Part shown: positions 1-64,000 of the stretch, one piece after another | Position numbering within the stretch: position 1 is the first letter of the stretch | How the letters are laid out: each line of letters opens with the position of its first letter | Source of the DNA: an uncultured Gammaproteobacteria bacterium | GTDB taxonomy: Bacteria; Patescibacteriota; Microgenomatia; Levybacterales; UBA12049 | Assembly (NCBI GenBank): GCA_964490105.1 | Contig: CAZAZU010000001.1 | Location: 22,706-86,705 of the forward strand | Length of the DNA stretch: 64,000 bases | Direction of reading: 5' to 3' | Translations under genes and position numbers: made by a program | Notes under the pieces: model-generated | Database searches by the model: none | The model's input: only the letters and a program-made list of their open reading frames with translations | What the model was told of the DNA's origin: nothing

Positions 1-24
1 TTTACGAAAAGAAAAAGAAATAAT

Positions 25-768
25 TTATTTTCCGCCTTTTTGCCAATCGACAGATTTTAGAATTCCCGTAAAAACATCTTCACCTAAATCTATTTTCATT
101 TCGTCCAGTTCGTTCTTGCTTGGAGTTCTTCTTACAAAATTTATTTGACCGATGTCATTAACGATACCTAATGGTGTTTGTTCATAAGCCTCACCCATCT
201 CTAAAACAGAAGCCGCTGCGATACAATCCACCATGTTAAGTGTCTCTACATGTAGAGGGCGACCAAAAATATCAGGTTTTCCAATGTAGCTTCTGATCGG
301 TTCAAATCCGCACCATGAAAGTCCGACTGCTGTAACTCCGCGTCTCATTGGTGCTAGTTTGGAATCAGTTACGACAACTCCTAATTTTTTGATCCCATGC
401 TTTTTTCTTAAGTATTCCCAGATTTTGTTTGTGGTTTCTACCAAATTTTCTGGCCATAAAATATAGTAACCGTGGCCATTTGATTCATCAATTCCAGCAG
501 AGGCGATCAAGATATTATTTTTAATCGTGAGATAAACTCCAAAATTTACATATTCTTCAGGTAAATATAGATCTGCCTCTTTTTTAACTAGTTCTGATTT
601 ATCAATAGTACCATCATTTTTTAGAACTCTTCCCTGAGTAATGGAAATAATTTTTGAGGTAATTATGACTACATCTTTTTCGTGAAGTTTTGGAAGAAAC
701 TCATCAAGAATAGGGAATAATTCATCTCCAACTTCTACTTTCTTAGTTTTTATAGGCGTTACTTTCAT
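25..768 (-). CDS. CofE-like F420-0:gamma-glutamyl ligase family protein (PF01996-like)
   Basis: By-eye alignment to archaeal CofE: VVIITSKIISITQGR, SAGIDESN, VVVTDSKLAPMRRGVTAVGLSWCG, GKPDIFGRPLHVETLNMVDCIAAASVLEMGEA. Confidence 0.75.
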   Translation of the reverse strand: MKVTPIKTKKVEVGDELFPILDEFLPKLHEKDVVIITSKIISITQGRVLKNDGTIDKSELVKKEADLYLPEEYVNFGVYLTIKNNILIASAGIDESNGHGYYILWPENLVETTNKIWEYLRKKHGIKKLGVVVTDSKLAPMRRGVTAVGLSWCGFEPIRSYIGKPDIFGRPLHVETLNMVDCIAAASVLEMGEAYEQTPLGIVNDIGQINFVRRTPSKNELDEMKIDLGEDVFTGILKSVDWQKGGK

Positions 769-1139
769 GCTGCTTCTTCTCCTAACATAAACCCTAGCCC
801 AAGTTTTCGCAATGCTTCGGGATCATAATTAGCTGGATTATCAGGAAGTCTTCTTACAGCTACTAATCTCGTGTGCGTAGGATGTGTCGCAAGCGCTTCA
901 TCTAGCGGTTGAAGAGTTAAATGGCCAATATGATCCACATTATGAACTACAAACTGCTCTCCGAGGGGACTGACCCATGCGACCGCAAGATGAGTTCCAT
1001 ACAGATCAGTTCTCTCAGGTTTTTGTTGGCCTATTATGTCTCCTGTTTGAATATCATTAACTGGAGTTCCTAGTTCATGGTCTTCTAAAAATTGTGAAGC
1101 TCTCAATCCTGGGGGTGGAGGTTGCTTTCCAAGAAGCAT
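765..1139 (-). CDS. hypothetical protein, Lys-poor, no recognised domain
   Basis: 124-aa ORF with ATG start; codon third positions AT-rich like neighbours; 4-nt overlap with upstream gene. Confidence 0.45.
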   Translation of the reverse strand: MLLGKQPPPPGLRASQFLEDHELGTPVNDIQTGDIIGQQKPERTDLYGTHLAVAWVSPLGEQFVVHNVDHIGHLTLQPLDEALATHPTHTRLVAVRRLPDNPANYDPEALRKLGLGFMLGEEAA

Positions 1140-1335
1140 AGCGATTGCATATGCTGATGTCTCACAATTAGCGCCCTCATCTGGGTTTTGTAAAACATCT
1201 TGTGGGGTAATTGCACCATTATGTCTTTTGGCTACGTATGGAATGGGATATGGGTTCGGTCTTTCTAAAATGAACTTATTTACCTCTTTCGCTGTATAAT
1301 ATAATGGTTGGAGTTCAATTTGTAAATATGATTAG

Positions 1336-1350
1336 TTCTGCAGAGCAGAA
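1336..1350. promoter_or_regulatory. 15-bp palindrome TTCTGCAGAGCAGAA upstream of folA, flanked by direct repeat ATGATTAGT (1327-1335 and 1368-1376)
   Basis: Seen in sequence; lies 18 nt upstream of the folA ATG. Confidence 0.35.
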
Positions 1351-1367
1351 TTGTTTAGTTTTTAATT

Positions 1368-1880
1368 ATGATTAGTATAGTTGCTGCGATTGATTCTAAA
1401 AGGGGACTTGGTAAAAATAACGACTTGTTGTTCAAAATACCTGAAGATTTTAAAAGAATGCAGAAGCTCACGATGGGTCACCCGATAATTATGGGTCGCC
1501 GCACTTTTGAATCTATCGGTCGCATTCTTCCTGGCAGAACAAATATTATTATTACTCAAAATCCAAGTTTCAAGCTTTCAGATTTAGCCTCGCAAGGGGA
1601 CGCCTTGCAAGGCTACGTGGTAAATTCGTTAGAGAAGGGAATTGAGGTAGCGAAGAAGAGTCCGGGGAGCGAGGAAATAATTATTTTCGGCGGGGGACAG
1701 ATTTTTACAGAAGCCATAGAAAAAGAATTGGTGGATGTTTTACATTTAACAGTGGTTGAGGGAGATTACAGTGCAGATACCTTTTTCCCAGATTATTCAA
1801 GATACGATAAAGTTTTATATGAAGAAAAAGGGGAGTCCGGCCAATATAGATTTACTTTTTTAGATCTTACGAGGAGTTAG
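1368..1880 (+). CDS. folA: dihydrofolate reductase
   Basis: IVAAIDSKRGLGKNNDLLFKIPEDFKRMQKLTMGHPIIMGRRTFESIG, GRTNIIIT: classic DHFR N-terminal motifs. Confidence 0.93.
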   Translation: MISIVAAIDSKRGLGKNNDLLFKIPEDFKRMQKLTMGHPIIMGRRTFESIGRILPGRTNIIITQNPSFKLSDLASQGDALQGYVVNSLEKGIEVAKKSPGSEEIIIFGGGQIFTEAIEKELVDVLHLTVVEGDYSADTFFPDYSRYDKVLYEEKGESGQYRFTFLDLTRS

Positions 1881-2792
1881 CGCAAGCTCCGTAGCGATTT
1901 GAAGAAGCGGATAGGTCAGGTTGAATTTTTTGATATCGGGTCTAATTTTTTTCAAAACACCTTCGTTAAATCCATGTAGAGCAGTTTGAAGCATGTTCCT
2001 TACTGCATGTTCGAATCCTGGCGTATCTTTTTCAATACCATTAATGCTTAAAACTGCACCAAGACTTAGAAAAGTACCAGCTGATAATCCACCAGCAACA
2101 GCCGTTATATCGGGAATAGCGGGTTGAGACTTGCTTCCAATATTTTGAGCATATGCTTCCGCTGAATAAAATCTATAAAAAGCTTCAACGTATTGAACAA
2201 ATCCTCTGGGAGTTGCCAAATATCTAATCAAATCCCTGTCGAAAATAGCAGTTACTGAATCTGAAGCAGCATCAAATGATCCTCGTCCTCTTAACGCTGT
2301 TCCTGCCTCAACTTCATAATAAGCTTCTTTTCCCGCTTTTCTTACGCGTGCCATAAGTCCCAAATTGCTTCTAATTTCTTCAAGGTTGCGGGGTTTCCCT
2401 AAGCTAATTGTTTCAGGTTCTCGATCTGGTACAAGTCGCTGGCCAGTAGAAGAGGGACGAAGCACCAGTGGTCTAGTTCTAACATCAGCTGCTAATACAA
2501 AGCTTGAAGGCCCGCCTGTAAAAACTCCTATTTGATTATTGGGGTTTTGAGCATCTAAGACAAATTCAGCTTTATGACGTGCAATTTCGATCATGCTCTG
2601 ATGATTTAATTCTGGGTCAGGGCCTGTTACAAACATTACCTGGTAATTAGTATTAGCAGTAAAAGATTTTAGATAATGCTGTCTTCGTGGGCTTGTAGTT
2701 ACACCAATGATCACAGAATCTGGCTGTGGCTCAGGCTCTCTGCCAGTTCTTCTAGCCCTATCTGTAAGAGGTGGTCCTTCGGATCGGGGCAT
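1860..2792 (-). CDS. hypothetical protein (310 aa), Arg/Pro/Gly-rich N-terminus, no recognised motif
   Basis: Long ORF convergent with folA, ends overlap by 21 nt; native AT-rich codon third positions. Confidence 0.6.
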   Translation of the reverse strand: MPRSEGPPLTDRARRTGREPEPQPDSVIIGVTTSPRRQHYLKSFTANTNYQVMFVTGPDPELNHQSMIEIARHKAEFVLDAQNPNNQIGVFTGGPSSFVLAADVRTRPLVLRPSSTGQRLVPDREPETISLGKPRNLEEIRSNLGLMARVRKAGKEAYYEVEAGTALRGRGSFDAASDSVTAIFDRDLIRYLATPRGFVQYVEAFYRFYSAEAYAQNIGSKSQPAIPDITAVAGGLSAGTFLSLGAVLSINGIEKDTPGFEHAVRNMLQTALHGFNEGVLKKIRPDIKKFNLTYPLLQIATELALTPRKI

Positions 2793-2822
2793 TATGCGCG
2801 CATTTTATCACAACTCCCTGTA

Positions 2823-2851
2823 TTGACAAAATAAAGCTCCCATAGTATTAT
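2823..2851 (+). promoter_or_regulatory. sigma70-like promoter TTGACA-17-TATTAT, 5 nt before the guaB ATG (leaderless)
   Basis: Consensus hexamers with 17-nt spacer read directly. Confidence 0.6.
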
Positions 2852-2856
2852 TAATT

Positions 2857-3999
2857 ATGGACCACCAAAAATCTTCTTTCTCCACATCTCTCACCTTTGA
2901 CGACATTTTATTAGTTCCCAATTACGCTGGTTTTTCTCGTGATGAGATAGATCTTTCTACCAGACTCACAAAAAAAATTAAATTAACACTTCCTTTTGTT
3001 TCGTCTCCTATGGATACAGTTACAGAATTTGAACTTGCAACTGCGCTTGCGCAGCTTGGGGGAATTGGAATTATTCACAGAAATTTATCAATAAAAGATC
3101 AGGCAGATCAAGTAGGTAAGGTAATTAAAAAAGGTTTGATAGTCGGTGCTGCAGTGGGAGCTGGGAAAGGATTTGAGGAAAGAGTGGAGGCATTAGTAAA
3201 AGCAAATGTTACTATAATAGTGGTAGATAGTGCACATGGATATAGCAAGCAAATAATTGATGTAATTAAATTTATAAAGAAGAAATACCCAAAGCTTGAG
3301 ATTATTGCTGGAAATATAGCGACTGCTGATGGAGCTAAAGCTTTAATTCAGGCTGGGGCTGATGGACTTCGTGTTGGGATGGGTCCGGGAGCAATCTGTA
3401 CTACTAGGGTAATTTCAGGAATGGGAGTTCCTCAGGTAACTGCAATTATGGAAACCGTAAAAGTCGCAGATAAATTTGGAATTCCAGTTATTGCTGATGG
3501 AGGAATTAAATATTCTGGAGATATGGTAAAAGCGCTAGCTCTAGGAGCATCCGCTGTGATGATGGGAAGCTTTTTTGCTTCATGTGAGGAAGCACCTGGA
3601 GAAAAAATAAAATTATCTAAAGATCAGGTTCCGCACAGGTTTCAAAGTATTTTTGAGAAAAATAAAAAGACATATTTATTTAAATCTTATAGAGGTATGG
3701 GATCAGTTGCAGCTATGCAAAAAGGCGCAAAAATAAAATCTGAAGGAGAGTTTCATGGAAAAAGTTATAAAGAAAGAGTTTTAGTCGCTGAAGGAGTAGA
3801 AGGATTGGTCCCTGTTAAAGGTTCCGTTTCCGATTTACTTGATCAGGCAACTGGGGGAATAAAATCTGGAATGTATTATGTTGGAGCTAAGAATTTAAAG
3901 GAGCTTAAGAAAGCTAAATTTACTAAGATAACACAAGCGTCATTAACGGAATCACATCCTCATGACGTACTTATCACAAATGCAGGACAAAACTACTAA
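2857..3999 (+). CDS. guaB: IMP dehydrogenase, short form lacking CBS domains
   Basis: [14 protein letters not shown], catalytic loop [36 protein letters not shown]; followed by guaA. Confidence 0.88.
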
Positions 4000-5521
4000 T
4001 AAAAAAATATTTGTCGTAGACTTCGGCGGACAAACCGCTCACCTCATAACTCGACGTCTTAAAGATCTAGGAATTAATTCTCAGTTAATTGATCCTGAAA
4101 ATGCCGTAAAAATTTCATTGAAAAATAAGCCATCGGGTTTGATCTTTTCCGGTGGGCCAGCATCTGTTTACGAAACTTCTGCCCCAACAATTGATGTAAA
4201 AATATTTGAACTCGGTTTACCCATACTTGGAATTTGTTATGGCTGGCAGCTTATGGCTCATCTACTTGGTGGGGAAGTGGAGTCGGGAAATAAAGAATAT
4301 GGGCCAACTATATTAACAATTTCAGGATTTGATTCTTTGTTTTATGGTCTTCCGAATTTTACAAAAGTAATTGAATCACATGGAGATACTGTTAAAAAAA
4401 TGCCATCAGGATTTGTGGTGACAGCAAAAACTGAAACCGTAAAATTTGCTGCTGTAGAAAATCCTAAGAAAAAATTATACGGAGTGCAGTTTCACCCTGA
4501 AGCACATCATTCAGAAAAAGGATCTGAGATGCTCAAAAATTTCGCAACTCGTGTATGTAATTTAGGGCTGTCTCCTCAGAAATTAGACACAGATGAAATC
4601 ATTAATGAAATAAAAGAAAAAGTAGGAAATAAAAAAGTGATTGGTGCTTTTTCTGGCGGAACTGATTCTGCTGTGGCTGGAGCATTAGTCGCAAGAGCGA
4701 TCGGGAAAAATTTTATTCCATTTTTTGTAGATTCAGGTCTTATGCGGGAAGAAACAATCGGAAGAATTGAAAAAGATTTTCCAAAAGTCTTAGGTGTACC
4801 GGTCGAAATAATTTCAGCCCGTGAATTGTTTCTTGCGCGACTTAAAGGATTGACTGATCCGGAGGAAAAAAGAAAAGCAGTTGGAAAATTATATATAGAA
4901 CTTTTTGAAAAAGAAATGAAAAGACATAAGGATGCGATTTTTCTTCTTCAGGGTACAACTTATGCGGATTTTATTCATTCGCAGGGAACTAAATTATCAG
5001 CGAGAATTAAATCTCATCATAACGTAGGAGGTTTGCCTAAAGAAATGAAGCTAAAATTACTTGAGCCTCTTAGATTTTATTACACAGATCAGGTAAGAGA
5101 AATTGGAGTTAAAATTGGACTTCCTCGTGACATGGTTTATCAACAGCCTTTTCCTGGACCTGGGCATGCAGTAAGAATTGTAGGAGAAGTGACCCCCGCA
5201 CGGCTTAAACAGCAAGTTCAGGCAGATGGGATAGTAGTTGAGGAGCTTAGAAAATCAGGTTGGTATAAAAAAGTTTTTCAATGCTGGTCTGTTATGACTG
5301 GGACAAATTCTACAGCGGTAAAAGGAGACGGGAGGTTTTATGGAGAAGTGATAGCTATAAGAATTGTTAATAGTAAAGATAGAATGACTGCGGAAATTGC
5401 ACGAGTTCCTTTCCCAGTTCTTGAAAAAATTGCATCTCGAATAGTAAATGAAGTTCCAAATGTTTCGCGAGTAGTTTATGACATTACCTCTAAACCTCCA
5501 GCAACAATGGAATGGGAATAA
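3962..5521 (+). CDS. guaA: GMP synthase (glutamine amidotransferase + ATP pyrophosphatase)
   Basis: KKIFVVDFGGQ, GICYGWQLM, HPE, P-loop GAFSGGTDSAV; true start may be the ATG at 3980. Confidence 0.9.
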   Translation: MTYLSQMQDKTTNKKIFVVDFGGQTAHLITRRLKDLGINSQLIDPENAVKISLKNKPSGLIFSGGPASVYETSAPTIDVKIFELGLPILGICYGWQLMAHLLGGEVESGNKEYGPTILTISGFDSLFYGLPNFTKVIESHGDTVKKMPSGFVVTAKTETVKFAAVENPKKKLYGVQFHPEAHHSEKGSEMLKNFATRVCNLGLSPQKLDTDEIINEIKEKVGNKKVIGAFSGGTDSAVAGALVARAIGKNFIPFFVDSGLMREETIGRIEKDFPKVLGVPVEIISARELFLARLKGLTDPEEKRKAVGKLYIELFEKEMKRHKDAIFLLQGTTYADFIHSQGTKLSARIKSHHNVGGLPKEMKLKLLEPLRFYYTDQVREIGVKIGLPRDMVYQQPFPGPGHAVRIVGEVTPARLKQQVQADGIVVEELRKSGWYKKVFQCWSVMTGTNSTAVKGDGRFYGEVIAIRIVNSKDRMTAEIARVPFPVLEKIASRIVNEVPNVSRVVYDITSKPPATMEWE

Positions 5522-5641
5522 GACGAATTTTCAATTTCTAATTTTTAATTTTCAATGAATGTTTCAAATATTAAATTTTAAAACATTTGGATTTGAATAA
5601 GAATTCCAAATTTCGAATTTAAAATTAGTTTATTTTGCCTG

Positions 5642-5670
5642 TTGCAATAGTCTAAATTCGTTTGTATACT
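5642..5670 (+). promoter_or_regulatory. promoter TTGCAA-17-TATACT for glyA, followed by a 12-nt leader with GGAGAG
   Basis: Read from sequence. Confidence 0.5.
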
Positions 5671-5682
5671 CGGAGAGAATTG

Positions 5683-7002
5683 ATGAACAATTTAAAGAAA
5701 ACTGACCCTCAAATTTACAACCTCGTAAAAGACGAAGAAAAAAGACAATTAGAAGTCCTCGAAATGATCCCCTCAGAAAATTACACATCCTCCTCGATTC
5801 TTGAGGCGCTTGGAACAGTTCTTAACAATAAGTATTCTGAGGGATATCCTAAGAAAAGATACTACCAGGGAAACGCAGTTGCCGATGAAGTAGAGCAGTT
5901 AGCAATTGATCGCGCAAAAAAACTTTTTGGTGTGCCATTCGCTAACGTTCAGGCTTTATCTGGAGCACCTGCGAATTCGGCAGTACAGATGGCAGTTTTA
6001 AAACCAGGGGACACACTTATGGGATTGTCACTAGCTTTTGGGGGTCATCTCACACATGGTGCGCCAAAAACATTTTCGTCCACCTTTTTTAGAGCAGTCC
6101 AATACGAATTAGATAAAAACGGAAAATTTGATTTTGACGCAATTCTTAAGCTTGCTAAAAAAGAAAAACCAAAATTAATTATTTGCGGTTTTACTGCATA
6201 TCCTAGAACAATTGATTTTAAGAAATTTGCAGAAGTAGCCGATAAGGTTGGGGCATTTTTACTTGCAGATATTTCTCATATAGCAGGTTTGGTCGCTGCA
6301 GGAGTCCATCCTTCACCAGTTAATCATGCACATATTGTTACAACCACGACTCATAAGACTTTAAGGGGTCCTCGCGGAGCAATAATAATGGTAACTAACA
6401 AGGGGCTAAAAAAAGACTCAGAGTTGAGAAAAAAGATTGATAGTGCGATTATCCCGGGTTTGCAGGGTGGACCACATGATAACCAGACAGCAGCTATAGC
6501 AGTAGCACTCAAAGAAGCATCAACTGCAAGCTTTAAAAAGTACTCCGCACAGGTGGTAGCGAATTCAAAAGCACTTGCAAAAGCATTAAATGGATATGGT
6601 TTTGATTTGGTATCAGGAGGATCTGATAATCATTTAATTCTTATAGATTTAAGAAATAAAAATGTGGATGGTGCGACTGCTGCAATCGCACTAGAAGTTG
6701 CAGGAATAGTTCTAAATAAAAATGGTGTGCCGTTTGATCCAAGTCCTCCTTTTTATCCAGCAGGAATTAGGCTTGGAACTCCAGCAATTACTACTCGAGG
6801 TTTGAAAGAAAAAGATATGCTAAAAGTGGCCAAATGGATGAATGATGCTATAGAAGAGGTGGTAGGGAAAAACTTACCAACAGACAAGGAAGAAAGAAAA
6901 GAATACTGGATAAATTACAAAGCAAGTGTTTGGAAAAACAAAAAACTTTTAGGAATTGGCGCCGAAGTAAAATCCTTAATGAAGAAGTACCCTTTGCCCT
7001 AA
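5683..7002 (+). CDS. glyA: serine hydroxymethyltransferase
   Basis: PSENYTSSSILEALGTVLNNKYSEGYP, PLP-lysine region TTTTHKTLRGPRG; the ORF-track start at 5662 is a TTG, whereas the ATG at 5683 (MNNLKK) fits the SHMT N-terminus. Confidence 0.92.
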   Translation: MNNLKKTDPQIYNLVKDEEKRQLEVLEMIPSENYTSSSILEALGTVLNNKYSEGYPKKRYYQGNAVADEVEQLAIDRAKKLFGVPFANVQALSGAPANSAVQMAVLKPGDTLMGLSLAFGGHLTHGAPKTFSSTFFRAVQYELDKNGKFDFDAILKLAKKEKPKLIICGFTAYPRTIDFKKFAEVADKVGAFLLADISHIAGLVAAGVHPSPVNHAHIVTTTTHKTLRGPRGAIIMVTNKGLKKDSELRKKIDSAIIPGLQGGPHDNQTAAIAVALKEASTASFKKYSAQVVANSKALAKALNGYGFDLVSGGSDNHLILIDLRNKNVDGATAAIALEVAGIVLNKNGVPFDPSPPFYPAGIRLGTPAITTRGLKEKDMLKVAKWMNDAIEEVVGKNLPTDKEERKEYWINYKASVWKNKKLLGIGAEVKSLMKKYPLP

Positions 7003-7018
7003 ATAGAGTATTACGATT

Positions 7019-7375
7019 ATGGCAAGCGTAAATAAAGAGCATAGTTGGGATGGAGTTGGTAGAATTCACAGGCTTAGAGTGCCTAGATATAATAATCTTC
7101 CTGAACGAGCAAAATCATTAGTATCATTTAGACATTCAGTTCCTCATGTTCCAGAAGTACAAATGACTGAAGGCGTAGAGCTTCCACTTCGTTATGATAG
7201 GAGTCATCTTGAGGTATCTCACAGATTGGTGGCTTCCGTTGGAGAAGAAAGACCATTACCAATAAGAGAATTTGTTTTAGTAAGCTTACAGCAGCCTGCA
7301 TGGAGAGAATTCTTTGGCAGCATTCTTCATCAGGGAGGACACCATACAGAAGCCCCGTTGCAAAATTCAGCCTGA
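7019..7375 (+). CDS. hypothetical His/Arg-rich small protein (118 aa); coding status uncertain
   Basis: ORF fills the glyA-rpsB gap; AT-rich third codon positions; no homology recognised; overlaps the rpsB -35 box. Confidence 0.3.
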   Translation: MASVNKEHSWDGVGRIHRLRVPRYNNLPERAKSLVSFRHSVPHVPEVQMTEGVELPLRYDRSHLEVSHRLVASVGEERPLPIREFVLVSLQQPAWREFFGSILHQGGHHTEAPLQNSA

Positions 7376-7386
7376 AATTGTATAAT
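7358..7386 (+). promoter_or_regulatory. rpsB promoter TTGCAA-17-TATAAT
   Basis: Perfect -10 and near-consensus -35 read from sequence. Confidence 0.65.
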
Positions 7387-7400
7387 ACCTCAATCACTCA

Positions 7401-7440
7401 CATTCAGATATTTGCTCTGGAGATATCTTCGATCTGAATG
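7401..7440 (+). promoter_or_regulatory. rpsB 5' leader hairpin (CATTCAGAT...ATCTGAATG with a nested AGATAT/ATATCT stem)
   Basis: 9-bp inverted repeat in the ~75-nt leader between the -10 box and the rpsB ATG; S2 autoregulates its own leader in other bacteria. Confidence 0.45.
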
Positions 7441-7461
7441 GCGGTTTAAGAGCAAAGAAAT

Positions 7462-8355
7462 ATGAAAGAAATCACATTAGAACAACTTCTCGAAGCAGGG
7501 TGCCATTTTGGTCACCAAGTAACGCGCTCAAATCCTAAAGCCAGGGATTTTATTTTCGAAGCAAGAGACGGAATTCATATTATTGATCTTGCAAAAACAA
7601 AAGAAGGTCTTGAAGAAGCTGCAAAATATCTAAAAAATCTTGCAAAAAATCCAGGAACAACACTTCTTATAGTTGGAACAAAAAGACAAAGCCATGAAGT
7701 TCTTCTTAAAGAAGTTGAAAGAGCAAAGGGACAAATTAAAGGAGATTCAGGGCTTTATTATGTTACCAACAAATGGATTGGCGGACTTTTAACCAATTTC
7801 CAAGAAGTAAGTAAGAACTTTAAAAAACTTATTGATTTAACTCACAACTTAGCAACTCCATCTGCACAAGAAGGTTATACTAAAAAAGAAGTCGGTGGGT
7901 GGGGAAAAGAAAGAGAAAAGTTAAATGGTTTTTATGGCGGAGTTTTCCAAATGACAAAGAGACCAGACGCACTTTTCATTATTGATTCAAGACTTGAAGA
8001 TTTAGCAGTCAGGGAGGCACTTAGAATGAATGTTCCAAGCGTTGCAATTACTGATACAAATGCTGACCCAGCACTAGTTGATTATGCGATTCCTGCAAAC
8101 GATGATGCTGTTGGAAGTTTGGAGCTTATTATTGGGTATCTCATGGACGCATGGGCTGAAGGAAAAAATTCTATCAAAGAAGAAAAACCAAAAGAAGAAA
8201 AAAAACCAGCAGTTAAAAAAGCAGCAAGCGGAGCATCAGCACAGGAAGTTGTAGCACAAGCTCTAAAAGAAGAAGCTGCAAAGGAAGTTAAGAAAGCTCC
8301 AGCGAAAAAATCTCCTGCAAAGAAAGCAGCTAAGACAGAAAAGAAAAAGGCTTAA
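7462..8355 (+). CDS. rpsB: 30S ribosomal protein S2 with Lys/Ala-rich C-terminal extension
   Basis: LLEAGCHFGHQVTRSNPKARDFIF...IHIIDL...LIVGTKRQ; KKAAK-type tail. Confidence 0.95.
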   Translation: MKEITLEQLLEAGCHFGHQVTRSNPKARDFIFEARDGIHIIDLAKTKEGLEEAAKYLKNLAKNPGTTLLIVGTKRQSHEVLLKEVERAKGQIKGDSGLYYVTNKWIGGLLTNFQEVSKNFKKLIDLTHNLATPSAQEGYTKKEVGGWGKEREKLNGFYGGVFQMTKRPDALFIIDSRLEDLAVREALRMNVPSVAITDTNADPALVDYAIPANDDAVGSLELIIGYLMDAWAEGKNSIKEEKPKEEKKPAVKKAASGASAQEVVAQALKEEAAKEVKKAPAKKSPAKKAAKTEKKKA

Positions 8356-8357
8356 AA

Positions 8358-8810
8358 ATGGCAATCGATATTGAATTATTAAAACAAATTAGAGAAGAGA
8401 CCTCAGCGTCTATCGCGGATTGCAGAAAAGCATTAGAAGAATCAAACGGAGATTATAAAAAAGCAATCGAATGGCTTCAAAAAAGAGGAGCAGAAATTGC
8501 TGAGAAGAAAGCAGACCGCGAAACCTCACAAGGTATAGTAGAATCATATGTTCATGGTGGAGGAAAAATCGGAGTAATTGTAGCTATTCTTTGTGAGACA
8601 GATTTCGTAGCTAGAACTCAAGAGTTTAAAGATCTTGCGCATGAAATAGCTATGCAAATTTCCGCAATGAATCCAAAAAATGTAGAGGAACTTCTTTCTC
8701 AGGAATATATTAGAGATCCAAAGCTTAAGATAGAAGATTTAGTGAAAGCTACAATTGGAAAAACAGGAGAGAATATAAAAGTTAGAGAATTTTCTAGAAT
8801 TGAACTGTAG
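8358..8810 (+). CDS. tsf: elongation factor Ts, short form (150 aa)
   Basis: LKQIREETSASIADCRKALEESNGDYKKAIEWLQKRG...LCETDFVART. Confidence 0.9.
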   Translation: MAIDIELLKQIREETSASIADCRKALEESNGDYKKAIEWLQKRGAEIAEKKADRETSQGIVESYVHGGGKIGVIVAILCETDFVARTQEFKDLAHEIAMQISAMNPKNVEELLSQEYIRDPKLKIEDLVKATIGKTGENIKVREFSRIEL

Positions 8811-8853
8811 ACTCTTCATGTATCTATGCATGAAGACTTGGTATAATTAAATT

Positions 8854-9405
8854 ATGAACCCCAATCTTATTTCAGATACAAGAGAAAACATGAGAAAGGC
8901 CCTTGATGTTCTTAGGGCCGATGTCGCAACAATCAGAACCGGAAAAGCAGCGCCTTCACTTGTAGAAAATATAGTGGTTTCTGTATATAACGGCACCACA
9001 AAGCTTCGTGTTATGGAAGTGGCCACAGTTAATGCTCAGGATGCGCAGACTTTGGTCTTAACTCCATTTGATGCATCAATCATCGAAGATATAAGAAAAG
9101 GAATTATGGAGTCTGGCGCTGGATTGAACCCCTCCTCAGATGGTCAAATTCTTAGAATTAGTATTCCGCCTCTTTCAGAAGAAAGAAGACAGGAGCTAAT
9201 TCACCTTATGAATCAAAAACTTGAGAACGGAAGGGTTATGTTAAGGCAGCTCAGGCATGAAGCCTTAAATGATCTTAAAAAAGAGGATTTACCGGAAGAT
9301 GAAAACGAAAGACTTGAAAAAGAAATTCAAAAAGCGACTGACGAATTCGTTGCGGAGATTGATTCACTTGGCAAGAAAAAAGAAGAAGAACTCCTACAGA
9401 TTTAA
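8854..9405 (+). CDS. frr: ribosome recycling factor
   Basis: Full-length RRF pattern (MRKALDVLRADVATIRTGKAAPSLVENI...SIPPLSEERRQEL). Confidence 0.92.
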   Translation: MNPNLISDTRENMRKALDVLRADVATIRTGKAAPSLVENIVVSVYNGTTKLRVMEVATVNAQDAQTLVLTPFDASIIEDIRKGIMESGAGLNPSSDGQILRISIPPLSEERRQELIHLMNQKLENGRVMLRQLRHEALNDLKKEDLPEDENERLEKEIQKATDEFVAEIDSLGKKKEEELLQI

Positions 9406-9520
9406 GTCAAAAGTTAAAAATCAAAACTCAAAAGTACATGTAAAAATTCAAAATTTTTAAAACTTACTATTTTTGAATTGCAATTTTGCCTTTTGCCTTT
9501 TGACCTTTGAATTTGTTTCC
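9406..9520. repeat. AT-rich intergenic element copy A (arms AAAAGTTAAAAATCAAAACTCAAAAG ... CTTTTGACCTTTGAATTTG)
   Basis: Shares two conserved arms with copy B at 25196-25289. Confidence 0.55.
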
Positions 9521-9537
9521 AGTTATAATAATTTCCT

Positions 9538-10665
9538 ATGATATTAACTATTCTTGTCTTCTTACTAATGCTTTCAGTTTTGGTCCTAATTCATGAATTA
9601 GGTCATTATCTGGTTGCAAGAAAATTCGGAATAAAAGTTGAAGAATTCGGATTTGGATTTCCGCCTCGTGTTTGGGGTAAAAAAATAGGAGAGACTCTTT
9701 ATTCTGTAAACCTTCTTCCGATCGGAGGATTTGTAAAGTTGTACGGAGAGGATGAGGCTGGAGCGGGAAAAATAAGCAAAGGAAAGAAAGTTACAAAAGA
9801 TCTTGATCGTGCTTTTTTTGCAAAACCAATTTATCAAAGAATTTTAGTAGTGATCGCTGGGGTAACAATGAATTTTATTTTAGCTGTAATAATTGTTACT
9901 TATCTTTTTACGACTGATGGAATTCCGACACCTGGAACTACAGTGACTTTAACAGAAATTGCTAAGGGGTCTCCAGCTGAAACTGCAGGTCTTAAAAAAG
10001 GAGATATTGTCCAAAAGATCGGAAGTATAGAGATTAAAGATACTCAGACTTTAGTAACTCAAGCGAGAAAAAATTTAGGAGAAGAACTTACGATTACGGT
10101 TCTTCGCTCTAAGGGTCTAGGTAAGGAAAGAGTAGATACGATTGAGCAAATAAAAGTTACTCCTAGGAAAAATTTTCCAGCAGGGGAAGGGCCTATGGGA
10201 ATTGCAATTTCCCAAAGTGTAGATATTAGAAAATATCCGTTCCCACAAAGCATGGTAGAAGGTACAAAGCAGGCTGTAAAAGACTCATGGCAGGTGGTCA
10301 TAGGATTTAAGATGGTAGTAACAGAAATTATAACCCGGTTTACCGTTCCTCAGGGTGTAGCCGGACCGATCGGGATGGCACAGCTCACTGGAGAATTTGT
10401 AAGAGTGGGCCCAGCTGCTGTTCTAGCATTGGTCTATACATTGAGTTTGAGTCTTGCTGTACTAAACGTACTGCCAATTCCTGCACTTGATGGAGGGCGT
10501 TTGTTATTTATCCTGATAGAAGCAATAACTAGAAGAAAAGTGAATGCAAGATTCGAAGCCTATGCACATTTAGTAGGTTTGGTTTTGCTGCTCAGTTTCC
10601 TGGCATTAGTTTCATATAAGGACATCATAAGAATCGTCGCAGGTCAATCAATTTTACCTCAATAA
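9538..10665 (+). CDS. rseP: RIP zinc metalloprotease RseP (M50 site-2 protease with PDZ domain)
   Basis: HELGHY zinc motif, PDZ region AKGSPAETAGLKKGDIV, LDGG motif. Confidence 0.9.
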   Translation: MILTILVFLLMLSVLVLIHELGHYLVARKFGIKVEEFGFGFPPRVWGKKIGETLYSVNLLPIGGFVKLYGEDEAGAGKISKGKKVTKDLDRAFFAKPIYQRILVVIAGVTMNFILAVIIVTYLFTTDGIPTPGTTVTLTEIAKGSPAETAGLKKGDIVQKIGSIEIKDTQTLVTQARKNLGEELTITVLRSKGLGKERVDTIEQIKVTPRKNFPAGEGPMGIAISQSVDIRKYPFPQSMVEGTKQAVKDSWQVVIGFKMVVTEIITRFTVPQGVAGPIGMAQLTGEFVRVGPAAVLALVYTLSLSLAVLNVLPIPALDGGRLLFILIEAITRRKVNARFEAYAHLVGLVLLLSFLALVSYKDIIRIVAGQSILPQ

Positions 10666-10674
10666 TTTAATTTT

Positions 10675-11070
10675 ATGGCAAGAATCCAGAAAACAGAAGA
10701 AGAGTGGAAGAGATCTCTTACGCCCAAGCAATACGAAATTCTAAGAGAAAAGGGGACAGAGCCGGCTTTTACAGGGGAATTTGTGGATAACCATGAGGAT
10801 GGAGTGTATTCGTGTGTAGCATGCGGAAATACTTTATTTGATTCGGGAACTAAGTTTGACTCAGGAAGCGGATGGCCAAGTTTTTATGATGTTGCGACAA
10901 AAGGCAACGTAGTTTTAGAAGATGATAATAGTCACGGGATGACACGAACTGAAGTGAAATGTGCGAATTGCGGGGGACATTTGGGACATGTATTTACTGA
11001 TGGACCGAGGGATAAAACAGGGCTTCGTTATTGTATTAACTCCTGTGCGCTAGATTTTAAGAAAGCTTAA
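10675..11070 (+). CDS. msrB: peptide-methionine (R)-S-oxide reductase
   Basis: CVACGNTLF...GWPSF...[19 protein letters not shown]...RYCINS. Confidence 0.93.
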
Positions 11071-12083
11071 GAAGCAGTTGGCATCTTTGGATGTGGAATT
11101 TCATCAAGTCTTCCAATTCTAAAACCTCTGTTTCTTAGTCCTTTTGCCCAAATTGGTAAAGCTTCTGCCTCAGCTCCACTTTCTACAGGGTGTAAGATTA
11201 TAATAGATCCATTTTTAACTTTGCTATACACTTTATTAACAATTTGAGTTACGCTTCTTCCTTCATATGACTGTGTATCTAAATTCCATCCTAAAACAGC
11301 CTTTTTAAGTCTTTTTGCAGCCTGCCTTATAGGCTCATAATAAATACCGTGTCCAGGTTCTGCTCCAGCTCCTTGAGGCGGTCCCATGAAATAGTTTTGT
11401 TCTTCTCTTAAGAATAAATTCTCCCATGCATGGTTAGCAGGAAGAGTGTCTCTCATTATTTCATCAGTTGATTTATTTCCGCTTCCTCCATCAAAAAATA
11501 CATCATGACTCATCGTGTGATTTCCCCATAGAACAAGTTTTCTTCCATCTTTACCTTTAAGTCTATCAGCTCTTCTCATGAGGTCAGGATATGCTACGAT
11601 AGCATCTCCAACTGGTAAAAGGGTTGCTGGGACGCTTGTTGCTTCCATGGCATCTAGTAAATCATGTCCCTGTTGTTCCCACCAGAAGTCATCAACTCTA
11701 ACATACACAACTTTTCTATTTTCAGGACCGCGGTCAACTTTAGTTCCTGGTCCAAAAGATGTTACTCCACGCGCTGCGTCTGCTGCAGCTGGGCCTACTG
11801 TAATTGGATCTATATGACTTCTTCTTAGCTCTCTGAGTCTTTCTCTAGCATCTCTAAGTCTAGAATCCGAAGTAGAAAGTGAAGGTTCTTGGTCTCTTGA
11901 TAAATCTCGAACTGCGGCAATTGCTGCTCCGCTAGGTATAACTAATCCAAGTCCAACAGCTGTTGTAACTGCTGCGGCTTCTTTCATAAAAAGTCTTCTT
12001 GAAGGATTTGCAACATGATTAGCAGGTGTTACTGCTTCAGCTGGTGTTGCTCCTGGTATATGTGCATCAATTGGTCTTGTCAT
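11067..12083 (-). CDS. polysaccharide deacetylase (CE4/NodB domain) with twin-arginine signal peptide
   Basis: [21 protein letters not shown] is Tat-like; [26 protein letters not shown] typical of the CE4 fold. Confidence 0.75.
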
Positions 12084-12096
12084 AATTTGAGTGTGT

Positions 12097-12125
12097 ATAA
12101 TATAATATTATAGGTCTCTTGTCAA
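12097..12125 (-). promoter_or_regulatory. promoter TTGACA-17-TATTAT for the 11067..12083 deacetylase gene (13-nt leader)
   Basis: Read on minus strand. Confidence 0.5.
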
Positions 12126-12128
12126 GTG

Positions 12129-14267
12129 TTAGTTATCTTTAAATATTTCGTCCATTGTTACTGGTTTTAAGCCTGCAGCTAAAGCTTTTTCAATAAGTCC
12201 AGGTAGAGCAGCGATATCTGCTTTTTCATCATGAAGCACTATTATAGACCCATTTTGAATATCTCGACTTAATTTTCTTTCTACTTCGCGTCCTGTGTCA
12301 CCATTCCAAGCTTCAGAAACTGAAGTAAACATTCCAAAAGCAAGTCCCATGTCTTTAAGAACTTTCTGCATACCTTTATCTACTGAATACCATGGTGGTG
12401 CACCAACTCCTTCTGGCGGTCTAAAACTGTGCTGCACGTAGTTAGGATCTCTTAAAGCACGTCTTACTGAATTTAGCTGACTTGTTATTTGCTCTCTGAG
12501 ATCTTCTGCGGAGAACTTGTCTATTCCACTTGGATGATCTTTACTGTGATTTTGAATGGAATGACCCTTTTTATGAGCCCTGTAGTAGAATTCTGGATTT
12601 GCATCAACTGAATCTCCAGTAGGGAAGAGTGTAAGTTTTACGTTATACTTTTCTGCAATTTTCAAAATCTGTTCCATTTCTTCGATATCCCAGCCATCAT
12701 CTATGGTAAAGAATATTTCAGGCTTACTTCTATCTCCGTGTTCAATAACTTCCCCCGGTTTTAATTTAATTTCTGATTCGATAATACCTTGTGTAGCTTC
12801 GGGTGTTTGAGTAGGTTCAGTTGTAATAGACGGAGTTACAGTCGCCTCAGGTGTTGGTATTGGAGCTGTAGGCTCATCGCTTACGTAAAATCTTCCTCCG
12901 ATAAGTCCTGCTGCTGCTACATTAAAGAGATCATTTATAGGTTCCCATGTAGGTTTATCTAAGTTTCTAAATGTTTCAAGCATGTGTGCTCTGTAAGCCT
13001 CGTCACCTGAAACTAGGGAAGCCATAAATGCTGCAGTTGTAAATGCTGTATCGGAATATCTATCTTCGCTCTCGTCTAATGATCCATCCAATTTATAGCC
13101 ATCTTTAAGTTGACTCGAATCATACCCAGTTACATTTCCAGCGCCGTCTTTGATTGCAATTTTATCTTGGAAAAAAGCACTAACTAAATCTAAATGTGAA
13201 ATAGCGTCATCTCTAGACGTTGGATCTTCAGAATAAATAGCTGTATGGAGGTTATTTAATACGAAATAGGCGATATCATAGTTAATTACAGGCTTACTAG
13301 ATTCATTGTTTCTTGGTTTTCCGTCGATGTCAGTCCAGTTAGGTGCTGCTGCATATTCACCATTTCTAATTCTTTCATCTATTTTTCCTAAAAATTCTTT
13401 AGTGTCACTAGCCGTATTTATCCAATCTGGACTAACTCTAGCTGCGGTTTCCATGAGTACTACGCTTAAATATGCTGGATTTGTTAAGTCTTCAGAATCT
13501 GCCCAGTGGAAAGCTTGAGGGACATTTTTGCCGTTTCCGCTTTCGATCATCCCATTTGCAGCCATAATATCAAAAATTTCTTGTCCCTCCGCTTGTCTTG
13601 CAGTGTCAACATGAAGAGTTCTTGCAAGTGCCATATACATCATTACATTAGATACAACTGTAGGATCTGTCATATCGGCCCAGTTAACTTCGCCATCTTT
13701 TTTTCTCTTTTTACCTTCCCAGATTTTAGCTACATCTTTTTCATTTCCAACATCCGTTAAATGAACTTCCCAAGGAGTTAATCCATCAGGAAGATTACTT
13801 TCTCCAGTATTTGCGTACTTATATCTGTCATCAAACCTCATGAGTCTTTCAGCAGTTTCAAAGTCCCCAGAATAAATCGCTAAAAGTTCTCCAAAAGCTT
13901 GATATTCCAAGGCTGCTAGATCGCTATCTCTATCTTGGCCATATTGAACTCTTAGTGCGCCGTCACCAGCATCAATAAATCTTTCAGCTTTAATTATTTG
14001 ATATATGGCGTCAAATTCTTGGCTCATCGCACCTTGGATTTCAGGTGTGATATTTAATCTTGCAAGATTTTCCGTAATGTTTTCAGGAGTTAGTGAGTTA
14101 GAAGTATTAAGCTCTCCACTAGAAGGTCTAGGATTTCCAGTTTTTGAAATAGCTACTGGTGCATCAATTGTGTTTGCTCCAATAAAAGACACAGCAAGTA
14201 AAGCAGATCCCGCAACTTTTAGTGCGGTTCCTGGTTTTTGAATTCTGGGTTGAATGCGTTCGCTCAT
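12129..14267 (-). CDS. secreted two-domain protein: N-terminal ~500-aa alpha-helical (putative glycoside-hydrolase-like) domain, Pro/Thr linker, C-terminal CE4 polysaccharide deacetylase
   Basis: Sec-type signal peptide; linker PTAPIPTPEATVTPSITTEPTQTPEATQ; C-terminal FFTIDDGWD...HSKDHP...IIVLHDE NodB motifs; PelA-like hydrolase+deacetylase architecture is an inference. Confidence 0.7.
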   Translation of the reverse strand: MSERIQPRIQKPGTALKVAGSALLAVSFIGANTIDAPVAISKTGNPRPSSGELNTSNSLTPENITENLARLNITPEIQGAMSQEFDAIYQIIKAERFIDAGDGALRVQYGQDRDSDLAALEYQAFGELLAIYSGDFETAERLMRFDDRYKYANTGESNLPDGLTPWEVHLTDVGNEKDVAKIWEGKKRKKDGEVNWADMTDPTVVSNVMMYMALARTLHVDTARQAEGQEIFDIMAANGMIESGNGKNVPQAFHWADSEDLTNPAYLSVVLMETAARVSPDWINTASDTKEFLGKIDERIRNGEYAAAPNWTDIDGKPRNNESSKPVINYDIAYFVLNNLHTAIYSEDPTSRDDAISHLDLVSAFFQDKIAIKDGAGNVTGYDSSQLKDGYKLDGSLDESEDRYSDTAFTTAAFMASLVSGDEAYRAHMLETFRNLDKPTWEPINDLFNVAAAGLIGGRFYVSDEPTAPIPTPEATVTPSITTEPTQTPEATQGIIESEIKLKPGEVIEHGDRSKPEIFFTIDDGWDIEEMEQILKIAEKYNVKLTLFPTGDSVDANPEFYYRAHKKGHSIQNHSKDHPSGIDKFSAEDLREQITSQLNSVRRALRDPNYVQHSFRPPEGVGAPPWYSVDKGMQKVLKDMGLAFGMFTSVSEAWNGDTGREVERKLSRDIQNGSIIVLHDEKADIAALPGLIEKALAAGLKPVTMDEIFKDN

Positions 14268-14365
14268 GTAAGCGCGGACTATATCATATTATAGGGTATT
14301 TTGCAATCTTATAGTAAAATATTGATCATAAACAAAAATATAGAATTTCCTGATATACTTACGGC

Positions 14366-15115
14366 GTGGATAGATCGTCACTATTAGGCCTAAATCATTT
14401 TAAAAATAAAGATAATATTTTAGTAGTTGAAGCACCAACAGCACAGTCTGCAAACGAGACCATTTCGGAAATTTTGGAGAAGTATTGTGATTTAAAAACC
14501 GCGCTTTTTCTTTCAGGAGGAAATACCCCTAAAAAACTTTATGAGTTAATTGCTTTACAGAAAAAATTAAAAGTAGGAGCAGTGGGACAGGTTGATGAAA
14601 GGTTTGGAGAAAAGAATCACAAGAAAAGTAATGAGCTAATGATAAAAGAGACTGGAATTTTGGATTTTTTTGAGAGCTCAAATCTGAGATTTTACCCGAT
14701 TTTACAAAGTGATGAAAGCTTGGAGAATACAGCTTTAGAGTATGATGAAGCACTTAGATTTATCCTCAAATATTTTCCAAAGAGTGTAGGTATTATGGGA
14801 TTAGGACAGGATGGGCATACCGCAGGAATTCCGGCAATTACGGAGATTTCTAAAAAGATGATAGAGGATGGAAGCGCACTAGTTTCTTTTTATGAAGCCG
14901 AAAAATATGGGCCAAGAATTACTATGAATTTTCATGCAATTAGTGTATTAGATTTGATTATCGTTTTAGTTCTTGGTCAGGAAAAAAGAGAGATTTTAAA
15001 TCAAATGTTTAAATTTAATGGAGATCAGGAAGAGATAGAGAAGTTCCCAGCGAAATTTTATTTAAAACCCGAAATAGCCTCCAAAACCATCATCATTACA
15101 GATCAGATAGTTTAA
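14366..15115 (+). CDS. pgl: 6-phosphogluconolactonase (GTG start, leaderless after TATACT)
   Basis: LSGGNTPKKLYE, GLGQDGHTAG; clustered with zwf and gnd. Confidence 0.8.
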   Translation: MDRSSLLGLNHFKNKDNILVVEAPTAQSANETISEILEKYCDLKTALFLSGGNTPKKLYELIALQKKLKVGAVGQVDERFGEKNHKKSNELMIKETGILDFFESSNLRFYPILQSDESLENTALEYDEALRFILKYFPKSVGIMGLGQDGHTAGIPAITEISKKMIEDGSALVSFYEAEKYGPRITMNFHAISVLDLIIVLVLGQEKREILNQMFKFNGDQEEIEKFPAKFYLKPEIASKTIIITDQIV

Positions 15116-15118
15116 AAA

Positions 15119-15919
15119 TTATTCGTATATGTCTTCAGGAGAATTATTTATTCTGGCATGGATATCTGCTCTATCTGGGAAAATTGAATCCAAGGCTTCT
15201 CCGAGATCTCTAATTGGAGTTCGACCAAGATTTACTATTGTGCCCTTTCTTAGATCTTGAACTGTAATTTTTGCAGGACGAGCTGGAGTGCCGTCTTCTG
15301 ATTCCTCTACAGCAGGAGAGGCGATTATTAATCTTGCAGTTTCTTTATCGTCCAACTCCCAAATAGTTACATAATTTTCATCTGGTTTTACCTCAATTGC
15401 CCACCTGTCATTATGGGCTCCAGTCATTCCGCGAAGCTCAGCTCTTGCTATTTCCGCAGCTACTCTTACTACTTTCTCTGTTACTTCTTTCTGGAGTGAA
15501 TACTCATCGACTAACTGCGCAAGTTTACTTACGTCTTCATTCTCATCCCAGCCTCTTTCTCCAGTTCTTGGGTGTAGATGGATGCCCCCGACTCTGGTGC
15601 CAAACATCTGGAGAACGTCAGCGCGAATTGATTCAAAGGCAGGTAAACCATCATCTAAATCTGGATTAAGAACAGCAGTAATACTGGTATCTGAACCGAA
15701 ATTGAGAAGATTTTTTTCTACCTGTAAAGTCCAATATGTTCCAGGTGCAGTGGATAATCTTAAGGATGAGTCTGGTCTTCCTGTGAAGTGGGTTGACTCG
15801 GCTTGTACATAATTCATAACTCTATTAAGTGTTGCTATATTTGTTTCGCGATCAGTAATTTGCTCTGGAATGACGTCTTTTGGTGTAGTTCCTCCTCCGG
15901 GAGTAATATCGGGTGGCAT
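15119..15919 (-). CDS. hypothetical protein (266 aa), Lys-poor
   Basis: Long ORF with own TTGACA-17-TATATT promoter; no motif recognised. Confidence 0.55.
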   Translation of the reverse strand: MPPDITPGGGTTPKDVIPEQITDRETNIATLNRVMNYVQAESTHFTGRPDSSLRLSTAPGTYWTLQVEKNLLNFGSDTSITAVLNPDLDDGLPAFESIRADVLQMFGTRVGGIHLHPRTGERGWDENEDVSKLAQLVDEYSLQKEVTEKVVRVAAEIARAELRGMTGAHNDRWAIEVKPDENYVTIWELDDKETARLIIASPAVEESEDGTPARPAKITVQDLRKGTIVNLGRTPIRDLGEALDSIFPDRADIHARINNSPEDIYE

Positions 15920-15954
15920 AATAGGGGGTAATATACGCTTAAATGCTTATTCTG

Positions 15955-16353
15955 TCAAGGCAGGTTAGGGGGTGGGGGTGGCGTAAGTAGTTTTCTAGCT
16001 TCATCGAGCGCTGTTTGAGTTGATGTGCCAGGATTTTTAAAATCACCAGGATAAACTACCTCAAAAGACGGGTCACTAAACGTTTTTCCACTATAGAATG
16101 TTCTTATTATATAAGGTTTACCTTCCGCTGAAATACCAGGGTAAGTAACCCTAGTAAGATCAGGTCCTTGTCTACCATCAAATTCGAACCCATCTCTTCC
16201 TACGAATAATTTTTCCCTTTCTTCAGGAACAATTCCAGAGCGATTTGCAATTAAGCCATTGATTTCTGATACTGCGGCCCTTCTTGCAGCACCATCTAAT
16301 CGCGATTCTTTAGGAGCTGATCCTGTTCTTTCTGCTAATGTTGGTCCTGCCAT
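15955..16353 (-). CDS. hypothetical protein (132 aa), C-terminal PPPPP
   Basis: ORF with own TTGACA-17-TATATT promoter (same hexamers as the promoter of 15119..15919). Confidence 0.5.
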   Translation of the reverse strand: MAGPTLAERTGSAPKESRLDGAARRAAVSEINGLIANRSGIVPEEREKLFVGRDGFEFDGRQGPDLTRVTYPGISAEGKPYIIRTFYSGKTFSDPSFEVVYPGDFKNPGTSTQTALDEARKLLTPPPPPNLP

Positions 16354-16408
16354 AATTGCGCAAATATACTCTTTGAAGTTTAGGCTGTCAAGAGTATATA
16401 ATCTATGA

Positions 16409-17848
16409 ATGGATAGTCCTGAAATATTTCAAGAACTTAAAAGCCCGTTTGTTCTGGTAATTTTTGGAGCCACAGGAGATCTCACTCATCATAAATTAAT
16501 CCCCGGACTTCTATCACTTTTTAATAAAAAAATGCTTCCGTCCGAATTTTTTATTGTTGGTTTTTCGAGGCGTGCATATTCTGACGAAGAATTTCGTACT
16601 TCGTTTGACGATCTAACTAAACAAGAAGGTTGGGATGAATTTTCAAAACACCTGCATTATGAAAAAGGAACTTTTGAAAATAAATCAGGATATGAAAATT
16701 TGATTACTCATTTGAACAAGTTGGATGCTAAAGTTGGCGCATGTATCACGCGTTTCTTCTATTTAGCTACTCCGCCACAGCATTATTCAGATATTTTAGA
16801 TAAATTGGTGAGCACGAAGCTTTCTGAAGGATGCGGACAGGGTAGTAATAAATGGACTAGGGTAGTAATTGAAAAACCTTTTGGAAAAGATTTGGAGACT
16901 GCAAAAATGCTTGAAGAAAAGCTTTCAAAAATATTTGATGAAAAACAGATTTTTAGAGTAGATCATTATCTCGGAAAAGAAACTGTTCAGAACATGCTGG
17001 CATTTAGATTCGCTAACAGTATCTTTGAGCCTGTTTGGAATAATAAAAATATAGATCATGTTCAGATAACTTGGGCTCAAAAAGAAGGCATTGAGAATAG
17101 AGGGAATTTTTTTGATGGCGTAGGAATGCTTAGGGATATAGTACAAAATCATATCATGCAGCTTATTTCCTCCGTTGCTATGGAGCAGCCACGTAGTTTT
17201 ACAAAAGAAGATGTAAGGAATGAAAGAGCTAAAGTAACTAGCGCTGTAACTTTAGCAGACAAAAATGTGATTAGAGGCCAATATGAAGGATATTTAGACG
17301 AAGAAGAGGTGGAAAAAGGTTCTCAGACAGAGACATATGTAGCGATGAAATTAGCAGTAAATACTCCGAGATTTGCGGGAGTGCCGTTTTATATTCGGGC
17401 TGGAAAGAAAATGGAAAAAGAGGTAATCACTATATCGGTAGTTTTTATTCAAACCTGCCATTTATTGTTTAAAGAATATGGATGTCCAGAGATAGGAAAT
17501 GTTTTGACCTTTAGAATTCAGCCTGACGAAGGAATTACTCTTCGGCTGATCGCAAAAAAACCTGGTGCGAAGCTAAAATTAGGGAGCGTAAATATGAAGT
17601 TTAATTATAAAGATGATTTTGGTACTGCAGGGCTGGATGCATATGAGAAGATTCTTTTGGATATTTTCGCAGGTGACCAGATTTTGTTTACACGAAGTGA
17701 TGAGGTTCAGAATTCATGGAAACTACTTGATAATATATTAAAAAACTGGAAGAATGAAAGCAATATTTCTAAATATCCGGTTGATGGATGGGGACCTAAA
17801 GAAGCAACAGATTTAATAGAAAAGGATGGGAAAAAATGGATAGTATAA
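16409..17848 (+). CDS. zwf: glucose-6-phosphate 1-dehydrogenase
   Basis: VIFGATGDLTHHKLIPGL, IEKPFGKDLETA, RVDHYLGKE. Confidence 0.93.
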   Translation: MDSPEIFQELKSPFVLVIFGATGDLTHHKLIPGLLSLFNKKMLPSEFFIVGFSRRAYSDEEFRTSFDDLTKQEGWDEFSKHLHYEKGTFENKSGYENLITHLNKLDAKVGACITRFFYLATPPQHYSDILDKLVSTKLSEGCGQGSNKWTRVVIEKPFGKDLETAKMLEEKLSKIFDEKQIFRVDHYLGKETVQNMLAFRFANSIFEPVWNNKNIDHVQITWAQKEGIENRGNFFDGVGMLRDIVQNHIMQLISSVAMEQPRSFTKEDVRNERAKVTSAVTLADKNVIRGQYEGYLDEEEVEKGSQTETYVAMKLAVNTPRFAGVPFYIRAGKKMEKEVITISVVFIQTCHLLFKEYGCPEIGNVLTFRIQPDEGITLRLIAKKPGAKLKLGSVNMKFNYKDDFGTAGLDAYEKILLDIFAGDQILFTRSDEVQNSWKLLDNILKNWKNESNISKYPVDGWGPKEATDLIEKDGKKWIV

Positions 17849-18165
17849 CTTTTGAAGAATTTAAAAAAGTAGAAATAAGAATGGGGAAAATAATTTCCTG
17901 CGAAAAAGTAGCGGATGCAGATAAATTGTTAAAGCTCCAAGTAGATTTCGGAGAATTTCAACGCCAAATTGTTTCAGGAATTGCCTTGAGTTATACGCCA
18001 GAAGAGATGGTGGGAAAAACCTTGCCATTTATAGTCAACTTAGAATTTAGAAAATTTAAAGGTGAAGAATCTCAGGGTATGCTTATGGCGACAGGAACAG
18101 GGAGTGAGAATATTGTTTTACTTGAGCCAAATAAAGATATTGAACCCGGCGCTGAGGTAGTTTAA
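17836..18165 (+). CDS. tRNA-binding domain protein (CsaA / EMAP-II-like OB fold)
   Basis: IRMGKIISCEKVADADKLLKLQVDFGE...RQIVSGIA...GMLMA pattern. Confidence 0.75.
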   Translation: MDSITFEEFKKVEIRMGKIISCEKVADADKLLKLQVDFGEFQRQIVSGIALSYTPEEMVGKTLPFIVNLEFRKFKGEESQGMLMATGTGSENIVLLEPNKDIEPGAEVV

Positions 18166-18923
18166 ATCTCAAATTCTGACAGATCATTTGCTCCATAACT
18201 CTCACCAAATATTGCCTTAGCTTTTTCCACTGCCCCTTTTCGACTTTCCAAAGTCGTATAAATATGAGCGCCGAAATGGGTAAGTATAAGTTTTTTTACA
18301 TTTGCTTCTTTTGCCAAAGTTGCTGCTTGAGAGGCATCAAAATGTCCCCATTCTGTTTCTGTATTATCTTTAGCTGCGCATTCACAAATGAATATATCTG
18401 AATCCTTTGCAAGTTTTCTTGCCGCATCTGTAAGTCCGCAGTCACCAGTATAAGAAATAATTTTTCCTTCTAATTCAAATCTATAGCCGTGATCTCTATA
18501 TGCGTGGTGTTGTTCTATGGCATGAGCTTTAAAAGGTATGTTTTCTCCCTCTTCAGATAATTCATGAAGCCTAATTTCAGTTTTAAGGTTATAAATATTA
18601 TCTGGTCTAGGTTTGAAGCCTATCGTAAATGGAGGATTAACTAAAGTTTCAAAATCTTTGGATCTGTTAGTGCCTACATAAACATCAATTCCTTGTTTGA
18701 AGTCAAATTTATTTAGAATGTGAAGACCTGAGGTATGATCTAGGTGAAAATGAGTTATGAACATGGAGATTGGCTTGTCTTCTTTTATAAACTGATCTAA
18801 TTTATAAATTCCGTTTCCAGCGTCGAGAACTAAATAATGATCTTTGGTATCAATTAGGATTGAAGGTGTGTCGCCGGTTGGAGAGGAGTACCATCCGTTA
18901 GTCCCTAGGAATGTGATTTTCAT
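18162..18923 (-). CDS. MBL-fold metallo-hydrolase (RNase Z-like)
   Basis: ITHFHLDH motif, downstream His/Asp ligands. Confidence 0.75.
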   Translation of the reverse strand: MKITFLGTNGWYSSPTGDTPSILIDTKDHYLVLDAGNGIYKLDQFIKEDKPISMFITHFHLDHTSGLHILNKFDFKQGIDVYVGTNRSKDFETLVNPPFTIGFKPRPDNIYNLKTEIRLHELSEEGENIPFKAHAIEQHHAYRDHGYRFELEGKIISYTGDCGLTDAARKLAKDSDIFICECAAKDNTETEWGHFDASQAATLAKEANVKKLILTHFGAHIYTTLESRKGAVEKAKAIFGESYGANDLSEFEI

Positions 18924-18940
18924 AGTTTGATTTTAACAAA

Positions 18941-19804
18941 TTATAAAGCAATTAATATAGTGCCTATCACCATAACAAATGCTCCTAAAAATCTCTCTTG
19001 AATATGGTGTTCTTTAAATAAAACAGCTCCTAAAATAATTGAAAAAAGTGCTGAAAGCTTAAAAACTGCAGTGACATATGCAACATTGTTTAAGCTAAAA
19101 GCGGTAAGCGCTGCAAATTGTCCGATCGTTGCTAAGAATCCAAATATTAATAAAAATTTTAGATTTGTTCTGGTATATTTTTTAACATTTTTCATCTTAA
19201 AGAAGAAAGGCGAGAGGAATACAATTATAAATACAGCCTCTATAAGTGGTACTGAGAGTGGGGTGGTAGGCGTAGTCTCAAAAATTGCCTTTTTTTGAAG
19301 GATTGGGGTCATTCCCCAAATAAGATTTGAAATAAGAAATAATTTAACTCCTTTATCCGATAAAAGCTTGGAGATAGGTTTGAATACCCCAGCTCTTATT
19401 TGATCAACGTTAAGTAAGTATGCGCCAATTATAATTAATAGAATTCCAATTAGCTTAACTGGCGTGGGATTTTCGTGTAAAAAAATTGTGGCAAAGATTA
19501 AGACAAATGCTGGGTTAAATGAAGATATTGGTGCTAGGAGTGAGATTTCTGACATTGACAGAGCTTTGTAATATATGACCGCTGCAATCGTATCTAAGAT
19601 TGAAACGATGAAAATAAATTTCCAGAACTGTGGAGTAAACGCAGGGACACCGAGGTAAAGTAGAAGACCGATTGAAAATGGAAGTACGAAAGATAGAGAA
19701 ATTACAGTAAAAGCCATGGGAGAGATGTCCTTCATCATTTTTTTGATGAGGATCATGCTGATCGAGGTCCACAACGCAAAAAGGAGCGAATAAGAAATCC
19801 ACAT
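18941..19804 (-). CDS. EamA/DMT-family membrane transporter
   Basis: ~10 TM helices in two halves; hydrophobic 287-aa protein. Confidence 0.65.
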   Translation of the reverse strand: MWISYSLLFALWTSISMILIKKMMKDISPMAFTVISLSFVLPFSIGLLLYLGVPAFTPQFWKFIFIVSILDTIAAVIYYKALSMSEISLLAPISSFNPAFVLIFATIFLHENPTPVKLIGILLIIIGAYLLNVDQIRAGVFKPISKLLSDKGVKLFLISNLIWGMTPILQKKAIFETTPTTPLSVPLIEAVFIIVFLSPFFFKMKNVKKYTRTNLKFLLIFGFLATIGQFAALTAFSLNNVAYVTAVFKLSALFSIILGAVLFKEHHIQERFLGAFVMVIGTILIAL

Positions 19805-19862
19805 CCCACTAATATATCAGTTCTCGTTGACAAATTAGAAGAGCGAACATAGACTATTAGTA

Positions 19863-20768
19863 ATGAAAATCGGAATAATCGGGCTTGGTAAAATGGGCTC
19901 TCGAATTGCTCAAAAGCTTTCCGATGAGCATGAGGTATCAGTTTGGAATCGTTCGCCGGAAGATATAGAAGAGCTAAAAAAAGTATCAAAAGTCCAGGGG
20001 TTTGATTCTGTTGAAGCTTTAGTTAGCAATTTGCCTTCCCCTAAAATTATTTGGATTATGGTGCCGCATGTGGCAGTTGAAGAGGTATTAACAGAAGTTA
20101 AAAAGTTTGTTTCCACCGGAGACATCGTAGTAGACGGAGGAAATTCCAATTACAAAGATACAGACAGAAGATTTTTAGAATTCGAAAAAGCAGGGATTAA
20201 ATACTTAGGAATTGGAGTAAGCGGAGGAATAATTGCGTTTAAAAATGGATATCCGCTGATGGTTGGGGGGAATCGCGAAGCATATGAAGCGATTATTCCA
20301 ATTTTAGATACTTTAGCAAAACCCACTGGCGGACATGAATATTTCGGGACAGGAGGAGCTGGGCATTTTGTAAAAATGGTTCATAACGGAGTGGAATATG
20401 CCCAGATGCAAAGTATTGGCGAAGGATTTGAAATTCTGGAAAAATCAGCTTATAAATTTGATTTATCAAAAATTGCCAATCTTTGGAGTAAAGGAACAAT
20501 AGTATCAGGGTTTTTAATTGATAGAGCATCTGAGAGTTTGAATAGAGATTCGAAGCTTTCAGAATTTTCCGGGCCAATAGCTAGAAGCGGAGAAGGAGAC
20601 TGGACAATTCTTGCGGCGGAGGAAGAAGGAATTGACCCAGAAATAATCAACGGCGCAGTAGAATTCAGAAAAAAATCTGAAATAGATGAAGATATACAAA
20701 ATTCATTTACCGCAAAAATGATTAACTCACTTCGTAATGCATTTGGCGGCCACGAAATTAAAAAGTAA
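19863..20768 (+). CDS. gnd: 6-phosphogluconate dehydrogenase, short (GntZ-like) form
   Basis: MKIGIIGLGKMGSRIAQKL NAD-binding, GTGGAGHFVKMVHNGVEYAQMQ. Confidence 0.88.
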   Translation: MKIGIIGLGKMGSRIAQKLSDEHEVSVWNRSPEDIEELKKVSKVQGFDSVEALVSNLPSPKIIWIMVPHVAVEEVLTEVKKFVSTGDIVVDGGNSNYKDTDRRFLEFEKAGIKYLGIGVSGGIIAFKNGYPLMVGGNREAYEAIIPILDTLAKPTGGHEYFGTGGAGHFVKMVHNGVEYAQMQSIGEGFEILEKSAYKFDLSKIANLWSKGTIVSGFLIDRASESLNRDSKLSEFSGPIARSGEGDWTILAAEEEGIDPEIINGAVEFRKKSEIDEDIQNSFTAKMINSLRNAFGGHEIKK

Positions 20769-20833
20769 TATGCTATACTCGAATCTGTGATCCATTCGAC
20801 GATTGCTCAGGATCATGCTGAATTTATCGAAAT

Positions 20834-22102
20834 ATGAAATACTCTACTTTTTTTCCAAAAGCCAGGAAGTCAGAATTTAAAGATGATCTATCTATTAATG
20901 CGAAATATTTAATAAAAGCAGGCTACATCGATCAGCTAATGGCTGGTTCATATACATTACTCCCCTTAGGTTTTCGAGTTGTGCAAAATATAAATAATAT
21001 TATCCGGGATGAATTAAATAAGACTGGTGCGCAGGAGTTATTAATGCCGCTTCTTCATCCTCGGGAGATTTGGGATCAGACCGGTAGATGGAGCGATCCA
21101 GATGTAAAACAAATTATGTATCAGTTTAAGGATATCCATGATAAAGAATTTGGATTATCTTTTACTCATGAAGAAATAGTAATGAATTTACTAGGTAAAA
21201 TGGTGCAGAGCTATAAAGATTTACCGGTTAAGGTTTATCATTTTTCTACTAAATTCAGAAATGAACCGAGGGCAAAATCAGGAATTTTAAGAGGAAGAGA
21301 ATTTATGATGAAGGATTTGTATTCTGCGCATGTTTCTGAGGAGGATATGTATAAATATTATAATTTGGTAAAAGAAGTTTATCCAAAAATATTTAAGCGT
21401 TTGGGTTTGGAAGCTTTAACAGTAGAAGCAAGCGGAGGAGTATTCACCGATAAAAATAGCCACGAATTCCAGGTTTTAAGTGAAGTTGGAGAAGATACTA
21501 TCTTTTTCTGTGATTGTAGCGGAAAAAGCTGTGATTGTCGATTTGCTCAAAATAAAGAATTGTTTGCGGGTGCTGATGGAGATAAATGCCCGGAATGTGA
21601 TGATTGCACTATAAAATCTGCAAAATCGATAGAAGTTGGAAATATTTTTCCGCTTGGGACTAAATATTCTCAGAATATGAAAGTTTTATATACCGATGCC
21701 GAAGGTAAAGCACAAAATATCTGGTTTGCGAGTTATGGAATTGGACCAACGAGAGTTATGGGAACTCTCGTAGAAGTTTTTCATGATGATAAAGGAATTA
21801 TCTGGCCAAAAAGTGTTGCACCATTTCAAGTGTATTTGATTAGTATCATGAATCAAGAATCAAGTATTAAGGAAGAGACGGAAAAAGTTTATAAAAAATT
21901 GCAAGAGGCCGGAGTTGAGGTTTTGTGGGACGACAGAGAAGTAAGTCCTGGAGAAAAGTTTGCAAATGCTGATCTCCTAGGTTTTCCTTATCGTTTGGTA
22001 ATCTCTCAAAAAACAGGGGATAAAATTGAATTTAAAGAAAGAAAAAGTGAAGATGCTTCGCTTTTAAGCCTAGATGAAGTAATTTCTAGAATTGAGGAAT
22101 AA
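20834..22102 (+). CDS. proS: prolyl-tRNA synthetase, minimal form with a Cys-rich insert in place of the editing domain
   Basis: Class II motif 2 FRNEPRAKSGILRGREFMMKD; C-terminal anticodon-binding domain; insert CDCSGKSCDC...CPECDDC. Confidence 0.85.
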   Translation: MKYSTFFPKARKSEFKDDLSINAKYLIKAGYIDQLMAGSYTLLPLGFRVVQNINNIIRDELNKTGAQELLMPLLHPREIWDQTGRWSDPDVKQIMYQFKDIHDKEFGLSFTHEEIVMNLLGKMVQSYKDLPVKVYHFSTKFRNEPRAKSGILRGREFMMKDLYSAHVSEEDMYKYYNLVKEVYPKIFKRLGLEALTVEASGGVFTDKNSHEFQVLSEVGEDTIFFCDCSGKSCDCRFAQNKELFAGADGDKCPECDDCTIKSAKSIEVGNIFPLGTKYSQNMKVLYTDAEGKAQNIWFASYGIGPTRVMGTLVEVFHDDKGIIWPKSVAPFQVYLISIMNQESSIKEETEKVYKKLQEAGVEVLWDDREVSPGEKFANADLLGFPYRLVISQKTGDKIEFKERKSEDASLLSLDEVISRIEE

Positions 22103-22505
22103 AAGGAATCTGAAGTTTAAATACGTAAATCCACACGAATGTATAAGCTACAAGTAGAACAATAACTCCGAGACCTAAAACTAACGACATAACTTTTGAT
22201 CCGCCTCTTTTTACCGTAGCACCCTGATTTTTACCAGGATTATTCGCATTAAAAGCAATTGTTCCTCCGATTGGAGAAGGAGCGGCAGGAGCTGCGGGAG
22301 CCGCTTGCGGAGTCACTTCAGTTGGTACGACGGGAGCTTGCGGTTGAACTGGAATAGGAGTAGACGAAGTGCCCATTTGCGGAGAAAACGGTGCCGGAGC
22401 AGGCGGAGGGGGAACTGTTCCTGGTGGAGGTACAGCAGGGCCATTCATTACTCTATCATATGCTTCTTGAAGTTTTGGGTCAGTCGCGGACAGCTTTGGA
22501 TCCAT
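22086..22505 (-). CDS. Pro-rich protein with C-terminal transmembrane anchor
   Basis: PPPGTVPPPPAPAP repeats, C-terminal hydrophobic helix; preceded by the palindrome-promoter module. Confidence 0.55.
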   Translation of the reverse strand: MDPKLSATDPKLQEAYDRVMNGPAVPPPGTVPPPPAPAPFSPQMGTSSTPIPVQPQAPVVPTEVTPQAAPAAPAAPSPIGGTIAFNANNPGKNQGATVKRGGSKVMSLVLGLGVIVLLVAYTFVWIYVFKLQIPFIPQF

Positions 22506-22530
22506 ATAATCTAGTTTAGCGCATCGGTTG

Positions 22531-22559
22531 TTTTTGTCAACCCCGATTAAATCGGGGTT
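22531..22559 (-). promoter_or_regulatory. 17-bp palindrome CCCCGATTTAATCGGGG fused to TTGACA -35, 16-nt spacer, TAAACT, 7 nt to ATG (copy 1; minus orientation)
   Basis: 26-nt exact identity with copy 2 at 44439-44464. Confidence 0.6.
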
Positions 22560-22567
22560 AATATAGC

Positions 22568-23458
22568 TTATCGTGCTTTGGTAAGAAGAATCTCTACAAA
22601 CTGGTTAAAATTTATACCTGATGCCTTAGCTGCTTTTGGAATTAAACTTTCAGATGTAAGGCCAGGAATTGTATTTATTTCTAAAGCGTAAGGGATGTTT
22701 TGTGAATAAATGAAATCAGTCCTCGAATAAGTTCCAAAATCAAAATTATTGTGAATCTTAAGTGCTATCTCTTGAGCTTCTTTTTGTTTGTTTACTGGCA
22801 CAGATGGGGCATTTGGAATTTCTTTTGTGCCAGATGTGTATTTATTTTCATAACTGAACCATTCTCCTTCAGGAGGTTTTATTTCAATTACTGGAAGCGC
22901 TTTACCATCTAGAACTCCGACGGTAATTTCTACTCCATCTATATATTTTTCAACATATAATTTATAGTTTGAGTTAAGTAAAAATTTGGCATTTTTTATA
23001 TTTAAGTCTTTTTTAGATTTGAGAATTACTACTTCATGAGAAGAGCCGCCGTGAGATGCTTTTAGAACGCAAGGAAATCCAAATTTTATAATATCCTCTT
23101 TAGTTTTAATCTCAGTCCATGGGGAAGTGGGAAGACCCGATTTTGTCGCAAATTTTTTAAATGGAATTTTATACCATCCATTTTGCATGCCTTTATAATT
23201 TCTCGTTCCGACAATCGGTTTATCGATTTTATTTAAAAATTCGTGAAGCTGGCCACCTTCTCCTTCTTCTCCATGGAGAACAGGGAATAGGGTTTCGAAG
23301 TTTTTTGCTAGCCTTATTATCGGTTCATATCCCTTCCTAATATCGAATTGTTTTACTTCATGCCCATTTTCTTCGAGCGCTTTTTGCACATTCTTAGCTG
23401 AAGTTAGTGAAACGATTCTTTCAGAAGAGTCACCGCCTGTGATAAGTAAAACCTTCAT
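22568..23458 (-). CDS. ddl: D-alanine--D-alanine ligase
   Basis: ATP-grasp; LHGEEGEGGQLHEFL, EINTIPGLTSESLIPKAAKASGI. Confidence 0.9.
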   Translation of the reverse strand: MKVLLITGGDSSERIVSLTSAKNVQKALEENGHEVKQFDIRKGYEPIIRLAKNFETLFPVLHGEEGEGGQLHEFLNKIDKPIVGTRNYKGMQNGWYKIPFKKFATKSGLPTSPWTEIKTKEDIIKFGFPCVLKASHGGSSHEVVILKSKKDLNIKNAKFLLNSNYKLYVEKYIDGVEITVGVLDGKALPVIEIKPPEGEWFSYENKYTSGTKEIPNAPSVPVNKQKEAQEIALKIHNNFDFGTYSRTDFIYSQNIPYALEINTIPGLTSESLIPKAAKASGINFNQFVEILLTKAR

Positions 23459-23507
23459 TTAATGAGAAATCTATTCTAACACAATACCGCAATATGTTTA
23501 AAAACTC

Positions 23508-23529
23508 ATATATCGATATATCGATATAT
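23508..23529. repeat. palindromic tandem ATATATCGATATATCGATATAT in the ddl / 23611 divergent region
   Basis: Two overlapping copies of the perfect palindrome TATATCGATATA. Confidence 0.5.
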
Positions 23530-23610
23530 GATGCAGGGGTTAAATTGGCTTAGGAATTTTAGAAAAGAGTACTATTTGATTAGCCGTAGTTAATAAGGTA
23601 GAATGCAGGC

Positions 23611-24279
23611 ATGAATAGACCGCTAGACGCAGAACCAGGAGTAGGTCTACCACTTCCTCCAGCAGATGGCCCTAAAGATCGGGGTGACTTAAGGTCTCCT
23701 AGGGAGCGAATGACCACTCTCGTGGAAGAAATGTTGGCATATAGAGCAAATCCTGGTGTAAGTTATACTTTTTTTAGATTTCCAGATCTTGCACCTCAAG
23801 AACTTTTAACCAGACTTAAAGATGAGGTTTCATTAGGATTATTAGTTCCAGATGGGGAGAGATTGCCTCAGCCCGCGCGAGACGATGTAATAAGAATTGC
23901 AGACTCTAATAAACTAACGGGTGTTATTGTGACAGCTGATCGAGCTAGAGAGGGAAACTTTCGAAGAAGAAAAGTTGGAATTGAATTCTTAGCTGAATAT
24001 GAAGGGGGAGACCGGATCGTTAAGACTGCTCAAAAGTTAATTCTAGAGGATGATTCAAAAGAGCCAGTAAGAATTACGATGCGTAGGTCAGCTTTAGTTG
24101 ATCTGAATTCAGAAGAAGGAGGCTACGACTCAGGCAAGGCTATACCAGTCTCCGATGAACAAGCCACTGGTTTCCTCGGAATCTTAGAAGAACTTTTTGA
24201 AGCATGGAAGAAAAGTCCAGAAGGAATTGACAGAGCAAAGCGCAAGCATGTAGCTTCTCATCTCTCCAAAACTCCTTAA
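23611..24279 (+). CDS. hypothetical protein (222 aa), Lys-poor; leaderless after TTGATT-17-TAGAAT
   Basis: ORF plus promoter read from sequence; no motif recognised. Confidence 0.55.
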   Translation: MNRPLDAEPGVGLPLPPADGPKDRGDLRSPRERMTTLVEEMLAYRANPGVSYTFFRFPDLAPQELLTRLKDEVSLGLLVPDGERLPQPARDDVIRIADSNKLTGVIVTADRAREGNFRRRKVGIEFLAEYEGGDRIVKTAQKLILEDDSKEPVRITMRRSALVDLNSEEGGYDSGKAIPVSDEQATGFLGILEELFEAWKKSPEGIDRAKRKHVASHLSKTP

Positions 24280-24299
24280 AAATAGGGTATACTTGCCAT

Positions 24300-25202
24300 A
24301 TGAAAATTATTGTTACTCACGCAGCACCAGACCTTGATGCTGTGACTTCAGTTTGGCTTCTTAAAAGATTTTTACAAGGTTGGAACGAGGCTGAAGTAAA
24401 ATTTGTTCCTGCAGGACAACGTTTGAATCAAGAATCAAGAATCAAGAATCAAGGTGAGGATCCGATTGAAAAGATAGGGAATAATGAAGTGATACATGTG
24501 GATACCGGGTTGGGACCTCTTGATCATCACCAGACATTTTCAGATAAAGTTTGCGGGGCTACTCTTACTTGGGATTTTGTTCGCGAAAATGGGCAAATGT
24601 TTGAAAATGAAGCAACTTCTGACAAAGTTCAGATGCGAGAACAGGCACTTTCAAGAATTATGAATGTGGTTGTTGCGGATGATCACTTTAAGCAGGTTTT
24701 TTATCCCGAGCCAAATGCAGATCACTATGAATTTATGCTTTCGGATATGCTTGATGGATTAAAACTTCAAAAACCAGGTCAAGATCAGGCTTGTGTGGAT
24801 TTTGCCATGTCAGCGCTCGATGCAATTCTTCATAATTTCGAGAATAAAATTTGGGCTGAAAGAGAGATAGAGGAAAACGGGAAAAAATTTGAGTCTAGAT
24901 GGGGAAGAGGAATAGGATTTGAAACTATAAATGATGATGTTATAAAAATAAGTCAGAAAATGGGCTATTCAATAGTAGTCAGAAAAGATCCAAGAAAAGG
25001 ATATGTGCGAATTAAGGCAACCCCTGCAGAAAGCGTAGATTTAACTCCGGTTTATGAGCAGCTTAAAAAAATGGATCCAGATGCTACATGGTTTTTACAC
25101 GTGGGGAAAAGAATGCTTTTAAATGGTACTCCAAAAAATCCTAAAATGATTCCATCCCGCCTGAAGCTAGATGAGATAATTAATGTTTTAAAGAAAAGTT
25201 AA
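24300..25202 (+). CDS. DHH-family phosphoesterase (NrnA-like)
   Basis: VTHAAPDLDAVTS, VDTGLGPLDHHQ (DHH motif); contains 7-nt x4 tandem repeat at 24425-24452. Confidence 0.65.
   Translation: MKIIVTHAAPDLDAVTSVWLLKRFLQGWNEAEVKFVPAGQRLNQESRIKNQGEDPIEKIGNNEVIHVDTGLGPLDHHQTFSDKVCGATLTWDFVRENGQMFENEATSDKVQMREQALSRIMNVVVADDHFKQVFYPEPNADHYEFMLSDMLDGLKLQKPGQDQACVDFAMSALDAILHNFENKIWAEREIEENGKKFESRWGRGIGFETINDDVIKISQKMGYSIVVRKDPRKGYVRIKATPAESVDLTPVYEQLKKMDPDATWFLHVGKRMLLNGTPKNPKMIPSRLKLDEIINVLKKS
24425..24452 (+). repeat. heptanucleotide tandem repeat (GAATCAA)x4 inside the DHH phosphoesterase CDS
   Basis: Read directly: gaatcaagaatcaagaatcaagaatcaa. Confidence 0.85.
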
Positions 25203-25289
25203 AAGTTAAAATGCAAAACTCAAAATTGCAATTAAAAATTTTTAAATTTTTACATTAACTTTTGACCTTTGATTTTTGAATTTTGAATT
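25196..25289. repeat. AT-rich intergenic element copy B
   Basis: AAAAGTTAAAATGCAAAACTCAAAA ... CTTTTGACCTTTGATTTTTGAATT, matching copy A. Confidence 0.55.
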
Positions 25290-25694
25290 ATGGCTGAATG
25301 TATTTTTTGTAAAGTTATAGCCAAAGAGACTCTAGGATATTTTGTTTTGGAAGAAGAAAATTATGTAGCTTTTTTAGATATATTTGGTTCGACTGACGGT
25401 CACGTAATGGTGGTGCCACGTAAGCACGGACTTAGTATTTTAGATTATTCAAAAGAAGAATTAGGAGAATTTATGGCAGGGGTTCAAAGTGTCGCGAGAA
25501 AACTTGAAAAAAATCTGAATACAGATTCAATTACGATTGGGATTAACCATAAAGAGGAAAAAGGCGTTCCGCATCTTCACATTCATTTGATCCCAAGATT
25601 TAAAAATGATGGTGGAAAAGTGCTTCAAAGTCTAGTTTCAAAAGGAATAAAAGAAGATTTAACTAGAATAGTCGAGAAAATCCGCACGAATTAG
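25290..25694 (+). CDS. HIT-family (histidine triad) nucleotide hydrolase
   Basis: HLHIHLI triad. Confidence 0.88.
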   Translation: MAECIFCKVIAKETLGYFVLEEENYVAFLDIFGSTDGHVMVVPRKHGLSILDYSKEELGEFMAGVQSVARKLEKNLNTDSITIGINHKEEKGVPHLHIHLIPRFKNDGGKVLQSLVSKGIKEDLTRIVEKIRTN

Positions 25695-25727
25695 ACCACA
25701 CATTTTTACCCTTCACTTAAACCCGCC

Positions 25728-25743
25728 ATTCGTAGCGCGGCTC
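25728..25743 (+). promoter_or_regulatory. GC-rich conserved motif ATTCGTAGCGCGGCTC (copy 1), upstream of rpsU promoter TTGTCA-17-TACAAT (25770-25798)
   Basis: Exact 16-nt identity with 33068-33083. Confidence 0.5.
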
Positions 25744-25871
25744 AAGGAACAAATTCTGGTGGGCGAAGCTTGTCAATTAAGTACTTTTGGAGTACAATTT
25801 AACACACATTAGTTAAAATACAGCCACGTATTAACGACGGCGCGTATTAAAAGGGGGGTGTTTATTTAATT

Positions 25872-26051
25872 ATGGTAGTAGTAAAAAAGTCACCAGGAGA
25901 TTCTGATGATTCATTAATTAGAAAGTTTTCAAGAAAAGTTATGTCTGAGGGCATAGTTCAGGAGGCTAAAAGAAGAGAGTTTTATTTAAAACCTTCTCTA
26001 GCGCGTAAACAAAAACTTGAAGATGCCAGAAGGGTAAAAAAGGTCTGGTAA
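25872..26051 (+). CDS. rpsU: 30S ribosomal protein S21 (absent from ORF track)
   Basis: MVVVKKSPGDSDDSLIRKFSRKVMSEGIVQEAKRREFYLKPSLARKQKLEDARRVKKVW matches the bS21 consensus (RRFKR...GVL.EV.RREFYEKP..RKR). Confidence 0.85.
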   Translation: MVVVKKSPGDSDDSLIRKFSRKVMSEGIVQEAKRREFYLKPSLARKQKLEDARRVKKVW

Positions 26052-26053
26052 AG

Positions 26054-26440
26054 ATGAGCAACCTCAATGTTCTAATTTTTGTTGAAAGCAGATATAAGGT
26101 TAACAGAAAGAGAATTCGGACAGCGCTTGCAAATTTACTTAATGAGCAGGGTGTAAACTCTCCTGTAGAAGTTTCGGTTGCAATTGTTGGGGACCGAAAG
26201 ATGCGTGAGCTTTCCAAAAAATATAAAGGGGAAGATAAAACACGAAATATTTTATCATTTTCCTTAAGTGAGGGAGAAAAACACGCTCTTCCAAATGACA
26301 TAATTAGACTTGGAGATATTGTGATTTCATATCCAGTGGTAATTACAGAAGCCGCCCGAGATGAAGTATTGGTAGATGACAAGATTGATGAACTAGTTGT
26401 TCATGGAATGACTCATCTGTTAGGATTACACCACGAGTAA
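26054..26440 (+). CDS. ybeY: endoribonuclease YbeY (rRNA maturation factor)
   Basis: HGMTHLLGLHHE H3xH5xH motif; size 128 aa. Confidence 0.8.
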   Translation: MSNLNVLIFVESRYKVNRKRIRTALANLLNEQGVNSPVEVSVAIVGDRKMRELSKKYKGEDKTRNILSFSLSEGEKHALPNDIIRLGDIVISYPVVITEAARDEVLVDDKIDELVVHGMTHLLGLHHE

Positions 26441-26443
26441 TTA

Positions 26444-27802
26444 ATGGTTTTTTATTTAAAATATCGCCCCAAGAAAATATCAGAACTTGATAGTAGTGAA
26501 CTTGTTGAAAAATTAACAAGCCTATTTAAAGGAAAACTTCCAGATAAAATTCCGCACGCATTTCTTTTTACTGGTCCAAAAGGACTTGGTAAAACTTCTA
26601 CAGCTAGAATTCTTGCAAAAGCCATAAATTGTACAAATAGAAAACCTACGGAAATTGAACCATGTAATAAGTGTGAATCATGTAATTCCATTAATAACGG
26701 ATCCAATTTAGATGTGTTAGAAATTGACGGCGCAAGTAATAGAGGAATTGATGAGATACGGGATTTGCGAGAAAAAATAAGACTTTCTCCCGTAAGTTCT
26801 CTAAAGAAAATTTATATTATTGACGAGGTGCATATGTTAACAACTGAAGCTTTTAATGCCCTTCTAAAAACTTTAGAGGAGCCGCCAGATCATGCGTTTT
26901 TTATTCTATGTACCACTGAGGTTCAAAAAGTTCCGGAGACAATTCTTTCTAGATGTACAAATATTAAATTCTCTAAAGCAACTCTTGCTGACTTCACAAG
27001 TTCTTTTGGGCGCATCGCAAAAGGTGAAGAGCTAAAAATAGAAAAAGAAGCGCTTGCTCAAATAGCCAGACTTTCTGATGGCTCATTTAGAGACGGAGCA
27101 AAAATACTTGAAGAGTTAAGTGCATCGAGCAAAGAAATAACTCTAGACTTAATTGAAAAGAAATATAAAACTCAGTCCATTGATAAATCTGTTTTGGACT
27201 TGATAGAAAGTTTTGAAAAAAAAGATTCAAAAAAGGGAATTAAAATTGTTTCGGACTTAGCAAATGACTCGTCTGATTTTAAAATTATTGTCGAGACATT
27301 AATCGATAGACTCCATAAAAATTTAATTGCACAAATTGGGGGAGAAAAATCATCAGGTTTGAGCTTATCGGAAACTAAAAATCTTATTGAGATGCTGGTG
27401 AAAACTCATGTCAGCATTAAATATGCAGTTCTTCCTCAGCTTCCATTAGAGCTTACTATTATAGAATGGGCTAGTTTGTCCGTTGCCCCAATTGAAGCTC
27501 AGATAGAGGTTAAAGAAGCGATTAGAGTTGAGCCAGCGATAAAAAAGCCTCTTCCCAAAACCACGGAAAATGATAATATATTAGAATCTCTGATTGAAGA
27601 AATTAAGAAAGAGAATTTCTCAATTGCAGGAGTTTTAAGAGGTTGTAAGATAGAGAAATCAACTGAGAAGGAACTAACTCTTTCAACTAGTTTTAAGTTT
27701 CATAAAGAAAGATTAAGCGAAGAGAAAATTATAAAATTAATAGAAGAAAAGATTGAAAAAATTACGGGCAAAAAAATTAAATTTTCAGTTGAATTAAAGT
27801 AA
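26444..27802 (+). CDS. dnaX: DNA polymerase III subunit gamma/tau
   Basis: GPKGLGKTSTARILAKAINC, IIDEVHML, zinc module CNKCESC, LEEPP. Confidence 0.92.
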   Translation: MVFYLKYRPKKISELDSSELVEKLTSLFKGKLPDKIPHAFLFTGPKGLGKTSTARILAKAINCTNRKPTEIEPCNKCESCNSINNGSNLDVLEIDGASNRGIDEIRDLREKIRLSPVSSLKKIYIIDEVHMLTTEAFNALLKTLEEPPDHAFFILCTTEVQKVPETILSRCTNIKFSKATLADFTSSFGRIAKGEELKIEKEALAQIARLSDGSFRDGAKILEELSASSKEITLDLIEKKYKTQSIDKSVLDLIESFEKKDSKKGIKIVSDLANDSSDFKIIVETLIDRLHKNLIAQIGGEKSSGLSLSETKNLIEMLVKTHVSIKYAVLPQLPLELTIIEWASLSVAPIEAQIEVKEAIRVEPAIKKPLPKTTENDNILESLIEEIKKENFSIAGVLRGCKIEKSTEKELTLSTSFKFHKERLSEEKIIKLIEEKIEKITGKKIKFSVELK

Positions 27803-27818
27803 GTAGGGAGGTGATTTT

Positions 27819-28097
27819 ATGAACAATCCATTTGGACAAATAGGCGAACTTAAGAAAATGAGAGATCAGGCGATGCAAATTCAGCGTTTGCTCTCTGCTG
27901 AGGAAGTAGAAGTTAACAAAAACGGAGTTGATATAACAATCACTGGGGATCAAAAAATTAAAGAAATTAAGACAAACGGAAGATCAGACAACGATATTAA
28001 AGAAGCTATTAACGAAGCCGTTAAAAAATCTCAAGAAGTTGCAGCGAAAAAACTTGCAGGAATGCAGGGCGGTCTCGGAGGACTTTTAGGAAAATAA
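27819..28097 (+). CDS. ybaB: nucleoid-associated protein YbaB/EbfC
   Basis: Conserved dnaX-ybaB-recR context; GVDITITGDQKIKEI; strong SD GGGAGGTG. Confidence 0.85.
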   Translation: MNNPFGQIGELKKMRDQAMQIQRLLSAEEVEVNKNGVDITITGDQKIKEIKTNGRSDNDIKEAINEAVKKSQEVAAKKLAGMQGGLGGLLGK

Positions 28098-29002
28098 TGT
28101 TAATTTTTAGCGGGACTTCGAATCCCGCACTTGCTAAAAAAATTGCTGAAAAATTAGATACCAAGCTTTCTTCATTGGAGATTTTTAAATTTCCAGATAA
28201 GGAAGTTAGGGTTAGGGTTTTGGAAAACGTTTTAGATAAGCATGCGATTGTTGTGCAATCTACAGGAGTGCACCCAAACCACTACTACATGCAGTTGTTT
28301 TTCATCTTAGACGCTTTAAAGAGAAGCGGAGGATCAGAGGTAACATTAGTAATTCCATATTTAGGATATCAAAGACAAGACCATATTTTTAGAAGCGGAG
28401 AAGCGGTTTCGCTTGAGGTAATCGTAAATCTCATAAAAGCAATGAAAGTCGATCGCGTTATTTCATTTGATCTTCACGCGCCAAGAATTGCGGATTTTTT
28501 TATTAATAAAAAAATTAAGATGGATCATCTTTCGGCTCTTCCTGTTTTTGCAAAAGAAATAGAGAAAATGGATTTGAAAAATGTAGTTTTGGTAAGTCCT
28601 GATATGGGAGGAATAAGAAGAATTAAAATTTTAGCTGGCCTTTTGAATCAGGATGTGCCATGTATTTCAGTTGAAAAAAATAGAGATTTAAATACTGGTG
28701 AAATTGAATCAAATAAAATAAATGGAGAAGTTAAGGAAATTGCAGTTATAGTGGATGACATGATTTCTACAGGAAACACTCTTATAGCAGCAGCAAATTT
28801 ACTTAAAAAAAACGGAGCAGAGGAGGTTTATGTTTTTGCAACACATGGAATTTTTGCGGGGGAAGCGCCAATAAATCTTCAGAAATCTATTATAAAAAGA
28901 GTAACAGTAGCAGACACCATAGAGGTTAGGGCTAAGCGAAAATTTGAAAAACTCCATGTAGTTTCTGTTTCTCCTTTAATAGCCGAAGCACTTAAGAAAT
29001 GA
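28097..29002 (+). CDS. prs: ribose-phosphate pyrophosphokinase
   Basis: PRPP-binding loop VIVDDMISTGNTL; N-terminal domain pattern. Confidence 0.9.
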   Translation: MLIFSGTSNPALAKKIAEKLDTKLSSLEIFKFPDKEVRVRVLENVLDKHAIVVQSTGVHPNHYYMQLFFILDALKRSGGSEVTLVIPYLGYQRQDHIFRSGEAVSLEVIVNLIKAMKVDRVISFDLHAPRIADFFINKKIKMDHLSALPVFAKEIEKMDLKNVVLVSPDMGGIRRIKILAGLLNQDVPCISVEKNRDLNTGEIESNKINGEVKEIAVIVDDMISTGNTLIAAANLLKKNGAEEVYVFATHGIFAGEAPINLQKSIIKRVTVADTIEVRAKRKFEKLHVVSVSPLIAEALKK

Positions 29003-29601
29003 AAGTACCCAAATCTATCCAAAATTTAATCGAGTCGTTCGAGAAGCTACCTGGTGTTGGTCCAAAAACCGCACAGCGTCTGACTTTTTATCTTCTTCAT
29101 GTACCGCAATATGAGCTTGATAAGTTCGCCGAAAGTCTAACTTCACTAAAAACAGGTACTACAATTTGCTCTAATTGCTTTACTGTAGGAGAAAGTGATC
29201 CATGCGAAATTTGCGAAGATAAGTCACGTGATCAGGGATTAATATGTGTAGTTGAAGAGCCGCTTGATGTTTTAGCACTTGAGCGTGGAGGAAAATATAA
29301 AGGTGTTTATCATGTATTGCACGGAAGAATTGACCCATTAAATAATATCGGGCCGGATGAGATTTATATTGATAAGTTATTAGAAAGAATCAAAAAATCA
29401 CAAATTACTGAAATAATTTTAGCGACAAATCCCACCATGGAAGGTGAGGCTACTGCTATGTATATCACTAAACAAATTAAAATAGAAAACCCTGATATTA
29501 GGTTAACTAGAATTGGACGCGGTTTGCCAATAGGCGCGGATTTAGAGTATGCTGATGAAATAACCCTCCAGCGGGCGCTTGAGGGAAGAAGTGAGCTATG
29601 A
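28999..29601 (+). CDS. recR: recombination protein RecR
   Basis: HhH LPGVGPKTAQRL, C4 zinc finger CSNCF...CEICED, Toprim. Confidence 0.92.
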   Translation: MKVPKSIQNLIESFEKLPGVGPKTAQRLTFYLLHVPQYELDKFAESLTSLKTGTTICSNCFTVGESDPCEICEDKSRDQGLICVVEEPLDVLALERGGKYKGVYHVLHGRIDPLNNIGPDEIYIDKLLERIKKSQITEIILATNPTMEGEATAMYITKQIKIENPDIRLTRIGRGLPIGADLEYADEITLQRALEGRSEL

Positions 29602-30335
29602 ATCAACTCGGAAGCTTTGAAGATGTAATTGAAAAGGGACAAAGTGGTGTTAAGCAGGCTGTAAAATCAGCGCAAGCTGGGGTAGGGAGTTTTGCAAATA
29701 CAGCTGCAGGGCAAACTTCAAATTCAGCGCCAACTGACAATGGGGTTAACGAAACAAACGGCGCAAATCCAGCTCAGCAGCAAATGTCAGATGATGATGC
29801 TCAGAAATTTTTACAGGATTTGTATGGTGTAAAAAAACCGGCCCAGGATCCAAATCAGCAAAACCAACCCGTTCAAGCAAATCCTGCGCCAGCAAAAAAG
29901 CCAACTCAAAATCAGCAAACTGTAAAAGCTGCACTGGGTTTGGAACGCGCTAAAAAGCCTCAGGAAAAAGCACCCACACCTAAAGAAACAATTAAAGCAG
30001 CACTAGGACTTCCTGGAGAAAAACCTCACGATGGTGCTCCAACTACGAAAGAAACTATTAAGAATGCGATGGGAATTCCTGAAATTGCTACAGATCCCAG
30101 AACTCCGGAAGAATTAGCAAAAATAGAAGCATTAAGAGGGCAACTTCATGGAGAGTATTATCAAAAACTTACAAAACCGCAGCAGCAAGAAGAGGAAAGT
30201 GTTGTCGATAAACTGGAAAGAGAAGATCAGGAGAAAAAAATGGAAGACTTAGAAACTCAAAAAGAAAAACCGCCGCCATTACCATCGACAGTAAAACAGG
30301 GAACTGGAGAAAATGTCGTTGGAGTCTCAGGCTAA
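29598..30335 (+). CDS. low-complexity Gln/Pro-rich hypothetical protein with internal KETIKAALGLP repeats
   Basis: Three copies of KETIK-A-[LM]G[LI][PE]; translationally coupled to recR. Confidence 0.5.
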   Translation: MNQLGSFEDVIEKGQSGVKQAVKSAQAGVGSFANTAAGQTSNSAPTDNGVNETNGANPAQQQMSDDDAQKFLQDLYGVKKPAQDPNQQNQPVQANPAPAKKPTQNQQTVKAALGLERAKKPQEKAPTPKETIKAALGLPGEKPHDGAPTTKETIKNAMGIPEIATDPRTPEELAKIEALRGQLHGEYYQKLTKPQQQEEESVVDKLEREDQEKKMEDLETQKEKPPPLPSTVKQGTGENVVGVSG

Positions 30336-30354
30336 TTTAGGGTAAAATAAGTGG

Positions 30355-31662
30355 ATGAGAATTTATAATTCACTAACTCGCGCTGTTGAAGATTTTAAGC
30401 CCCAATCTGACACTGTAACAATTTATACTTGCGGACCCACTACTTATGACTTCATGCACGTAGGAAATCTTAGAACTTTTCTTATGGCTGATCTTTTTGA
30501 AAGAGCGCTCCGGTTTGATAATTTTAAATTGAAAACAGTTCAAAATATAACTGATATTGACGATAAAATTATCAAGCGTGCGGAGGAAAGAGGAATTGGA
30601 ATTGCAGATCTTTCTCATGAATTTGAGGAACACTTTTTTTCTGATATTAAGAGTTTGAATATCTTACCTAAAGATGTTGTTACAAAAGCGACCAGCTATG
30701 TACAAAAAATGGAGGATTATATCGCAACGCTTATCGAAAAGGGATTTGCGTATGTGGAGTCAGACGGATCTGTTTATTTCGATATTTCTAAATTTCCGCA
30801 GTATGGAAAGCTTTCAAGAATTGAAGCGAAAAATTTAAAAACAGGGACGAGAGTTTTATCTGACGAATATTCAAAGGATGATATTCAGGATTTTGCACTT
30901 TGGAAAGCTGAGCCAAAAGATAATGTGGGTTATGCATCACAGTGGGGATGGGGAAGACCCGGCTGGCATATAGAGTGTTCTGTAATGAGTCAGGAAAACC
31001 TGGGTGAAATTCTGGATGTTCATATGGGAGGAATCGATTTACTTTTTCCGCATCATGAAAACGAAATTGCCCAATCAGAAGCCAAAACTGGAAAGAAGTT
31101 TGTAAATTACTGGATTCACGGCGCATTTATTTTGGTGGACGGGAAAAAGATGAGTAAGTCGCTTGGGAATTTTTATAAATTAAAGGATGTTACAGATAAA
31201 AGAATTGACCCGCTAGCTTTAAGATATTTATATCTCCAGACTCATTACAGACAGGAAATGAATTTTACCTGGGAAGCACTTGAAGCTGCGCAAACAGCTT
31301 TAAATAAACTGCGAAGAAATTATGCAGATGCAAATTCTGGGGATGTTAAATTGCCGGAAGGTTTTTCAATAGCTATAAATGATGATTTAAATTTGCCGCG
31401 TGCACTTGGTGTCGTTTGGGAAAATATTTCATCGCTCTCTAAGGAAACTCTAGATAAGATCGACTTAGTTTTAGGTTTGAATTTATCTCAAAAAGAAGAA
31501 GAGGTTGATGTGCCTTCGGAAATTAAAGAAATGGCAAATAAAAGGGAAGAGCTTAGGAAATCTGGAAATTATGACGAAGCAGATCGCGTGAGGTCAGAAA
31601 TTGAAAATAAAGGATTTATAGTTGAAGATTCAAAAGGCGAAATAAAAATCAGGAAAGCTTAA
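30355..31662 (+). CDS. cysS: cysteinyl-tRNA synthetase
   Basis: CGPTTYDFMHVGNLRT (HIGH-class motif), KMSKSLGN. Confidence 0.92.
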   Translation: MRIYNSLTRAVEDFKPQSDTVTIYTCGPTTYDFMHVGNLRTFLMADLFERALRFDNFKLKTVQNITDIDDKIIKRAEERGIGIADLSHEFEEHFFSDIKSLNILPKDVVTKATSYVQKMEDYIATLIEKGFAYVESDGSVYFDISKFPQYGKLSRIEAKNLKTGTRVLSDEYSKDDIQDFALWKAEPKDNVGYASQWGWGRPGWHIECSVMSQENLGEILDVHMGGIDLLFPHHENEIAQSEAKTGKKFVNYWIHGAFILVDGKKMSKSLGNFYKLKDVTDKRIDPLALRYLYLQTHYRQEMNFTWEALEAAQTALNKLRRNYADANSGDVKLPEGFSIAINDDLNLPRALGVVWENISSLSKETLDKIDLVLGLNLSQKEEEVDVPSEIKEMANKREELRKSGNYDEADRVRSEIENKGFIVEDSKGEIKIRKA

Positions 31663-31988
31663 CCTTTTACTTCAGAAGGTGTTATATTTGTCGCTGTCGT
31701 TACGTTTTTAGTTGTTTCCACGGGTTTTGAAGTTAACGTAGGAGTTTCACTTACACCTGGTGTAGGGTACAGTGGGGGAACCGGTCTACCTCTTTTTACA
31801 TTACCTTCTTCCTCGTACCATGTAGCATTTCCCAAAAGTTTATCAGCAATTATATGTTCGTCTGTTGCCGGAACTGAAGGGACATTCACATTAGCTTCAA
31901 GGACTCTTTTATCTGCTTGTAAAGCTTGATCAGGAGTCATTATGTGTCTGTTTCTCCCAATGAAATCTTTAAGTGCTCTAATCGTCAT
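31659..31988 (-). CDS. hypothetical protein (109 aa) with Pro/Thr-rich C-terminus
   Basis: ORF convergent with and overlapping cysS by 4 nt; no motif. Confidence 0.45.
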   Translation of the reverse strand: MTIRALKDFIGRNRHIMTPDQALQADKRVLEANVNVPSVPATDEHIIADKLLGNATWYEEEGNVKRGRPVPPLYPTPGVSETPTLTSKPVETTKNVTTATNITPSEVKG

Positions 31989-32090
31989 ACCTTAAATTTA
32001 ATATAGCAAATCTAATCTCACTTGACAAAATTCTGACACAAAAAACTGTCAAGTATTTGATCAAGACATGGTTTATGCTAGTCTTTAGTA

Positions 32091-33029
32091 ATGCTCTTAG
32101 TTGATTTAATTATTTATATAGCTTCTTTCTTTTTTATTTGGTTAGGATCAGGATTTATTGTTTCTTCAACCAGTAAATTCTCAGAAAAATTAAAACTATC
32201 GTCGTTTGCAGTTTCCTTTTTACTTTTAGGAGTTTTAACATCTACACCTGAGTTTTCAGTTGGACTCCAGTCTGTAGCAGATCATAATCCCGGGATTTTT
32301 GTAGGAAATTTGCTTGGAGGTATTGTGGTTATTTTTCTTCTAATTATTCCGCTTTTGGCGATTTTTGGAAATGGAATAAATCTAAGGCATGAAATGGACA
32401 ATAAAACACTTTTGGCCACAATGGGAGTAATTCTTGCTCCTTCGGTTACGGTACTGGATAAAAAAGTGACCAATTTAGAGGGATTAGTATTAATTATTTT
32501 ATATCTAATTTTAGTGTTTGCTGTTCAAAGAAAAAATGGTCTTTTTAATCGCGATAATAATAGACTTTTAGAGAAGAAGTCTTATTCGTTTAAAGATATT
32601 CTTAAAATTTTAATTGGAGTTGCAATCGTATTTATCTCAAGCAGTTTAATTGTAGATAAGACTACACTTTTTGCCGAAGTATTAAATGTTCCCGTTTTTT
32701 ATATCGGTTTAATTGTTATTGCGCTTGGAACTGATTTACCCGAGATGACATTGGCTGTCAGATCTGTTATAAGCGGGAAGAAAGATATTGCGATGGGAGA
32801 TTATGTTGGAGCCGGAGCAGCTTCGACACTTTTATTTGGTATTTTTACTATTTTAAATAAAGGGGAAGTTATTACAGTAAGTAGTTTTATTTTTACATTT
32901 GGATTTATAGCATCAGCATTAGGGTTGTTCTATTATTTCTCAAGAGCTAAAAATTTTATATCTAGAAAAAATGGGATATTTATGGTTGGTATTTATGTGG
33001 CATTTATAATCTTTGAAGTTACACGCTAG
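32091..33029 (+). CDS. Ca2+/cation antiporter (CaCA family, YrbG-like)
   Basis: Alpha-repeats GVLTSTPEFSVGL and ALGTDLPEMTLAV; ~10 TM helices. Confidence 0.75.
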   Translation: MLLVDLIIYIASFFFIWLGSGFIVSSTSKFSEKLKLSSFAVSFLLLGVLTSTPEFSVGLQSVADHNPGIFVGNLLGGIVVIFLLIIPLLAIFGNGINLRHEMDNKTLLATMGVILAPSVTVLDKKVTNLEGLVLIILYLILVFAVQRKNGLFNRDNNRLLEKKSYSFKDILKILIGVAIVFISSSLIVDKTTLFAEVLNVPVFYIGLIVIALGTDLPEMTLAVRSVISGKKDIAMGDYVGAGAASTLLFGIFTILNKGEVITVSSFIFTFGFIASALGLFYYFSRAKNFISRKNGIFMVGIYVAFIIFEVTR

Positions 33030-33067
33030 CTTGATCCAGCCTTATCTTTCCGTTCGCCTTACCTACT

Positions 33068-33083
33068 ATTCGTAGCGCGGCTC
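33068..33083 (+). promoter_or_regulatory. GC-rich conserved motif ATTCGTAGCGCGGCTC (copy 2), upstream of a TTGACA -35 at 33133
   Basis: Exact 16-nt repeat of 25728-25743. Confidence 0.5.
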
Positions 33084-33168
33084 TCGGAGCGATTATTGGC
33101 GGATCTTCGTCGGTTTGAAATAACAGATCTCCTTGACAACTTTTTCTAAACTGGGTAGTCTAGAGTAG

Positions 33169-33873
33169 ATGGAGAAAATTTTTAAAAACCTCTTACTTAC
33201 ATTAGCAATCATTCTTCTTGCTGGTGTATTTTATACCACTAACTCTTTTGCGAATGAAGATGGGCAGTCTGATGTCACTCCTGAGATAACTCAGTCTGCG
33301 GATACCACTCCTACAATAAAAAGATTTAGGCCCGAAAATGCTAAGGAGAGGATTCAAAATGCAAAGGAAAAAAACCAGGAACTTAAAGAAAAAAGAGATG
33401 CCAGGATCACTGAAATGAAACTAAAGAGGGAAGAGAAATTATCAGAAGCTAGATTAAAGATTTGTGAAGCTCGAGAAAAGAATATTGAAAATCGTGTTGA
33501 GATGATGAAAAAAAGAGCGGAAGTAATTCACAAAGGACACGAAAAAATATACCAAAGGGTTGATCAATTTTATAACAATAAGTTAGTTCCAAATGGATAC
33601 ATACTCTCGAATTATGCAGAACTGAAAGCAGAAGTTGCGGCAAATAAAGAAAACGTAAAGACTGCTCTTGAAACTGCAAAAGCAAGTCGTGAAGAATTTG
33701 ATTGCAATTCAACTGATCCAAAAGCTCAGGTGGATGTATTTAAGGAAGATATGAAGGAATTGATAGAAGCGAATAAAGCATATAAAGAATCAATCCATAC
33801 TTTTGTAAAAGCAGTCCGCGATTTAGCAAAAACAGTAACGCCGGTACCAACAGCGGGGGAGGTAGCTCCATAA
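33169..33873 (+). CDS. secreted Lys/Glu-rich coiled-coil hypothetical protein
   Basis: Signal peptide LLLTLAIILLAGVFYTTNSFA; charged heptad-like repeats. Confidence 0.55.
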   Translation: MEKIFKNLLLTLAIILLAGVFYTTNSFANEDGQSDVTPEITQSADTTPTIKRFRPENAKERIQNAKEKNQELKEKRDARITEMKLKREEKLSEARLKICEAREKNIENRVEMMKKRAEVIHKGHEKIYQRVDQFYNNKLVPNGYILSNYAELKAEVAANKENVKTALETAKASREEFDCNSTDPKAQVDVFKEDMKELIEANKAYKESIHTFVKAVRDLAKTVTPVPTAGEVAP

Positions 33874-34241
33874 TGAATCCTACAGATAATTCAACTCAAC
33901 TTAATTCTGTGCCAATTACGCCTTCTAGTCCGGCCCCGGAAAAAGTAGGTAATCCAGTGCCAAAAACCGAAAAGAAATTTCTTTTATACGGAGCTTTGAT
34001 TGGTGTAGTTGTCGTAGCTCTTGTTGGGATCGTTGGATTTTATTTAATGTATGCACCAAAGCAAGCAAATAATGAAGTGGCTTCGGTACCTGTGGTTAAA
34101 GATCAGGAATCGGATCCTGAAAATGAAACAACTCCGTTAGAAGAAGCATCAGAACTAGATAATCTTATTGTCGGTCTTGCTCAGGCAGATGGAGAACTTG
34201 ATGATGAATTAGCAGCGTTAAATAAGGATTCAGACTTCTAG
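33873..34241 (+). CDS. single-pass membrane hypothetical protein, translationally coupled (ATAATG overlap)
   Basis: TM helix LLYGALIGVVVVALVGIVGFYLMY. Confidence 0.5.
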   Translation: MNPTDNSTQLNSVPITPSSPAPEKVGNPVPKTEKKFLLYGALIGVVVVALVGIVGFYLMYAPKQANNEVASVPVVKDQESDPENETTPLEEASELDNLIVGLAQADGELDDELAALNKDSDF

Positions 34242-34337
34242 TACCTCTTACTACAAAATTCATACATTTCTTTAGCACTTATCATAACTTTTAAGTTTAG
34301 TATTTAGCATATATGAATTGGGAGGAGGTGAAAATTT

Positions 34338-34481
34338 ATGCCACAATCAACACGTGGAAGAGGATGGTTTGGGGATTCTGAAGCTCATTCAAAAGCTGGC
34401 AGAAAAGGCGGACTTGCTAGAAGTAGAAAAGTCAGCTTAAGCAATGAAAACATCCAAAATAATAAGGCCAATCGTAATTAA
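34338..34481 (+). CDS. KGG-repeat stress-induced small protein (YciG-like, 47 aa; not in ORF track)
   Basis: RGWFGDSEAHSKAGRKGG matches the KGG stress motif; strong SD GGGAGGAGGTG 8 nt upstream. Confidence 0.6.
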   Translation: MPQSTRGRGWFGDSEAHSKAGRKGGLARSRKVSLSNENIQNNKANRN

Positions 34482-34501
34482 TGCCTTCGTTTGCAAATTA
34501 T

Positions 34502-34533
34502 AACAGCCCTGCAATAAGGGCTGTTATTTTTTT
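34502..34533 (+). terminator. rho-independent terminator AACAGCCCT-gcaata-AGGGCTGTT + TTTTTTTT
   Basis: 9-bp GC-containing stem, 6-nt loop, 8-T run. Confidence 0.8.
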
Positions 34534-34774
34534 GGTAAACCCTTGCAATTTTCTTACCAGATTAAAAATTATATTTAACAATAGAACACTATTATGTGTA
34601 TATGAAAACATTAACATACACTCAAACACCAGTTATTAATTTTGTAATGCCAAGAGTTTCTGTTAAAAATCATTTAAAAAATATTAATTCTGATTTAGGA
34701 AAATATGTTCCCAAAAAAGTGTCACACACATTTAAAAGCTTCATGATTATATTTACGTATCAGGTTTAAAAAGT

Positions 34775-35320
34775 ATGGGAAACATTATAGGAGTCTTTCC
34801 AGATAAGGAGGCAGCAGATGTTGCCTTTTTTAATTTAACGAAAGCCGGTTATAGAAGCCAGGATGTTTCTGTAATCCTAAAAGAAGAGCTGATTTTAAAT
34901 AAAGAACAGGGACAGAAGGGCGGAATTGCATCAACATATTTTTCGGTAACCAATACCGTTAATGGGGCGGTAAAGGGGATTAGCAGAATTGCATCAGGGT
35001 TAAGTGCGATTTTCATTCCAGGACTCGGTGCTGTAATAATTGCCGGTCCCTTAGCATCTGTGTTGGGAGTTACACGAGCAACAGCAGTCACGATCTCAGG
35101 AGTTATAACTGGTGTCCTGTCAGGTGGTTTAGCAGCCGGGCTAATTGAGTTAGGATTCAAAAAAGGCAATGCAAATTTTTACGAAAAGCTTGTTAATAAG
35201 GGCGGGGTCGTAGTTTGTGTTCCAGTTATTAAGGATTATAGCCCTGATCAAATAAGACAAATTTTTATGGAAAACGGGGGAAGCTATATTAAGGAATTAG
35301 GTACTAAAAGATATAAATAG
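34775..35320 (+). CDS. general stress protein 17M (YflT)-like N-terminal domain fused to glycine-zipper membrane segment
   Basis: GVFPDKEAADVAFFNLTKAGYRSQDVSVI; GLGAVIIAGPLASVLGVT...GVLSGGLAAGLI glycine-rich TM. Confidence 0.5.
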   Translation: MGNIIGVFPDKEAADVAFFNLTKAGYRSQDVSVILKEELILNKEQGQKGGIASTYFSVTNTVNGAVKGISRIASGLSAIFIPGLGAVIIAGPLASVLGVTRATAVTISGVITGVLSGGLAAGLIELGFKKGNANFYEKLVNKGGVVVCVPVIKDYSPDQIRQIFMENGGSYIKELGTKRYK

Positions 35321-35416
35321 AAATCTTCAGGCTAAGCTCCGTGTAAATTCTTACCGATCTCTTACTTGTTTTTAATTAAAAGTAATGTAAGAATTGTGAG
35401 AAAATAGATAAGTAAT

Positions 35417-36079
35417 ATGGTTCAAAATATTTTATTAGTTGAAGACGATAAAAATATCAGAGAATTTGTTCAGCAGGCACTTCTTGAAGCGGGATTTAAG
35501 GTAGTTTCGACACCTGATGGGGCCCAAGCATTAAAATTAATTAAAGACGGAAATGTTGATTTGGTAGTTTTGGATTTAGGAATTGAAAGTATAAGCGGGG
35601 AAACTGTTTGTATAGAAGCAAAGAAGATGTATCCCGATCTACCAATCATTATTCTAACCGCAAAAAATAAAGCAGAAGATGTAGTGACCGGATTAGGATT
35701 AGGAGCAGATGATTATATTTCAAAACCATTTGATCTTGAAGAACTATTAGCGAGAATAAGGACTCGTTTGAAAAAAAATACTTCACACCTGTTAGAAATA
35801 GATGATCTAAGATTAAATACTCAATCATTGGAAGTATTTAGAAATGATAAGAAGATTGATTTAACCGCAAAGGAAATTAGACTATTAGAATACTTAATGA
35901 CTAACAAGGGAGTTGTGTTAAGCCGTGAAAGAATCCTAAATCATATTTGGGCTTATTCACCAGATGTAGAAACTAGAGTAGTAGATGTTTACATCGGTTA
36001 TTTACGAAATAAAATCGATAAGGGGCATAGCAGGCCTCTTATTGAATCGGTTCGTGGATTCGGTTATGTAATAAAATAA
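35417..36079 (+). CDS. OmpR-family two-component response regulator
   Basis: Receiver ILLVEDD...LVVLDLGI; winged-helix LTAKEIRLLEYLMTNKGVVLSRERIL...GFGYVIK. Confidence 0.9.
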   Translation: MVQNILLVEDDKNIREFVQQALLEAGFKVVSTPDGAQALKLIKDGNVDLVVLDLGIESISGETVCIEAKKMYPDLPIIILTAKNKAEDVVTGLGLGADDYISKPFDLEELLARIRTRLKKNTSHLLEIDDLRLNTQSLEVFRNDKKIDLTAKEIRLLEYLMTNKGVVLSRERILNHIWAYSPDVETRVVDVYIGYLRNKIDKGHSRPLIESVRGFGYVIK

Positions 36080-37315
36080 CTACTCTGTATCTGGGATTTG
36101 GTAGCTTCTGGGGTCTGGTGTTTTTCTCTCAACAGTTATTTGTTCCGAAAGACTAATTCTTCGTGCAACTTCACGATTCGTAGAATCATCTTTAGAAACA
36201 ACAACTCTCACGTGTTCAGTAGATAAAGGTGGTTCGCTTGTTTTATCATAGCCTCCGCCAGAGGCTAATATTAGACCTAATTGACTTGTTATACCCGCTA
36301 ATCCAGCTTCTTTTCCTCTAACTACGAGCGTTGGTGTTCTGGGATCAGTTGGTAGAATATCAATTCCGTATCTATCGAGTTCTTGTGTTAAAATTCCTTT
36401 AGCATGAGCAATTTTTGGACGCACGTCTAAAAGATGCGGTAAGACAATTCCATTTTGCCATAGCGCATTTATTAGAAGTCCGCTTTGACCTCTAATGTAT
36501 CTGTCTCCCATAGCTCGTTCAAAATTCGGTCCTATGGAATTATGCATAATTGCTATTCCAAAACCCAACCCCGGAAGCCCCAGCGTCTTTGAGGCATCTC
36601 TATAAACCCTAAGTCTTCCGTTAGTCATAGTTTCTTTAGCTAAAGACTCTTCGTCATCTGCTACATCTAGTCCTACTTCATCAGCCTCAACGATAGTTCC
36701 TTTAGAAGTAAAATGGTTAACAAATTTTAATGAAGCATTTCGACTTGCTATATCGCCTTTAAAATCAGCGCGGGCAAAATAAATACTTGCAAGTTTTATA
36801 GGTCTTTTTTCATGTTGCTCAATTACATTTTCTAAAGCCTCATCTGCGGATAAATTAATGTTAGGGGAGTAAGGGAATGGTAACAAACCGCCAATTATTT
36901 GAAGTTGAGTCAGGTATCCAGGATAATGTGGTCCAACTTCAGCTGCTCTCGGTGGATTTTTAGGGTTTTTCGGAATTAGGATTAGTGAAGTTCTGAGGAG
37001 TCCGTCAACTCCTGTGCCAGAATTAAAAACCACATGTGATCTTTCATCTAATCCAAATCTTTCTCCTACCGCATCTCGCGCAGGGGCAAGATCTGGAGAC
37101 CAATACGTTTCCCGTGCTCTTCTTCCCTCGTCGCTTGAGAGTATTCCTATTTCTCGTTCTTCCCATCCTCTCGGAGAGCCAAACGGAGAGATGCCATCAA
37201 CTAGCTCAATTTTCGGTAAATTACCAGAAATAATTTCTCTTTCTCCATAAGAGCGAGCGACCTTTATAGTTCTGTTTCCTCGGGGTATTCCCCGTAAATC
37301 TTCTTGGTTTGCCAT
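36080..37315 (-). CDS. class I/II aminotransferase-fold protein (HisC/CobD-like), divergent; possibly non-catalytic
   Basis: RDASKTLGLPGLGFGIAIM aligns to the RTLSKAFALAGLRCGF PLP-lysine segment; VEADEVGLD ~ VVADEAY; FNSGTGVDGLL ~ SRGADEGIELL; but NPTG, Tyr and Arg positions appear substituted. Confidence 0.5.
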   Translation of the reverse strand: MANQEDLRGIPRGNRTIKVARSYGEREIISGNLPKIELVDGISPFGSPRGWEEREIGILSSDEGRRARETYWSPDLAPARDAVGERFGLDERSHVVFNSGTGVDGLLRTSLILIPKNPKNPPRAAEVGPHYPGYLTQLQIIGGLLPFPYSPNINLSADEALENVIEQHEKRPIKLASIYFARADFKGDIASRNASLKFVNHFTSKGTIVEADEVGLDVADDEESLAKETMTNGRLRVYRDASKTLGLPGLGFGIAIMHNSIGPNFERAMGDRYIRGQSGLLINALWQNGIVLPHLLDVRPKIAHAKGILTQELDRYGIDILPTDPRTPTLVVRGKEAGLAGITSQLGLILASGGGYDKTSEPPLSTEHVRVVVSKDDSTNREVARRISLSEQITVERKTPDPRSYQIPDTE

Positions 37316-37391
37316 AACAGGTGATTATTTTAGTTATGTAAGAACTTTATTACAAGTAATAAAACAAATATTTGATAGAATACGCATGTAA

Positions 37392-38639
37392 ATGCCATAT
37401 ATTGTAAGGGACAAAATATTATTTCTTTCTTCTGCCAGTAAGATTCTCTCATCTAGTCTTGATTACCATATGACCTTAACAAGCATAGGTGAGCTTATCG
37501 TGGAGTCGGTTGCGGATTTCTGTACAATAGATATTTTGGAAAACGGAAAACTTGAACGTGTGGTGGTTAGAATGTCAGATGAAAAGAAAGACAGCGAAGC
37601 TCAAAAATTTCATGATTTTCCGTCCGACCCAAAAAATAAAAACGCTACTTATGACGCTATCCGGCTTGGCAAACCCATAATAATTAATAAAGTTAATAAT
37701 AAATGGATTAATTCAGTTTCTAAAATTAAAGAAGAAAGAGAGCTTATGAAAAAATTTAATTTTTCCTCATTTATGTTTATTCCGCTTCAAAGCAGGGGAC
37801 AAGTTATTGGAGTTATGACGATTGGTTCCATCCAAAAAGACTTTACGTATTCGGAAGCGGATTCAATATTCATTAAGGAACTTGCAGACAGAGCAGGGAT
37901 AACTATAGATAAAGCCAAGCTTTATACAGAAGCGCAGGAGGCAATTAGAATTAGAGACGAATTTTTGTCTATCGCATCACATGAATTGAAAACTCCTTTA
38001 ACTTCGATATTGCTAAGTTTACAGTTAATCTTAAGAAGACTTGAAAAAAGTACTCATAAGACAGTTGAATCTGAGGAAATTTTTAAAGCGATTGAGATAA
38101 GCATAACGCAAAGCAAACGCATGTCCAGGCTTATTAATGATCTGTTAGACGTTTCCTTGATTACTTCGAATTATTTTCAGATTGATCCGGAGGAAGTTAA
38201 TCTTACTGGACTCTTAAAAGATGTAGAAATGAAGTTCGAAGTAATTCTAAAACACAAAAACATTAATTTAGTAATTAAAGAAAAAGAAGAAAACATTATA
38301 GGTAATTGGGATAGGGTTAGAATCGAGCAGGTAGTTTCTAATCTTATTTCAAATGCTATTAAATATGGAAATGGGAAACCCATATTATTAAAAACAGAAG
38401 TCCAAGGAGACTATGTGTTAATAAAAGTTAAAGATAAGGGAATAGGGATAAGAGATGAAGATAAAGAAAGAATTTTTAAAGTTTTTAACAGAGGGTTGGA
38501 TGCAAAAAATTATAAAGGAATTGGAGTTGGACTTTTTATTTCAAAAAAAATAACAGATGCACACAAGGGAGAATTAGGAGTCGCAAGTAAATTAGGTAAT
38601 GGATCTACTTTTACTGTTAAACTTCCTGTAAAAAAATAA
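37392..38639 (+). CDS. cytoplasmic sensor histidine kinase with N-terminal GAF domain
   Basis: H-box SHELKTPLTS; HATPase N/G boxes (NAIKYG, GIGIRDEDKERIF, GIGVGLFISKKI); no TM helices. Confidence 0.88.
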   Translation: MPYIVRDKILFLSSASKILSSSLDYHMTLTSIGELIVESVADFCTIDILENGKLERVVVRMSDEKKDSEAQKFHDFPSDPKNKNATYDAIRLGKPIIINKVNNKWINSVSKIKEERELMKKFNFSSFMFIPLQSRGQVIGVMTIGSIQKDFTYSEADSIFIKELADRAGITIDKAKLYTEAQEAIRIRDEFLSIASHELKTPLTSILLSLQLILRRLEKSTHKTVESEEIFKAIEISITQSKRMSRLINDLLDVSLITSNYFQIDPEEVNLTGLLKDVEMKFEVILKHKNINLVIKEKEENIIGNWDRVRIEQVVSNLISNAIKYGNGKPILLKTEVQGDYVLIKVKDKGIGIRDEDKERIFKVFNRGLDAKNYKGIGVGLFISKKITDAHKGELGVASKLGNGSTFTVKLPVKK

Positions 38640-38722
38640 TTTCTTTCACTCCTATTACTTTTTCTTAGCAAAATTCACACCGCTAAGCATTAAAGTTAAT
38701 GTTTAGAGAGGGGGTGAGATAA

Positions 38723-38893
38723 ATGAACGATCCAAAAACAAATCAGAACTCAGGACAGAATCAATCAGATCTAAATCAAAACGATTCTGAGCAGGTTGAT
38801 CAAGGGATAGCCGGAGGAATTGCCACAACTGAAGATACTCAGGTTGATACTAATATCAATCAGTCAGAAGATGACATGAGTAGGGAAGAGTAA
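38723..38893 (+). CDS. small acidic Asn/Gln/Asp-rich hypothetical protein (56 aa; not in ORF track)
   Basis: Strong SD AGAGGGGGTGAG 4 nt upstream; followed by terminator hairpin. Confidence 0.45.
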   Translation: MNDPKTNQNSGQNQSDLNQNDSEQVDQGIAGGIATTEDTQVDTNINQSEDDMSREE

Positions 38894-38914
38894 GTGGTAA
38901 CCTTCAAGGCTTAT

Positions 38915-38944
38915 AAACAAACCGCACGCTTATGCGGTTTGTTT
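38915..38944 (+). terminator. terminator hairpin AAACAAACCGCA-cgctta-TGCGGTTTGTTT, probably bidirectional
   Basis: 12-bp perfect stem, T-rich 3' side; lies between convergent genes. Confidence 0.65.
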
Positions 38945-38945
38945 A

Positions 38946-39437
38946 TTAATTAACTGAGCTTGAAGCGGAATTTTTCCCAATCAGTATTTTATTTAGCAAA
39001 TTAACGCTTTCATTTAGTGCGGATTTAAAAAACATTTTATCTTTTTTATCTATTTTTATTTTTATGTGATAGGTTCCTTTAGTATCCCTCTTCCAATCCC
39101 ATTCAGTGACACCGGTAAATGAAGCTTTACGATATCCGTTTTTTACTTTTATCTGACATAAGTATTCAAGAATTATGTGTTCAAATAAATGTCCAATTTC
39201 TGTATTTCTGACTTCTTCTCTGAATGGAAGATTTGAATCATTAAAGCATTCATTGTGTAGGACCTGAGGCAACGTCCTTTCTAAGATTGAATGTGTTAGC
39301 GGAAGATGTTTGGTATGAAAATGAGGAGTATCTAAGAGCATGGTAATGCTCGTTTCCTGGGAAGAAAAATTATTTACTGCCAATTTATACTGACCGTAAT
39401 TAGTAAATGTCTGGTTAATATCTTGGATAATGCTCAT
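38946..39437 (-). CDS. hypothetical protein (163 aa)
   Basis: ORF with native composition; no motif recognised. Confidence 0.5.
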   Translation of the reverse strand: MSIIQDINQTFTNYGQYKLAVNNFSSQETSITMLLDTPHFHTKHLPLTHSILERTLPQVLHNECFNDSNLPFREEVRNTEIGHLFEHIILEYLCQIKVKNGYRKASFTGVTEWDWKRDTKGTYHIKIKIDKKDKMFFKSALNESVNLLNKILIGKNSASSSVN

Positions 39438-39528
39438 ATTCTTTACAGAGTTCTTACCTAACTATGATAAATATAAATGTCGAATTGCTTTTATGTCAAG
39501 CATAAGAGCCCTGGGGAGTTTTGAAGCA

Positions 39529-40659
39529 CTAGAGCTGCTTAGGGTCTATCTTTAATATTCTGTCATCTCCTGTGCTTGGGGTACCCCGGCCGTCCCTATT
39601 ACTAGTTGTTATATATAAAAGGTTATCAGGTCCCAAGATGACGTCTCTAATTCTTCCGAATTCATCAAGAAAGTGCTTAGTAATCAGTGCGTTTCCGTTT
39701 TCAATCCTTAGTTCAAATAGTGCTTTCCCTCTGAGTCCAGTGTAAAAAAGCGAATCTCCTAAAAATACTGCTCCACCTGGTGCCCATGTTTCATCTCCAC
39801 TCTGAGCAAGAGGAGATTCCATCCCTGGTCTTGTTTCAGGACCTTGTATTTGGGGCCATCCGTAATTTCTTCCAGCTAGAATAACATTTATTTCATCATA
39901 TCCTGAGGGACTTGATCGTCCGTGTTCTGTTTCCCAAAGTCGTTCTGATGAATCCCATGTAATTCCCTGAGGGTTTCTGTGACCATAAGAATAAATGAGA
40001 TTATTAAATGGATTTCCGGGTGCAGATCTTCCGTCGTCAGTTACTCTTAAAATTTTTCCAGCTAAAGAGTTTGTGTTTTGCGCGAGAGACGGTTCCAGAG
40101 AATCACCGGTTGTCACATATAAATATCCGTCAGGTCCAAACTTTATTCTTCCTCCGTTGTGATAAATCGCTCCAGGAATATTATCTATGATAATGGTTCT
40201 TTCAATGAGGGAATTATTGTTAAATTTATATCTGATAACTCTATTTTTAGTATTATTTCCCTCACCTTGATATGTGTACATAACGTAAAGATATTTATTT
40301 TGAGAAAAATTTGGATGAATAGCTAAGCCCATTAATCCGCCCTCACCATATTCCAAGACGTCAGAAATTTTCTCAATGGTCGTAATGTTACTGCCTGAAA
40401 TCAGTTTTAAAGATCCATTTCTCTCAGTAAAAACAATGTCGTTATTTGGAAGAAATGCGAGTGACCATGGGGTTTCTAGATTTTCAGCAACCGTAGCTAC
40501 TTTTTCCGGCGTTCCGTTCATTTCATTCACATCAACAGTTGAGTTAACTACCGAAGGGTTTTTTTGAATAAATACGGAAACATTTTTATATTGGTTAATA
40601 AATACTAATGCTATTATAATTACAGCCACAAATAGAATTATCTTTCTCATCAAACTCAT
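39529..40659 (-). CDS. PQQ-dependent soluble sugar (glucose/sorbosone) dehydrogenase, YliI/GSDH family, N-terminal membrane anchor
   Basis: PWSLAFLPNNDIVFTERNG, GLMGLAIHP, HNGGRIKFGPDGYLY, six-bladed propeller pattern. Confidence 0.8.
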   Translation of the reverse strand: MSLMRKIILFVAVIIIALVFINQYKNVSVFIQKNPSVVNSTVDVNEMNGTPEKVATVAENLETPWSLAFLPNNDIVFTERNGSLKLISGSNITTIEKISDVLEYGEGGLMGLAIHPNFSQNKYLYVMYTYQGEGNNTKNRVIRYKFNNNSLIERTIIIDNIPGAIYHNGGRIKFGPDGYLYVTTGDSLEPSLAQNTNSLAGKILRVTDDGRSAPGNPFNNLIYSYGHRNPQGITWDSSERLWETEHGRSSPSGYDEINVILAGRNYGWPQIQGPETRPGMESPLAQSGDETWAPGGAVFLGDSLFYTGLRGKALFELRIENGNALITKHFLDEFGRIRDVILGPDNLLYITTSNRDGRGTPSTGDDRILKIDPKQL

Positions 40660-40749
40660 CTTATACCTTTTTAAATATTTTTTGAAGATTCAATTAGGCG
40701 CTTATCACGTGATTAAAATGATTGACTTTAGCCTCAAAAATCTATATAA

Positions 40750-41469
40750 TTGAGGCCACACAAAATGTTATTAAATCTTCAGAAAGACGTTAAGAAACTG
40801 GAAAATAAAAAAAAGGCTAAAGTTCTAGCCGGTTTTTTTAAGACTGGAGAAGGCGAGTACGGATATGGCGATGTTTTCTTGGGAATTCCAGTCCCCGAAA
40901 GCAGAAAAATAGCATTAAAATATCGCGATTTAGGCTTCGAAGATATACTCCAGCTTTTAAGAAGCGAAATTCATGAAGAAAGACTTATAGCTCTTCTTAT
41001 TTTGGTTCATCAATTTCAGCACGATGAAATGCTTCAGAGAAGAATCTATGAATTTTATCTAAAAAATATAAAATTTGTAAACAATTGGGATTTAGTTGAT
41101 ATGTCGGCAGATAAAATAGTTGGTGCATATTTATCAGACAAGCCAAAAACTGTGATTTATAAATTAGCAAAATCAACAAATCTTTGGGAAAGAAGAATTG
41201 CGATGATTTCTACATATTACTTTATTAAAAATAATGATTATGATGATGCAATTAATATCGCTGAAGCTTTAATAACTGATGAAAATGATTTAATTCAAAA
41301 AGCGGTGGGATGGATGCTTAGGGAAGTGGGGAATAGGGATAAAAAGACCGAAGAGCAATTTTTGAAAAAATACCATAAGGTAATGGGTAGAACAGCGCTT
41401 AGATACGCTGTAGAAAAATTCCCCGAAAACGAACGGACAAAATATCTCGACGGAAAAATTTATGCTTGA
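40750..41469 (+). CDS. DNA alkylation repair enzyme (AlkD/AlkC HEAT-repeat glycosylase family)
   Basis: KAKVLAGFFKTGEGEYGYGDVFLGIPVPESRKIA; TTGACT-17-TATAAT promoter upstream; likely start at M6 (40765). Confidence 0.75.
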   Translation: MRPHKMLLNLQKDVKKLENKKKAKVLAGFFKTGEGEYGYGDVFLGIPVPESRKIALKYRDLGFEDILQLLRSEIHEERLIALLILVHQFQHDEMLQRRIYEFYLKNIKFVNNWDLVDMSADKIVGAYLSDKPKTVIYKLAKSTNLWERRIAMISTYYFIKNNDYDDAINIAEALITDENDLIQKAVGWMLREVGNRDKKTEEQFLKKYHKVMGRTALRYAVEKFPENERTKYLDGKIYA

Positions 41470-42251
41470 AATTCAAGCTTAAGGGGGAGATGATCCGAAA
41501 TTTCTTCAGTCATCACTTCAAAATTTTTCAGAGTAACACCTTTTGTAAATATATAATCAGCAAATTTATCATTAGCGCGCCATTTAATGTCATAAAGAGA
41601 ACTTCTAGTAGTTAGTGATTTCGATTTTTTAATTAAGTTTAAATATTCAGCATCTTCAAGCATGAGGATGGATCTGGTATTTATGCCTAGATTAAAATCA
41701 CCAACGAGGATGACGGGCTTCTTATATTTATTTAGCGTGCTTAGGATAAGTTCTGATTGCCTAATTCTTTGGGGTGTATCATATTTGGGAAGCGGAGCCC
41801 AATACCCGTGGAGATTCGCTACTACAAATTTTTCAAATTCCACATATTGCATATTTCGGGGAGGAATAATTTGATTTTTTCCTGGGATTTTTTTATATAT
41901 GTTTTCCTCCCCATATATAAAAACTTCACCTTTATCTATTTGTTCTAAGGATTTTTTCCAAAAAATAGCTATTCCTTGGGAGATTGGATAGTCAAGCTCA
42001 AAATGAAAATCACTTCCATGGAATTGAGGAGAGAAATGGTAATTAAAATCAGGTAAAATGTCTGCAATTTTTTCAAGAATATTTGATTGATAATTGCTTG
42101 GTGTTTTTGCTTCTTTTGGAGATGAATAGGTTTCCTGAAAGCAAAAAATATCAGTCCCCGCACTATTTGTTTTGATAAAGTCCAAAACTTTATCTAGTAG
42201 TGTGCCGCCCCAAAGGTTTAAGCAAATTAATTTCATCCTTAGATTATACAT
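41460..42251 (-). CDS. endonuclease/exonuclease/phosphatase (EEP) family protein
   Basis: LNLWGG, VGDFN, SDHLPL motifs. Confidence 0.75.
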   Translation of the reverse strand: MYNLRMKLICLNLWGGTLLDKVLDFIKTNSAGTDIFCFQETYSSPKEAKTPSNYQSNILEKIADILPDFNYHFSPQFHGSDFHFELDYPISQGIAIFWKKSLEQIDKGEVFIYGEENIYKKIPGKNQIIPPRNMQYVEFEKFVVANLHGYWAPLPKYDTPQRIRQSELILSTLNKYKKPVILVGDFNLGINTRSILMLEDAEYLNLIKKSKSLTTRSSLYDIKWRANDKFADYIFTKGVTLKNFEVMTEEISDHLPLKLEFQA

Positions 42252-42269
42252 AAAAACTCATGTATAATT

Positions 42270-43943
42270 TTGGTAATGAAGAGAAAATATTTTTTGTTGC
42301 TTTTTGTATTATTTATTTTTCTGGTTTCTAAATCACAAGCTCATGCTGAAAAAATTGACTCTTTCGATGTAAATATTGTCGCCCACGAAGATGGGAAAAT
42401 GAGCATTACTGAAACTATAAATTATGACTTTGAATATAACCAGCGTCATGGAATTTTTAGATATATTCCACTCTACTCAAAAGTTGGAGAATTATATAGA
42501 GTAATTAAGGTTGGAAATATTGAGGTGGAAAGAAATGGGGAAGAGGAAAATTTCGAAACAACGAGGTCAAAAGAACAGGTATATTTTAAAATTGGAAATG
42601 CCAATAGGGAAATTACAGGGAAACACACTTACAAGATTTCATATATCGTTGAAAACGGAATAGGCAGTAATTACGAAACCCACGATGAGATTTATTGGAA
42701 AGTGACAGGAAATGACTGGCAAATTCCTATAGAAAAAGCCTCTGTAAATCTAACGACAGATTTTGGGGTAAATTCAAATAGGGTTGCATGCTTCACGAGA
42801 GATTCTACTTTTAATGCACAATTTTGTACTTTTCCAAAAGATATTTTTAATCCAGTAACAACGACTAGCGCTCTAAATCCCGGAGAAGGGTTAACGGTTG
42901 TTTATGGTTTCCCCGTCAACACGTTTCCTAAAAGCACATTATTAAAGGAGCTTCCAAAAAATACTTCTGAAAAAATTGCTGGATTTATTTTTAAAAATTT
43001 AGGAATTATTTATTTAATTATTAATTTTTTAATTCCATCTATGATTTTCTTTTGGTATAAAAAATATAAAAATAAAAAAAGATTTGGAAAACCATCTGTA
43101 AATTTTGAGATTCCTAAAAATGAAAAAGGAGAAAGGCTTGCTCCAGCTATAGCAGGAACCATTGATACTGCGAGGCTTGAAAGAGATGATGTTGTGGCAA
43201 CGCTTTTTGATTTAGCAATTAGAAAATATATAAAACTCGAGGAAACAAAAAATAAAAAAACGCTTGCTCCCGATAAAATTACTCAGAAAATTATTAAGCT
43301 GAAAGAAAAAGATAATAAACTCTCTAAATTTGAAGAAGAACTATATGATCGTTTGTTCGAGAATGGGAATGAAGTGGATGTAGAGGATTTAAAGAAGGAT
43401 TTCTATAAAACGTATTCTAGTATGGAAGAAAGTGTTTTTAAATCTCTGGTCGAAAAAAAATATTACGTAAAAAATCCAAAAGTACAAAGAGGATTTTTAT
43501 TGGTTTTTGGATTTTTTGCAATTTTTACAGGCAATTTAATTTTAGGAGGAACTTTAATTTATCTTTCAAGAAAGCTTATCGGAAGAACTGCTTTGGGAGA
43601 TGAAATAGATTTTAAAATAGACGGACTTAAATTATTTTTGAAATCTATGGATAGGAATTATAAATGGCAAGCAGAAAAATTTTATACAGTAGAAGCAATG
43701 ATTCCTTATGCGATGAGCCTTGGTTACATAGACAAATTTATGGAACAATTAAAAATAATAAAACCGGACTATAATCCAACTTGGTACCATGGATATGGAG
43801 GAGGTTTTTACGCTTCTTATGGATCGTTTTCCTCTGGAGTTAGTTCAAATATAACCACTTCAGCTCCTAGTTCTTCGTCAGGTTTTTCGGGCGGCTCTTC
43901 TGGCGGTGGAGGAGGAGGCGGAGGGGGCGGGGGAAGCTGGTAA
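42270..43943 (+). CDS. DUF2207-family membrane protein with Gly/Ser-rich C-terminal tail
   Basis: Signal peptide, IYWKVTGNDW, TM cluster, terminal SSSGFSGGSSGGGGGGGGGGG. Confidence 0.75.
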   Translation: MVMKRKYFLLLFVLFIFLVSKSQAHAEKIDSFDVNIVAHEDGKMSITETINYDFEYNQRHGIFRYIPLYSKVGELYRVIKVGNIEVERNGEEENFETTRSKEQVYFKIGNANREITGKHTYKISYIVENGIGSNYETHDEIYWKVTGNDWQIPIEKASVNLTTDFGVNSNRVACFTRDSTFNAQFCTFPKDIFNPVTTTSALNPGEGLTVVYGFPVNTFPKSTLLKELPKNTSEKIAGFIFKNLGIIYLIINFLIPSMIFFWYKKYKNKKRFGKPSVNFEIPKNEKGERLAPAIAGTIDTARLERDDVVATLFDLAIRKYIKLEETKNKKTLAPDKITQKIIKLKEKDNKLSKFEEELYDRLFENGNEVDVEDLKKDFYKTYSSMEESVFKSLVEKKYYVKNPKVQRGFLLVFGFFAIFTGNLILGGTLIYLSRKLIGRTALGDEIDFKIDGLKLFLKSMDRNYKWQAEKFYTVEAMIPYAMSLGYIDKFMEQLKIIKPDYNPTWYHGYGGGFYASYGSFSSGVSSNITTSAPSSSSGFSGGSSGGGGGGGGGGGSW

Positions 43944-44006
43944 GGTTTGCTTATTGCATGGAAATCTAATAATTGATTGAATCAAACTAGAGAGGAGGTG
44001 AATCTA

Positions 44007-44432
44007 ATGAATATAGAAGTAAATTATTTAGCACTAATTTTAGCAGTGGTTGTTTCCATGGTAATCGGTTTTGCTTATTACATGAATCCAATTATTGCAA
44101 AACCATGGATGAAATTAATGGGCTATTCTAAAGACGACGTGAAGCCTACTGGAAATGAGATGGCAAAAATGTATGGAACAAGCGCAGTGCTTGCTCTAAT
44201 AACAGCTTTTGTTTTATCCCACGTAATGACTATGTCAATTTCGTATTTTAATTATTCTCCAGTTATGACTGGGGTGATTAGTGCATTTTGGATGTGGTTA
44301 GGTTTTATAATGCCAGTACAAGCAACAGATGTTTTATTTAGTAAAAAACCCATGAAGCTTTTTGCGATTAATACTTTTCATCAATTGCTTTCGTTACTAG
44401 GAATGGGAATTGTGATTGGATTGGTTAGATAG
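44007..44432 (+). CDS. DUF1761-family membrane protein
   Basis: MNIEVNYLALILAVVVSMVIGFAYY...KPW; SD AGAGGAGGTG upstream of the ATG at 44007 (ORF-track start 43977 is less likely). Confidence 0.65.
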   Translation: MNIEVNYLALILAVVVSMVIGFAYYMNPIIAKPWMKLMGYSKDDVKPTGNEMAKMYGTSAVLALITAFVLSHVMTMSISYFNYSPVMTGVISAFWMWLGFIMPVQATDVLFSKKPMKLFAINTFHQLLSLLGMGIVIGLVR

Positions 44433-44438
44433 TGTCGT

Positions 44439-44483
44439 CCCCGATTTAATCGGGGTTGACAAAAGCTATAAAAACAATAAAAT
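44439..44483 (+). promoter_or_regulatory. 17-bp palindrome CCCCGATTTAATCGGGG fused to TTGACA -35, 16-nt spacer, TAAAAT, 6 nt to purK ATG (copy 2; plus orientation)
   Basis: 26-nt exact identity with copy 1; same spacing and leaderless geometry. Confidence 0.6.
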
Positions 44484-44489
44484 CAAAAC

Positions 44490-45623
44490 ATGATTTACCC
44501 CGCAACGATTGGCATAGTAGGCGGTGGACAGCTCGCTAAAATGCTCACAATTGCTGCAAAGAAAATGGGGTTTAGTGTTATTGTTACAGATCCGACTCCC
44601 GGAAGTCCTGCTGGTCAAGTTGCTGATCGCGAGTTAGTCGGTGGTTATAAAGACGAAAAAGTAACCCGTGAATTAGCTAAGCTTTCTGACATAATTACTG
44701 TTGATGCAGAATTTGTTAATGATAAAGTTTTATCAGAAATTGAAAAATCAGGAAAGCCTGTTCATCCATCTCCCAAGACAATCTCGATTATTAAAGATAA
44801 ACTTCGGCAAAAAGAATTTCTAAGAAAAAATAGTATTGCTACAGCAGAATTTGTTCCTGTTAAAAATACAAACGACATAAAAAAAGCCATTAAGAAGTTT
44901 GGGTTACCAATTTTATTAAAAGCTCGGGAAGATGCTTACGACGGAAAGGGCAACTTCGTTATAAAAAAGGAATCAGATGTTGAAGAGGGTTTAAAGAAGC
45001 TTGAAGGTAGATCTCTTTATGTTGAGAAATTTGTGCCATTTGTTAAAGAGCTTGCAATAATGGTCGCAAGAACACCAGGTGGGGAGATCGCCGCATATCC
45101 GGTGGTTGAGACAATTCATGTAAATAATGTATGTGATACTGTAATTGCGCCGGCAAAAGTTTCGAAGAAAGCTGTAAAAAATGCCACAAATTTAGCAAAA
45201 AAAACTATGAAGCAGCTTAAGGGGGCTGGAGTTTTTGGAATTGAAATGTTTTTAATTAAAGGGGATAAGGTTCTCATTAACGAAATAGCTCCACGTGTTC
45301 ATAACTCAGGTCATTACACAATTGAGGCGAGTATTACATCTCAATTTGAACAGCATATACGGGCAATTACAGGATTGCCGCTTGGTTCAACTGATTTAAT
45401 GGTAAAATCTGCAGTAATGAAAAATATTTTGGGAGAGAGAGAAGGATCAGGGTATCCTATGGGAGTTGAAAAAGCATTGAAGATTTCTGGAGTTTCATAT
45501 CATTTATATAATAAAAAAGATTCGAGGGTTGGAAGAAAAATGGGACATATTACAGTATTTGGAGATAGTGAGAAGATTAATTTGCAAAAAGCGAATAAAG
45601 CAAGAAAAGCATTAATAATATGA
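44490..45623 (+). CDS. purK: N5-carboxyaminoimidazole ribonucleotide synthase
   Basis: ATP-grasp; TIGIVGGGQLAKML; purE follows. Confidence 0.88.
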   Translation: MIYPATIGIVGGGQLAKMLTIAAKKMGFSVIVTDPTPGSPAGQVADRELVGGYKDEKVTRELAKLSDIITVDAEFVNDKVLSEIEKSGKPVHPSPKTISIIKDKLRQKEFLRKNSIATAEFVPVKNTNDIKKAIKKFGLPILLKAREDAYDGKGNFVIKKESDVEEGLKKLEGRSLYVEKFVPFVKELAIMVARTPGGEIAAYPVVETIHVNNVCDTVIAPAKVSKKAVKNATNLAKKTMKQLKGAGVFGIEMFLIKGDKVLINEIAPRVHNSGHYTIEASITSQFEQHIRAITGLPLGSTDLMVKSAVMKNILGEREGSGYPMGVEKALKISGVSYHLYNKKDSRVGRKMGHITVFGDSEKINLQKANKARKALII

Positions 45624-46135
45624 AAAAAGAAGTAGCAATTGTAATGGGATCTGATTCGGATCTTTCTGTTATGAAAGATGCTGCTGAAATATTAGAAAGT
45701 TTTGGAATAGGTTATTATCTTTCAATTGTCTCGGCGCATAGAACACCCCAGAGACTATTTGATTTCTCAAAATCTGCAGAAAAAAAAGGATTTAAAGTTA
45801 TTATTGCAGGAGCAGGTGGATCAGCACATCTGCCTGGGATGATTGCTTCTCTTACTCCGCTTCCTGTAATCGGAGTGCCAATTAGAGGAAAATCTTTTGA
45901 AGGATTTGATTCATTAATGTCTATTGTTCAAATGCCTCCAGGAATTCCCGTTGCAACTGTTGCAGTAAATGGTGCAAAAAACGCAGGAATTTTAGCAGCA
46001 AGTATTATCGGCATAAGTAATAAGAAGGTTCTAGGAAAAGTAGCCGAATTTAAAAATAATTTAGAGAAAGAAGTTTTAAAAAAAGTTCAGAAAATTGAAA
46101 AAGTAGGATTTCAGAAATATCTTGATGAAAAATAA
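45620..46135 (+). CDS. purE: N5-CAIR mutase
   Basis: VAIVMGSDSDLSVM, AGGSAHLPGMIAS. Confidence 0.92.
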   Translation: MKKEVAIVMGSDSDLSVMKDAAEILESFGIGYYLSIVSAHRTPQRLFDFSKSAEKKGFKVIIAGAGGSAHLPGMIASLTPLPVIGVPIRGKSFEGFDSLMSIVQMPPGIPVATVAVNGAKNAGILAASIIGISNKKVLGKVAEFKNNLEKEVLKKVQKIEKVGFQKYLDEK

Positions 46136-47582
46136 TTCTCAAAACGAAAAAGTTAACGTTGTAGACAAAAATTTAAAAACTCTTTATAAAACCACGAAAA
46201 AAGAAGCTCACGAAAAAGGATTACTTCATAAGACTGTTATAGCTGAGGTGGTTGATTCCAAAGGGAGATATTTGCTCGTTAAACAAGCTCCAGACAGACA
46301 AGACGCGGGAAAATTTGTTTCTCCAGTTGGAGGGCATGTAAGATCGAATGAAACAGATGAAGAAGCTTTAGAAAGAGAGGCGTTTGAAGAATTAGGAATT
46401 AAAAACTTCAGCCATGAATATTTGGGGAATATTATTTTTAACAGAAAAATACTTGGGAGAGCGGAAAATCATTACTTTATTATTTATAAAATAAAATGGG
46501 ACAAGAAAATAAAATTAAATCATGAGTCAGTTGAAAGCAAGTGGTTTACTGTTAAGGAGTTAAAATTTGCTTTAAAAAATAATAGAGAAATTTTTGGAGC
46601 AGCATATTTAACTTGTCCGCTTGAAATGTATTTAGGAACCGTTAAAAAAAGTATGGAGAAAAATAAAAATGCATTAATTAAAACAGTTGATTTAAAAGGA
46701 TTTGGGAAAAAATATCAAGGAAAAGTTAGGGATTGCTACATAAAGGGAGATAAAAGAATTCTCGTTACAACTGATCGAATTTCTGCGTTTGATGTTATTC
46801 TTGGATTTATTCCTGGGAAAGGTGCGGTGCTAAATCAGTTAGCTGCTTTTTGGTTTGAAAAAACTTCGGACATAATCCCGAATCATCTTATTTCAGTTCC
46901 TCATCCGAATGTGAGTATTGTAAAAAACGTAAAATTAATTCCTATTGAAATGGTTGTAAGAGGTTATATCTCTGGTGTTACTAATACGTCAATATGGGGT
47001 AGTTATCAAAAGGGGGAGAGGGTTATTTATGGAATAAAATTTCCTGATGGACTATCTAAAAATCAAAAATTAAAAACCCCAGTTATTACTCCTACGACTA
47101 AAGCAGAGTCAGGGCACGATGAAAGATTAACTGAGAAAGAAATTATTGATCGAAAAATAGTGACTCCTGGAATTTGGAAGCAAATGAAAAAAGCAGCATT
47201 AGAATTATTCGAAAGAGGAACTAAAATTTGTGAAAAAGGCGGAATAATTTTAGTTGATACAAAATATGAATTTGGACTAGACTCAAGCGGGAAGTTAATT
47301 TTAATTGATGAAATACACACTCCTGATTCTTCAAGATTTTGGATTAAAAAAACTTATAAAGCGCGAATAAAGAAAGGGTTGGAACCGGAAAATTTCGATA
47401 AAGAATTTTTAAGACTTTGGTATGCAAAAAGAGGTTATACCGGATCAGGAAAACCTCCGAAAATGCCGTCAGTACTTGCAAATCAAGTAAGCAAACGTTA
47501 TATTCAAATATATAAAAAGATCACCGGAAAAATACCTGAAAAAGAAGTGGTTCCATTAAGAGAATTACAGATTCAAATTTAG
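46122..47582 (+). CDS. purC: Nudix hydrolase domain fused to ADE1-type SAICAR synthetase
   Basis: Nudix box GGHVRSNETDEEALEREAFEELGI; then GKVRDCYI...LVTTDRISAFDV, MVVRGYISG, ILVDTKYEFG, HTPDSSRFW. Confidence 0.85.
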   Translation: MMKNNSQNEKVNVVDKNLKTLYKTTKKEAHEKGLLHKTVIAEVVDSKGRYLLVKQAPDRQDAGKFVSPVGGHVRSNETDEEALEREAFEELGIKNFSHEYLGNIIFNRKILGRAENHYFIIYKIKWDKKIKLNHESVESKWFTVKELKFALKNNREIFGAAYLTCPLEMYLGTVKKSMEKNKNALIKTVDLKGFGKKYQGKVRDCYIKGDKRILVTTDRISAFDVILGFIPGKGAVLNQLAAFWFEKTSDIIPNHLISVPHPNVSIVKNVKLIPIEMVVRGYISGVTNTSIWGSYQKGERVIYGIKFPDGLSKNQKLKTPVITPTTKAESGHDERLTEKEIIDRKIVTPGIWKQMKKAALELFERGTKICEKGGIILVDTKYEFGLDSSGKLILIDEIHTPDSSRFWIKKTYKARIKKGLEPENFDKEFLRLWYAKRGYTGSGKPPKMPSVLANQVSKRYIQIYKKITGKIPEKEVVPLRELQIQI

Positions 47583-47585
47583 CTG

Positions 47586-49004
47586 ATGACTTTACAAGAA
47601 CCAGACAAGATGAAGGAAAAATGCGCTGTTTTTGGCGTGTATGGTAGAAAAGGACTTCAAGCTGCAAGACTAACATACTTCGGTCTTTACACACTTCAGC
47701 ATAGGGGACAAGAAAGTTCAGGAATCTCTGCAACCAATGGAAAACAACTGCGCACTCATAAAGCAAATGGACTTGTTACCCAAGTATATAATGAGGAAAA
47801 TTTTAAAGAACTAAAAGGACATATGGCGATAGGGCATAACAGATACTCTACGTCTGGAGGAGTTCATGATTCTCATGCTCAGCCAGTAACATCCCGAAGG
47901 GCAATGCATGACATTTTAGTACTAGCGCATAATGGGAATTTGCCAACTGTAGATAATCTCTCATCTTTTTTAAGAGAGAAAGGTTTTTACACAGATGGTT
48001 TAAATGATTCTGAGTTAATGCATCAAGTAATTAGATATTTTCTTGTTAAAACGGGATCTTTAGAAGAAGCAATAAAAATGTCATTCCCAATGTTTAAGGG
48101 TGCATTTTCTCTTTTAGTAATGACAAAAGATAAAATTGCTGCAGTTAGAGATTCATACGGAATCAGGCCTTTGACTTTGGGGAAATTAGGAGGAGGTTAT
48201 GTATTTTCTTCTGAAACCTGCGCAATTGATACAGTGGATGGAAAATATATTAGAGACGTAAAACCAGGGGAAATGGTGGTGGTGGATTCATCAGGTTTGA
48301 AATCTTACCAGCTCGCTAAGCCAACGCCTAAATTAGATATATTTGAATTTGTGTATTTCGCTAGACCTGACAGTGCACTTCTGGGGAAAAGTGTATATGC
48401 TGTCAGAAGAAATATGGGAGTGCAGCTTGCGAAGGAGAATCCCATAAAAGCAGATGTAGTCATTCCAATTCCTGATTCATCAATTCCTGCAGCGATTGGA
48501 TATGCCGGAGCTCTAAAAATACCGCTTGAATTTGGCCTTACAAAGAACAGATATATTGGACGTACGTTTATTATGCCAGATCAGCATCTAAGAGAAAGAG
48601 GGGTAGAGATGAAGCATAATCCAATCAAGGAAATTATAAAAGATAAAAATGTTGTGGTAATTGATGACTCGATAGTTAGGGGAACTACAGCAAAAAAGCT
48701 TGTGTTAATGTTAAAGAAAAATGGAGCAAAAAAAGTTCATATCATAAGCTCTTCTCCGCCAGTTAAATTTCCAGACTTTTATGGAATCGATACTCCATCA
48801 CAGAAAAATTTAATTGGAGCAAACATGAGTATCCCTAAAATAAAAAAATATATAGGAGCTGATTCGCTATATTTTCTTTCATATAAAGGTCTTTTAAAAG
48901 CAATTGGAGTTCCTGAGAAGGAATTATGTACGGCATGTTTTACCGGCGAATACCCGATTGATATTGGTAAAAAGCGAAAACTTATTAGGTACGAAAACAC
49001 ATGA
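47586..49004 (+). CDS. purF: amidophosphoribosyltransferase
   Basis: N-terminal CAVFGVYG nucleophile region, PRTase loop VVVIDDSIVRGTTAKK. Confidence 0.9.
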   Translation: MTLQEPDKMKEKCAVFGVYGRKGLQAARLTYFGLYTLQHRGQESSGISATNGKQLRTHKANGLVTQVYNEENFKELKGHMAIGHNRYSTSGGVHDSHAQPVTSRRAMHDILVLAHNGNLPTVDNLSSFLREKGFYTDGLNDSELMHQVIRYFLVKTGSLEEAIKMSFPMFKGAFSLLVMTKDKIAAVRDSYGIRPLTLGKLGGGYVFSSETCAIDTVDGKYIRDVKPGEMVVVDSSGLKSYQLAKPTPKLDIFEFVYFARPDSALLGKSVYAVRRNMGVQLAKENPIKADVVIPIPDSSIPAAIGYAGALKIPLEFGLTKNRYIGRTFIMPDQHLRERGVEMKHNPIKEIIKDKNVVVIDDSIVRGTTAKKLVLMLKKNGAKKVHIISSSPPVKFPDFYGIDTPSQKNLIGANMSIPKIKKYIGADSLYFLSYKGLLKAIGVPEKELCTACFTGEYPIDIGKKRKLIRYENT

Positions 49005-49597
49005 AGTCTCTCGCTGTTTTAGTTTCCAATGTGGGTACAGGATCAAATCTTCAAGCGATAATTGACGCTATAAATAATAAAAAAATATCAGCAAAGATTA
49101 GTGTTGTAATAAGTTCAGATACTGACGCATTTGGTTTAGTTCGAGCAGAGAAAAATAAAATAGCTACTGAAATCTCAAATAAAAAAGATCTTCTTAAAAC
49201 TCTAAATAAATATGAAATCGACTATGTGTGTTTAGCGGGTTGGAGATTAATTATTGACAATGAAGTATTAAGAACTTACGAAAATAAAATATTAAACCTT
49301 CATCCGGGTTTGATTCCGGATAGAATTAATGGAAATGTTAAAAACCCAGATGGAACAATTGGTCTTTGGAATAGAGGTAAATTAACAGATGTTGCAATTG
49401 AAAATTTTTTGAATAATAATGCAACTTATGCTGGATCATCAATCCATTTTCTTTCTAATGAATTTGATTTTGGAAAAGTCCTAGATCGAACTTTTGAAAA
49501 AATAAAAAAGTCCGATACCGTTGAAACTTTGTATAAAAGATTAAAAGTTAAAGAAAATAAATTATACGTTAATGTATTAAAAAAACTTTGCAAATGA
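49001..49597 (+). CDS. purN: phosphoribosylglycinamide formyltransferase
   Basis: CLAGWRLI, NLHPGLIPD. Confidence 0.75.
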   Translation: MKSLAVLVSNVGTGSNLQAIIDAINNKKISAKISVVISSDTDAFGLVRAEKNKIATEISNKKDLLKTLNKYEIDYVCLAGWRLIIDNEVLRTYENKILNLHPGLIPDRINGNVKNPDGTIGLWNRGKLTDVAIENFLNNNATYAGSSIHFLSNEFDFGKVLDRTFEKIKKSDTVETLYKRLKVKENKLYVNVLKKLCK

Positions 49598-49676
49598 ATC
49601 CCGTTAAAAATAATTATTTAAAAAGTATCTGTTTTAATTTGATCTTTAATCCTTCAAGAAAGGAATTTTTAACGGG

Positions 49677-50975
49677 ATGAATATTTTAATATTAGGATCA
49701 GGCGGCAGGGAGCATGTGTTATCAGATGCATACGCGAAAAATAAAAAAGTAAAGAAAATATTTGTAGCGCCCGGAAATCCATTCATAGATTTTTCAAATA
49801 AAAAAGTTAAATCTCTTTTAGACATTCCTTCAACTGACTTTGAAAAAATAAAAGATACAATCGAGAAATATAAGATTGATCTAGTTGATGTTGCACAGGA
49901 TGATCCTATTGCGTTAGGATTCGTGGATAAGTTAACAGACTTAGGAATAAAAGCATTTGGCCCCACAAAAAATGCCTCAGAAATAGAATGGAGTAAGGAG
50001 TGGTCCAGAAATTTTATGCTTAAGTATCATCTTCCCACACCGCATTTTAAAAGTTTCAATTCACAAAGTCGAGGAATTTTTTATGTTAAATCCTTAAGAG
50101 AGCAGCCACTCTATATTAAAGCATCAGGGCTCGCCCTTGGTAAAGGAGCTATTAGAGCTAGTAATAAAAAGGAGGCTATTCAGGCAATTAAGCAAATGAA
50201 AATTTTCGGTAAAGCTGGAGAAACATTTGTAGTAGAGGAAGCAATGAGTGGAGAAGAGTTTTCTTTATTTGCTATTTGTGATGGGGAAAATTATAAAATT
50301 ATCGGAAGCGCACAGGATCATAAAACAGCATCTAATGGTGACATTGGACCAAATACTGGTGGAATGGGATGCGTAACGAATCCTAAAATTGTAACGCCCA
50401 AAATTATAAACGAGATCGAGAAAAAAATTTTAATTCCATTTATGAAAGGAATGAAAAAGGAAAAAAGAGATTACTCTGGTATTTTATATGTTGGCGGTAT
50501 GGTTACGGAAAAAGGAGTAAAGATTGTAGAATTTAATTCCAGGTGGGGCGATCCCGAAGCTGAAGTATTAATTCCGGGAATATTGTCTGATTATTTAAGT
50601 ATTGTGGAATCCGTTTTAGATAAAAAACTTAATAAATTAAAAATAAAAACTGATAAATTGGTAAGAGTGAGTGTTGCTGGATGCAGTAATGGTTATCCAA
50701 TAGACTATTCAAAGGTAAAAGGAAAAAGAATAATTGGGCTTGAAAAAGCTATTAAATTGCCAAACATAAAAGTTTATGGCGCAGGAATTTCAAAGAATGA
50801 AAATAAATTCGTCGCAGGGGGTGGAAGAGTCTTTCATTTGACAGGAGCAGGATTTACATTATCTCAAGCAAGAATGAGGGCTTACGGAGCGTTGTCTTTA
50901 ATAACAATTGAAAACAATAACTTACATTACAGAACCGACATCGGATGGAGAGATTTAGAAAGAGAAAATCTATGA
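49677..50975 (+). CDS. purD: phosphoribosylamine--glycine ligase
   Basis: MNILILGSGGREHVLSDAY, ATP-grasp core. Confidence 0.9.
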   Translation: MNILILGSGGREHVLSDAYAKNKKVKKIFVAPGNPFIDFSNKKVKSLLDIPSTDFEKIKDTIEKYKIDLVDVAQDDPIALGFVDKLTDLGIKAFGPTKNASEIEWSKEWSRNFMLKYHLPTPHFKSFNSQSRGIFYVKSLREQPLYIKASGLALGKGAIRASNKKEAIQAIKQMKIFGKAGETFVVEEAMSGEEFSLFAICDGENYKIIGSAQDHKTASNGDIGPNTGGMGCVTNPKIVTPKIINEIEKKILIPFMKGMKKEKRDYSGILYVGGMVTEKGVKIVEFNSRWGDPEAEVLIPGILSDYLSIVESVLDKKLNKLKIKTDKLVRVSVAGCSNGYPIDYSKVKGKRIIGLEKAIKLPNIKVYGAGISKNENKFVAGGGRVFHLTGAGFTLSQARMRAYGALSLITIENNNLHYRTDIGWRDLERENL

Positions 50976-53776
50976 TTCTTACTGTTAGAGTTGCTTCAAA
51001 AAACGAAAGTGAGGATTTAAAGGGGATAGATGTATCTCGTAGAATAAAAGATCCAAGTGTTACAAAAGTGAGATCCGTTAGGGTTTATAGGCTTGAGGGA
51101 ATTAGTAAAAAAACTGCAAAATTTTTAGCAGAAAAATTATTATCAGAATCTATTAACCAAAAATATACAATTGATGAACAAATATTTAATGCCCGTTCTA
51201 AAATAGAAGTTGCATATAAGCCGGGTGTTATGAACCCGGAAGTATCATCAATTTTAAAATCCGCAAAAGATTTAAAAGTAAAACTATTGGCAGCTGATTC
51301 GTCATGGGAGTATCATTTTTTTGGCGCTCTTAGCTTGGAGAATATTAACGAGCTAGGACTATATAATCCTTTAATTGAATATTTAGTGGATAAGCCTCCA
51401 AGGACATTACAAATTTCAGGAAGAGTTGGACCTACGAATACTGTTTTGATTCGGGATTGTTCGGATGATGATCTAATGGAACTTTCTAAGGATAAATTAT
51501 TTTTAAATTTATCAGAGATGAAAGTAATTCAGGAGTATTTCAGGAAAATCAAAAGAGATCCAAATGATATTGAGCTTGAAACTCTTGCACAAACCTGGAG
51601 TGAGCATTGTGCGCATAAAACTTTTAAAGCAAATTTAATAATCGATGGGGAAAAGAAAAAACCGTTAATTGAAAGAATTAAAACTGAAGCTTTAAAACAC
51701 CCTAAAAATATTGTTTCAGCATTTGGAGATAATTCTGGCGTAATGAAATTTTATGATGGGTATTCGATTTGCGGTAAAGTTGAGACTCATAATAGTCCTT
51801 CAGCAATTGAGCCATACGGAGGAGCGATGACTGGAAGTGGGGGAGTTTTTAGAGATGTGCTTGGTACTGGACAAGGAGCTAAGACAATTGCTAGTACTGA
51901 TATATTTTGTTTTGCAGATCCTTCATTACCTAAAAAAGATTTGCCGACAGGGTGTCTTAACCCAAATTACTTACTTAAAAGAGTAGTTGAGGGAGTTAGA
52001 GACTATGGAAATAGAATGGGAATCCCCACAAATAATGGTTCAGTTCATTTTCATAATGATTTTCGCGCGAAACCTACTGTAATTGTTGGAGCATATGGAA
52101 TAATTCCCACAAAAAAAGCAAAAAAGGGAGTGCCGATTAAAGGAGATTTGATAGTCGCTGTTGGGGGAAGGACTGGGCGCGACGGAATTCATGGTGCGAC
52201 TTTTTCATCAGCTGAAATGACTGACAGGACAATTTCTGTAAATTCTTCAGCAGTTCAAATTGGTAATGCTATCGAGGAAAAAAGAATGTTCGATGCGATA
52301 ATTGAGGCCCGTGATTTTGGTTTAATTAGAGCCATAACCGATTGCGGAGCGGGTGGTTTTTCTTCGGCAGTTGGTGAAATAGGATCTAAGACTGGAGTAA
52401 GAGTAGATCTAGCAAATGCTCCGCTTAAATATCACGGGCTGTCTCCTTGGGAGATTTGGGTTTCTGAGTCACAAGAAAGAATGGTAATTGCGATTGCTAA
52501 AAAAGATATAAAAAAATTCTTAGAAATTTGTAAAAAATATAACGTAGAAGCAGCGATCTTAGGAAACTTTACTGATACTAAAAAGCTTGAAGTTTTTTAT
52601 GGAAAAAAACAAATTGCTAACTTATCAATGAAGTTTTTACATGATGGTTTACCTCAAAGGTTGATGATAGGCAAAAAAACTAAAATTGAACACTCAAAGA
52701 AAGAACCTAAGATTCCAAAAAAAGAATCAGAATGGATTGAAATATTTAAAAAGATTTTGTCTCATGGAAATATAAATTCTAAAGAGCCGATTGTTAGAAT
52801 GTATGATCACTCAGTCCAGGGTACAAATGATTTGCAGCCTTATAGTGGAGTAAAGCTAGATTCTCCCAATGACAGTGTAGTGATTCGTCCAATTCTTAAT
52901 AAAAAATATGCAATGGTTTTATCTCATGGTTTGAACCCAATTTTGAATAGAATTAATCCTTATGACGGGAGTATTTGGGCAGGGGTTGAGGCATTATCAA
53001 ATTATGTAAGCGTAGGAGGAAATATTGAGGAAGCCTCTCTTATAAATAATTATATCTGGCCTTTTCCAGATGAAGAATCTTTATATAGTCTTGATCGATC
53101 AGTAGACGCAGTAGTGGACATTATGAGGACTTTAAAAACTCCAGTTATTTCAGGAAAGGATAGTTTGTCGTCAACTTACAGAAAGGGAGATACAGTTATA
53201 AAGATTCCACCGGTTCTTTGCATTTCTGTTTTTGGCAGAATACCGGACGCGACAAAAACTGTATCTTCTGATTTTAAGAAAACAAATTCTACTGTTGTTC
53301 TTGTTGGGAATTTAGATACGAATTCCATGGGGGGATCTGTTTATTTTGATGTAAATAATTTACTTGGAGAAAAAGTTCCCAGAATAGACCTAAAAGATTT
53401 TTCTAAAATTGCAAAATCAATAAACAAGGGAATTGTTAATGGGGATATATTATCATGTCATGATGTTTCAGAAGGAGGCTTGCTTGCAGCTCTTTTTGAA
53501 ATGTGTATCGGAGGAGACATGGGGGTGAATTTTCGACTTCCTAAAAATAAAAGAGAGGATTACTTTCTTTTTAACGAAACAGCGGGAACTTTCTTAGTAG
53601 AAGTTGAAAGCAGAGAAGTGGCTAAAAAACTTTTTAAAAATGTTAATTATTTAATAGTTGGAGAAACTAAAAAAGAAAAAAATATTGAAGTTTTAAATAG
53701 TAAAAAAATATTTAGCGCTAGTTTACCGGATCTAAAAAATGTTTGGCAAAAACCAATGAGGAAAATTTTTCCATGA
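50945..53776 (+). CDS. purL: phosphoribosylformylglycinamidine synthase: PurS-like N-terminal domain fused to PurL (FGAM synthase II)
   Basis: N-terminal ILTVRVASK...VRSVRVYRLEG (PurS-like); then TWSEHCAHKTFKA and AIR-synthase-related repeats; real start probably MILTV at 50972. Confidence 0.85.
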   Translation: MERFRKRKSMILTVRVASKNESEDLKGIDVSRRIKDPSVTKVRSVRVYRLEGISKKTAKFLAEKLLSESINQKYTIDEQIFNARSKIEVAYKPGVMNPEVSSILKSAKDLKVKLLAADSSWEYHFFGALSLENINELGLYNPLIEYLVDKPPRTLQISGRVGPTNTVLIRDCSDDDLMELSKDKLFLNLSEMKVIQEYFRKIKRDPNDIELETLAQTWSEHCAHKTFKANLIIDGEKKKPLIERIKTEALKHPKNIVSAFGDNSGVMKFYDGYSICGKVETHNSPSAIEPYGGAMTGSGGVFRDVLGTGQGAKTIASTDIFCFADPSLPKKDLPTGCLNPNYLLKRVVEGVRDYGNRMGIPTNNGSVHFHNDFRAKPTVIVGAYGIIPTKKAKKGVPIKGDLIVAVGGRTGRDGIHGATFSSAEMTDRTISVNSSAVQIGNAIEEKRMFDAIIEARDFGLIRAITDCGAGGFSSAVGEIGSKTGVRVDLANAPLKYHGLSPWEIWVSESQERMVIAIAKKDIKKFLEICKKYNVEAAILGNFTDTKKLEVFYGKKQIANLSMKFLHDGLPQRLMIGKKTKIEHSKKEPKIPKKESEWIEIFKKILSHGNINSKEPIVRMYDHSVQGTNDLQPYSGVKLDSPNDSVVIRPILNKKYAMVLSHGLNPILNRINPYDGSIWAGVEALSNYVSVGGNIEEASLINNYIWPFPDEESLYSLDRSVDAVVDIMRTLKTPVISGKDSLSSTYRKGDTVIKIPPVLCISVFGRIPDATKTVSSDFKKTNSTVVLVGNLDTNSMGGSVYFDVNNLLGEKVPRIDLKDFSKIAKSINKGIVNGDILSCHDVSEGGLLAALFEMCIGGDMGVNFRLPKNKREDYFLFNETAGTFLVEVESREVAKKLFKNVNYLIVGETKKEKNIEVLNSKKIFSASLPDLKNVWQKPMRKIFP

Positions 53777-54555
53777 AAAAACCAAGAGCAATTATTATAA
53801 AAGCAGATGGGATTAACAGAGATGAGGATATGGTTTTCGCATTTAATCTTGCTGGAGCTGATGCAAAATTGGTTCACATTAATGATTTAAGAAGCAAAAA
53901 AGAAAAACTTTCTGATTATCAAATTTTAGGTATTCCCGGAGGTTTTGCTTATGGAGATGACATAGTATCGGGGAAAATTTTAGCAACAGAAATGGTGGCT
54001 TATCTTGGTGATGAGATTCGAAAATTTGTAAAAAGAAAAAACACAGCGGTAATCGGAGTCTGTAATGGGTTTCAGGTTTTAGTGCGCACCGGTCTTGTTC
54101 CGTTTGGAAATATTGGAGAAATGGATGTGACACTTGCTAATAACGATTCAGGACACTTCGAATGCAGATGGATAAAAGTAAAAGTAGAATCAAATTCAAA
54201 AAGTAGATTTTTAGAGGGAATGGAAAATGAGATTTTGTGGTATCCGGTTGCACACGGAGAAGGAAAGTTTTATGCAGATGACAAGATAATTAAAAAAATA
54301 GAAGATGAAAATTTAGTTGCCTTTCGTTATGTAGACGAAAAAGGAAATCCTACGCAAAAATATCCAGATAATCCAAATGGGTCAATTAATGCAATTGTCG
54401 GAGTAACTGATGAGTCTGGAAGAATCTTGGGCCTTATGCCGCATCCTGAGTGTTTTGTCCGTATTGAACAACATCCCAACTGGCGTCGTGGTTTAATCGA
54501 ATCTCCTCAAGGTCTACCTCTTTTTAAAAATATTGTAAATTTTGTAAAACAATGA
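53743..54555 (+). CDS. purQ: FGAM synthase glutaminase subunit
   Basis: GVCNGFQVL catalytic Cys, HPE; likely start MKKPRAI at 53773. Confidence 0.88.
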   Translation: MAKTNEENFSMKKPRAIIIKADGINRDEDMVFAFNLAGADAKLVHINDLRSKKEKLSDYQILGIPGGFAYGDDIVSGKILATEMVAYLGDEIRKFVKRKNTAVIGVCNGFQVLVRTGLVPFGNIGEMDVTLANNDSGHFECRWIKVKVESNSKSRFLEGMENEILWYPVAHGEGKFYADDKIIKKIEDENLVAFRYVDEKGNPTQKYPDNPNGSINAIVGVTDESGRILGLMPHPECFVRIEQHPNWRRGLIESPQGLPLFKNIVNFVKQ

Positions 54556-55649
54556 GAAAAATCACATATAAATCTTCGGGTGTTGATTATTCAAAATTAG
54601 ATCCAATTAAAAAACTTGCTCAAGATTCAGCTAGAAAAACCTCAAAAAATTTTCCGAAGAGTTTTAATGAAATAGCTGATAGCAGAGGTGAGTCTGCATT
54701 TGTTTGGAAACAGGGAAATCAATTGATGGCATTTGTCATGGAGGGACTCGGAACGAAAAGTCTAGTAGCTGACGGAGTTTACGAGCAATCAAAGAAATCA
54801 TTTTATGGGAATATTGCTCAGGACACTGTTGCAACTATTATTAATGATCTTGTAAGCATTGGCGCAAAGCCATTAATTTTAAATGCTTATTGGGCTGACG
54901 CTGGAGATGGATTTTTACAAGATCCTAAGAGAATGAAAGATTTTATAGTTGGATGGGAAAAAGCTTGTAATCTGTCAGGTGTTGTTTGGGGGGGAGGAGA
55001 GACACCAACATTAAAAGGAATTATTGAAACAAAGTCTGTAGATTTGGGAGGATCAGCTGTAGGATTAATTGATAGTAGTAGGAATTTAATTTCTGATAAA
55101 AAAATAAAAGCTGGGGATCGAATAATTTTAATAAAAAGTAATGGAGTGAATGCAAATGGAATTAGTTTGACACGAGCGATTGCCAAAAAACTTCCTAAAG
55201 GGTACCTGACAAAATTACCAAGTGGAAAATTGTATGGAGAAAGTTTGTTAACTCCTTCAAATATTTATGCAAAAGTAATTTTGGATTTGCAGAAAAATAA
55301 TATAGATATTCATTACGTTTCAAATATTACAGGGCACGGTGTAAGAAAGATTATGAGAGGACGTCCAAAATTTACTTATATAATTGAAAAGATTTACAAA
55401 CCCCAACCCGTTTTTGACTTCATTCAAGCACATGCAGGTTTATCGGATTATGAAATGTATGAAACATATAACATGGGACAGGATTACTGTTTAATTATTC
55501 CAGAAAATGACGTTAATAAATGTTTAAAAATAATTAGTAAAAATAAATTTATAGCTATTAGTGCTGGGTATGTAGAAAAAGGGGAGAAGCAAGTAATAAT
55601 AAAATCTAAAAACTTAATTTACAAAGGTGAAACTTTAGACTTAAGATAA
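54552..55649 (+). CDS. purM: phosphoribosylformylglycinamidine cyclo-ligase (AIR synthase)
   Basis: SGVDYSKLDPIKK; AIRS N/C domains. Confidence 0.88.
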   Translation: MRKITYKSSGVDYSKLDPIKKLAQDSARKTSKNFPKSFNEIADSRGESAFVWKQGNQLMAFVMEGLGTKSLVADGVYEQSKKSFYGNIAQDTVATIINDLVSIGAKPLILNAYWADAGDGFLQDPKRMKDFIVGWEKACNLSGVVWGGGETPTLKGIIETKSVDLGGSAVGLIDSSRNLISDKKIKAGDRIILIKSNGVNANGISLTRAIAKKLPKGYLTKLPSGKLYGESLLTPSNIYAKVILDLQKNNIDIHYVSNITGHGVRKIMRGRPKFTYIIEKIYKPQPVFDFIQAHAGLSDYEMYETYNMGQDYCLIIPENDVNKCLKIISKNKFIAISAGYVEKGEKQVIIKSKNLIYKGETLDLR

Positions 55650-55650
55650 A

Positions 55651-57894
55651 TTATTTCTTCCGATAAATGAAAACTAAAGTTGCCTTATCAGCTGTTACTT
55701 CATGAATCAATTTATATTCCTTTTTAATTTCACTATCATCAAATCCTTCTCTTAAAACATTAAAATAATTTACAACTACATAATCATATTTTTTATTTTC
55801 ATTATATTTTTCAGCCTGATATTCGCTGTAGTATGGAAAAGAATGGAGAGGAGAAATTGCAAGACCAACTTTAGAATCTTTAGGTGCATTATCTCTTAGA
55901 TAAATTCCGGCTTCTCTGTTTCCCTGACCCCACGATCCAATTTGGAAAAGACGGGAATCATAAACTCCATTTACTCCGCCTGGGAGAATATTAAAATAAT
56001 CCAAATAATATGGAGTTATGCTTTTTAGAATTATTAAAAAATAAATTATTAGAGCAAGGATAGCAAAAAATTTAATTTTAAATTTGTTTTTAAACATTTC
56101 TAGACTAAATTCAAGACCAATTGCTGCGATTAATGCTAGCGGAGCATAAACTTGAATAATGTAGCGAAGACCATGCTGTTTGAATGGATAAAGAGATTGA
56201 AAGAAGGGAAGCATGAACCAAACAAGTACTGCATATAGAACAAATTTTTTTCTAATATCTATCGCCTTCATTCCGATAAAAAATAAAGATATAATTAAAA
56301 ATGGCGTTGTTATTAAAAAGTAAACTGGGTAATAGACGATTGGCACCAGCATTAGTCTTCCAAAAAATATTTCAGGGGGAGGGAGTTTAACTTCATTTGA
56401 AAACCACATAGCTTTTTCAATGGCAATTGCATCGTTTAAATTTAAGAATGCCATAGGCCAAAGAAGAATAAATGTAATACAGGAAATTATAAAAATTGAA
56501 AACAGTGGTATGATTAATTGTTTTAAAAAAATTGTTTTATTTTTTTTATCTTTTAGAAAATACCAAATAAGATAAATTACTAAAAATAATGGATAAATAA
56601 AAATATTTGTTTGTTTTACTCCTAATGCGAGTCCAGTAAATATACCAGTCAAAAATAAAGTTTTATAAGAAAATTTATGGAGCAAGTTTACAAAAAGAAA
56701 AACCGATGCTGTAAAGAAAAACATCACGAGACTTTCAAGAGTCGCTAATTGAGAATACCCTAAGAATGTAGGTAGCATGCTTAAGATAATTCCAGCGGTG
56801 AACCCAACAAATGGAGAAATATATTTCCAACCAAAAAGTGCAATTAATATAACTGAAAGCGTAGAAAATAAAACAGCTACAAGTCTTGCATGGGTATAAT
56901 CATAGCTATAAATAGGTGTTCCATTTTTATCAAAATTTTGAATATCGAAAGAAGATGCAAGTCCATATAGATATCTACCAATCGGTGGATGATCAAAGGT
57001 AAATTTAAAGAATGGATTATTAAAATCTCCATCAATAATCAGATTATTCATCGTATATCCATTTTCAGAATATGCGCCTTCGTCCCAAGTCCTGCCCATC
57101 TCATTAAGATTCCAGAATCTTAGAGCTAGAGTTAGAGCGATTAGCAGGGAGATAGATATTATTTTTATGTTCCTGGGAGTTTTAAATCTAATTGCTAATA
57201 TATTTATTAAAGATGTTAAGAGTTCTCTATTTCCATATGATGATCTTCCAAATTGTCTTTCGACAAAAGTTGTTGGAACTTCAGAAATTTTAAAATTATT
57301 TTTTTTAAGTTTATATGCTGTTTCTGAAAGAACAATAAATCCGCTGGATTCAAGTTTTATTTGTACTAAAAATTCCAACGCATTTCTACTGTAGAGTCTA
57401 TAGCCATTTGTATAGTCAGAAAGCTTTAAGTTTAATAGTACACTTAAAAATTTGTTAATAATTTTACTCATCACAACCCGCCACATTGCCCATTTTATTA
57501 TTTTACTTTCTGATAAATATCTAGAGCCAACCACTAAGTCAGTATTATCTTTTTTTATTTTTTCGATAAAGCTTTTTGCTTCTTTTGGATCATGAGAAAG
57601 GTCTGCGTCCATCTCAAAAGCATGTGTTATTTTTTTATCTTTTAATGCAATTTTAAATCCTTCTATGACTGCGCTTCCTCTTCCCATCTTTTTTTTGCGA
57701 GGAAAATATATGACATTTTTTTTACCAGATTTTGAGAGAAGTTTTTTAATTTTATTTTTTTCTAGAGAATTTGAATCGTCAACGATTATTATTTTAGACT
57801 TTGGGTGATGCTTTCGAATTTTATTGATGAGAAGAATAATATTTTCTGACTCATTATAAGAGGGGATAATAAATGCAACATTAATTAATTTCAT
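55651..57894 (-). CDS. fusion glycosyltransferase: N-terminal GT2 (Dpm1/ArnC-like polyprenyl-phosphate sugar synthase) + C-terminal multi-TM GT-C (PMT/ArnT-like, GT39/83)
   Basis: IIPSYNESENI, IVDDSNS, EMDADLSHDP (GT2); then ~12 TM helices with first-loop DEGAYSENGY motif. Confidence 0.75.
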   Translation of the reverse strand: MKLINVAFIIPSYNESENIILLINKIRKHHPKSKIIIVDDSNSLEKNKIKKLLSKSGKKNVIYFPRKKKMGRGSAVIEGFKIALKDKKITHAFEMDADLSHDPKEAKSFIEKIKKDNTDLVVGSRYLSESKIIKWAMWRVVMSKIINKFLSVLLNLKLSDYTNGYRLYSRNALEFLVQIKLESSGFIVLSETAYKLKKNNFKISEVPTTFVERQFGRSSYGNRELLTSLINILAIRFKTPRNIKIISISLLIALTLALRFWNLNEMGRTWDEGAYSENGYTMNNLIIDGDFNNPFFKFTFDHPPIGRYLYGLASSFDIQNFDKNGTPIYSYDYTHARLVAVLFSTLSVILIALFGWKYISPFVGFTAGIILSMLPTFLGYSQLATLESLVMFFFTASVFLFVNLLHKFSYKTLFLTGIFTGLALGVKQTNIFIYPLFLVIYLIWYFLKDKKNKTIFLKQLIIPLFSIFIISCITFILLWPMAFLNLNDAIAIEKAMWFSNEVKLPPPEIFFGRLMLVPIVYYPVYFLITTPFLIISLFFIGMKAIDIRKKFVLYAVLVWFMLPFFQSLYPFKQHGLRYIIQVYAPLALIAAIGLEFSLEMFKNKFKIKFFAILALIIYFLIILKSITPYYLDYFNILPGGVNGVYDSRLFQIGSWGQGNREAGIYLRDNAPKDSKVGLAISPLHSFPYYSEYQAEKYNENKKYDYVVVNYFNVLREGFDDSEIKKEYKLIHEVTADKATLVFIYRKK

Positions 57895-57979
57895 ACAAAA
57901 TCAGAGAAAGTATAGCATATAAATAAGTGTGGAATGACTTGAAATAGAAATGTTTAAAAGTTATACTTTTTAGACCTTA

Positions 57980-59020
57980 ATGAAAAAGAAGATAATTATT
58001 GTTTTAGGGATTGTTTTGGTTTTGGTAAGTGGAATTTTAATACTTAACAAAAAATCAGATAATTCTGTATCCAGTCTTTTAAATAAAACTGCAGATGTAG
58101 ATGATTTAACTGGAGAAATGGATTCAGAGCCGCACGCTCTTTCTATAGAATCACTTCGTCAAGGGGACTATCCGGGTAGTGATTTGGTTTTAGAGCAGAC
58201 TTTAACTCCAGGTTCAAATTATTCAAGATATATAGTTAGTTATAAATCAGAAGGACTTAAAAATTATGCGCTTTTAACTGTTCCAAATGGAGAAGCGCCA
58301 GCAGGAGGGTGGCCAGCAATAGTTTTTAATCATGGCTTTATTCCACCATTAGAATATAGAACGACTGAGCGATATATCGCTTACACGGATGCATTTTCAA
58401 GAAACGGTTATGTTTTACTTCGACCTGATTACAGGGGGCATGGAAATAGCGAAGGGGAAGCGACTGGTGGATATGGATCAAATGCATATACCATAGATGT
58501 ATTAAATGCGCTGGCAAGTTTGAAGCGCTACCCCGGAGTTAACACAGAGAAAATTGGAATGTGGGGTCACTCAATGGGGGGTCATATAACTCTGAGGTCT
58601 ATGGTAGTCAATAAAGATATTAAAGCTGGTGTAATTTGGGCTGGAGTTGTGGCATCATACCCAGATCTTATAAATAATTGGAGAAGGGGAACTCCAAGAC
58701 CAACGATGCCTGGAGCTAGAAGAAGTTGGAGAGTAACTTTGACAGAGCAATTTGGTGCCCCTGAAAGTAATCCTGATTTCTGGAATTCAATTTCCTCAGA
58801 TTACTTCCTGGCTGATATTTCAGGACCAATTCAGCTCCATCATGGAACTTCGGACTCGTCAGTTCCTGTGGAATTCTCCAGAAAGCTTGAAGAAAAGATG
58901 AAATCAGCAGGGAAAACGGTTGAGTACTATGAATATCCAGGAGACGATCATGATATTACTGAAAATTTCTCAGTTGCCTCACAGCGTTCCGTTGAATTCT
59001 TCGATAAATACCTAAAATAG
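57980..59020 (+). CDS. membrane-anchored alpha/beta hydrolase (S9/dienelactone-hydrolase-like esterase)
   Basis: N-terminal TM; nucleophile elbow GMWGHSMGG; C-terminal Asp/His. Confidence 0.7.
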   Translation: MKKKIIIVLGIVLVLVSGILILNKKSDNSVSSLLNKTADVDDLTGEMDSEPHALSIESLRQGDYPGSDLVLEQTLTPGSNYSRYIVSYKSEGLKNYALLTVPNGEAPAGGWPAIVFNHGFIPPLEYRTTERYIAYTDAFSRNGYVLLRPDYRGHGNSEGEATGGYGSNAYTIDVLNALASLKRYPGVNTEKIGMWGHSMGGHITLRSMVVNKDIKAGVIWAGVVASYPDLINNWRRGTPRPTMPGARRSWRVTLTEQFGAPESNPDFWNSISSDYFLADISGPIQLHHGTSDSSVPVEFSRKLEEKMKSAGKTVEYYEYPGDDHDITENFSVASQRSVEFFDKYLK

Positions 59021-59060
59021 TGTTTATTTAGCCACCAAAAAGTGCTACGATTAGATTAGT

Positions 59061-60308
59061 TTGAGAAGTATTCTGTCCAAAATTAAGTCTATCGTAAAAC
59101 GTTTAATTACGCGTTTTAAGCAGTTAACTCGTAAGAAAAAAATTGTCGTAATAATTCTTGCTATAGTTTTGTCAGGGTTCCTCTGGAAGACAATTTCGAA
59201 CGCTACTAAAGAACCTCCCTATAAGCTTGAGAAAGCAAAAATTTCAAATATTGAGGAGATAGTATCAGAAACCGGAAATGTGGTTACAAATGGAAGAAGC
59301 GATGTTTACTCTCCGACAAATGGAATTGTTACTGAGATTCTCGTAAGAAATGGCGATATTGTCAAAGAGGGAGATGTAATTTTTAAAGTTGAGAGTTCGG
59401 CAAGTGAGCAGGAGCAAAAAGCTGCACAAGCAAATTATCTAGCTGCAGTTTCAGCATTAAATACAGCAAAAGCTTCTGCTAACTTACTCAGGTCTGAAAT
59501 GCTTGCAAATTGGCAAGAGTATAAAGACACAGCGACAAATGATATCTACGAAAATAGTGATGGGACCCCAAGAAATGATCAGAGAAGTTCTTCTGAATTT
59601 AACATCGCAAAAGATAATTGGTTAGCAGCGGAAGCCAAATATAAGAATCAGGAAACCGCTATAGCTGCAGCTGCAGCAAGTGTAAACTCTACAAACATTT
59701 TATATCAAGCTACGAAGGATGCTGTTGTAAAAGCACCTTCCTCAGGTACTGTTGCAAATCTTTCAGTGTCGGTTGGGAATGGAGTAAATATAAAATCAGC
59801 GGGCTCTGCAAATCCACCAGTTTTAACAATTGCTAGTATTTCGCTTCCTGAAGCTTCAATTTTACTTGGAGAAAATGACATAGTAAAGCTTTCTGAAGGT
59901 CAAAGTGTAAAATTAGATATTAGCGCAGTTGATGATAAAGAATATGGAGGAACAGTAGCAAGAGTTGATTCGATTGGTACAGAAAAATCAGGAGTTATGA
60001 AGTATTCAGTTTATATTCAAATTTTAGACTCTGATGGGAGGATTCGTCCTGGAATGAGTGTTGATGCAGACATTACAACTAAAAAAATTGAAAATGTACT
60101 AACAGTTCCAAATTCTTCAATTAAACCGTTTGAAGGAGGAAAAGCAGTTAGAGTTATTGATGAAAAAACAAAAGAAATAAAATTCATCCCAGTAAAAATT
60201 GGCGTTAGGGGACAATCGAGAACTCAAATAATTTCCGGAATTTCTGAAGGTCAGGAAGTGGTAGTCTCTCTTTCAAACGAAAATTTAAAGCGACCTAGTC
60301 TGTTTTAA
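59061..60308 (+). CDS. HlyD/MacA-type periplasmic adaptor (membrane fusion protein), TTG start
   Basis: N-terminal TM, lipoyl-like hairpin GIVTEILVRNGDIVKEGDVIFKV, beta-barrel; followed by macB-like genes. Confidence 0.8.
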   Translation: MRSILSKIKSIVKRLITRFKQLTRKKKIVVIILAIVLSGFLWKTISNATKEPPYKLEKAKISNIEEIVSETGNVVTNGRSDVYSPTNGIVTEILVRNGDIVKEGDVIFKVESSASEQEQKAAQANYLAAVSALNTAKASANLLRSEMLANWQEYKDTATNDIYENSDGTPRNDQRSSSEFNIAKDNWLAAEAKYKNQETAIAAAAASVNSTNILYQATKDAVVKAPSSGTVANLSVSVGNGVNIKSAGSANPPVLTIASISLPEASILLGENDIVKLSEGQSVKLDISAVDDKEYGGTVARVDSIGTEKSGVMKYSVYIQILDSDGRIRPGMSVDADITTKKIENVLTVPNSSIKPFEGGKAVRVIDEKTKEIKFIPVKIGVRGQSRTQIISGISEGQEVVVSLSNENLKRPSLF

Positions 60309-60310
60309 TA

Positions 60311-61006
60311 ATGGCAACAAAAACTCCTCTAATTAGTCTCGAGAATGTAGCTAAGAAATATCCCTTGGAAGATGGTGAATTTTACCAAGCTTTAAACGGA
60401 ATAAGTCTTAATATTAACGAAGGAGAATTCGTAGCGATAATAGGTCCCTCTGGATCAGGGAAATCTACCATGATGCATATTCTCGGAGCTCTAGATACTC
60501 CAAGCAGCGGAACGTACTTATTTAAGAACAAAAATATCTCAACATTTTCTGAAGATCAATTATCGGAAATTAGAAACAAGGAAATTGGATTTGTTTTTCA
60601 AGCCTTTAATCTTTTACCTCGTACTACTGTTTTTAAAAATGTGGAGCGTCCTATGATGTATGGCAAAATTCCGCAAAGTGAAAGAAATAAAAAAGTTATG
60701 GATGCCTTAACTTTAGTGGGGATTTCAGACAAAGCAAATAATCTTTCAAATCATATTTCAGGCGGACAGATTCAGAGAGTAGCAATTGCAAGAGCGCTAA
60801 TTATGGAACCCTCAATAATTCTTGCTGATGAGCCAACCGGTAATCTAGACACAAAAACATCTCATGAGATTATGCATTTTTTTGAAAAATTAAATAAAGA
60901 CGGTAAAACCATTATTTTAATTACTCACGAAACCGAAATAGCAGAATATGCTAAAAGAATTATAAAAATTGTTGATGGAAAAATAGTAAGCGACAGGAAA
61001 AAATAA
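60311..61006 (+). CDS. ABC transporter ATP-binding protein (MacB/LolD/FtsE family)
   Basis: GPSGSGKST, LSGGQIQRVAIARAL, ILADEPTGNLD. Confidence 0.92.
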   Translation: MATKTPLISLENVAKKYPLEDGEFYQALNGISLNINEGEFVAIIGPSGSGKSTMMHILGALDTPSSGTYLFKNKNISTFSEDQLSEIRNKEIGFVFQAFNLLPRTTVFKNVERPMMYGKIPQSERNKKVMDALTLVGISDKANNLSNHISGGQIQRVAIARALIMEPSIILADEPTGNLDTKTSHEIMHFFEKLNKDGKTIILITHETEIAEYAKRIIKIVDGKIVSDRKK

Positions 61007-61007
61007 A

Positions 61008-62219
61008 ATGGAATATAAAGAGTTGATAAATTCAGCGATCCAAGCATTAAAAAGTAACATTCTTAGAACATCTCTAACAATGCTTGGAATTATAATTGGA
61101 ATTACATCTGTAATTTTAATTGTCTCAATAGGCCAGGGAGCTGTCGCTTTTGTAACTAATGAACTCGCAACTTTTGGTACTAATGTTTTCTCTATTAACC
61201 CAGGGTCAGATAACTTTAGTAGCTTTGCAGGAGCAGATACATTAACACTAGATGATGTAGAGGCAATTGATGAGGACGAGTCTTTAACAAATGTAAAAAG
61301 TGTTGCTGCGATTTCAATGGCATCAGTTACAGTTGCAGCGAATGGAGAAGAAGACACCTTAAATGTTCAAGGAGTGACTCCTGAGATTTTAGAAATTTTA
61401 AAACCAGACATAATAGAAGGAGAATTTCTAACATCAGATAATGATCAAAGCGCTGATAGAGTAGTTGTGATGGGTTCAGACGCTGCTGAAACTTTTTTCG
61501 GTGAAGGAGCAAGCGTGGTTAATGAAACAATAAAAGTAGATAATAAAACTTTTAGAATAATTGGGGTAGCTAGATCTTCCAGCGCAATAGCAGGCGGAGT
61601 TTTAAATAATTCCTTGTATATTCCGCTAAGCGTTGTCAGGAATGAATTTCCAAATGGAGACAGGATTCAGGAAATTGATGTTAGCGTTGAAGATCCTGAT
61701 CAAATAAATCAAACCATGGACGATGTGGAGCTCTTGTTAAGAGATAGGCACGGCATTGATGAGAATGAAGAAAATGATTTCGTTATGCAGAGCTTTCAAG
61801 ATATTCTTTCAACGGTTCAAACAATTACGAATTTACTTACAGCGATGGTAGCTGGAATTTCAGCGATATCGTTGGTAGTAGGTGGAGTAGGGGTTATGAA
61901 TATCATGCTTGTATCAGTTACAGAACGCACAAAAGAAATTGGACTTCTGAAAGCAATTGGCGCAAAAGAGAAAGATATATTAACTCAGTTTCTTATCGAG
62001 GCAGTTGTAATGACACTTTTAGGTGGGTTAATTGGAATTATCCTCGGAGTTGGAGGAGCGTTATTAATTTCCTTAGCAGTGGGAATTCCATTTGCACTTA
62101 ACCCTCTTGCTATTGTCGCTGCAGTGGGAGTTTCAACTCTGGTAGGTGTAATCTTTGGGCTTTATCCAGCGCGCCGAGCCGCACGACTTTCTCCTATTGA
62201 TGCCCTTCGATACGAATAA
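61008..62219 (+). CDS. ABC transporter permease (MacB periplasmic domain + FtsX 4-TM)
   Basis: N-terminal TM, large extracytoplasmic domain, C-terminal FtsX-like helices. Confidence 0.85.
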   Translation: MEYKELINSAIQALKSNILRTSLTMLGIIIGITSVILIVSIGQGAVAFVTNELATFGTNVFSINPGSDNFSSFAGADTLTLDDVEAIDEDESLTNVKSVAAISMASVTVAANGEEDTLNVQGVTPEILEILKPDIIEGEFLTSDNDQSADRVVVMGSDAAETFFGEGASVVNETIKVDNKTFRIIGVARSSSAIAGGVLNNSLYIPLSVVRNEFPNGDRIQEIDVSVEDPDQINQTMDDVELLLRDRHGIDENEENDFVMQSFQDILSTVQTITNLLTAMVAGISAISLVVGGVGVMNIMLVSVTERTKEIGLLKAIGAKEKDILTQFLIEAVVMTLLGGLIGIILGVGGALLISLAVGIPFALNPLAIVAAVGVSTLVGVIFGLYPARRAARLSPIDALRYE

Positions 62220-62444
62220 TTAAATTCCTGAGATTTCAAATATTTTATTTCTAGATTTTTCTCCGCTGGTTAAAATTATATTATTTCGCTCAATTTTAAA
62301 ATGTTTTGAAAGAGCATTTATTATGGCAGCATTTGCCCGTCCATCAATTGGAGGTTCATTAACCCAAACATGAAGATCTCCAAGTAAATCTCCTTCAATT
62401 TTTGTTTTCTTAGCATTCGGATGTGCCACAACTTGAATAATCAT
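62220..62444 (-). CDS. DUF167 (YggU/UPF0235) family protein
   Basis: HPNAKKTKIEG...WVNEPPIDGRANAAIINALSKHFKI...ILTSGEKSRNK. Confidence 0.75.
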   Translation of the reverse strand: MIIQVVAHPNAKKTKIEGDLLGDLHVWVNEPPIDGRANAAIINALSKHFKIERNNIILTSGEKSRNKIFEISGI

Positions 62445-62484
62445 AAAAACATTTTACATTATTTACATTTGTTATACTTCATCT

Positions 62485-63642
62485 ATGCATCAAAACATAA
62501 AACTTCTTTCGTGGTTTAGTTTTTTTATAGATTTTAGATTTTATGCACCAGTTGCGATTCTTTACTTTGCAGAAATTTCTGGTTCCTTCGCTCTTGGGAT
62601 GAGTGTATTTTCAATTGTTACAATTTCTTCAGCATTCTTAGAAGTTCCAACTGGAATTTTTTCTGACAGAATTGGAAGACATAGAACTCTAATTTTAGGT
62701 TCTTTCGCTGGACTTTTATCTATGGTTTTTTACGCAATAGGGGAGTCATTTTTGATCTTAGTGATTGGATCACTTTTTCAGGGACTTGCAACAGCATTTT
62801 ATAGCGGAAATAATGACGCATTAATTCACGACAGTCTATCAGAGAATAATGAAGAGGCGAGATTTGGGGAGTTTTACGGAAAAATGGGGAAAATGTCTCA
62901 GATCGCTTTGGGAATATCAGCAGCTCTTGGTGTAGTTTTACTACTTATTGGTTCTTATTCTCTTTTAGTTTGGCTGTCTATAATTCCGCAAGTAATATGC
63001 TTTTTAATTGCATTTTTTGTCAAAGAGCCAAACGTGCATTCAAATAGATCTGGAAATATTTATAATCATCTAAAAGAAGCATTTCTCGGATTTAAACATA
63101 ATCCCAAATTAAGACTTATTAGTCTCTCCTCAATTATGGGGTATGGATTTGGTGAAGCAAATTATCAATTCCAAGCAGCCGTTTATAGTATGGTATGGCC
63201 GGCATGGGCGATTCCGATCGCAAAAATATTTTCTAATTTTGGAGCAGCTCTGAGTTTTCATTTTAGTCACAGAAGTATAAAAAAATTTGGAGAGTTAAAG
63301 ATGTTGGTAATAGGCAATGTTTACGCCAGGATTGCAACATCACTGGGTGCAGTTTATCCAACTATTTTTACTCCTATCATAATGTCTACGACTTCACTTT
63401 TTCTGGGCTCTACTGTGGTTGCAAAAAATTCGATAATGCAAAAAGAATTTAAACAAGAACAGCGTGCGACGATGGGTTCACTTGAGTCTTTTGCTGGCAG
63501 TTTGTTTTTTGGACTAGTAGCATTCAGCCTCGGTTTATTAGCAGATAAATTATCACCCGCAATGGCAATATTAATTTTACAAGGATTTCAGTTAAGTAAC
63601 CTCATTGTGTTTTACAAGTTTTCTAAGCTTCATAAAAATTAA
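62485..63642 (+). CDS. MFS transporter
   Basis: 12 TM; GIFSDRIGRHRTLILG motif A. Confidence 0.8.
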   Translation: MHQNIKLLSWFSFFIDFRFYAPVAILYFAEISGSFALGMSVFSIVTISSAFLEVPTGIFSDRIGRHRTLILGSFAGLLSMVFYAIGESFLILVIGSLFQGLATAFYSGNNDALIHDSLSENNEEARFGEFYGKMGKMSQIALGISAALGVVLLLIGSYSLLVWLSIIPQVICFLIAFFVKEPNVHSNRSGNIYNHLKEAFLGFKHNPKLRLISLSSIMGYGFGEANYQFQAAVYSMVWPAWAIPIAKIFSNFGAALSFHFSHRSIKKFGELKMLVIGNVYARIATSLGAVYPTIFTPIIMSTTSLFLGSTVVAKNSIMQKEFKQEQRATMGSLESFAGSLFFGLVAFSLGLLADKLSPAMAILILQGFQLSNLIVFYKFSKLHKN

Positions 63643-63704
63643 TCTTACGAATTGCTTACATAATTTAGCATTTTATTTTAACATCATTTCCCTAGAATAG
63701 CCTT

Positions 63705-63986
63705 ATGACAGATACAAAGAAACAAGATATAGTAAATCCAATAGCAGCAGCAGTAACTGGAGCCGCGCTCGGTGCAGGAGTAGCAATCGCTGGAGCTATC
63801 GCCTTAAAAGATGAAAAAAATAGAAAAAAAGTTAAAGAAGTCTTAAATAATCTAAAAGATAGGGGAGAAGAGATGCAGAAGGATTTAAAGAAAGACGCGA
63901 AAGATGCAAAGGGTGACGTTAACGGAAAAATAGATGAGGTTAAGGAAGATGCAGAAGATAAAAAACCAAAAGAACTGACATCATAA
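63705..63986 (+). CDS. YtxH-like small protein (Gly-zipper N-terminus, Lys/Asp/Glu-rich tail)
   Basis: IAAAVTGAALGAGVAIAGAIAL then charged coiled region. Confidence 0.5.
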   Translation: MTDTKKQDIVNPIAAAVTGAALGAGVAIAGAIALKDEKNRKKVKEVLNNLKDRGEEMQKDLKKDAKDAKGDVNGKIDEVKEDAEDKKPKELTS

Positions 63987-64000
63987 CCACTTAATTATAT

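Follow-up and report, generated by a model that had tools for sequence, protein, structure and literature searches.

Rickettsia palindromic elements (RPEs) are about 100-150 bp long, occur in Rickettsia only and insert in frame in the protein genes of a reduced genome. Smaller hairpin repeats of 21-27 nt, the SDRs of heterocyst-forming cyanobacteria, were reportedly judged mobile by Elhai et al. in 2008 from nested insertions and orthologous loci, with no enzyme identified. Their paper (Genome Res 18:1484) is among those cited by PMC3116915. REPs can affect upstream mRNA, as work in E. coli established, and we know of no REPs that make variable 4-bp direct repeats. In REPs one palindrome end bears a GTAG or CGTC tag, and REPs occasionally lie inside genes, including replication genes (PMC3733652). 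They exceed 100 copies per genome (PMC2817692) and flank a single-copy RAYT gene (PMC3116915, PMC2817692). Prokaryotic MITEs are 50-800 bp long, with inverted repeats of at least 10-15 bp and target-site duplications (TSDs) of 2-10 bp (PMC11602168). The Correia elements, which are MITEs of Neisseria, are associated with promoters, going by entries in the reference list of the same paper (PMC11602168).

The stretch of DNA analysed here (the window) is 64 kb long, has a G+C content of 36% and is part of a 465-kb metagenome contig (ENA ERZ27284378 k139_636418). Homologs of its PurK and Ddl proteins belong to named Levybacteria, a group within Microgenomates/Patescibacteria, and the window is taken to be Levybacteria DNA. 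The window holds two copies of a 17-bp palindrome, CCCCGATTnAATCGGGG, built from two 8-bp inverted repeats and one free central base. In our assessment this palindrome is quite probably a dispersed, insertion-polymorphic mobile element of Microgenomates (Patescibacteria/CPR) genomes, one that inserts with a 4-bp TSD and prefers YTGA. The original prediction had pointed to an exact 26-bp duplication and had read its dyad as the operator of a dimeric regulator that co-regulates the purine cluster and a membrane protein gene. The duplication is real: the 26-mer CCCCGATTTAATCGGGGTTGACAAAA has two exact matches in the window, one on the minus strand (22532-22557) and one on the plus strand (44439-44464); the first coordinate had been given as 22531, one base off. 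None of 100 dinucleotide-preserving shuffles matched it, even with three mismatches, and this control and the mismatch search rule out a chance origin. The palindrome itself lies at 22541-22557 and 44439-44455 only, even when three mismatches are allowed. The two sites are laid out as follows.

22086-22505, minus strand: gene for a Pro-rich single-pass membrane protein of 139 aa, no Pfam family, probably leaderless.
22513-22518, minus strand: −10 box TAAACT of the Pro-rich gene promoter, 16 nt past the −35 and 7 nt before the ATG at 22505; identical in 4/4 orthologous loci.
22535-22540, minus strand: −35 box TTGACA of the Pro-rich gene promoter; its first four bases, TTGA, would be the right-hand copy of the target duplication.
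22541-22557, no strand assigned: palindromic element copy 1, CCCCGATTAAATCGGGG on the plus strand, from exact and mismatch searches.
22558-22561, minus strand: left flank TTAA of copy 1, read as a decayed 4-bp target-site duplication (TTGA) by comparison with the ortholog in L248.
22568-23458, minus strand: Ddl, D-Ala-D-Ala ligase, the co-directional upstream gene; stop codon 10 nt before the palindrome.
43977-44432, plus strand: DUF1761 membrane protein gene, co-directional and upstream; stop codon 6 nt before the palindrome.
44433-44438, plus strand: left junction of copy 2, TGTCGT, with no recognisable target duplication.
44439-44455, no strand assigned: palindromic element copy 2, CCCCGATTTAATCGGGG, from exact and mismatch searches.
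44456-44461, plus strand: −35 box TTGACA of the purK promoter, at the same spacing in filled and empty orthologs.
44478-44483, plus strand: −10 box TAAAAT of the purK promoter, 16 nt past the −35 and 6 nt before the ATG.
44490-45623, plus strand: purK, which opens the nine-gene purine cluster; probably leaderless.

The anatomy first described for these sites stands. On reading the sequence, a perfect palindrome abuts TTGACA in both copies, followed by a 16-nt spacer, a TAAAnT −10 and, 6-7 nt further on, the ATG. Gene annotation bears out the nine-gene purine cluster downstream of copy 2 (purK, purE, NUDIX-purC, purF, purN, purD, purL, purQ, purM). Neither hairpin is followed by a U-run, again as described; TTGACAAAA, the last nine bases of the 26-mer, stands there instead. 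A further shared feature was absent from that description: both copies start just past a co-directional stop codon, 10 nt beyond that of Ddl and 6 nt beyond that of DUF1761. At copy 2 the left junction TGTCGT pairs with TTGACA across the palindrome and gives a longer hairpin. The same kind of promoter, TTGACA-17-TAnnnT with an ATG 5-7 nt on, recurs without the palindrome before window genes at positions 2857, 19863 and 33169, so that leaderless-type promoters seem to be a habit of this genome. Judged by their promoter geometry, the purK and Pro-rich transcripts are probably leaderless.

Conservation of the dyad upstream of purK in related genomes had been proposed as a check, and it is here that the operator begins to fail. 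Among seven distinct ortholog contigs, with L245 and L246 counted as sharing one filled allele, the site is filled in three (one of them a variant) and empty in four, while the promoter is kept. DUF1761-purK synteny is retained in most ortholog loci (L244, L245, L247, L273). TAR-CCCA stands directly before TTGACA, with no palindrome, in L244 (PurK 93% identical), L247 (81%) and L275 (66%), and the site in L274 is also empty. L245/L246 (PurK 90%) have exactly 21 extra bp, namely TCAA plus the palindrome, the left junction in L245 reading GCCATCAA; L273 has a palindrome variant with the centre base deleted. Empty alleles leave 4 nt only between the upstream stop codon and the −35. AATAAAATCAAA is kept in six of the seven ortholog loci, L274 having AATAGAATCAAA. 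On a neighbour-joining (NJ) tree of PurK the filled and empty states are interleaved, and the sister pairs window/L244 and L273/L247 each join one filled and one empty member. There must therefore have been repeated gain at one TTGA or repeated precise loss. Either, to judge from these alleles, is what a mobile element would do, but not a conserved operator. The left flanks of the purK-site copies are TGTCGT, CATCAA and TTCCT, with no clean TTGA duplication.

The Ddl/Pro-rich site is likewise found filled, decayed or without the palindrome among relatives. In L248 it reads ...ATAC-TTGA-palindrome-TTGA-CAAAAACC, a perfect 4-bp duplication, from whose left TTGA the TTAA of window copy 1 differs by a single G>A change. 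L250 holds a decayed copy, TTTAC-CTGGATTAGATTGGGG-TTGACA, in which five changes (one in the left TTGA and four in the palindrome) have abolished pairing. L249, reading ...ATAC-TTGACAAAAAAACC, has no palindrome. Its ATAC/TTGA junction was considered as a clean empty site and dropped, as the intergenic length differs by 8 bp, not 21, between this allele and the filled one; L249 would serve only as a case of an intact promoter without a palindrome. TTGACAAAAA...TAAACT...ATG is kept in the window, L248, L249 and L250. Orthologs of the Pro-rich protein in L248-L250 start MDPKL..., and the ortholog in L215 also has the element.

Since TTGACAAAA is also present in orthologous promoters that have no palindrome, it is host promoter sequence and no part of the repeat. 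Seven other Levybacteria contigs keep the −35, a 16-nt spacer, the −10 and the ATG, with or without the palindrome. The 26/26 identity would then consist of the 17-bp element and 9 bp (TTGACAAAA) common to both promoters anyway. That the identity includes TTGACAAAA, and that the same 26-mer precedes guaB in the unrelated contig L105, could also be put down to a mobile promoter cassette, in which palindrome and promoter travel together and bring transcription to new genes. However, a cassette implies that the promoter is missing from empty sites, and at empty orthologous sites TTGACAAAA is present already, with −10, ATG and spacer length all the same. The identity stops right after TTGACAAAA, the two window copies have unrelated spacers and −10 boxes, and most target duplications in a set of copies collected without regard to flanks have no promoter after them. 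Such a cassette is very hard to credit. The promoters themselves, part of the original prediction, gain support from ortholog conservation and from their recurrence at other window genes and at element copies elsewhere. A TAnnnT at a spacer of 16-18 follows 47% of element-adjacent TTGAC and 12% of other TTGAC in the same loci, and an ORF starts 33-41 nt downstream of 29% and 8%, respectively. By this measure about every second copy would have a genuine −35 in the TTGAC to the right of the element.

The flanks of copies in other genomes carry the clearest traces of insertion. GTDB representative genomes were scanned with the palindrome only, unbiased as to flanks, which gave at least 124 copies among the matches listed; many of these matches are in Microgenomates and other Patescibacteria. 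Exact 4-bp direct repeats lie on both sides of 16 of the 124 copies, against 0.48 expected, while shifted offsets give 0-2, 5-bp repeats 1 and 3-bp repeats 6. The repeats are TTGA/TCAA in six cases, CTGA in three and TAAA in two, with TTAG, TGAA, CAAA, CCAA and CCAG once each. Such repeats are what an element would leave that prefers YTGA and duplicates 4 bp of its target on insertion. An open frame runs through 150 nt on either side in 7 of the 16.

Copies also lie in frame, in several frames and on both strands, inside the genes for a TrxB-like oxidoreductase, a FolC-like Mur ligase, LeuRS, DnaE and the ATP synthase alpha subunit (AtpA). The peptide that copies within ORFs encode is DPDSIGV, TPIKSGx or PRLNRGQ, according to frame and strand. 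Copies are nested in others as well: L101 equals its ortholog L203 plus exactly 21 bp within the loop of the resident copy, and L111 differs from its homolog in L121 by an exact 7-aa insert (TPIKSGS). Tandem hairpin-TTGAC-hairpin-TTGAC arrays, direct and not inverted, are found in L133, L142, L152, L169, L172 and L181, as expected if a regenerated target can be hit again.

Metagenomes were scanned with CCCGATTNAATCGGGGTTGAC, which requires the palindrome and a right-hand TTGAC and leaves the left flank unconstrained. At least 120 loci were found, where fewer than one is expected by chance, with about 110 unique copies among the matches listed; the copies listed are mostly from groundwater and sediment. 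The left flank is TTGAC in 75 of 106 unique copies, the usual form being TTGA-palindrome-TTGA-C with all 17 bp of the palindrome, and the central base across these 106 is A in 47, T in 31, C in 18 and G in 10. Copy density is estimated at about 2 per 64 kb, the window holding two, and in 28 loci of at least 10 kb, 407 kb in all, 11 copies were found in addition to the seed copy. Among the genes downstream of the metagenome copies listed are hrcA (its spacer holding a CIRCE operator), groES, lon, gmd and genes of xerC-like integrases, and in addition a tRNA, many small membrane proteins and an ortholog of the window's Pro-rich gene. The genome scan contributes guaB-guaA (L105, with the full 26-mer), pyrG (L065), an MgtE-like gene and glnA. 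The same promoters are occupied repeatedly, hrcA in five contigs and groES in two.

Several of these observations would suit a dimeric transcription factor whose binding to the dyad near −44 puts purK-purM, the Pro-rich gene and other site-bearing genes under common control, or a hybrid in which a mobile element spreads such a binding site and its regulon. The sequence, a perfect palindrome around a free central base, stays the same in divergent genomes and, in promoter copies, always lies directly against the −35. Tandem copies are 21-22 bp apart, as expected for cooperative binding; the site recurs at hrcA, groES and lon promoters; and nucleotide-metabolism genes recur behind it, with the 26-mer before guaB-guaA and a copy before pyrG. 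But promoters are conserved in sister lineages from which the site is absent or in which it has decayed (3 filled and 4 empty alleles at purK; filled, decayed and empty states at Ddl), and a consensus −35 and good −10 are in place at both window promoters anyway. Variable 4-bp duplications flank the copies, full copies stand within ORFs on both strands, and nesting would destroy the outer site. No common function unites the downstream genes, unrelated as they are in more than 100 metagenome contigs; a narrower purine regulon, built on guaBA and pyrG, was dropped in view of this wider gene set and the empty purK alleles. There is also no candidate regulator among the genes annotated around both sites, as had been predicted, the only DNA-binding proteins there being an OmpR-type response regulator and YbaB. 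The original prediction had allowed that its regulon would fall if the motif proved to be a generic REP element with many scattered copies and no promoter association, and a generic repeat dispersed in this way is essentially what the copies amount to. We regard an operator, alone or in the hybrid form, as unlikely.

The palindrome is also a stable RNA structure. Its predicted fold is worth −9.9 kcal/mol alone and, with flanks, −15.4 kcal/mol at copy 1 (z = −4.2) and −18.8 kcal/mol at copy 2 (z = −4.8). A hairpin of −15 to −19 kcal/mol with z below −4, starting 6 and 10 nt past a co-directional stop codon, might act on the upstream transcript as a terminator, 3′-end stabiliser or insulator, perhaps after exaptation from a mobile element, which would be compatible with our main explanation. 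In keeping with this, insertion adds the only structure present between genes that, in empty alleles, have just 4 nt from stop to −35, and compensatory variants occur in the same TTGA...TTGAC frame (CCCCGCTTGGCGGGG, CCCCGAAAATCGGGG, CCCGACTCAGTCGGGG). However, there is no U-tract, though the organism has canonical hairpin-plus-T-run terminators (for example at 34500-34527), and a terminator scan detected neither site, where TTGACAAAA follows the hairpin; a canonical intrinsic terminator was therefore rejected. A position at the 3′ end of a transcription unit, as expected of a terminator, holds for both window copies. By a heuristic ORF map of the metagenome copies, roughly 80 have an upstream gene called; it is co-directional in about 43 and divergent in about 40, and in the latter nothing ends at the hairpin. 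With divergent genes upstream of some half of these copies, the hairpin does not seem to be simply a terminator. Copies inside ORFs fit an RNA function poorly as well, and structure alone gives no account of sequence identity across phyla-level divergence. A known RNA family was ruled out by the absence of Rfam matches at gathering thresholds over the whole window. An RNA function as the explanation for the repeat is improbable, although by analogy an effect of the hairpin on upstream mRNA is possible.

The rRNA operon of L211 bears on this question too. The same stem caps many helix tips of its 16S and 23S rRNA, which suggests that the stem is tolerated or favoured as RNA. Its 23S gene has four exact 17-mers, and no rRNA copy has a target duplication. 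The copy at 16S helix 17 is the native helix, followed by the native UUGAC, and the helix-tip copies partly replace native helices. Lacking duplications and partly replacing helices, these rRNA copies indicate that another process, or selection on the hairpin, also operates.

Three further candidates were set aside. Carriage of the element by phages was rejected, since most of the 22 matches in viral contigs are ordinary A-run/hairpin/T-run terminators and only one has the TTGA duplication. The AGCCTC...GAGGCT palindromes of the window do not qualify as a repeat family, the pattern being too loose (19 matches over all sequence examined, 2 in the window). A RAYT link was sought by tblastn with approximate IS200 and RAYT queries and then with two CPR Y1 proteins. 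RAYT-like Y1_Tnp genes were found in four loci (L103, L152, L166, L225); those of L103, L152 and L225 are flanked by other palindromes, and that of L166 runs off the contig end. With other hairpins flanking the RAYT-like genes and none of these genes in the window, the link was not established. A literature search for the sequence strings gave no paper that contains them, and one for CPR/Patescibacteria promoters, leaderless transcription and palindromic repeats returned nothing relevant.

The mobile-element reading suggests a simple course of events. Each insertion would add 21 bp, the 17-bp palindrome and a 4-bp duplication, equal to 7 codons and about two helical turns, and this increment would keep the reading frame and roughly the helical phase. 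The preferred target would be YTGA, above all TTGA. A sigma-70 type −35, TTGACA, contains TTGA, so an insertion there would yield TTGA-palindrome-TTGA-CA, in which the right-hand TTGA rebuilds the −35 at the same distance from the −10. The promoter would keep working, the insertion would survive, and such harmless insertions would accumulate in the scarce non-coding DNA. Both window copies would then be insertions into pre-existing, probably leaderless host promoters, and the frequent promoter association would stem from target choice rather than regulation. We infer the direction of events, gain as opposed to precise loss, and the continued firing of the promoters from anatomy. Possible side effects are that DNA from −36 to −52 gives way to the element and that a stable hairpin comes to lie 6-10 nt past the upstream stop. 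The repeat may also have a second function, as an RNA hairpin or a protein site; given the polymorphism, protein binding could be no more than secondary.

The simplest idea for the mobilising enzyme would be a transposase that makes staggered cuts and acts in trans. Given the target duplications, staggered cleavage of both strands is favoured over the IS200/RAYT single-strand route. A search of the 1.7 Mb of collected locus sequence for a longer element with the same termini found no CCCCGATT...AATCGGGG pair 0.3-4 kb apart that encloses a transposase, and these loci yielded no autonomous parent with the same ends. Several points weigh against the mobile element. Besides this negative search, the other palindromes at the RAYT-like genes, the purK-site copies without a clean TTGA duplication, the 8-bp difference of L249 and the rRNA copies of L211, it is hard to see how a conventional transposase would synapse two 8-bp ends that lie so close together, and recurrence at the same promoters (hrcA, groES) could reflect function and not a hot spot or shared ancestry. 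In its boldest form, CCCCGATTnAATCGGGG would be the smallest DNA element so far seen transposing with TSDs, active across Patescibacteria, nesting in −35 boxes that it rebuilds, adding 7-residue loops to the essential proteins AtpA, DnaE and LeuRS, and capping rRNA helix tips with its stem. We give this fuller claim an even chance of being right.

For annotation, these results caution against taking identical dyads before two CPR operons for a regulon; in this case they mark repeat insertions. For mobile DNA, a 17-bp element with 4-bp duplications falls below the accepted MITE size and would be barely longer than the binding site of the enzyme itself. For genome evolution, it would show that a parasite can occupy what little non-coding DNA a genome of roughly 1 Mb has without silencing genes. 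In-frame inserts of 7 aa in ATP synthase, DnaE and tRNA synthetases, together with the rRNA caps, are a possible driver of the odd protein and rRNA insertions reported for CPR. If the reading is true, genomes regarded as streamlined and as holding little mobile DNA have in this element a recurrent source of variation in promoter context, proteins and rRNA. Whether the hairpin changes transcription is a question for which closely related natural populations, with their filled and empty alleles, offer ready material.

How, then, does the element compare with described systems? Like MITEs it is non-coding and non-autonomous, has terminal inverted repeats and a 4-bp TSD that falls within the MITE range, is mostly intergenic and shows presence/absence polymorphism; like Correia elements it is associated with promoters. 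Unlike MITEs it has only 17 bp, 8-bp arms and no internal sequence, so that its length and inverted repeats lie outside the MITE ranges, and it has no known parent insertion sequence. It also brings no promoter, and would instead regenerate the host −35 through duplication. With REPs and REPINs it shares a short GC-clamped palindrome, a predicted ssDNA/RNA hairpin, a position often just past stop codons and occasionally within genes, and sometimes tandem clusters; RAYT-like Y1_Tnp genes, too, occur in genomes of this kind. Unlike REPs it has no GTAG/CGTC tag at a palindrome end, its flanks being variable 4-mers, mostly TTGA or CTGA, and the RAYT-like genes examined have other palindromes beside them; its copies are single units and its arrays direct, whereas REPINs are inverted doublets. 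Copy number is an estimated 2 or so per 64 kb, as against more than 100 per genome for REPs.

A dimeric helix-turn-helix operator would resemble it in the 17-bp perfect dyad, the free centre and the fixed position by the −35. Unlike such an operator, the element is not conserved at orthologous promoters, lies in ORFs, has TSDs and precedes an incoherent set of genes. RPEs are likewise palindromic, in frame in coding genes and tolerated as an extra peptide, but the insert here is 21 bp (7 aa). Cyanobacterial SDRs, as they are said to be, are also very small hairpin repeats with nested insertions; the element belongs to another phylum, has another sequence and is even smaller, with a clear duplication of 4 bp and a preferred target that overlaps the −35. 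By its behaviour the element comes nearest to MITEs, REPs, SDRs and RPEs. We class it as a very small palindromic mobile repeat, remarkable for having its target within the −35 box.

The stem of the 17-bp palindromic element is also found in rRNA genes, among them the two of the comparison contig L211.

L211 3874-7051, minus strand: 23S rRNA
L211 9635-11125, minus strand: 16S rRNA

The stem CCCCGAU...AUCGGGG sits at many helix tips of these rRNAs, where it is also present with other loops. The 23S gene holds four exact 17-mers (4598, 5229, 5400 and 6352) and the 16S gene three copies, one exact (10676) and two with one mismatch each (9711 and 9989). The 4-bp duplication was found at none of the L211 rRNA copies. 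The copy in 16S helix 17 has the length of the Rfam consensus and is followed directly by native UUGAC; thus, the combination of element and TTGAC looks like a piece of native rRNA. In L021 (Amesbacteria) and L068 (Daviesbacteria), too, the 23S rRNA contains the palindrome. A further copy is located 30 nt from a tRNA gene.

L077 4757-4831, minus strand: tRNA-His
L077 4861-4877 (region 4757-4900): element copy flanked by CTGA

The same tRNA-end-like sequence (CTGAGCTACAACCACCA) lies on both sides of this copy. The element may have inserted here into a second tRNA gene, one no longer identified as such by ARAGORN.

Protein-coding genes contain the element in frame.

L022 ~2350-2480: ATP synthase alpha subunit with element insert
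L193 735-751 and 4685-4701: two in-frame element copies

In L022, the 7-aa insert TPIKSGQ directly follows the P-loop region DTIINQ and is itself directly followed by a second, GC-rich palindromic insert, KDSPRSAGGAG (ctcgctccgcgggcggagcgggtg). Because this second insert is unrelated to the element, such tiny palindromic inserts seem to fall into more than one family. The host genes on the single contig L193 encode a FolC-like ligase and a P-type ATPase. Both copies there share extended flanks (gatacttttga repeats) coding for KVS..S-TPIKSGS-KVSK, which points either to a longer composite unit or to a strong target preference.

Upstream of hrcA in four contigs (L137, L138, L168 and L223), CIRCE-like inverted repeats of the type TTAGCACTC-N9-GAGTGCTAA lie directly 3′ of the element, between the −35 box and the hrcA start. 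Another CIRCE-like repeat occurs in L098 (2058-2140), within the divergent promoter of lon. The window itself also contains promoters lacking the palindrome, ordinary hairpins and a fused purine gene.

2823-2859, 19827-19865 and 33133-33171, plus strand: palindrome-free TTGACA-17-TAnnnT promoters
16391-16351 and 15958-15917, minus strand: palindrome-free TTGACA-17-TAnnnT promoters
34500-34527: canonical hairpin and T-run terminator (ATAACAGCCCT...AGGGCTGTTAT TTTTTT)
38913-38946: hairpin with a 14-bp stem, without a T-run
46122-47582: purC with a fused N-terminal NUDIX domain, 486 aa

The palindrome-free promoters lie 5-10 nt upstream of the start codons of ORFs that are 132-380 aa long, a spacing that points to leaderless or near-leaderless mRNAs as a common feature of the genome. 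The two hairpins show the organism's use of ordinary intrinsic terminators. The NUDIX-purC fusion is common to the window and the orthologous purK loci of L245, L246, L247 and L273; in L244, the closest relative, purC (307 aa) consists of the SAICAR synthase domain only, without the fusion.

Other palindromes occur in the window and elsewhere.

Window 1586-1614 and 36250-36266: palindromes with AGCCTC...GAGGCT / CAAGGCT ends
L103 2534-2561, 2749-2763 and 3301-3315: palindromes with the same ends

The 17-bp palindrome recurs in L005, L009, L010, L023, L032 and L113, from Nitrospirota, Thermodesulfovibrionales, Nitrospinota, Methylomirabilis and a deltaproteobacterial MAG, but there its conserved surroundings are different and read GGATT-palindrome-AATGACA. 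These copies appear to form a repeat family of their own. Repeats of the CCAGAGGTGG type flank the RAYT-like gene in L225. In L103, CAGGGCgagGCCCTG, with AGCCTC-type ends, occurs three times, flanking and inside a RAYT-like Y1 transposase gene, and these palindromes and gene may represent a true REP/RAYT pairing within CPR genomes.

Follow-up and report, generated by a model that had tools for sequence, protein, structure and literature searches.

In the alpha-hydroxyketone signalling clusters of Vibrio (CqsA/CqsS) and Legionella (LqsA/LqsR/LqsS), the enzymes CqsA and LqsA are members of the alpha-oxoamine-synthase branch, and a secreted signal is detected by kinases located in the membrane. 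In the MocR/GabR regulators, a fold-type-I aminotransferase domain keeps the PLP lysine and serves as a ligand sensor, not as a metabolic enzyme (PMC6917764, PMC6677901).

The locus described here combines a histidine kinase (HK), an aminotransferase-like protein (AT-like) and a response regulator (RR), and departs from both of these systems. What it has in common with the Cqs/Lqs-type clusters is the adjacency of the kinase and aminotransferase-like genes, found in 12 loci; the enzyme branch is a different one, since the protein is HisC/CobD-like, and the kinase is not a membrane sensor but a soluble protein with a single GAF domain. Whereas MocR/GabR proteins carry the aminotransferase domain in fusion with a wHTH DNA-binding domain, the present locus encodes it as a protein of its own, a putative sensor, beside a two-component system. 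HisC and CobD have the same fold and provide the best profile match, and the equivalents of E. coli HisC Y20, Y55, Y110, D184, S213, K214, and R335 are kept; by contrast, those of N157, Y187, T211, R222, and R322 have been replaced, equivalog scores are far under their cut-offs, and the genomic context is a signalling cassette rather than a his or cob operon. Our literature searches did not find this HK–AT–RR arrangement described, and our analysis suggests that it is an undescribed signalling cassette.

Organization of the locus

The region lies within a window of 64,000 nucleotides (the whole stretch of DNA analysed) and is a conserved Patescibacteria locus of the Microgenomates type, the core of which is a three-gene signalling cassette. 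Every open reading frame of the original prediction was recovered at its coordinates and corresponds to a called gene in public collections, and the whole gene order of the region is syntenic in the relative L002. An Rfam search of the window returned no RNA family. The features are the following:

34338..34481, + strand: basic 47-aa peptide, strong Shine-Dalgarno, a single KGG-like motif (RGRGWFGDSxxHSKAGRKGGLARS)
34500..34527, + strand: intrinsic terminator hairpin, 11-bp stem and T-run, 3' of the 47-aa peptide (fold z = -5.5)
34541..34557, + strand: candidate RR box CCTTGC-N5-TCTTAC at the small-ORF/YflT-like operon promoter (kept in L002, 8736-8752)
34602..34769, + strand: conserved 55-aa small ORF (57 aa from a GTG at 34596), 5 nt upstream of the YflT-like gene
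34775..35320, + strand: 181-aa protein (N-terminus weakly YflT-like, middle part hydrophobic and rich in Gly, C-terminal domain small)
35349..35365, + strand: perfect direct repeat TCTTAC-N5-TCTTAC upstream of the RR gene (inverted partner at 35376-35392)
35417..36079, + strand: OmpR/PhoB-family response regulator (Pfam and NCBIfam)
36080..37315, - strand: 411-aa HisC/CobD-like fold-type-I aminotransferase-fold protein (AT-like, ATL) with a remodelled PLP pocket
37316..37391, no strand assigned: divergent promoter region of 76 nt (AT-like: -35 TTGTAA, -10 TAAAAT; kinase: TG-extended TAGAAT)
37392..38639, + strand: soluble GAF-HisKA-HATPase_c histidine kinase (Pfam and NCBIfam)
38642..38658, + strand: candidate RR box TCTTTC-N5-TATTAC ahead of the acidic-peptide gene (kept in L002, 4661-4677)
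38723..38893, + strand: 56-aa acidic peptide with a strong Shine-Dalgarno
38913..38946, no strand assigned: 14-bp hairpin common to the convergent acidic-peptide and CphA-N-like genes (z = -4.0)
38946..39437, - strand: 163-aa stand-alone cyanophycin-synthetase-N-domain-like (CphA-N-like) protein (PF18921, 30.9 bits, cut-off 27)
39441-39457: box of the CphA-N-like gene

Both signalling partners had been named correctly. The RR matches Response_reg (E 3e-28) and Trans_reg_C (E 1e-26), aligns over its full length to the NCBIfam PhoB and MtrA models, and is 93% identical in L002. The kinase contains the expected GAF_2 (2.1e-9), HisKA (3.5e-15), and HATPase_c (6.8e-26) domains and, in keeping with its description as a cytoplasmic protein, no hydrophobic stretch of transmembrane length was seen on inspection of its sequence. 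Compared with solved structures, its GAF domain yielded generic GAF matches only (E of at least 3e-4), without a clue to the ligand. The CphA-N-like gene travels with the cassette, which it adjoins in L002, the P0017 locus, and L006.

Small genes around the cassette

The 47-aa peptide had been presented as a KGG-motif stress peptide with a strong Shine-Dalgarno and a canonical terminator. The gene is real, with the Shine-Dalgarno GGAGGAGGTG in place and 15 homologues of 42-55 aa in Patescibacteria, and so is the terminator, the hairpin of which is also kept in L002, a compensatory change turning C:G into T:A. The KGG label did not survive, PF10685 being matched neither by the peptide nor by its homologues (0/16, E<=10). 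Its G-x-G-x-F-x-D-x(4)-S-x-AGRKGG pattern resembles repeat 1 of the KGG-repeat stress protein YciG of E. coli (hhalign P 0.0011, 55% over 22 columns, probability 20%) but, unlike the KGG-repeat proteins, this basic peptide has a single motif instead of repeats and the 16 family members have no Pfam match. The YflT label of the 181-aa protein fared similarly: PF11181 covers residues 4-38 only, with an E of 0.0096 and 16.8 bits against a cut-off of 26.2. The L002 orthologue, 58% identical, also has a faint YflT match, and the 191-aa gene that takes this place in the P0019 locus has a confident one. Both the KGG and the YflT labels thus express resemblance only.

The 55-aa small ORF was overlooked in the original prediction; its counterpart in L002 is a called gene of 58 aa in the corresponding place, in which both termini are conserved, and a Pfam search with the small ORF gave no match. 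The predicted 56-aa acidic peptide with its strong Shine-Dalgarno (GGGGGTGA) and terminator (the 14-bp hairpin) was found as described; it is 71% identical in L002, and genes of 57-60 aa occupy its position in the P0017 and P0019 loci. The broader proposal of a co-located stress and signalling module is reasonable in view of the synteny with L002 and of a common TCTTAC-N5-TCTTAC box. The KGG and YflT names remain below the HMM thresholds, an outcome that the original prediction itself had listed as refuting.

A conserved kinase–aminotransferase-like–regulator cassette

A related-loci search with one query retrieved four true family loci; a further 76 hits, HisC/CobD-type genes of the ordinary kind in other phyla, were left out. 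The gene-order comparison covers a sample of the family, namely 14 relatives (15 loci with the window), of which 13 are informative for kinase adjacency. The HK gene lies divergently beside an AT-like family gene in 12 of these 13 (the window, L001, L002, L003, L004, L006, L007, L008, L085, L090, and the P0017 and P0019 loci), and the flanking genes vary among them; the pairing is present in all the close relatives sampled. Identity to the window across the sequenced loci ranges from 27 to 58% for the AT-like protein and from 39 to 85% for the kinase. The RR gene is tail-to-tail with the AT-like gene in eight loci, with gaps of +5 to -33 nt; in the window the two stop codons abut with 0 nt between them, and no terminator-grade hairpin was found at this junction. 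Five of the 12 kinase–AT-like loci (L004, L006, L007, L085, and L090) have no adjacent RR.

The arrangement of the three genes thus recurs in related genomes, as the original prediction had proposed to check, but its view that an intruding gene has separated the two signalling partners is mistaken: the AT-like gene is the most constant neighbour of the kinase, including the five loci without an adjacent RR. What is conserved is an HK–AT–RR cassette rather than a divided pair. We also considered that the gene order might be mere local synteny and rejected this, since the pairing persists with other flanking genes in L004, L085, L090, and the P0019 locus. In a sister clade of the AT-like family the gene neighbourhood is entirely metabolic and includes MR_MLE and M20 peptidase genes.

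Our preferred explanation, which we hold tentatively and with somewhat less than even confidence, places the AT-like protein on the input side of the kinase, with the RR acting on the repeat boxes and a pocket retuned in the lineage of the window. The soluble GAF kinase is encoded divergently from the AT-like gene, which itself runs tail-to-tail into the RR gene and leaves no space for a terminator. The AT-like protein would make, remove or hold a metabolite read by the GAF domain, probably a cytoplasmic one of the amino- or oxo-acid type, and the RR would then act on the TCTTAC-N5-TCTTAC boxes of its own gene and of the surrounding small stress-type genes. The pocket would have been remodelled in the window lineage through N182R, S240D, R367E, and R251G, the last paired with R275.

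Divergent promoters and direct-repeat boxes

The HK–AT-like intergenic region (51 to 84 nt) is conserved and carries back-to-back promoters; in the window both leaders are very short, a layout maintained in L001, L002, L003, and L008. The box TCTTAC-N5-TCTTAC occurs at the promoters of the RR gene, the small-ORF/YflT-like operon, the acidic-peptide gene, and the CphA-N-like gene, all with orthologous sites kept in L002, and the copy upstream of the RR gene is perfect and conserved in three genomes (the window, L001, and L002). Allowing up to 2 mismatches, we counted 19 matches versus 7.6 +/- 2.8 expected, nine of them between 33.1 and 39.5 kb. This enrichment holds only for the 11-bp-phased direct repeat; on its own, the heptamer TTCTTAC shows no enrichment in the window (17 versus 12.8 expected). 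At the AT-like promoter no full box was found, and the HK–AT-like intergenic region has only a half-site, T(C/A)TTAC, which overlaps the AT-like -35 element; that no more than a half-site is present speaks against the preferred explanation too.

Such conserved back-to-back promoters, together with the half-site on the -35 element, could also mean that the AT-like gene is a regulated output, the GAF kinase sensing a metabolite and the RR switching on the divergent gene to metabolise it. The full catalytic motif set kept by most family members and the metabolic context of the sister clade point the same way, and a conserved divergent neighbour is just as characteristic of a regulator paired with the gene that it controls, which counts against the input-partner explanation. 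We nevertheless regard a regulated output as possible but rather unlikely, considering that the AT-like gene stays with the kinase in the five loci where the RR is not adjacent, that its promoter is devoid of a full box, and that the window copy has an eroded cofactor pocket.

Fold and active site of the aminotransferase-like protein

The class-I aminotransferase fold proposed for the 411-aa gene is confirmed by an AF2 model (pLDDT 92.3, pTM 0.90) built on a 60-sequence alignment (a two-sequence alignment gave a pLDDT of 36.5). Foldseek agrees on a fold of the aspartate-aminotransferase type with its large and small domains, the top matches being HisC and CobD with E about 1e-19, and the values for HisC, CobD, and AspAT spanning E 1e-16 to 1e-19 and TM 0.61-0.82. 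Only an exhaustive profile search, which yielded 87 relatives, gave access to the family, as a word-index search produced one relative and a clade-profile search one new member. The PF00155 check on the window protein gave no Pfam match at E<=1; 58 of 60 profile-detected relatives do match PF00155, and the family profile matches HisC in the PDB with E 1.8e-28.

Residues were compared over 60 family sequences, with E. coli HisC mapped by hmmalign. The original prediction had the protein keep the PLP lysine and lack the NPTG motif, the DEAY tyrosine, and the substrate-binding Arg. The lysine, which is the Schiff-base residue of the S-x-S-K motif, is indeed kept (K243 in 60/60, aligned to HisC K214), the Asn and Pro of NPxG are lost (R182, A183, F185), and so is the DEAY aromatic residue, replaced by G215 in the window at a position where the family mostly has F, not Y. 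The missing Arg is refuted: R370, at the C-terminal position that binds the substrate carboxylate (AAT R386, HisC R335), is invariant in 60/60, and its motif HVRVVV aligns to CLRITV in HisC. Y23 is likewise invariant (60/60), and D212, the pyridine N1 contact aligned to HisC D184, is present in 59/60. The residues kept in the window protein, K243, D212, S242, Y131, Y71, Y23, and R370, are also retained in P0002 (58% identity, synonymous sites saturated), and most family members keep the full catalytic motif set.

Four PLP-contact side chains are changed, F185, G215, D240, and G251 standing in place of HisC N157, Y187, T211, and R222. The first two occupy the positions of the Asn and Tyr that hydrogen-bond O3', where the family has T/N/S and F/Y, respectively; D240 replaces the phosphate-binding Ser/Thr at Lys-3 and G251 the Arg eight residues after the Lys. 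R275 is found in 18 of the 22 sequences without R251 and in none of the 38 with it, and the swap occurs in several separate NJ clades. Because R275 covaries with the loss of R251, the alignment suggests that the phosphate-binding Arg has moved from 251 to 275. The family lacks the second substrate-phosphate Arg (HisC R322) throughout and has A/T/V there (A351 in the window). V103, R182, A183, and E367 are each seen in only 2 to 3 of the 60 sequences and are common to the window protein and P0002. To judge from these sequences, the charge changes look paired, R251G with R275 and N182R with R367E and S240D, and the pocket gives the impression of having been rebuilt, not just inactivated.

The AT-like gene, with an intact frame of 411 aa, is the fastest-evolving one of the locus, its product being 40% identical to that of L002 versus 84-93% for HK, RR, and GSDH. 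Its dN against L002 is 0.65, about six times that of the kinase (0.10); we used dN only, as dS is saturated in every gene and dN/dS is uninformative. Such a difference is unusual for an obligate physical partner of the kinase and counts against the input-side explanation.

The claim that the protein is a pseudo-enzyme is half supported. Since four PLP contacts are changed, including the Asp at the phosphate-binding Ser/Thr position, the window protein may not bind PLP at all, and a lineage in which PLP chemistry has been lost, leaving the protein in slow decay or as a scaffold only, would also account for the missing Pfam match, the rare residues shared with P0002, and the fast evolution. We judge this unlikely, given the intact frame, the fold predicted with high confidence, the seven residues retained here and in P0002, the apparently paired charge changes, and the covariation of R275 with the loss of R251. 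Finally, an ordinary HisC- or CobD-type metabolic enzyme whose place beside the kinase is functionally meaningless is very improbable, for although the closest structures and profiles are those of HisC and CobD, the NCBIfam CobC and CobD equivalogs score only about 20 bits (20.5 and 19.8 against cut-offs of 360 and 290), the HisC R322 equivalent is absent across the family, and adjacency holds in 12/13 informative loci despite changed flanks.

Under the preferred explanation of an input-side protein with a retuned pocket, a retuned binder or slow enzyme is more likely than a dead relic because the protein retains the Schiff-base Lys, the pyridine-N Asp, the stacking Tyr, and the C-terminal Arg.

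Implications for signalling in Patescibacteria

By analogy with MocR/GabR, one may go further and imagine the AT-like protein as a stand-alone PLP-based (or ex-PLP) ligand receptor for the soluble kinase. This would be the MocR/GabR principle in a split, two-component form that is conserved among Patescibacteria of the Microgenomates type, with a pocket retuned by lineage through the Arg swap and charge reversals and with the terminator-less head-on junction with the RR gene adding antisense feedback. We advance this proposal with low confidence. A kinase partnered by a protein of this fold would represent a third route, after Cqs/Lqs and MocR, by which the aminotransferase fold has been recruited for signalling. 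The repeated R251/R275 swap offers a natural experiment on the rebuilding of a PLP phosphate or substrate pocket.

To our knowledge, regulators are very scarce in Patescibacteria, and hardly any of the signalling inputs of this group have been characterised. A kinase that is accompanied most faithfully in genomes by an aminotransferase-like protein would offer a tangible and testable approach to what such reduced cells perceive.

A conserved kinase and aminotransferase-family cassette

The ORFs that we found between 34.3 and 39.4 kb of this AT-rich window (GC of ~30–43% around the module) coincide exactly in position with those of the original prediction, the main ones being:

34338–34481, + strand, ORF, 47-aa peptide
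34775–35320, + strand, ORF, 181-aa protein
35417–36079, + strand, ORF, 220-aa regulator (RR)
36080–37315, − strand, ORF, 411-aa aminotransferase-like gene
37392–38639, + strand, ORF, 415-aa kinase (HK)
38723–38893, + strand, ORF, 56-aa acidic peptide

Pfam and NCBIfam domain matches make the regulator and kinase assignments unambiguous; the kinase contains a single GAF domain, and no hydrophobic stretch in its sequence is of transmembrane length. The 411-aa gene had been regarded as an element splitting this two-component pair, a view contradicted by its neighbourhood in relatives, which are labelled Patescibacteria or Candidatus Levyibacteriota (Microgenomates group). A kinase orthologue is divergent from, and adjoins, a member of the same aminotransferase family in the window and in the related loci L001, L002, L003, L004, L006, L007, L008, L085, L090, P0017 and P0019, whose flanking genes vary (TopA/SpoU, LeuD/IDH, UDG, P-type ATPase with HSP20). 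Against the window kinase, these kinases score 143–750 bits, with partial fragments (105–111 aa) accounting for the two lowest values, and identity to the window across sequenced loci is 27–58% for the aminotransferase-like protein and 39–85% for the kinase. Since adjacency to the kinase is kept across loci with differing flanks, the 411-aa gene is a conserved member of a cassette and not an insertion. The aminotransferase gene lies beside the kinase in 12 loci; the regulator abuts it, convergently and with a gap of +5 to −33 nt, in 8 (the window and seven related ones), with no terminator between the two genes. P0060 and P0042, which are more distant members of the family, have MR_MLE and M20 peptidase genes as neighbours instead, and L089 (encoding P0050) was not scorable for the kinase because the locus stops before the upstream side.

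Several loci have additional features. The spacer between kinase and aminotransferase genes in L006 (5502–5889, Levyibacteriota) measures 388 bp rather than ~75 bp and is filled by several copies of a ~90-bp repeat (AATCTGCTATGACACTCC...GGTGACATATCAGATT). Three tandem copies of a ~20-bp unit (GCTTAAACGAAGTTAAGG) occupy the contig end of L089 (1–60), upstream of the P0050 aminotransferase gene. A 163-aa stand-alone protein similar to the N-terminal domain of cyanophycin synthetase (CphA-N-like; PF18921, 30.9 bits) accompanies the cassette in several genomes (window 38946–39437, − strand; L002 3864–4355; L006 7205–7738), its gene being immediately downstream of the aminotransferase gene in L006.

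Fold and active site of the 411-aa protein

Pfam yielded no match for the 411-aa protein, NCBIfam only ~20 bits on CobC/CobD models (cut-offs 290–360), and a word-index search one relative, P0002, with 58% identity. When 1.84 billion representatives were searched exhaustively with a profile, 87 relatives came up, of which 49 had E ≤ 1e-10. Of the 60 sequences aligned, 58 match PF00155; the window protein itself does not. Its AF2 model, based on this 60-sequence alignment (pLDDT 92.3, pTM 0.90), had as best Foldseek matches histidinol-phosphate aminotransferases and CobD (E 1e-19 to 1e-17), and the family profile matched HisC in the PDB at 1.8e-28.

For residue mapping, the E. coli HisC sequence from its genome record was aligned to the family HMM, using the HisC active-site residue numbers, each of which falls on the expected motif in the E. 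coli sequence. The alignment indicates conservation of Y71 (HisC Y55), D104 (D85), Y131 (Y110, which stacks on the ring), D212 (D184), S242 (S213) and K243 (K214), and motifs that of Y23 (Y20) and R370 (R335). K243, R370 and Y23 are invariant (60/60) and D212 is present in 59/60. The PLP lysine is thus retained, as predicted, and the substrate arginine said to be missing is in fact present as R370. The predicted loss of the NPxG motif and the DEAY aromatic residue holds: the protein has R182, A183 and F185 (HisC N157), and G215 (HisC Y187; in the family, F in 33 sequences and Y in 11). It also has D240, G251 and V103 where HisC has T211, R222 and A84. R182, A183 and E367, replacing family N, P and R, are rare (2 to 3 of 60 sequences) and common to P0002; the charge changes of the window lineage (N182R, S240D, R367E) look paired. 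The equivalent of HisC R322 is missing in the whole family, and a histidinol-phosphate enzyme is therefore ruled out.

R251 is absent from 22 of the 60 sequences, 18 of which have Arg at position 275, a residue found there in none of the 38 that possess R251; this swap occurs in several separate clades of the NJ tree. Position 275 presumably lies in the segment which, in aspartate aminotransferase, extends into the active site of the adjacent subunit. Because the replacement is correlated, it argues for a pocket still under selection.

Compared with L002, the aminotransferase-like protein shows 40% identity and a dN of 0.65, versus 85%, 93% and 84% for the kinase, regulator and GSDH, with dN of 0.05–0.10. 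It is nearer to L001 (58%), whereas regulator and kinase are nearer to L002 than to L001 (83% and 77%). Such disagreement would imply that evolution sped up in the L002 lineage or that the aminotransferase gene was exchanged.

Promoters and a candidate regulatory box

The 76-nt spacer between kinase and aminotransferase genes carries back-to-back promoters near both start codons, a layout kept in L001, L002, L003 and L008. At the other end, the regulator and aminotransferase stops meet at 36077–36082. Since no strong hairpin was found at this junction, the convergent transcripts would have to overlap, antisense at their 3′ ends, and transcriptional interference might result.

A perfect TCTTAC-N5-TCTTAC repeat precedes the regulator gene, as it does in L001 and L002. 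At ≤2 mismatches this box has 19 matches in the window against 7.6 ± 2.8 expected (0/100 shuffles reach 19), 9 of them within 33.1–39.5 kb, and L002 keeps the sites that precede the small-ORF/YflT-like operon, the acidic peptide and the CphA-N-like gene. This clustering and conservation support a candidate local regulon. One single-mismatch box (TCTTAC-GAATT-GCTTAC, 63643–63659) lies ~25 kb away from the module and is followed, 33 nt later, by a TAGAAT −10 element. The 93-aa protein encoded after this box (63705–63986, +), with one Gly/Ala-rich hydrophobic helix, a charged tail and full-length but sub-threshold matches to DUF948/YtxH (E 0.08–0.19), may be a further regulon member.

Small peptides and the YflT-like gene

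As predicted, the 47-aa peptide has a strong Shine-Dalgarno (GGAGGAGGTG) and is followed by a terminator, an 11-bp hairpin with a T-run (fold z = −5.5) kept in one relative with a compensatory pair change. Its family (16 proteins, 42–55 aa) shares the core [RK]G[RK]GWFG[DN]..H..AGRKGGLARS, which resembles E. coli YciG (in hhalign, 22 columns align at 55% identity; P 0.0011, probability 20%), but none of the 16 members matches Pfam KGG, even at E ≤ 10. The peptide is best described as KGG-like by motif rather than as an established KGG member. The 181-aa protein stays below the YflT cut-off (16.8 bits, cut-off 26.2), its match covering the first 35 residues only; in another locus, the same-position gene has a confident YflT match, and an HSP20 gene comes next. 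The strong Shine-Dalgarno (GGGGGTGA) and terminator (a 14-bp hairpin) of the acidic peptide were borne out, and the peptide is 71% identical to its L002 counterpart.

Between the terminator of the KGG-like peptide and the YflT-like gene we detected a conserved 55–58-aa small ORF absent from the original prediction (window 34602–34769, +; L002 8523–8699, −; consensus MKT[LI]TYT...PKKVSHT..F..[IV]FTYQV). It has no Pfam match, a conserved promoter (CTTGCAA / TATTAT) and a leader of nearly nil length.

Possible role of the aminotransferase-family protein

Our literature search did not find this cassette described; its closest known analogues are the Cqs/Lqs clusters (PMC3376566) and the MocR/GabR regulators (PMC6917764). 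That the aminotransferase-family gene is a regulated target gene appears somewhat unlikely. We give still less credit to a lineage-specific pseudo-enzyme. An unrelated metabolic enzyme is improbable. The reading that we favour, tentatively, is that the aminotransferase-family protein may play a role on the input side.

What the first reader, a model, noticed from the sequence alone, without database searches (positions are those of the whole stretch)
44439..44483. Second copy of the dyad-promoter module (purK side), and the leaderless purine operon
Same module as above. The -10 TAAAAT at 44478-44483 is only 6 nt from the purK ATG, and no Shine-Dalgarno is present. The nine purine genes (44490-55649) are tightly packed with overlaps, consistent with a single operon driven by this promoter.
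Basis: seen in the sequence. Interest (0 to 1): 0.6.

Follow-up and report, generated by a model that had tools for sequence, protein, structure and literature searches.

The report
Tiny palindrome inserted in purine-operon promoter
The purine operon of this ultra-small (CPR, Levybacteria-like) bacterium starts from an ordinary, well-conserved promoter that makes a leaderless mRNA, and the striking 17-base palindrome next to it is not part of the promoter but a tiny repeated insertion that landed inside the promoter's -35 box and rebuilt that box by duplicating its 4-base target.

Summary
44439-44455 is the perfect palindrome CCCCGATTTAATCGGGG. It abuts TTGACA (44456-61), then a 16-nt spacer, TAAAAT (44478-83) and 6 G-free bases before the purK ATG (44490). 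A 26-nt identical copy lies on the minus strand at 22557-22532.

The promoter and leaderless reading is supported. Across 12 purK orthologs the -35, the 16-nt spacing and the -10 are conserved. In 15 of 66 window genes a TAnnnT ends exactly 6 nt before the start codon, against 1.6 expected.

The nine pur genes are one tightly overlapping run. The single 79-nt gap is itself a MITE-like insertion.

The "dyad-promoter module" reading is not supported. Six purK orthologs carry the same promoter with no dyad ("ccaTTGACA"). Filled sites read "ccaTTGA[dyad]TTGACA". The first copy shows the same filled and empty pair.

In an unbiased metagenome sample, 25 of 140 dyads carry flush 4-nt direct repeats (1.8 expected). 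Fourteen of these are TTGA. The same palindrome also sits inside rRNA genes of other organisms.

Best reading: a 17-bp palindromic insertion with a 4-bp target duplication that regenerates the -35 box. How it moves is unknown.

The parts
44433..44438 (+). Left flank TGTCGT. This is where the left copy of the TTGA duplication sits in relatives. Here it is decayed and partly complementary to the right flank (TGTC/GACA).
   Evidence: L006 and L016 read cattga at this position, L008 and L010 read catcaa, and the window reads tgtcgt. The folded RNA stem extends to 13 bp with one mismatch.
44439..44455 (.). 17-bp perfect palindrome CCCCGATTTAATCGGGG, the inserted element.
   Evidence: Filled versus empty orthologous sites. 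Flanking 4-nt direct repeats across many loci.
44456..44461 (+). -35 hexamer TTGACA. Its first four bases (44456-44459, TTGA) are the right-hand copy of the target duplication.
   Evidence: 11/12 match. Conserved in 12 of 12 orthologs. Empty sites read ccaTTGACA.
44462..44477 (+). 16-nt promoter spacer. Its length is invariant and the sequence of its first half is variable.
44478..44483 (+). -10 hexamer TAAAAT. It contains the in-frame stop TAA that excludes any upstream start.
   Evidence: Identical in 11 of 12 orthologs.
44490..44492 (+). purK ATG. The predicted transcription start is at or next to its A, 7 nt after the -10, giving a leaderless mRNA.
   Evidence: Predicted from geometry; not mapped. 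Most homologs are exactly 377 aa. The genome-wide peak of -10 boxes 6 nt before starts supports the geometry.
44490..49597 (+). purK (44490-45623), purE (45620-46135), Nudix-purC fusion (46125-47582), purF (47586-49004), purN (49001-49597).
   Evidence: NCBIfam hits; gene calls in L001; junctions.
49600..49676 (.). 77-bp MITE-like insertion between purN and purD. It has 12-bp perfect terminal inverted repeats CCCGTTAAAAAT and is flanked by the direct repeat ATGAAT (49594-49599 and 49677-49682). The repeat regenerates the purN stop and the purD start.
   Evidence: L154 and L155 have the uninterrupted ttgcaaATGAatatttta. Single copy in the held data. Folds as a long hairpin.
49677..55649 (+). 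purD (49677-50975), purL (50972-53776), purQ (53773-54555), purM (54552-55649). A convergent gene ends at 55651.
22503..22561 (-). First copy of the same arrangement, read on the minus strand: TTAA (22561-22558, a decayed left duplicate), dyad (22557-22541), TTGACA (22540-22535), a 16-nt spacer, TAAACT (22518-22513), 7 nt, then the ATG (22505-22503) of a 139-aa Pro-rich membrane ORF.
   Evidence: Ortholog L163 is filled with an intact TTGA duplication, and L164 and L165 are empty.

Best explanation
The purine operon is driven by an old, ordinary sigma-70-type promoter: TTGACA, 16 nt, TAAAAT. Its predicted start point coincides with the A of the purK ATG, so the mRNA is leaderless. That is the usual design for first genes in this Levybacteria-like (Microgenomates, CPR) genome. 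The eight downstream pur genes are most likely co-transcribed and translated by stop/start overlap.

The 17-bp GC-rich palindrome immediately upstream is a separate, later arrival. It belongs to a dispersed family of small palindromes (core CCGAT-TNA-ATCGG) that behaves like an insertion with a 4-bp target duplication and a strong preference for TTGA. It landed in the TTGA of the -35 hexamer. The duplicated TTGA plus the following CA rebuilt TTGACA at the right-hand junction, so the promoter survived. The left duplicate then decayed (TCGT in the window).

The same thing happened independently at the promoter at 22535-22540.

What is shown: the filled and empty sites, the flanking repeats, and the promoter conservation. 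What is inferred: the transcription start, co-transcription, and mobility of the palindrome. The enzyme or process that inserts the palindrome is unknown.
For: **Promoter and leaderless design**
- Best promoter match in the region.
- Across 12 orthologs: -35 identical in 12, 16-nt spacing in 12, -10 identical in 11, spacer sequence variable.
- No G before the ATG, and an in-frame stop inside the -10.
- TAnnnT ends 6 nt before the start in 15 of 66 window genes against 1.6 expected; only 12 of 66 have an SD-like core.
- In 20 instances of the 23-mer from about 16 genomes, 11 (12 counting L002 at +36) have the ATG of a long ORF 28-32 nt after the -35.

**Operon**
- Overlapping junctions.
- No leaderless-type -10 before any internal gene.
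- Same gene order in L154 and L155.

**Insertion**
- Empty sites (g/c)ccaTTGACA occur in L155, L159, L160, L161 and L162, and L156 also has no dyad. Filled sites ccaTTGA[17 bp]TTGACA occur in L006 and L016. Decayed versions occur in L154 and L158.
- Second locus: L163 is filled (cTTGA[17]TTGACA) and L164/L165 are empty (cTTGACA).
- Filled purK sites form one clade nested among empty ones.
- In the unbiased sample, 25 of 140 dyads have a flush 4-nt direct repeat, against 1.8 expected and a maximum of 7 in 1000 re-pairings. Fourteen are TTGA/TCAA against a 1.3% background (P=2e-20). Eleven are other tetramers.
- The repeat is exactly 4 nt (36 cases, against 8 at 3 nt and 3 at 5 nt) and exactly flush with the dyad.
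- The dyad occurs in unrelated settings: inside 23S and 16S rRNA genes, and before a SAM riboswitch.
- Variants have covarying outer pairs.
Against: - No transcription start or RNA data exist for this organism. Read-through from the upstream DUF2207-DUF1761 genes cannot be excluded.
- The dyad has 0 of 17 differences among four lineages whose promoter spacers differ at 3-9 of 16 positions. This hints at constraint, homogenisation or repeated insertion rather than a purely neutral passenger.
- A 17-bp unit is shorter than any transposable element known to be mobilised. No longer element with these termini and no candidate enzyme was found in the held loci.
- L154 carries a degenerate dyad inside an otherwise empty clade. 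That needs recombination or a second event.
- Most dyads in the unbiased sample (115 of 140) show no flanking repeat. Many of those are probably ordinary terminator hairpins that share the stem by chance.
Confidence: 0.7

Rival explanations
1. The dyad is an operator. A dimeric transcription factor binds the palindrome centred at about -43 and activates or represses the purK promoter and the other promoters that carry it, forming a regulon.
For: - It is a perfect palindrome abutting the -35, at a class-II-like position.
- Its sequence is identical in four purK lineages while the spacer diverges.
- One other carrier gene is purine-related: an IMP dehydrogenase-like ORF in L003.
Against: - It is absent from 6 of 12 orthologous purK promoters, which keep the -35, spacing and -10, and it is decaying in L154 and L158.
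- The genes downstream of it are functionally unrelated: membrane proteins, an antitoxin, thioredoxin.
- The same 17-mer lies inside rRNA genes and in many non-promoter contexts.
- Flanking target-duplication-like repeats of varied sequence are not expected for an operator.
- Only 2 of about 20 leaderless promoters in the window carry it.
Confidence: 0.1
2. The palindrome is kept because, as an RNA hairpin, it ends or insulates transcripts coming from the upstream gene. It would then be a terminator-promoter cassette, whatever its origin.
For: - It sits 6-35 nt after the stop of a co-directional gene in about 10 of 20 cases.
- The extended hairpin at 44433-44461 folds at -18.8 kcal/mol, z = -4.8.
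- It shows unexpectedly perfect conservation in four lineages.
- Flank variants TTGA, TCAA and TTAA can all pair with the downstream UUGA in RNA.
Against: - There is no U tract after the stem, whereas the window's real terminators have one (34500-34527).
- It is also present between divergent genes in about 6 cases.
- Empty orthologs have no hairpin at all between DUF1761 and purK.
- Flanking direct repeats such as CAGA, TTTG and ACGA cannot pair.
Confidence: 0.15
3. The unit TTGA-dyad-TTGACA is the ancestral form of these promoters. The dyad-less orthologs arose by repeated precise deletion between the two TTGA repeats, stimulated by the hairpin.
For: - Deletion between short direct repeats flanking a palindrome is a known mutational route (own knowledge).
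- L154 (filled) sits within an otherwise empty clade.
Against: - Empty sites are paraphyletic around a single filled clade, so at least 4 independent precise losses would be needed against 1-2 gains.
- The pattern is the same at the ddl locus.
- Flanking repeats with many different sequences at unrelated sites, including sites that are not promoters, fit insertion better than a shared ancestral module.
Confidence: 0.05
4. purK is expressed mainly from the promoter of the upstream DUF2207-DUF1761 genes by read-through. The TTGACA/TAAAAT match would then be incidental, so the mRNA is not leaderless.
For: - There is no canonical terminator between 44432 and 44490.
- The AT-rich sequence makes promoter-like matches common: 53 found against 64 expected in 16 kb.
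Against: - The hexamers and exact spacing are conserved in 12 orthologs, including L158, L160 and L161, where DUF2207 rather than DUF1761 lies directly upstream, and L016 and L156, where DUF1761 is likewise absent.
- There is a sharp genome-wide peak of -10 boxes 6 nt before start codons.
- No SD is available to translate purK from a long transcript.
Confidence: 0.1

Closest known systems
Bacterial sigma-70 promoters producing leaderless mRNAs (as described in Actinobacteria and Deinococcus-Thermus; e.g. the Mycobacterium tuberculosis leaderless transcriptome cited in PMC12641261)
   Same: Consensus -35 and -10 boxes. The start codon lies about 7 nt after the -10. There is no Shine-Dalgarno. 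The pattern is genome-wide.
   Different: The lineage is a CPR/Microgenomates bacterium. My searches of the paper library found no description of leaderless organisation for this group. Transcription starts are predicted, not mapped.
MITEs, e.g. Neisseria Correia elements (PMC3184786)
   Same: Inverted-repeat ends, flanking target-site duplication, multiple dispersed copies, filled and empty sites between relatives, and location next to or within promoters.
   Different: The element is 17 bp with no internal core, against tens to hundreds of bp for MITEs. No parent insertion sequence was found. Here the promoter pre-exists and is rebuilt by the duplication, rather than being supplied by the element.
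REP / REPIN elements mobilised by RAYT (TnpA-REP) transposases (PMC3184786, PMC3116915)
   Same: Very short GC-rich extragenic palindromes, dispersed and hairpin-forming.
   Different: REPs are 21-65 bp, carry a conserved tetranucleotide next to the stem, usually occur in hundreds of copies and in pairs, and are not flanked by target duplications. The dyad's flanks vary and are duplicated. There are about 2 copies per 64 kb here.
Mobile GC-rich palindromic clusters of yeast and other mitochondrial genomes (GC42; PMC4478555)
   Same: GC-rich hairpin-forming palindromes scattered in an AT-rich compact genome. They are flanked by very short direct repeats resembling target duplications, are present or absent between relatives, show constraint on the stem, and have an unknown mobilising mechanism.
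   Different: Those are organellar, 30-40+ nt long, with 2-3-nt flanking repeats. The element here is bacterial, 17 nt, with 4-nt repeats, a TTGA preference and residence in -35 boxes.
Repressor/activator operators overlapping promoters (e.g. PurR boxes of purine operons)
   Same: A palindrome next to the -35 of a purine operon.
   Different: It is not conserved with the promoter, is not restricted to purine genes, and is found inside rRNA genes.

Membership tests
Sigma-70-type promoter | -35 and -10 hexamers close to consensus, with 16-18 bp spacing | tested here: met
   TTGACA, 16 nt, TAAAAT: 11 of 12 positions, the best match in 16 kb
Sigma-70-type promoter | Hexamers and spacing conserved in orthologs while the surrounding sequence drifts | tested here: met
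   Across 12 orthologs: -35 identical in 12, spacing in 12, -10 in 11. The first half of the spacer is variable.
Sigma-70-type promoter | Mapped primary transcript 5' end about 7 nt after the -10 | not testable with these tools
   No RNA data available
Leaderless mRNA | No 5' UTR or Shine-Dalgarno; start codon at the transcript's 5' end | tested here: inconclusive
   The absence of an SD and the geometry are met. The 5' end itself is not mapped. Four orthologs have a 9-10-nt gap, which implies a 2-4-nt leader.
Leaderless mRNA | Genome-wide excess of -10 boxes at a fixed short distance before start codons | tested here: met
   15 of 66 genes at exactly 6 nt, against 1.6 expected
Single operon | Same-strand genes with overlapping or near-zero junctions and conserved order | tested here: met
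   Six overlaps, one 3-nt gap, and one 79-nt gap caused by an insertion. Same order in L154 and L155.
Single operon | Continuous transcript, with no dominant internal starts or terminators | not testable with these tools
   Only consensus scans are possible. No internal leaderless-type -10. Terminator-like hits are at chance level.
Transcription-factor operator | Site conserved together with the regulated promoter in orthologs | tested here: not met
   Absent in 6 of 12 and decayed in 2 of 12 purK orthologs. Absent in L164 and L165 at the ddl locus.
Transcription-factor operator | Sites confined to a functionally coherent set of promoters | tested here: not met
   Downstream genes are unrelated. 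Copies lie inside rRNA genes.
Intrinsic (Rho-independent) terminator | GC-rich stem-loop followed by a U tract | tested here: not met
   The stem is present (-18.8 kcal/mol) but is followed by UUGACAAAAG. It was not called by the terminator scan.
MITE | Terminal inverted repeats plus flanking target-site duplication | tested here: met
   7-8-bp arms. A flush 4-nt direct repeat in 25 of 140 unbiased sites, against 1.8 expected.
MITE | Presence/absence polymorphism at orthologous sites, with a single target copy in empty sites | tested here: met
   Two loci
MITE | Length of tens to hundreds of bp with an internal core, and a related autonomous IS | tested here: not met
   Only 17 bp. No longer element with these termini in 1.17 Mb of held loci.
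REP/REPIN (RAYT-associated) | Conserved tetranucleotide adjoining the palindrome; no target duplication | tested here: not met
   The flanks vary and are duplicated
REP/REPIN (RAYT-associated) | RAYT (Y1 HUH transposase) gene in the genome, flanked by REPs | not tested
   Only 64 kb of the genome is available and window proteins were not screened for it

The most novel reading that the evidence does not exclude
CCCCGAT-TNA-ATCGGGG and its relatives are an active family of 17-bp 'nano' mobile palindromes. They would be the smallest DNA elements known to insert with a target-site duplication. They spread through CPR bacteria, their rRNA genes and perhaps their phages, prefer TTGA, and therefore accumulate in -35 boxes, where the 4-bp duplication repairs the damage they cause. 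An unknown host or element-encoded activity would move them, and they may have been secondarily recruited as transcript-insulating hairpins.
Probability: 0.4. Interest if true: 0.75.

Novelty: new variant of a known kind. Interest (0 to 1): 0.55.

Why it matters
The promoter itself is ordinary. Three points go beyond the locus.

1. **Annotation of CPR genomes.** A Microgenomates genome appears to use leaderless mRNAs for most first genes. This gives a simple rule (TAnnnT, about 6 nt, ATG) for fixing start codons and promoters in CPR genomes. These organisms are uncultured and poorly annotated.

2. **A caution about palindromes.** A perfect palindrome touching a -35 box, repeated at two promoters, looks like an operator. 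Comparative data show it is a passenger.

3. **A possible new kind of small insertion.** A 17-bp palindrome with a 4-bp duplication and a TTGA preference is smaller than any described MITE or REP. It resembles the unexplained mobile GC clusters of mitochondria. The same operon also holds a second insertion whose duplication rebuilt a stop/start overlap. This suggests that in very compact genomes, insertions survive only where the duplication restores the signal they hit. If mobility is confirmed, the mechanism would be a new problem for mobile-DNA research.

Tried and rejected
- **Rfam on the whole window:** no family matched, so there is no riboswitch or known RNA motif at the purK leader or the dyad.
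- **Literature:** I found no paper on leaderless genes in CPR or Microgenomates. Searching for the dyad sequence returned only primer matches.
- **Bare 17-mer as a specific signature:** rejected. It also occurs in canonical A-tract/T-tract terminators, other repeat families, high-GC contigs and phage contigs.
- **RNA-stem extension as the reason for the upstream TTGA** (UUGA can pair with UUGA through two G.U pairs): rejected as the main cause, because other flanking repeats (CAGA, TTTG, ACGA and others) cannot pair.
- **IS200/IS605-type insertion 3' of a fixed target without duplication:** considered and judged less likely, because the flanking repeats vary in sequence.
- **A full-length element with termini CCCCGAT...ATCGGGG and matching 4-nt flanks:** only repeated whole dyads were found.
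- **Other GC-rich hairpins in the held loci:** these show only a weak excess of flush repeats, 12 of 594. Two of those 12 share the CCGAT...ATCGG core.
- **Internal promoter in the 79-nt purN-purD gap:** no leaderless-type -10. The gap is an insertion.
- **Blast of joined flanks against all held loci, looking for more empty sites:** this mostly revealed that some dyads lie in rRNA genes, where clean filled and empty pairs are not seen.

Full report
**1. What is in the sequence**

Read on the + strand, the region runs as follows.
- The DUF1761-family gene stops at 44430-44432.
- tgtcgt follows at 44433-38.
- CCCCGATTTAATCGGGG lies at 44439-55. It is a perfect palindrome with 7-bp arms, or 8 bp around a single central base.
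- TTGACA lies at 44456-61, followed by a 16-nt spacer.
- TAAAAT lies at 44478-83, followed by caaaac and the purK ATG at 44490.

No G occurs between the -35 hexamer and the ATG, so no Shine-Dalgarno is possible. The TAA of the -10 is in frame with purK, so no earlier start exists.

The 23-mer dyad+TTGACA occurs twice in the window, with 0 expected in 100 shuffles. The other copy is on the minus strand. It sits after the ddl stop and before a 139-aa proline-rich membrane ORF, with TTGACA, 16 nt, TAAACT, 7 nt, ATG. Identity between the two copies runs for 26 nt.

The site 44456-44483 is the best sigma-70-like match (11/12) in 42-58 kb. Such matches as a class are not enriched there.

NCBIfam identifies the nine ORFs as purK, purE, a Nudix-purC fusion, purF, purN, purD, purL, purQ and purM.

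The exact PurK protein is found on metagenomic contigs. Its relatives are labelled Candidatus Levybacteria, in the Microgenomates/CPR group.

**2. Promoter and leaderless design are supported by comparison**

I fetched 12 orthologous purK upstream regions, with PurK 76-95% identical.
- The -35 TTGACA is identical in all 12.
- The spacer is 16 nt in all 12.
- The -10 is TAAAAT in 11 and TAGAAT in 1.
- The first half of the spacer varies freely.
- The gap from the -10 to the start codon is 6 nt in 8 loci and 9-10 nt in 4. The start is GTG in one.
- Most PurK homologs are exactly 377 aa, which fits this start.

The design is not special to purK.
- Among 66 window genes, a TAnnnT ends exactly 6 nt before the start codon in 15, against 1.6 expected from internal ATGs.
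- Twenty-seven genes have one at 5-9 nt.
- Only 12 have an SD-like core. These include clear GGAGG sites before internal genes at 27819, 33873 and 44008.
- Twenty-seven have neither, and these are mostly genes that overlap their predecessor.

In 20 instances of the 23-mer from about 16 genomes, 11 (12 counting L002 at +36) have the ATG of a long ORF 28-32 nt after the -35.

The transcription start is therefore predicted to fall on or next to the A of the ATG. It has not been measured.

**3. Operon**

The junctions are: purK/purE -4, purE/purC -11, purC/purF +3, purF/purN -4, purN/purD +79, purD/purL -4, purL/purQ -4, purQ/purM -4.
- No internal gene has a leaderless-type -10.
- Terminator-like hits are at chance level.
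- A convergent gene ends 2 nt after purM.
- L154 and L155 keep the same order. L156 and L157 are rearranged, and in L157 purK is an internal gene overlapping purB.

The single 79-nt gap is an insertion. L154 and L155 read ttgcaaATGAatatttta, with the purN stop overlapping the purD start. The window has 77 bp with 12-bp perfect terminal inverted repeats (CCCGTTAAAAAT) between two copies of ATGAAT. The duplication regenerates both the stop and the start.

A single transcription unit is the best reading. RNA data are needed to confirm it.

**4. The dyad is not part of the promoter**

Five purK orthologs (L155, L159, L160, L161, L162) read (g/c)ccaTTGACA with no palindrome, and L156 also lacks it. 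L006 and L016 read ccaTTGA[CCCCGATTTAATCGGGG]TTGACA. That is the empty site plus 17 bp plus a second TTGA.

In other lineages the left TTGA has changed: TCAA in L008 and L010, tcgt in the window. The palindrome itself is decaying in L154 (one base shorter, outer C to T) and in L158 (left arm lost).

On a PurK tree the filled sites form one clade nested among empty ones. L154 is an exception, and the upstream half of its promoter resembles the filled clade, which suggests recombination.

The first copy gives an independent replicate. L163 (Ddl 89%) reads cTTGA[dyad]TTGACA, and L164 and L165 (76%) read cTTGACA. The same 16-nt spacing, TAAACT and a 6-7-nt gap are kept in all of them. The central base differs between the window (T) and L163 (A).

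**5. The flanking repeat is general**

A genome-collection scan with the 23-mer found 18 loci in many Levy-/Daviesbacteria/Microgenomates assemblies. Most have TTGA on the left as well.

That scan forced TTGACA to be present, so I also scanned metagenomes and viral contigs with the bare 17-mer.
- The bare 17-mer is not specific. It occurs in canonical terminators and other repeats.
- Of 140 non-redundant sites, 25 have a flush 4-nt direct repeat, against 1.8 expected and a maximum of 7 in 1000 re-pairings.
- Fourteen of these are TTGA/TCAA, against a 1.3% background (P=2e-20).
- Eleven are other tetramers (CAAA, TTAA, CAGA, TAAA, ACGA, TGAA, GCAC).

The repeat length peaks sharply at 4 and is flush with the palindrome.

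About half of the TTGA-type sites in the unbiased sample are followed by a good -10. One of these is a promoter in front of a SAM riboswitch. So -35 boxes are a frequent, but not the only, landing site.

Related palindromes exist.
- Some have covarying outer pairs: TCCCGAT..ATCGGGA, GTCCGAT..ATCGGAC, CTCCGAT..ATCGGAG.
- L108 has a tandem CCCCGACTCAGTCGGGG, also bounded by TTGA.
- The dyad also lies inside 23S and 16S rRNA genes of other organisms.

**6. What it is not**
- **Not a canonical terminator.** It has no U tract, unlike 34500-34527. It also occurs between divergent genes.
- **Not an operator in the usual sense.** It is not conserved with the promoter, its downstream genes are unrelated, and it occurs within rRNA genes.
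- **Not a REP.** It has no fixed adjoining tetranucleotide, and its flanks are duplicated.
- **Not a standard MITE.** It meets the MITE criteria of inverted ends, target duplication and filled/empty polymorphism. But it is only 17 bp, and no longer relative was found in 1.17 Mb of held sequence.
  - The nearest analogues in behaviour are the mobile GC-rich palindromic clusters of yeast mitochondria. They are flanked by 2-3-nt direct repeats and their mechanism is unresolved (PMC4478555).

**7. Open points**

The dyad is identical in four lineages whose spacers differ at 3-9 of 16 positions. Some constraint, homogenisation or re-insertion is acting. A secondary role as an RNA hairpin that limits read-through from the upstream genes is possible (-18.8 kcal/mol) but untested.

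The perfect 25-29-bp palindromes in L008, L010 and L019 (TCAA...TTGA, TGTCAA...TTGACA) look like templated correction of a quasi-palindrome. That is my inference.

The insertion adds 21 bp, two helical turns. Anything bound further upstream therefore stays on the same face of the helix. This too is inference.

How a 17-bp unit is inserted is unknown.

**8. Verdict**

The promoter, leaderless and operon reading is well supported but unmeasured. The "module" is a coincidence of an old promoter and a small palindromic insertion that rebuilt the -35 box.

The locus itself is ordinary. The insertion family is a new variant of known small repeats and deserves a genome-wide census.

Noticed in passing
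window 49594-49682: A 77-bp MITE-like insertion lies exactly at the purN stop / purD start overlap. It has 12-bp perfect terminal inverted repeats CCCGTTAAAAAT and is flanked by the direct repeat ATGAAT. The relatives L154 and L155 have the uninterrupted ATGA overlap, and the duplication restores both signals. It is a single copy in all held sequence.
   Followed up: partly
whole window: Leaderless-type starts (TAnnnT about 6 nt before ATG, often with TTGACA 16-18 nt upstream) are the rule for first genes. Examples are at 2857, 8854, 16409, 19863, 24300, 30355, 33169, 62485 and 63705. Strong GGAGG sites appear only before a few internal genes (27819, 33873, 44008).
   Followed up: yes
window 46125-47582: purC is fused to an N-terminal Nudix hydrolase domain. 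The fusion is conserved in L154, L155, L159 and L160 but not in L156, L161 or L162.
   Followed up: no
window 50972-55649 vs L154 20036-20344: L154 and L155 have a 102-aa ORF with no Pfam hit between purQ and purM that the window lacks. The window's PurL has an N-terminal extension of about 190 aa with a faint PurS-like hit.
   Followed up: no
window 34500-34527 and 38913-38946: These are canonical intrinsic terminators: long GC-containing stems flanked by A and T tracts. They show what real terminators look like in this genome.
   Followed up: partly
window 23506-23531: An AT-rich 26-bp palindrome, TCATATATCGATATATCGATATATGA, lies in the divergent region between ddl (start 23458, minus strand) and the gene at 23611. 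It could be an operator.
   Followed up: no
L085 5452-9460 (23S rRNA) and L130 1417-3140 (16S rRNA): The same 17-mer and its TC..GA, GT..AC and CT..AG variants occur many times inside rRNA genes of another organism (9 copies in 13.9 kb of L085). They replace sequence at variable regions when compared with L117, L082 and L081.
   Followed up: partly
L108 1024-1065: Two related palindromes lie in tandem, each followed by TTGA: [CCCCGATTTAATCGGGG]TTGA[CCCCGACTCAGTCGGGG]TTGA.
   Followed up: no
L008, L010 and L019 dyad flanks: The left flank is TCAA (or TGTCAA), the exact complement of the right-hand TTGA(CA). This gives perfect 25-29-bp palindromes and looks like templated quasi-palindrome correction rather than point mutation.
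   Followed up: no
L028 1963-2126 and L119 9618: In L028, dyad+TTGACA-17-TATGCT sits just upstream of a SAM riboswitch (Rfam RF00162). In the related L119 a dyad is inserted at the 5' edge of the homologous region.
   Followed up: partly
L144 and L153 (viral contig IMGVR_UViG_3300025015_000021) and L140, L141, L147: The 17-mer also occurs on predicted viral contigs. One copy has TTGA on both sides (L153). Others are embedded in A-tract/T-tract terminators.
   Followed up: no
L020 469-657 and 3437-3623: 189-bp inverted repeats, made of several different small palindromes including the dyad, bracket a 2.8-kb segment. This may be a composite mobile element.
   Followed up: no
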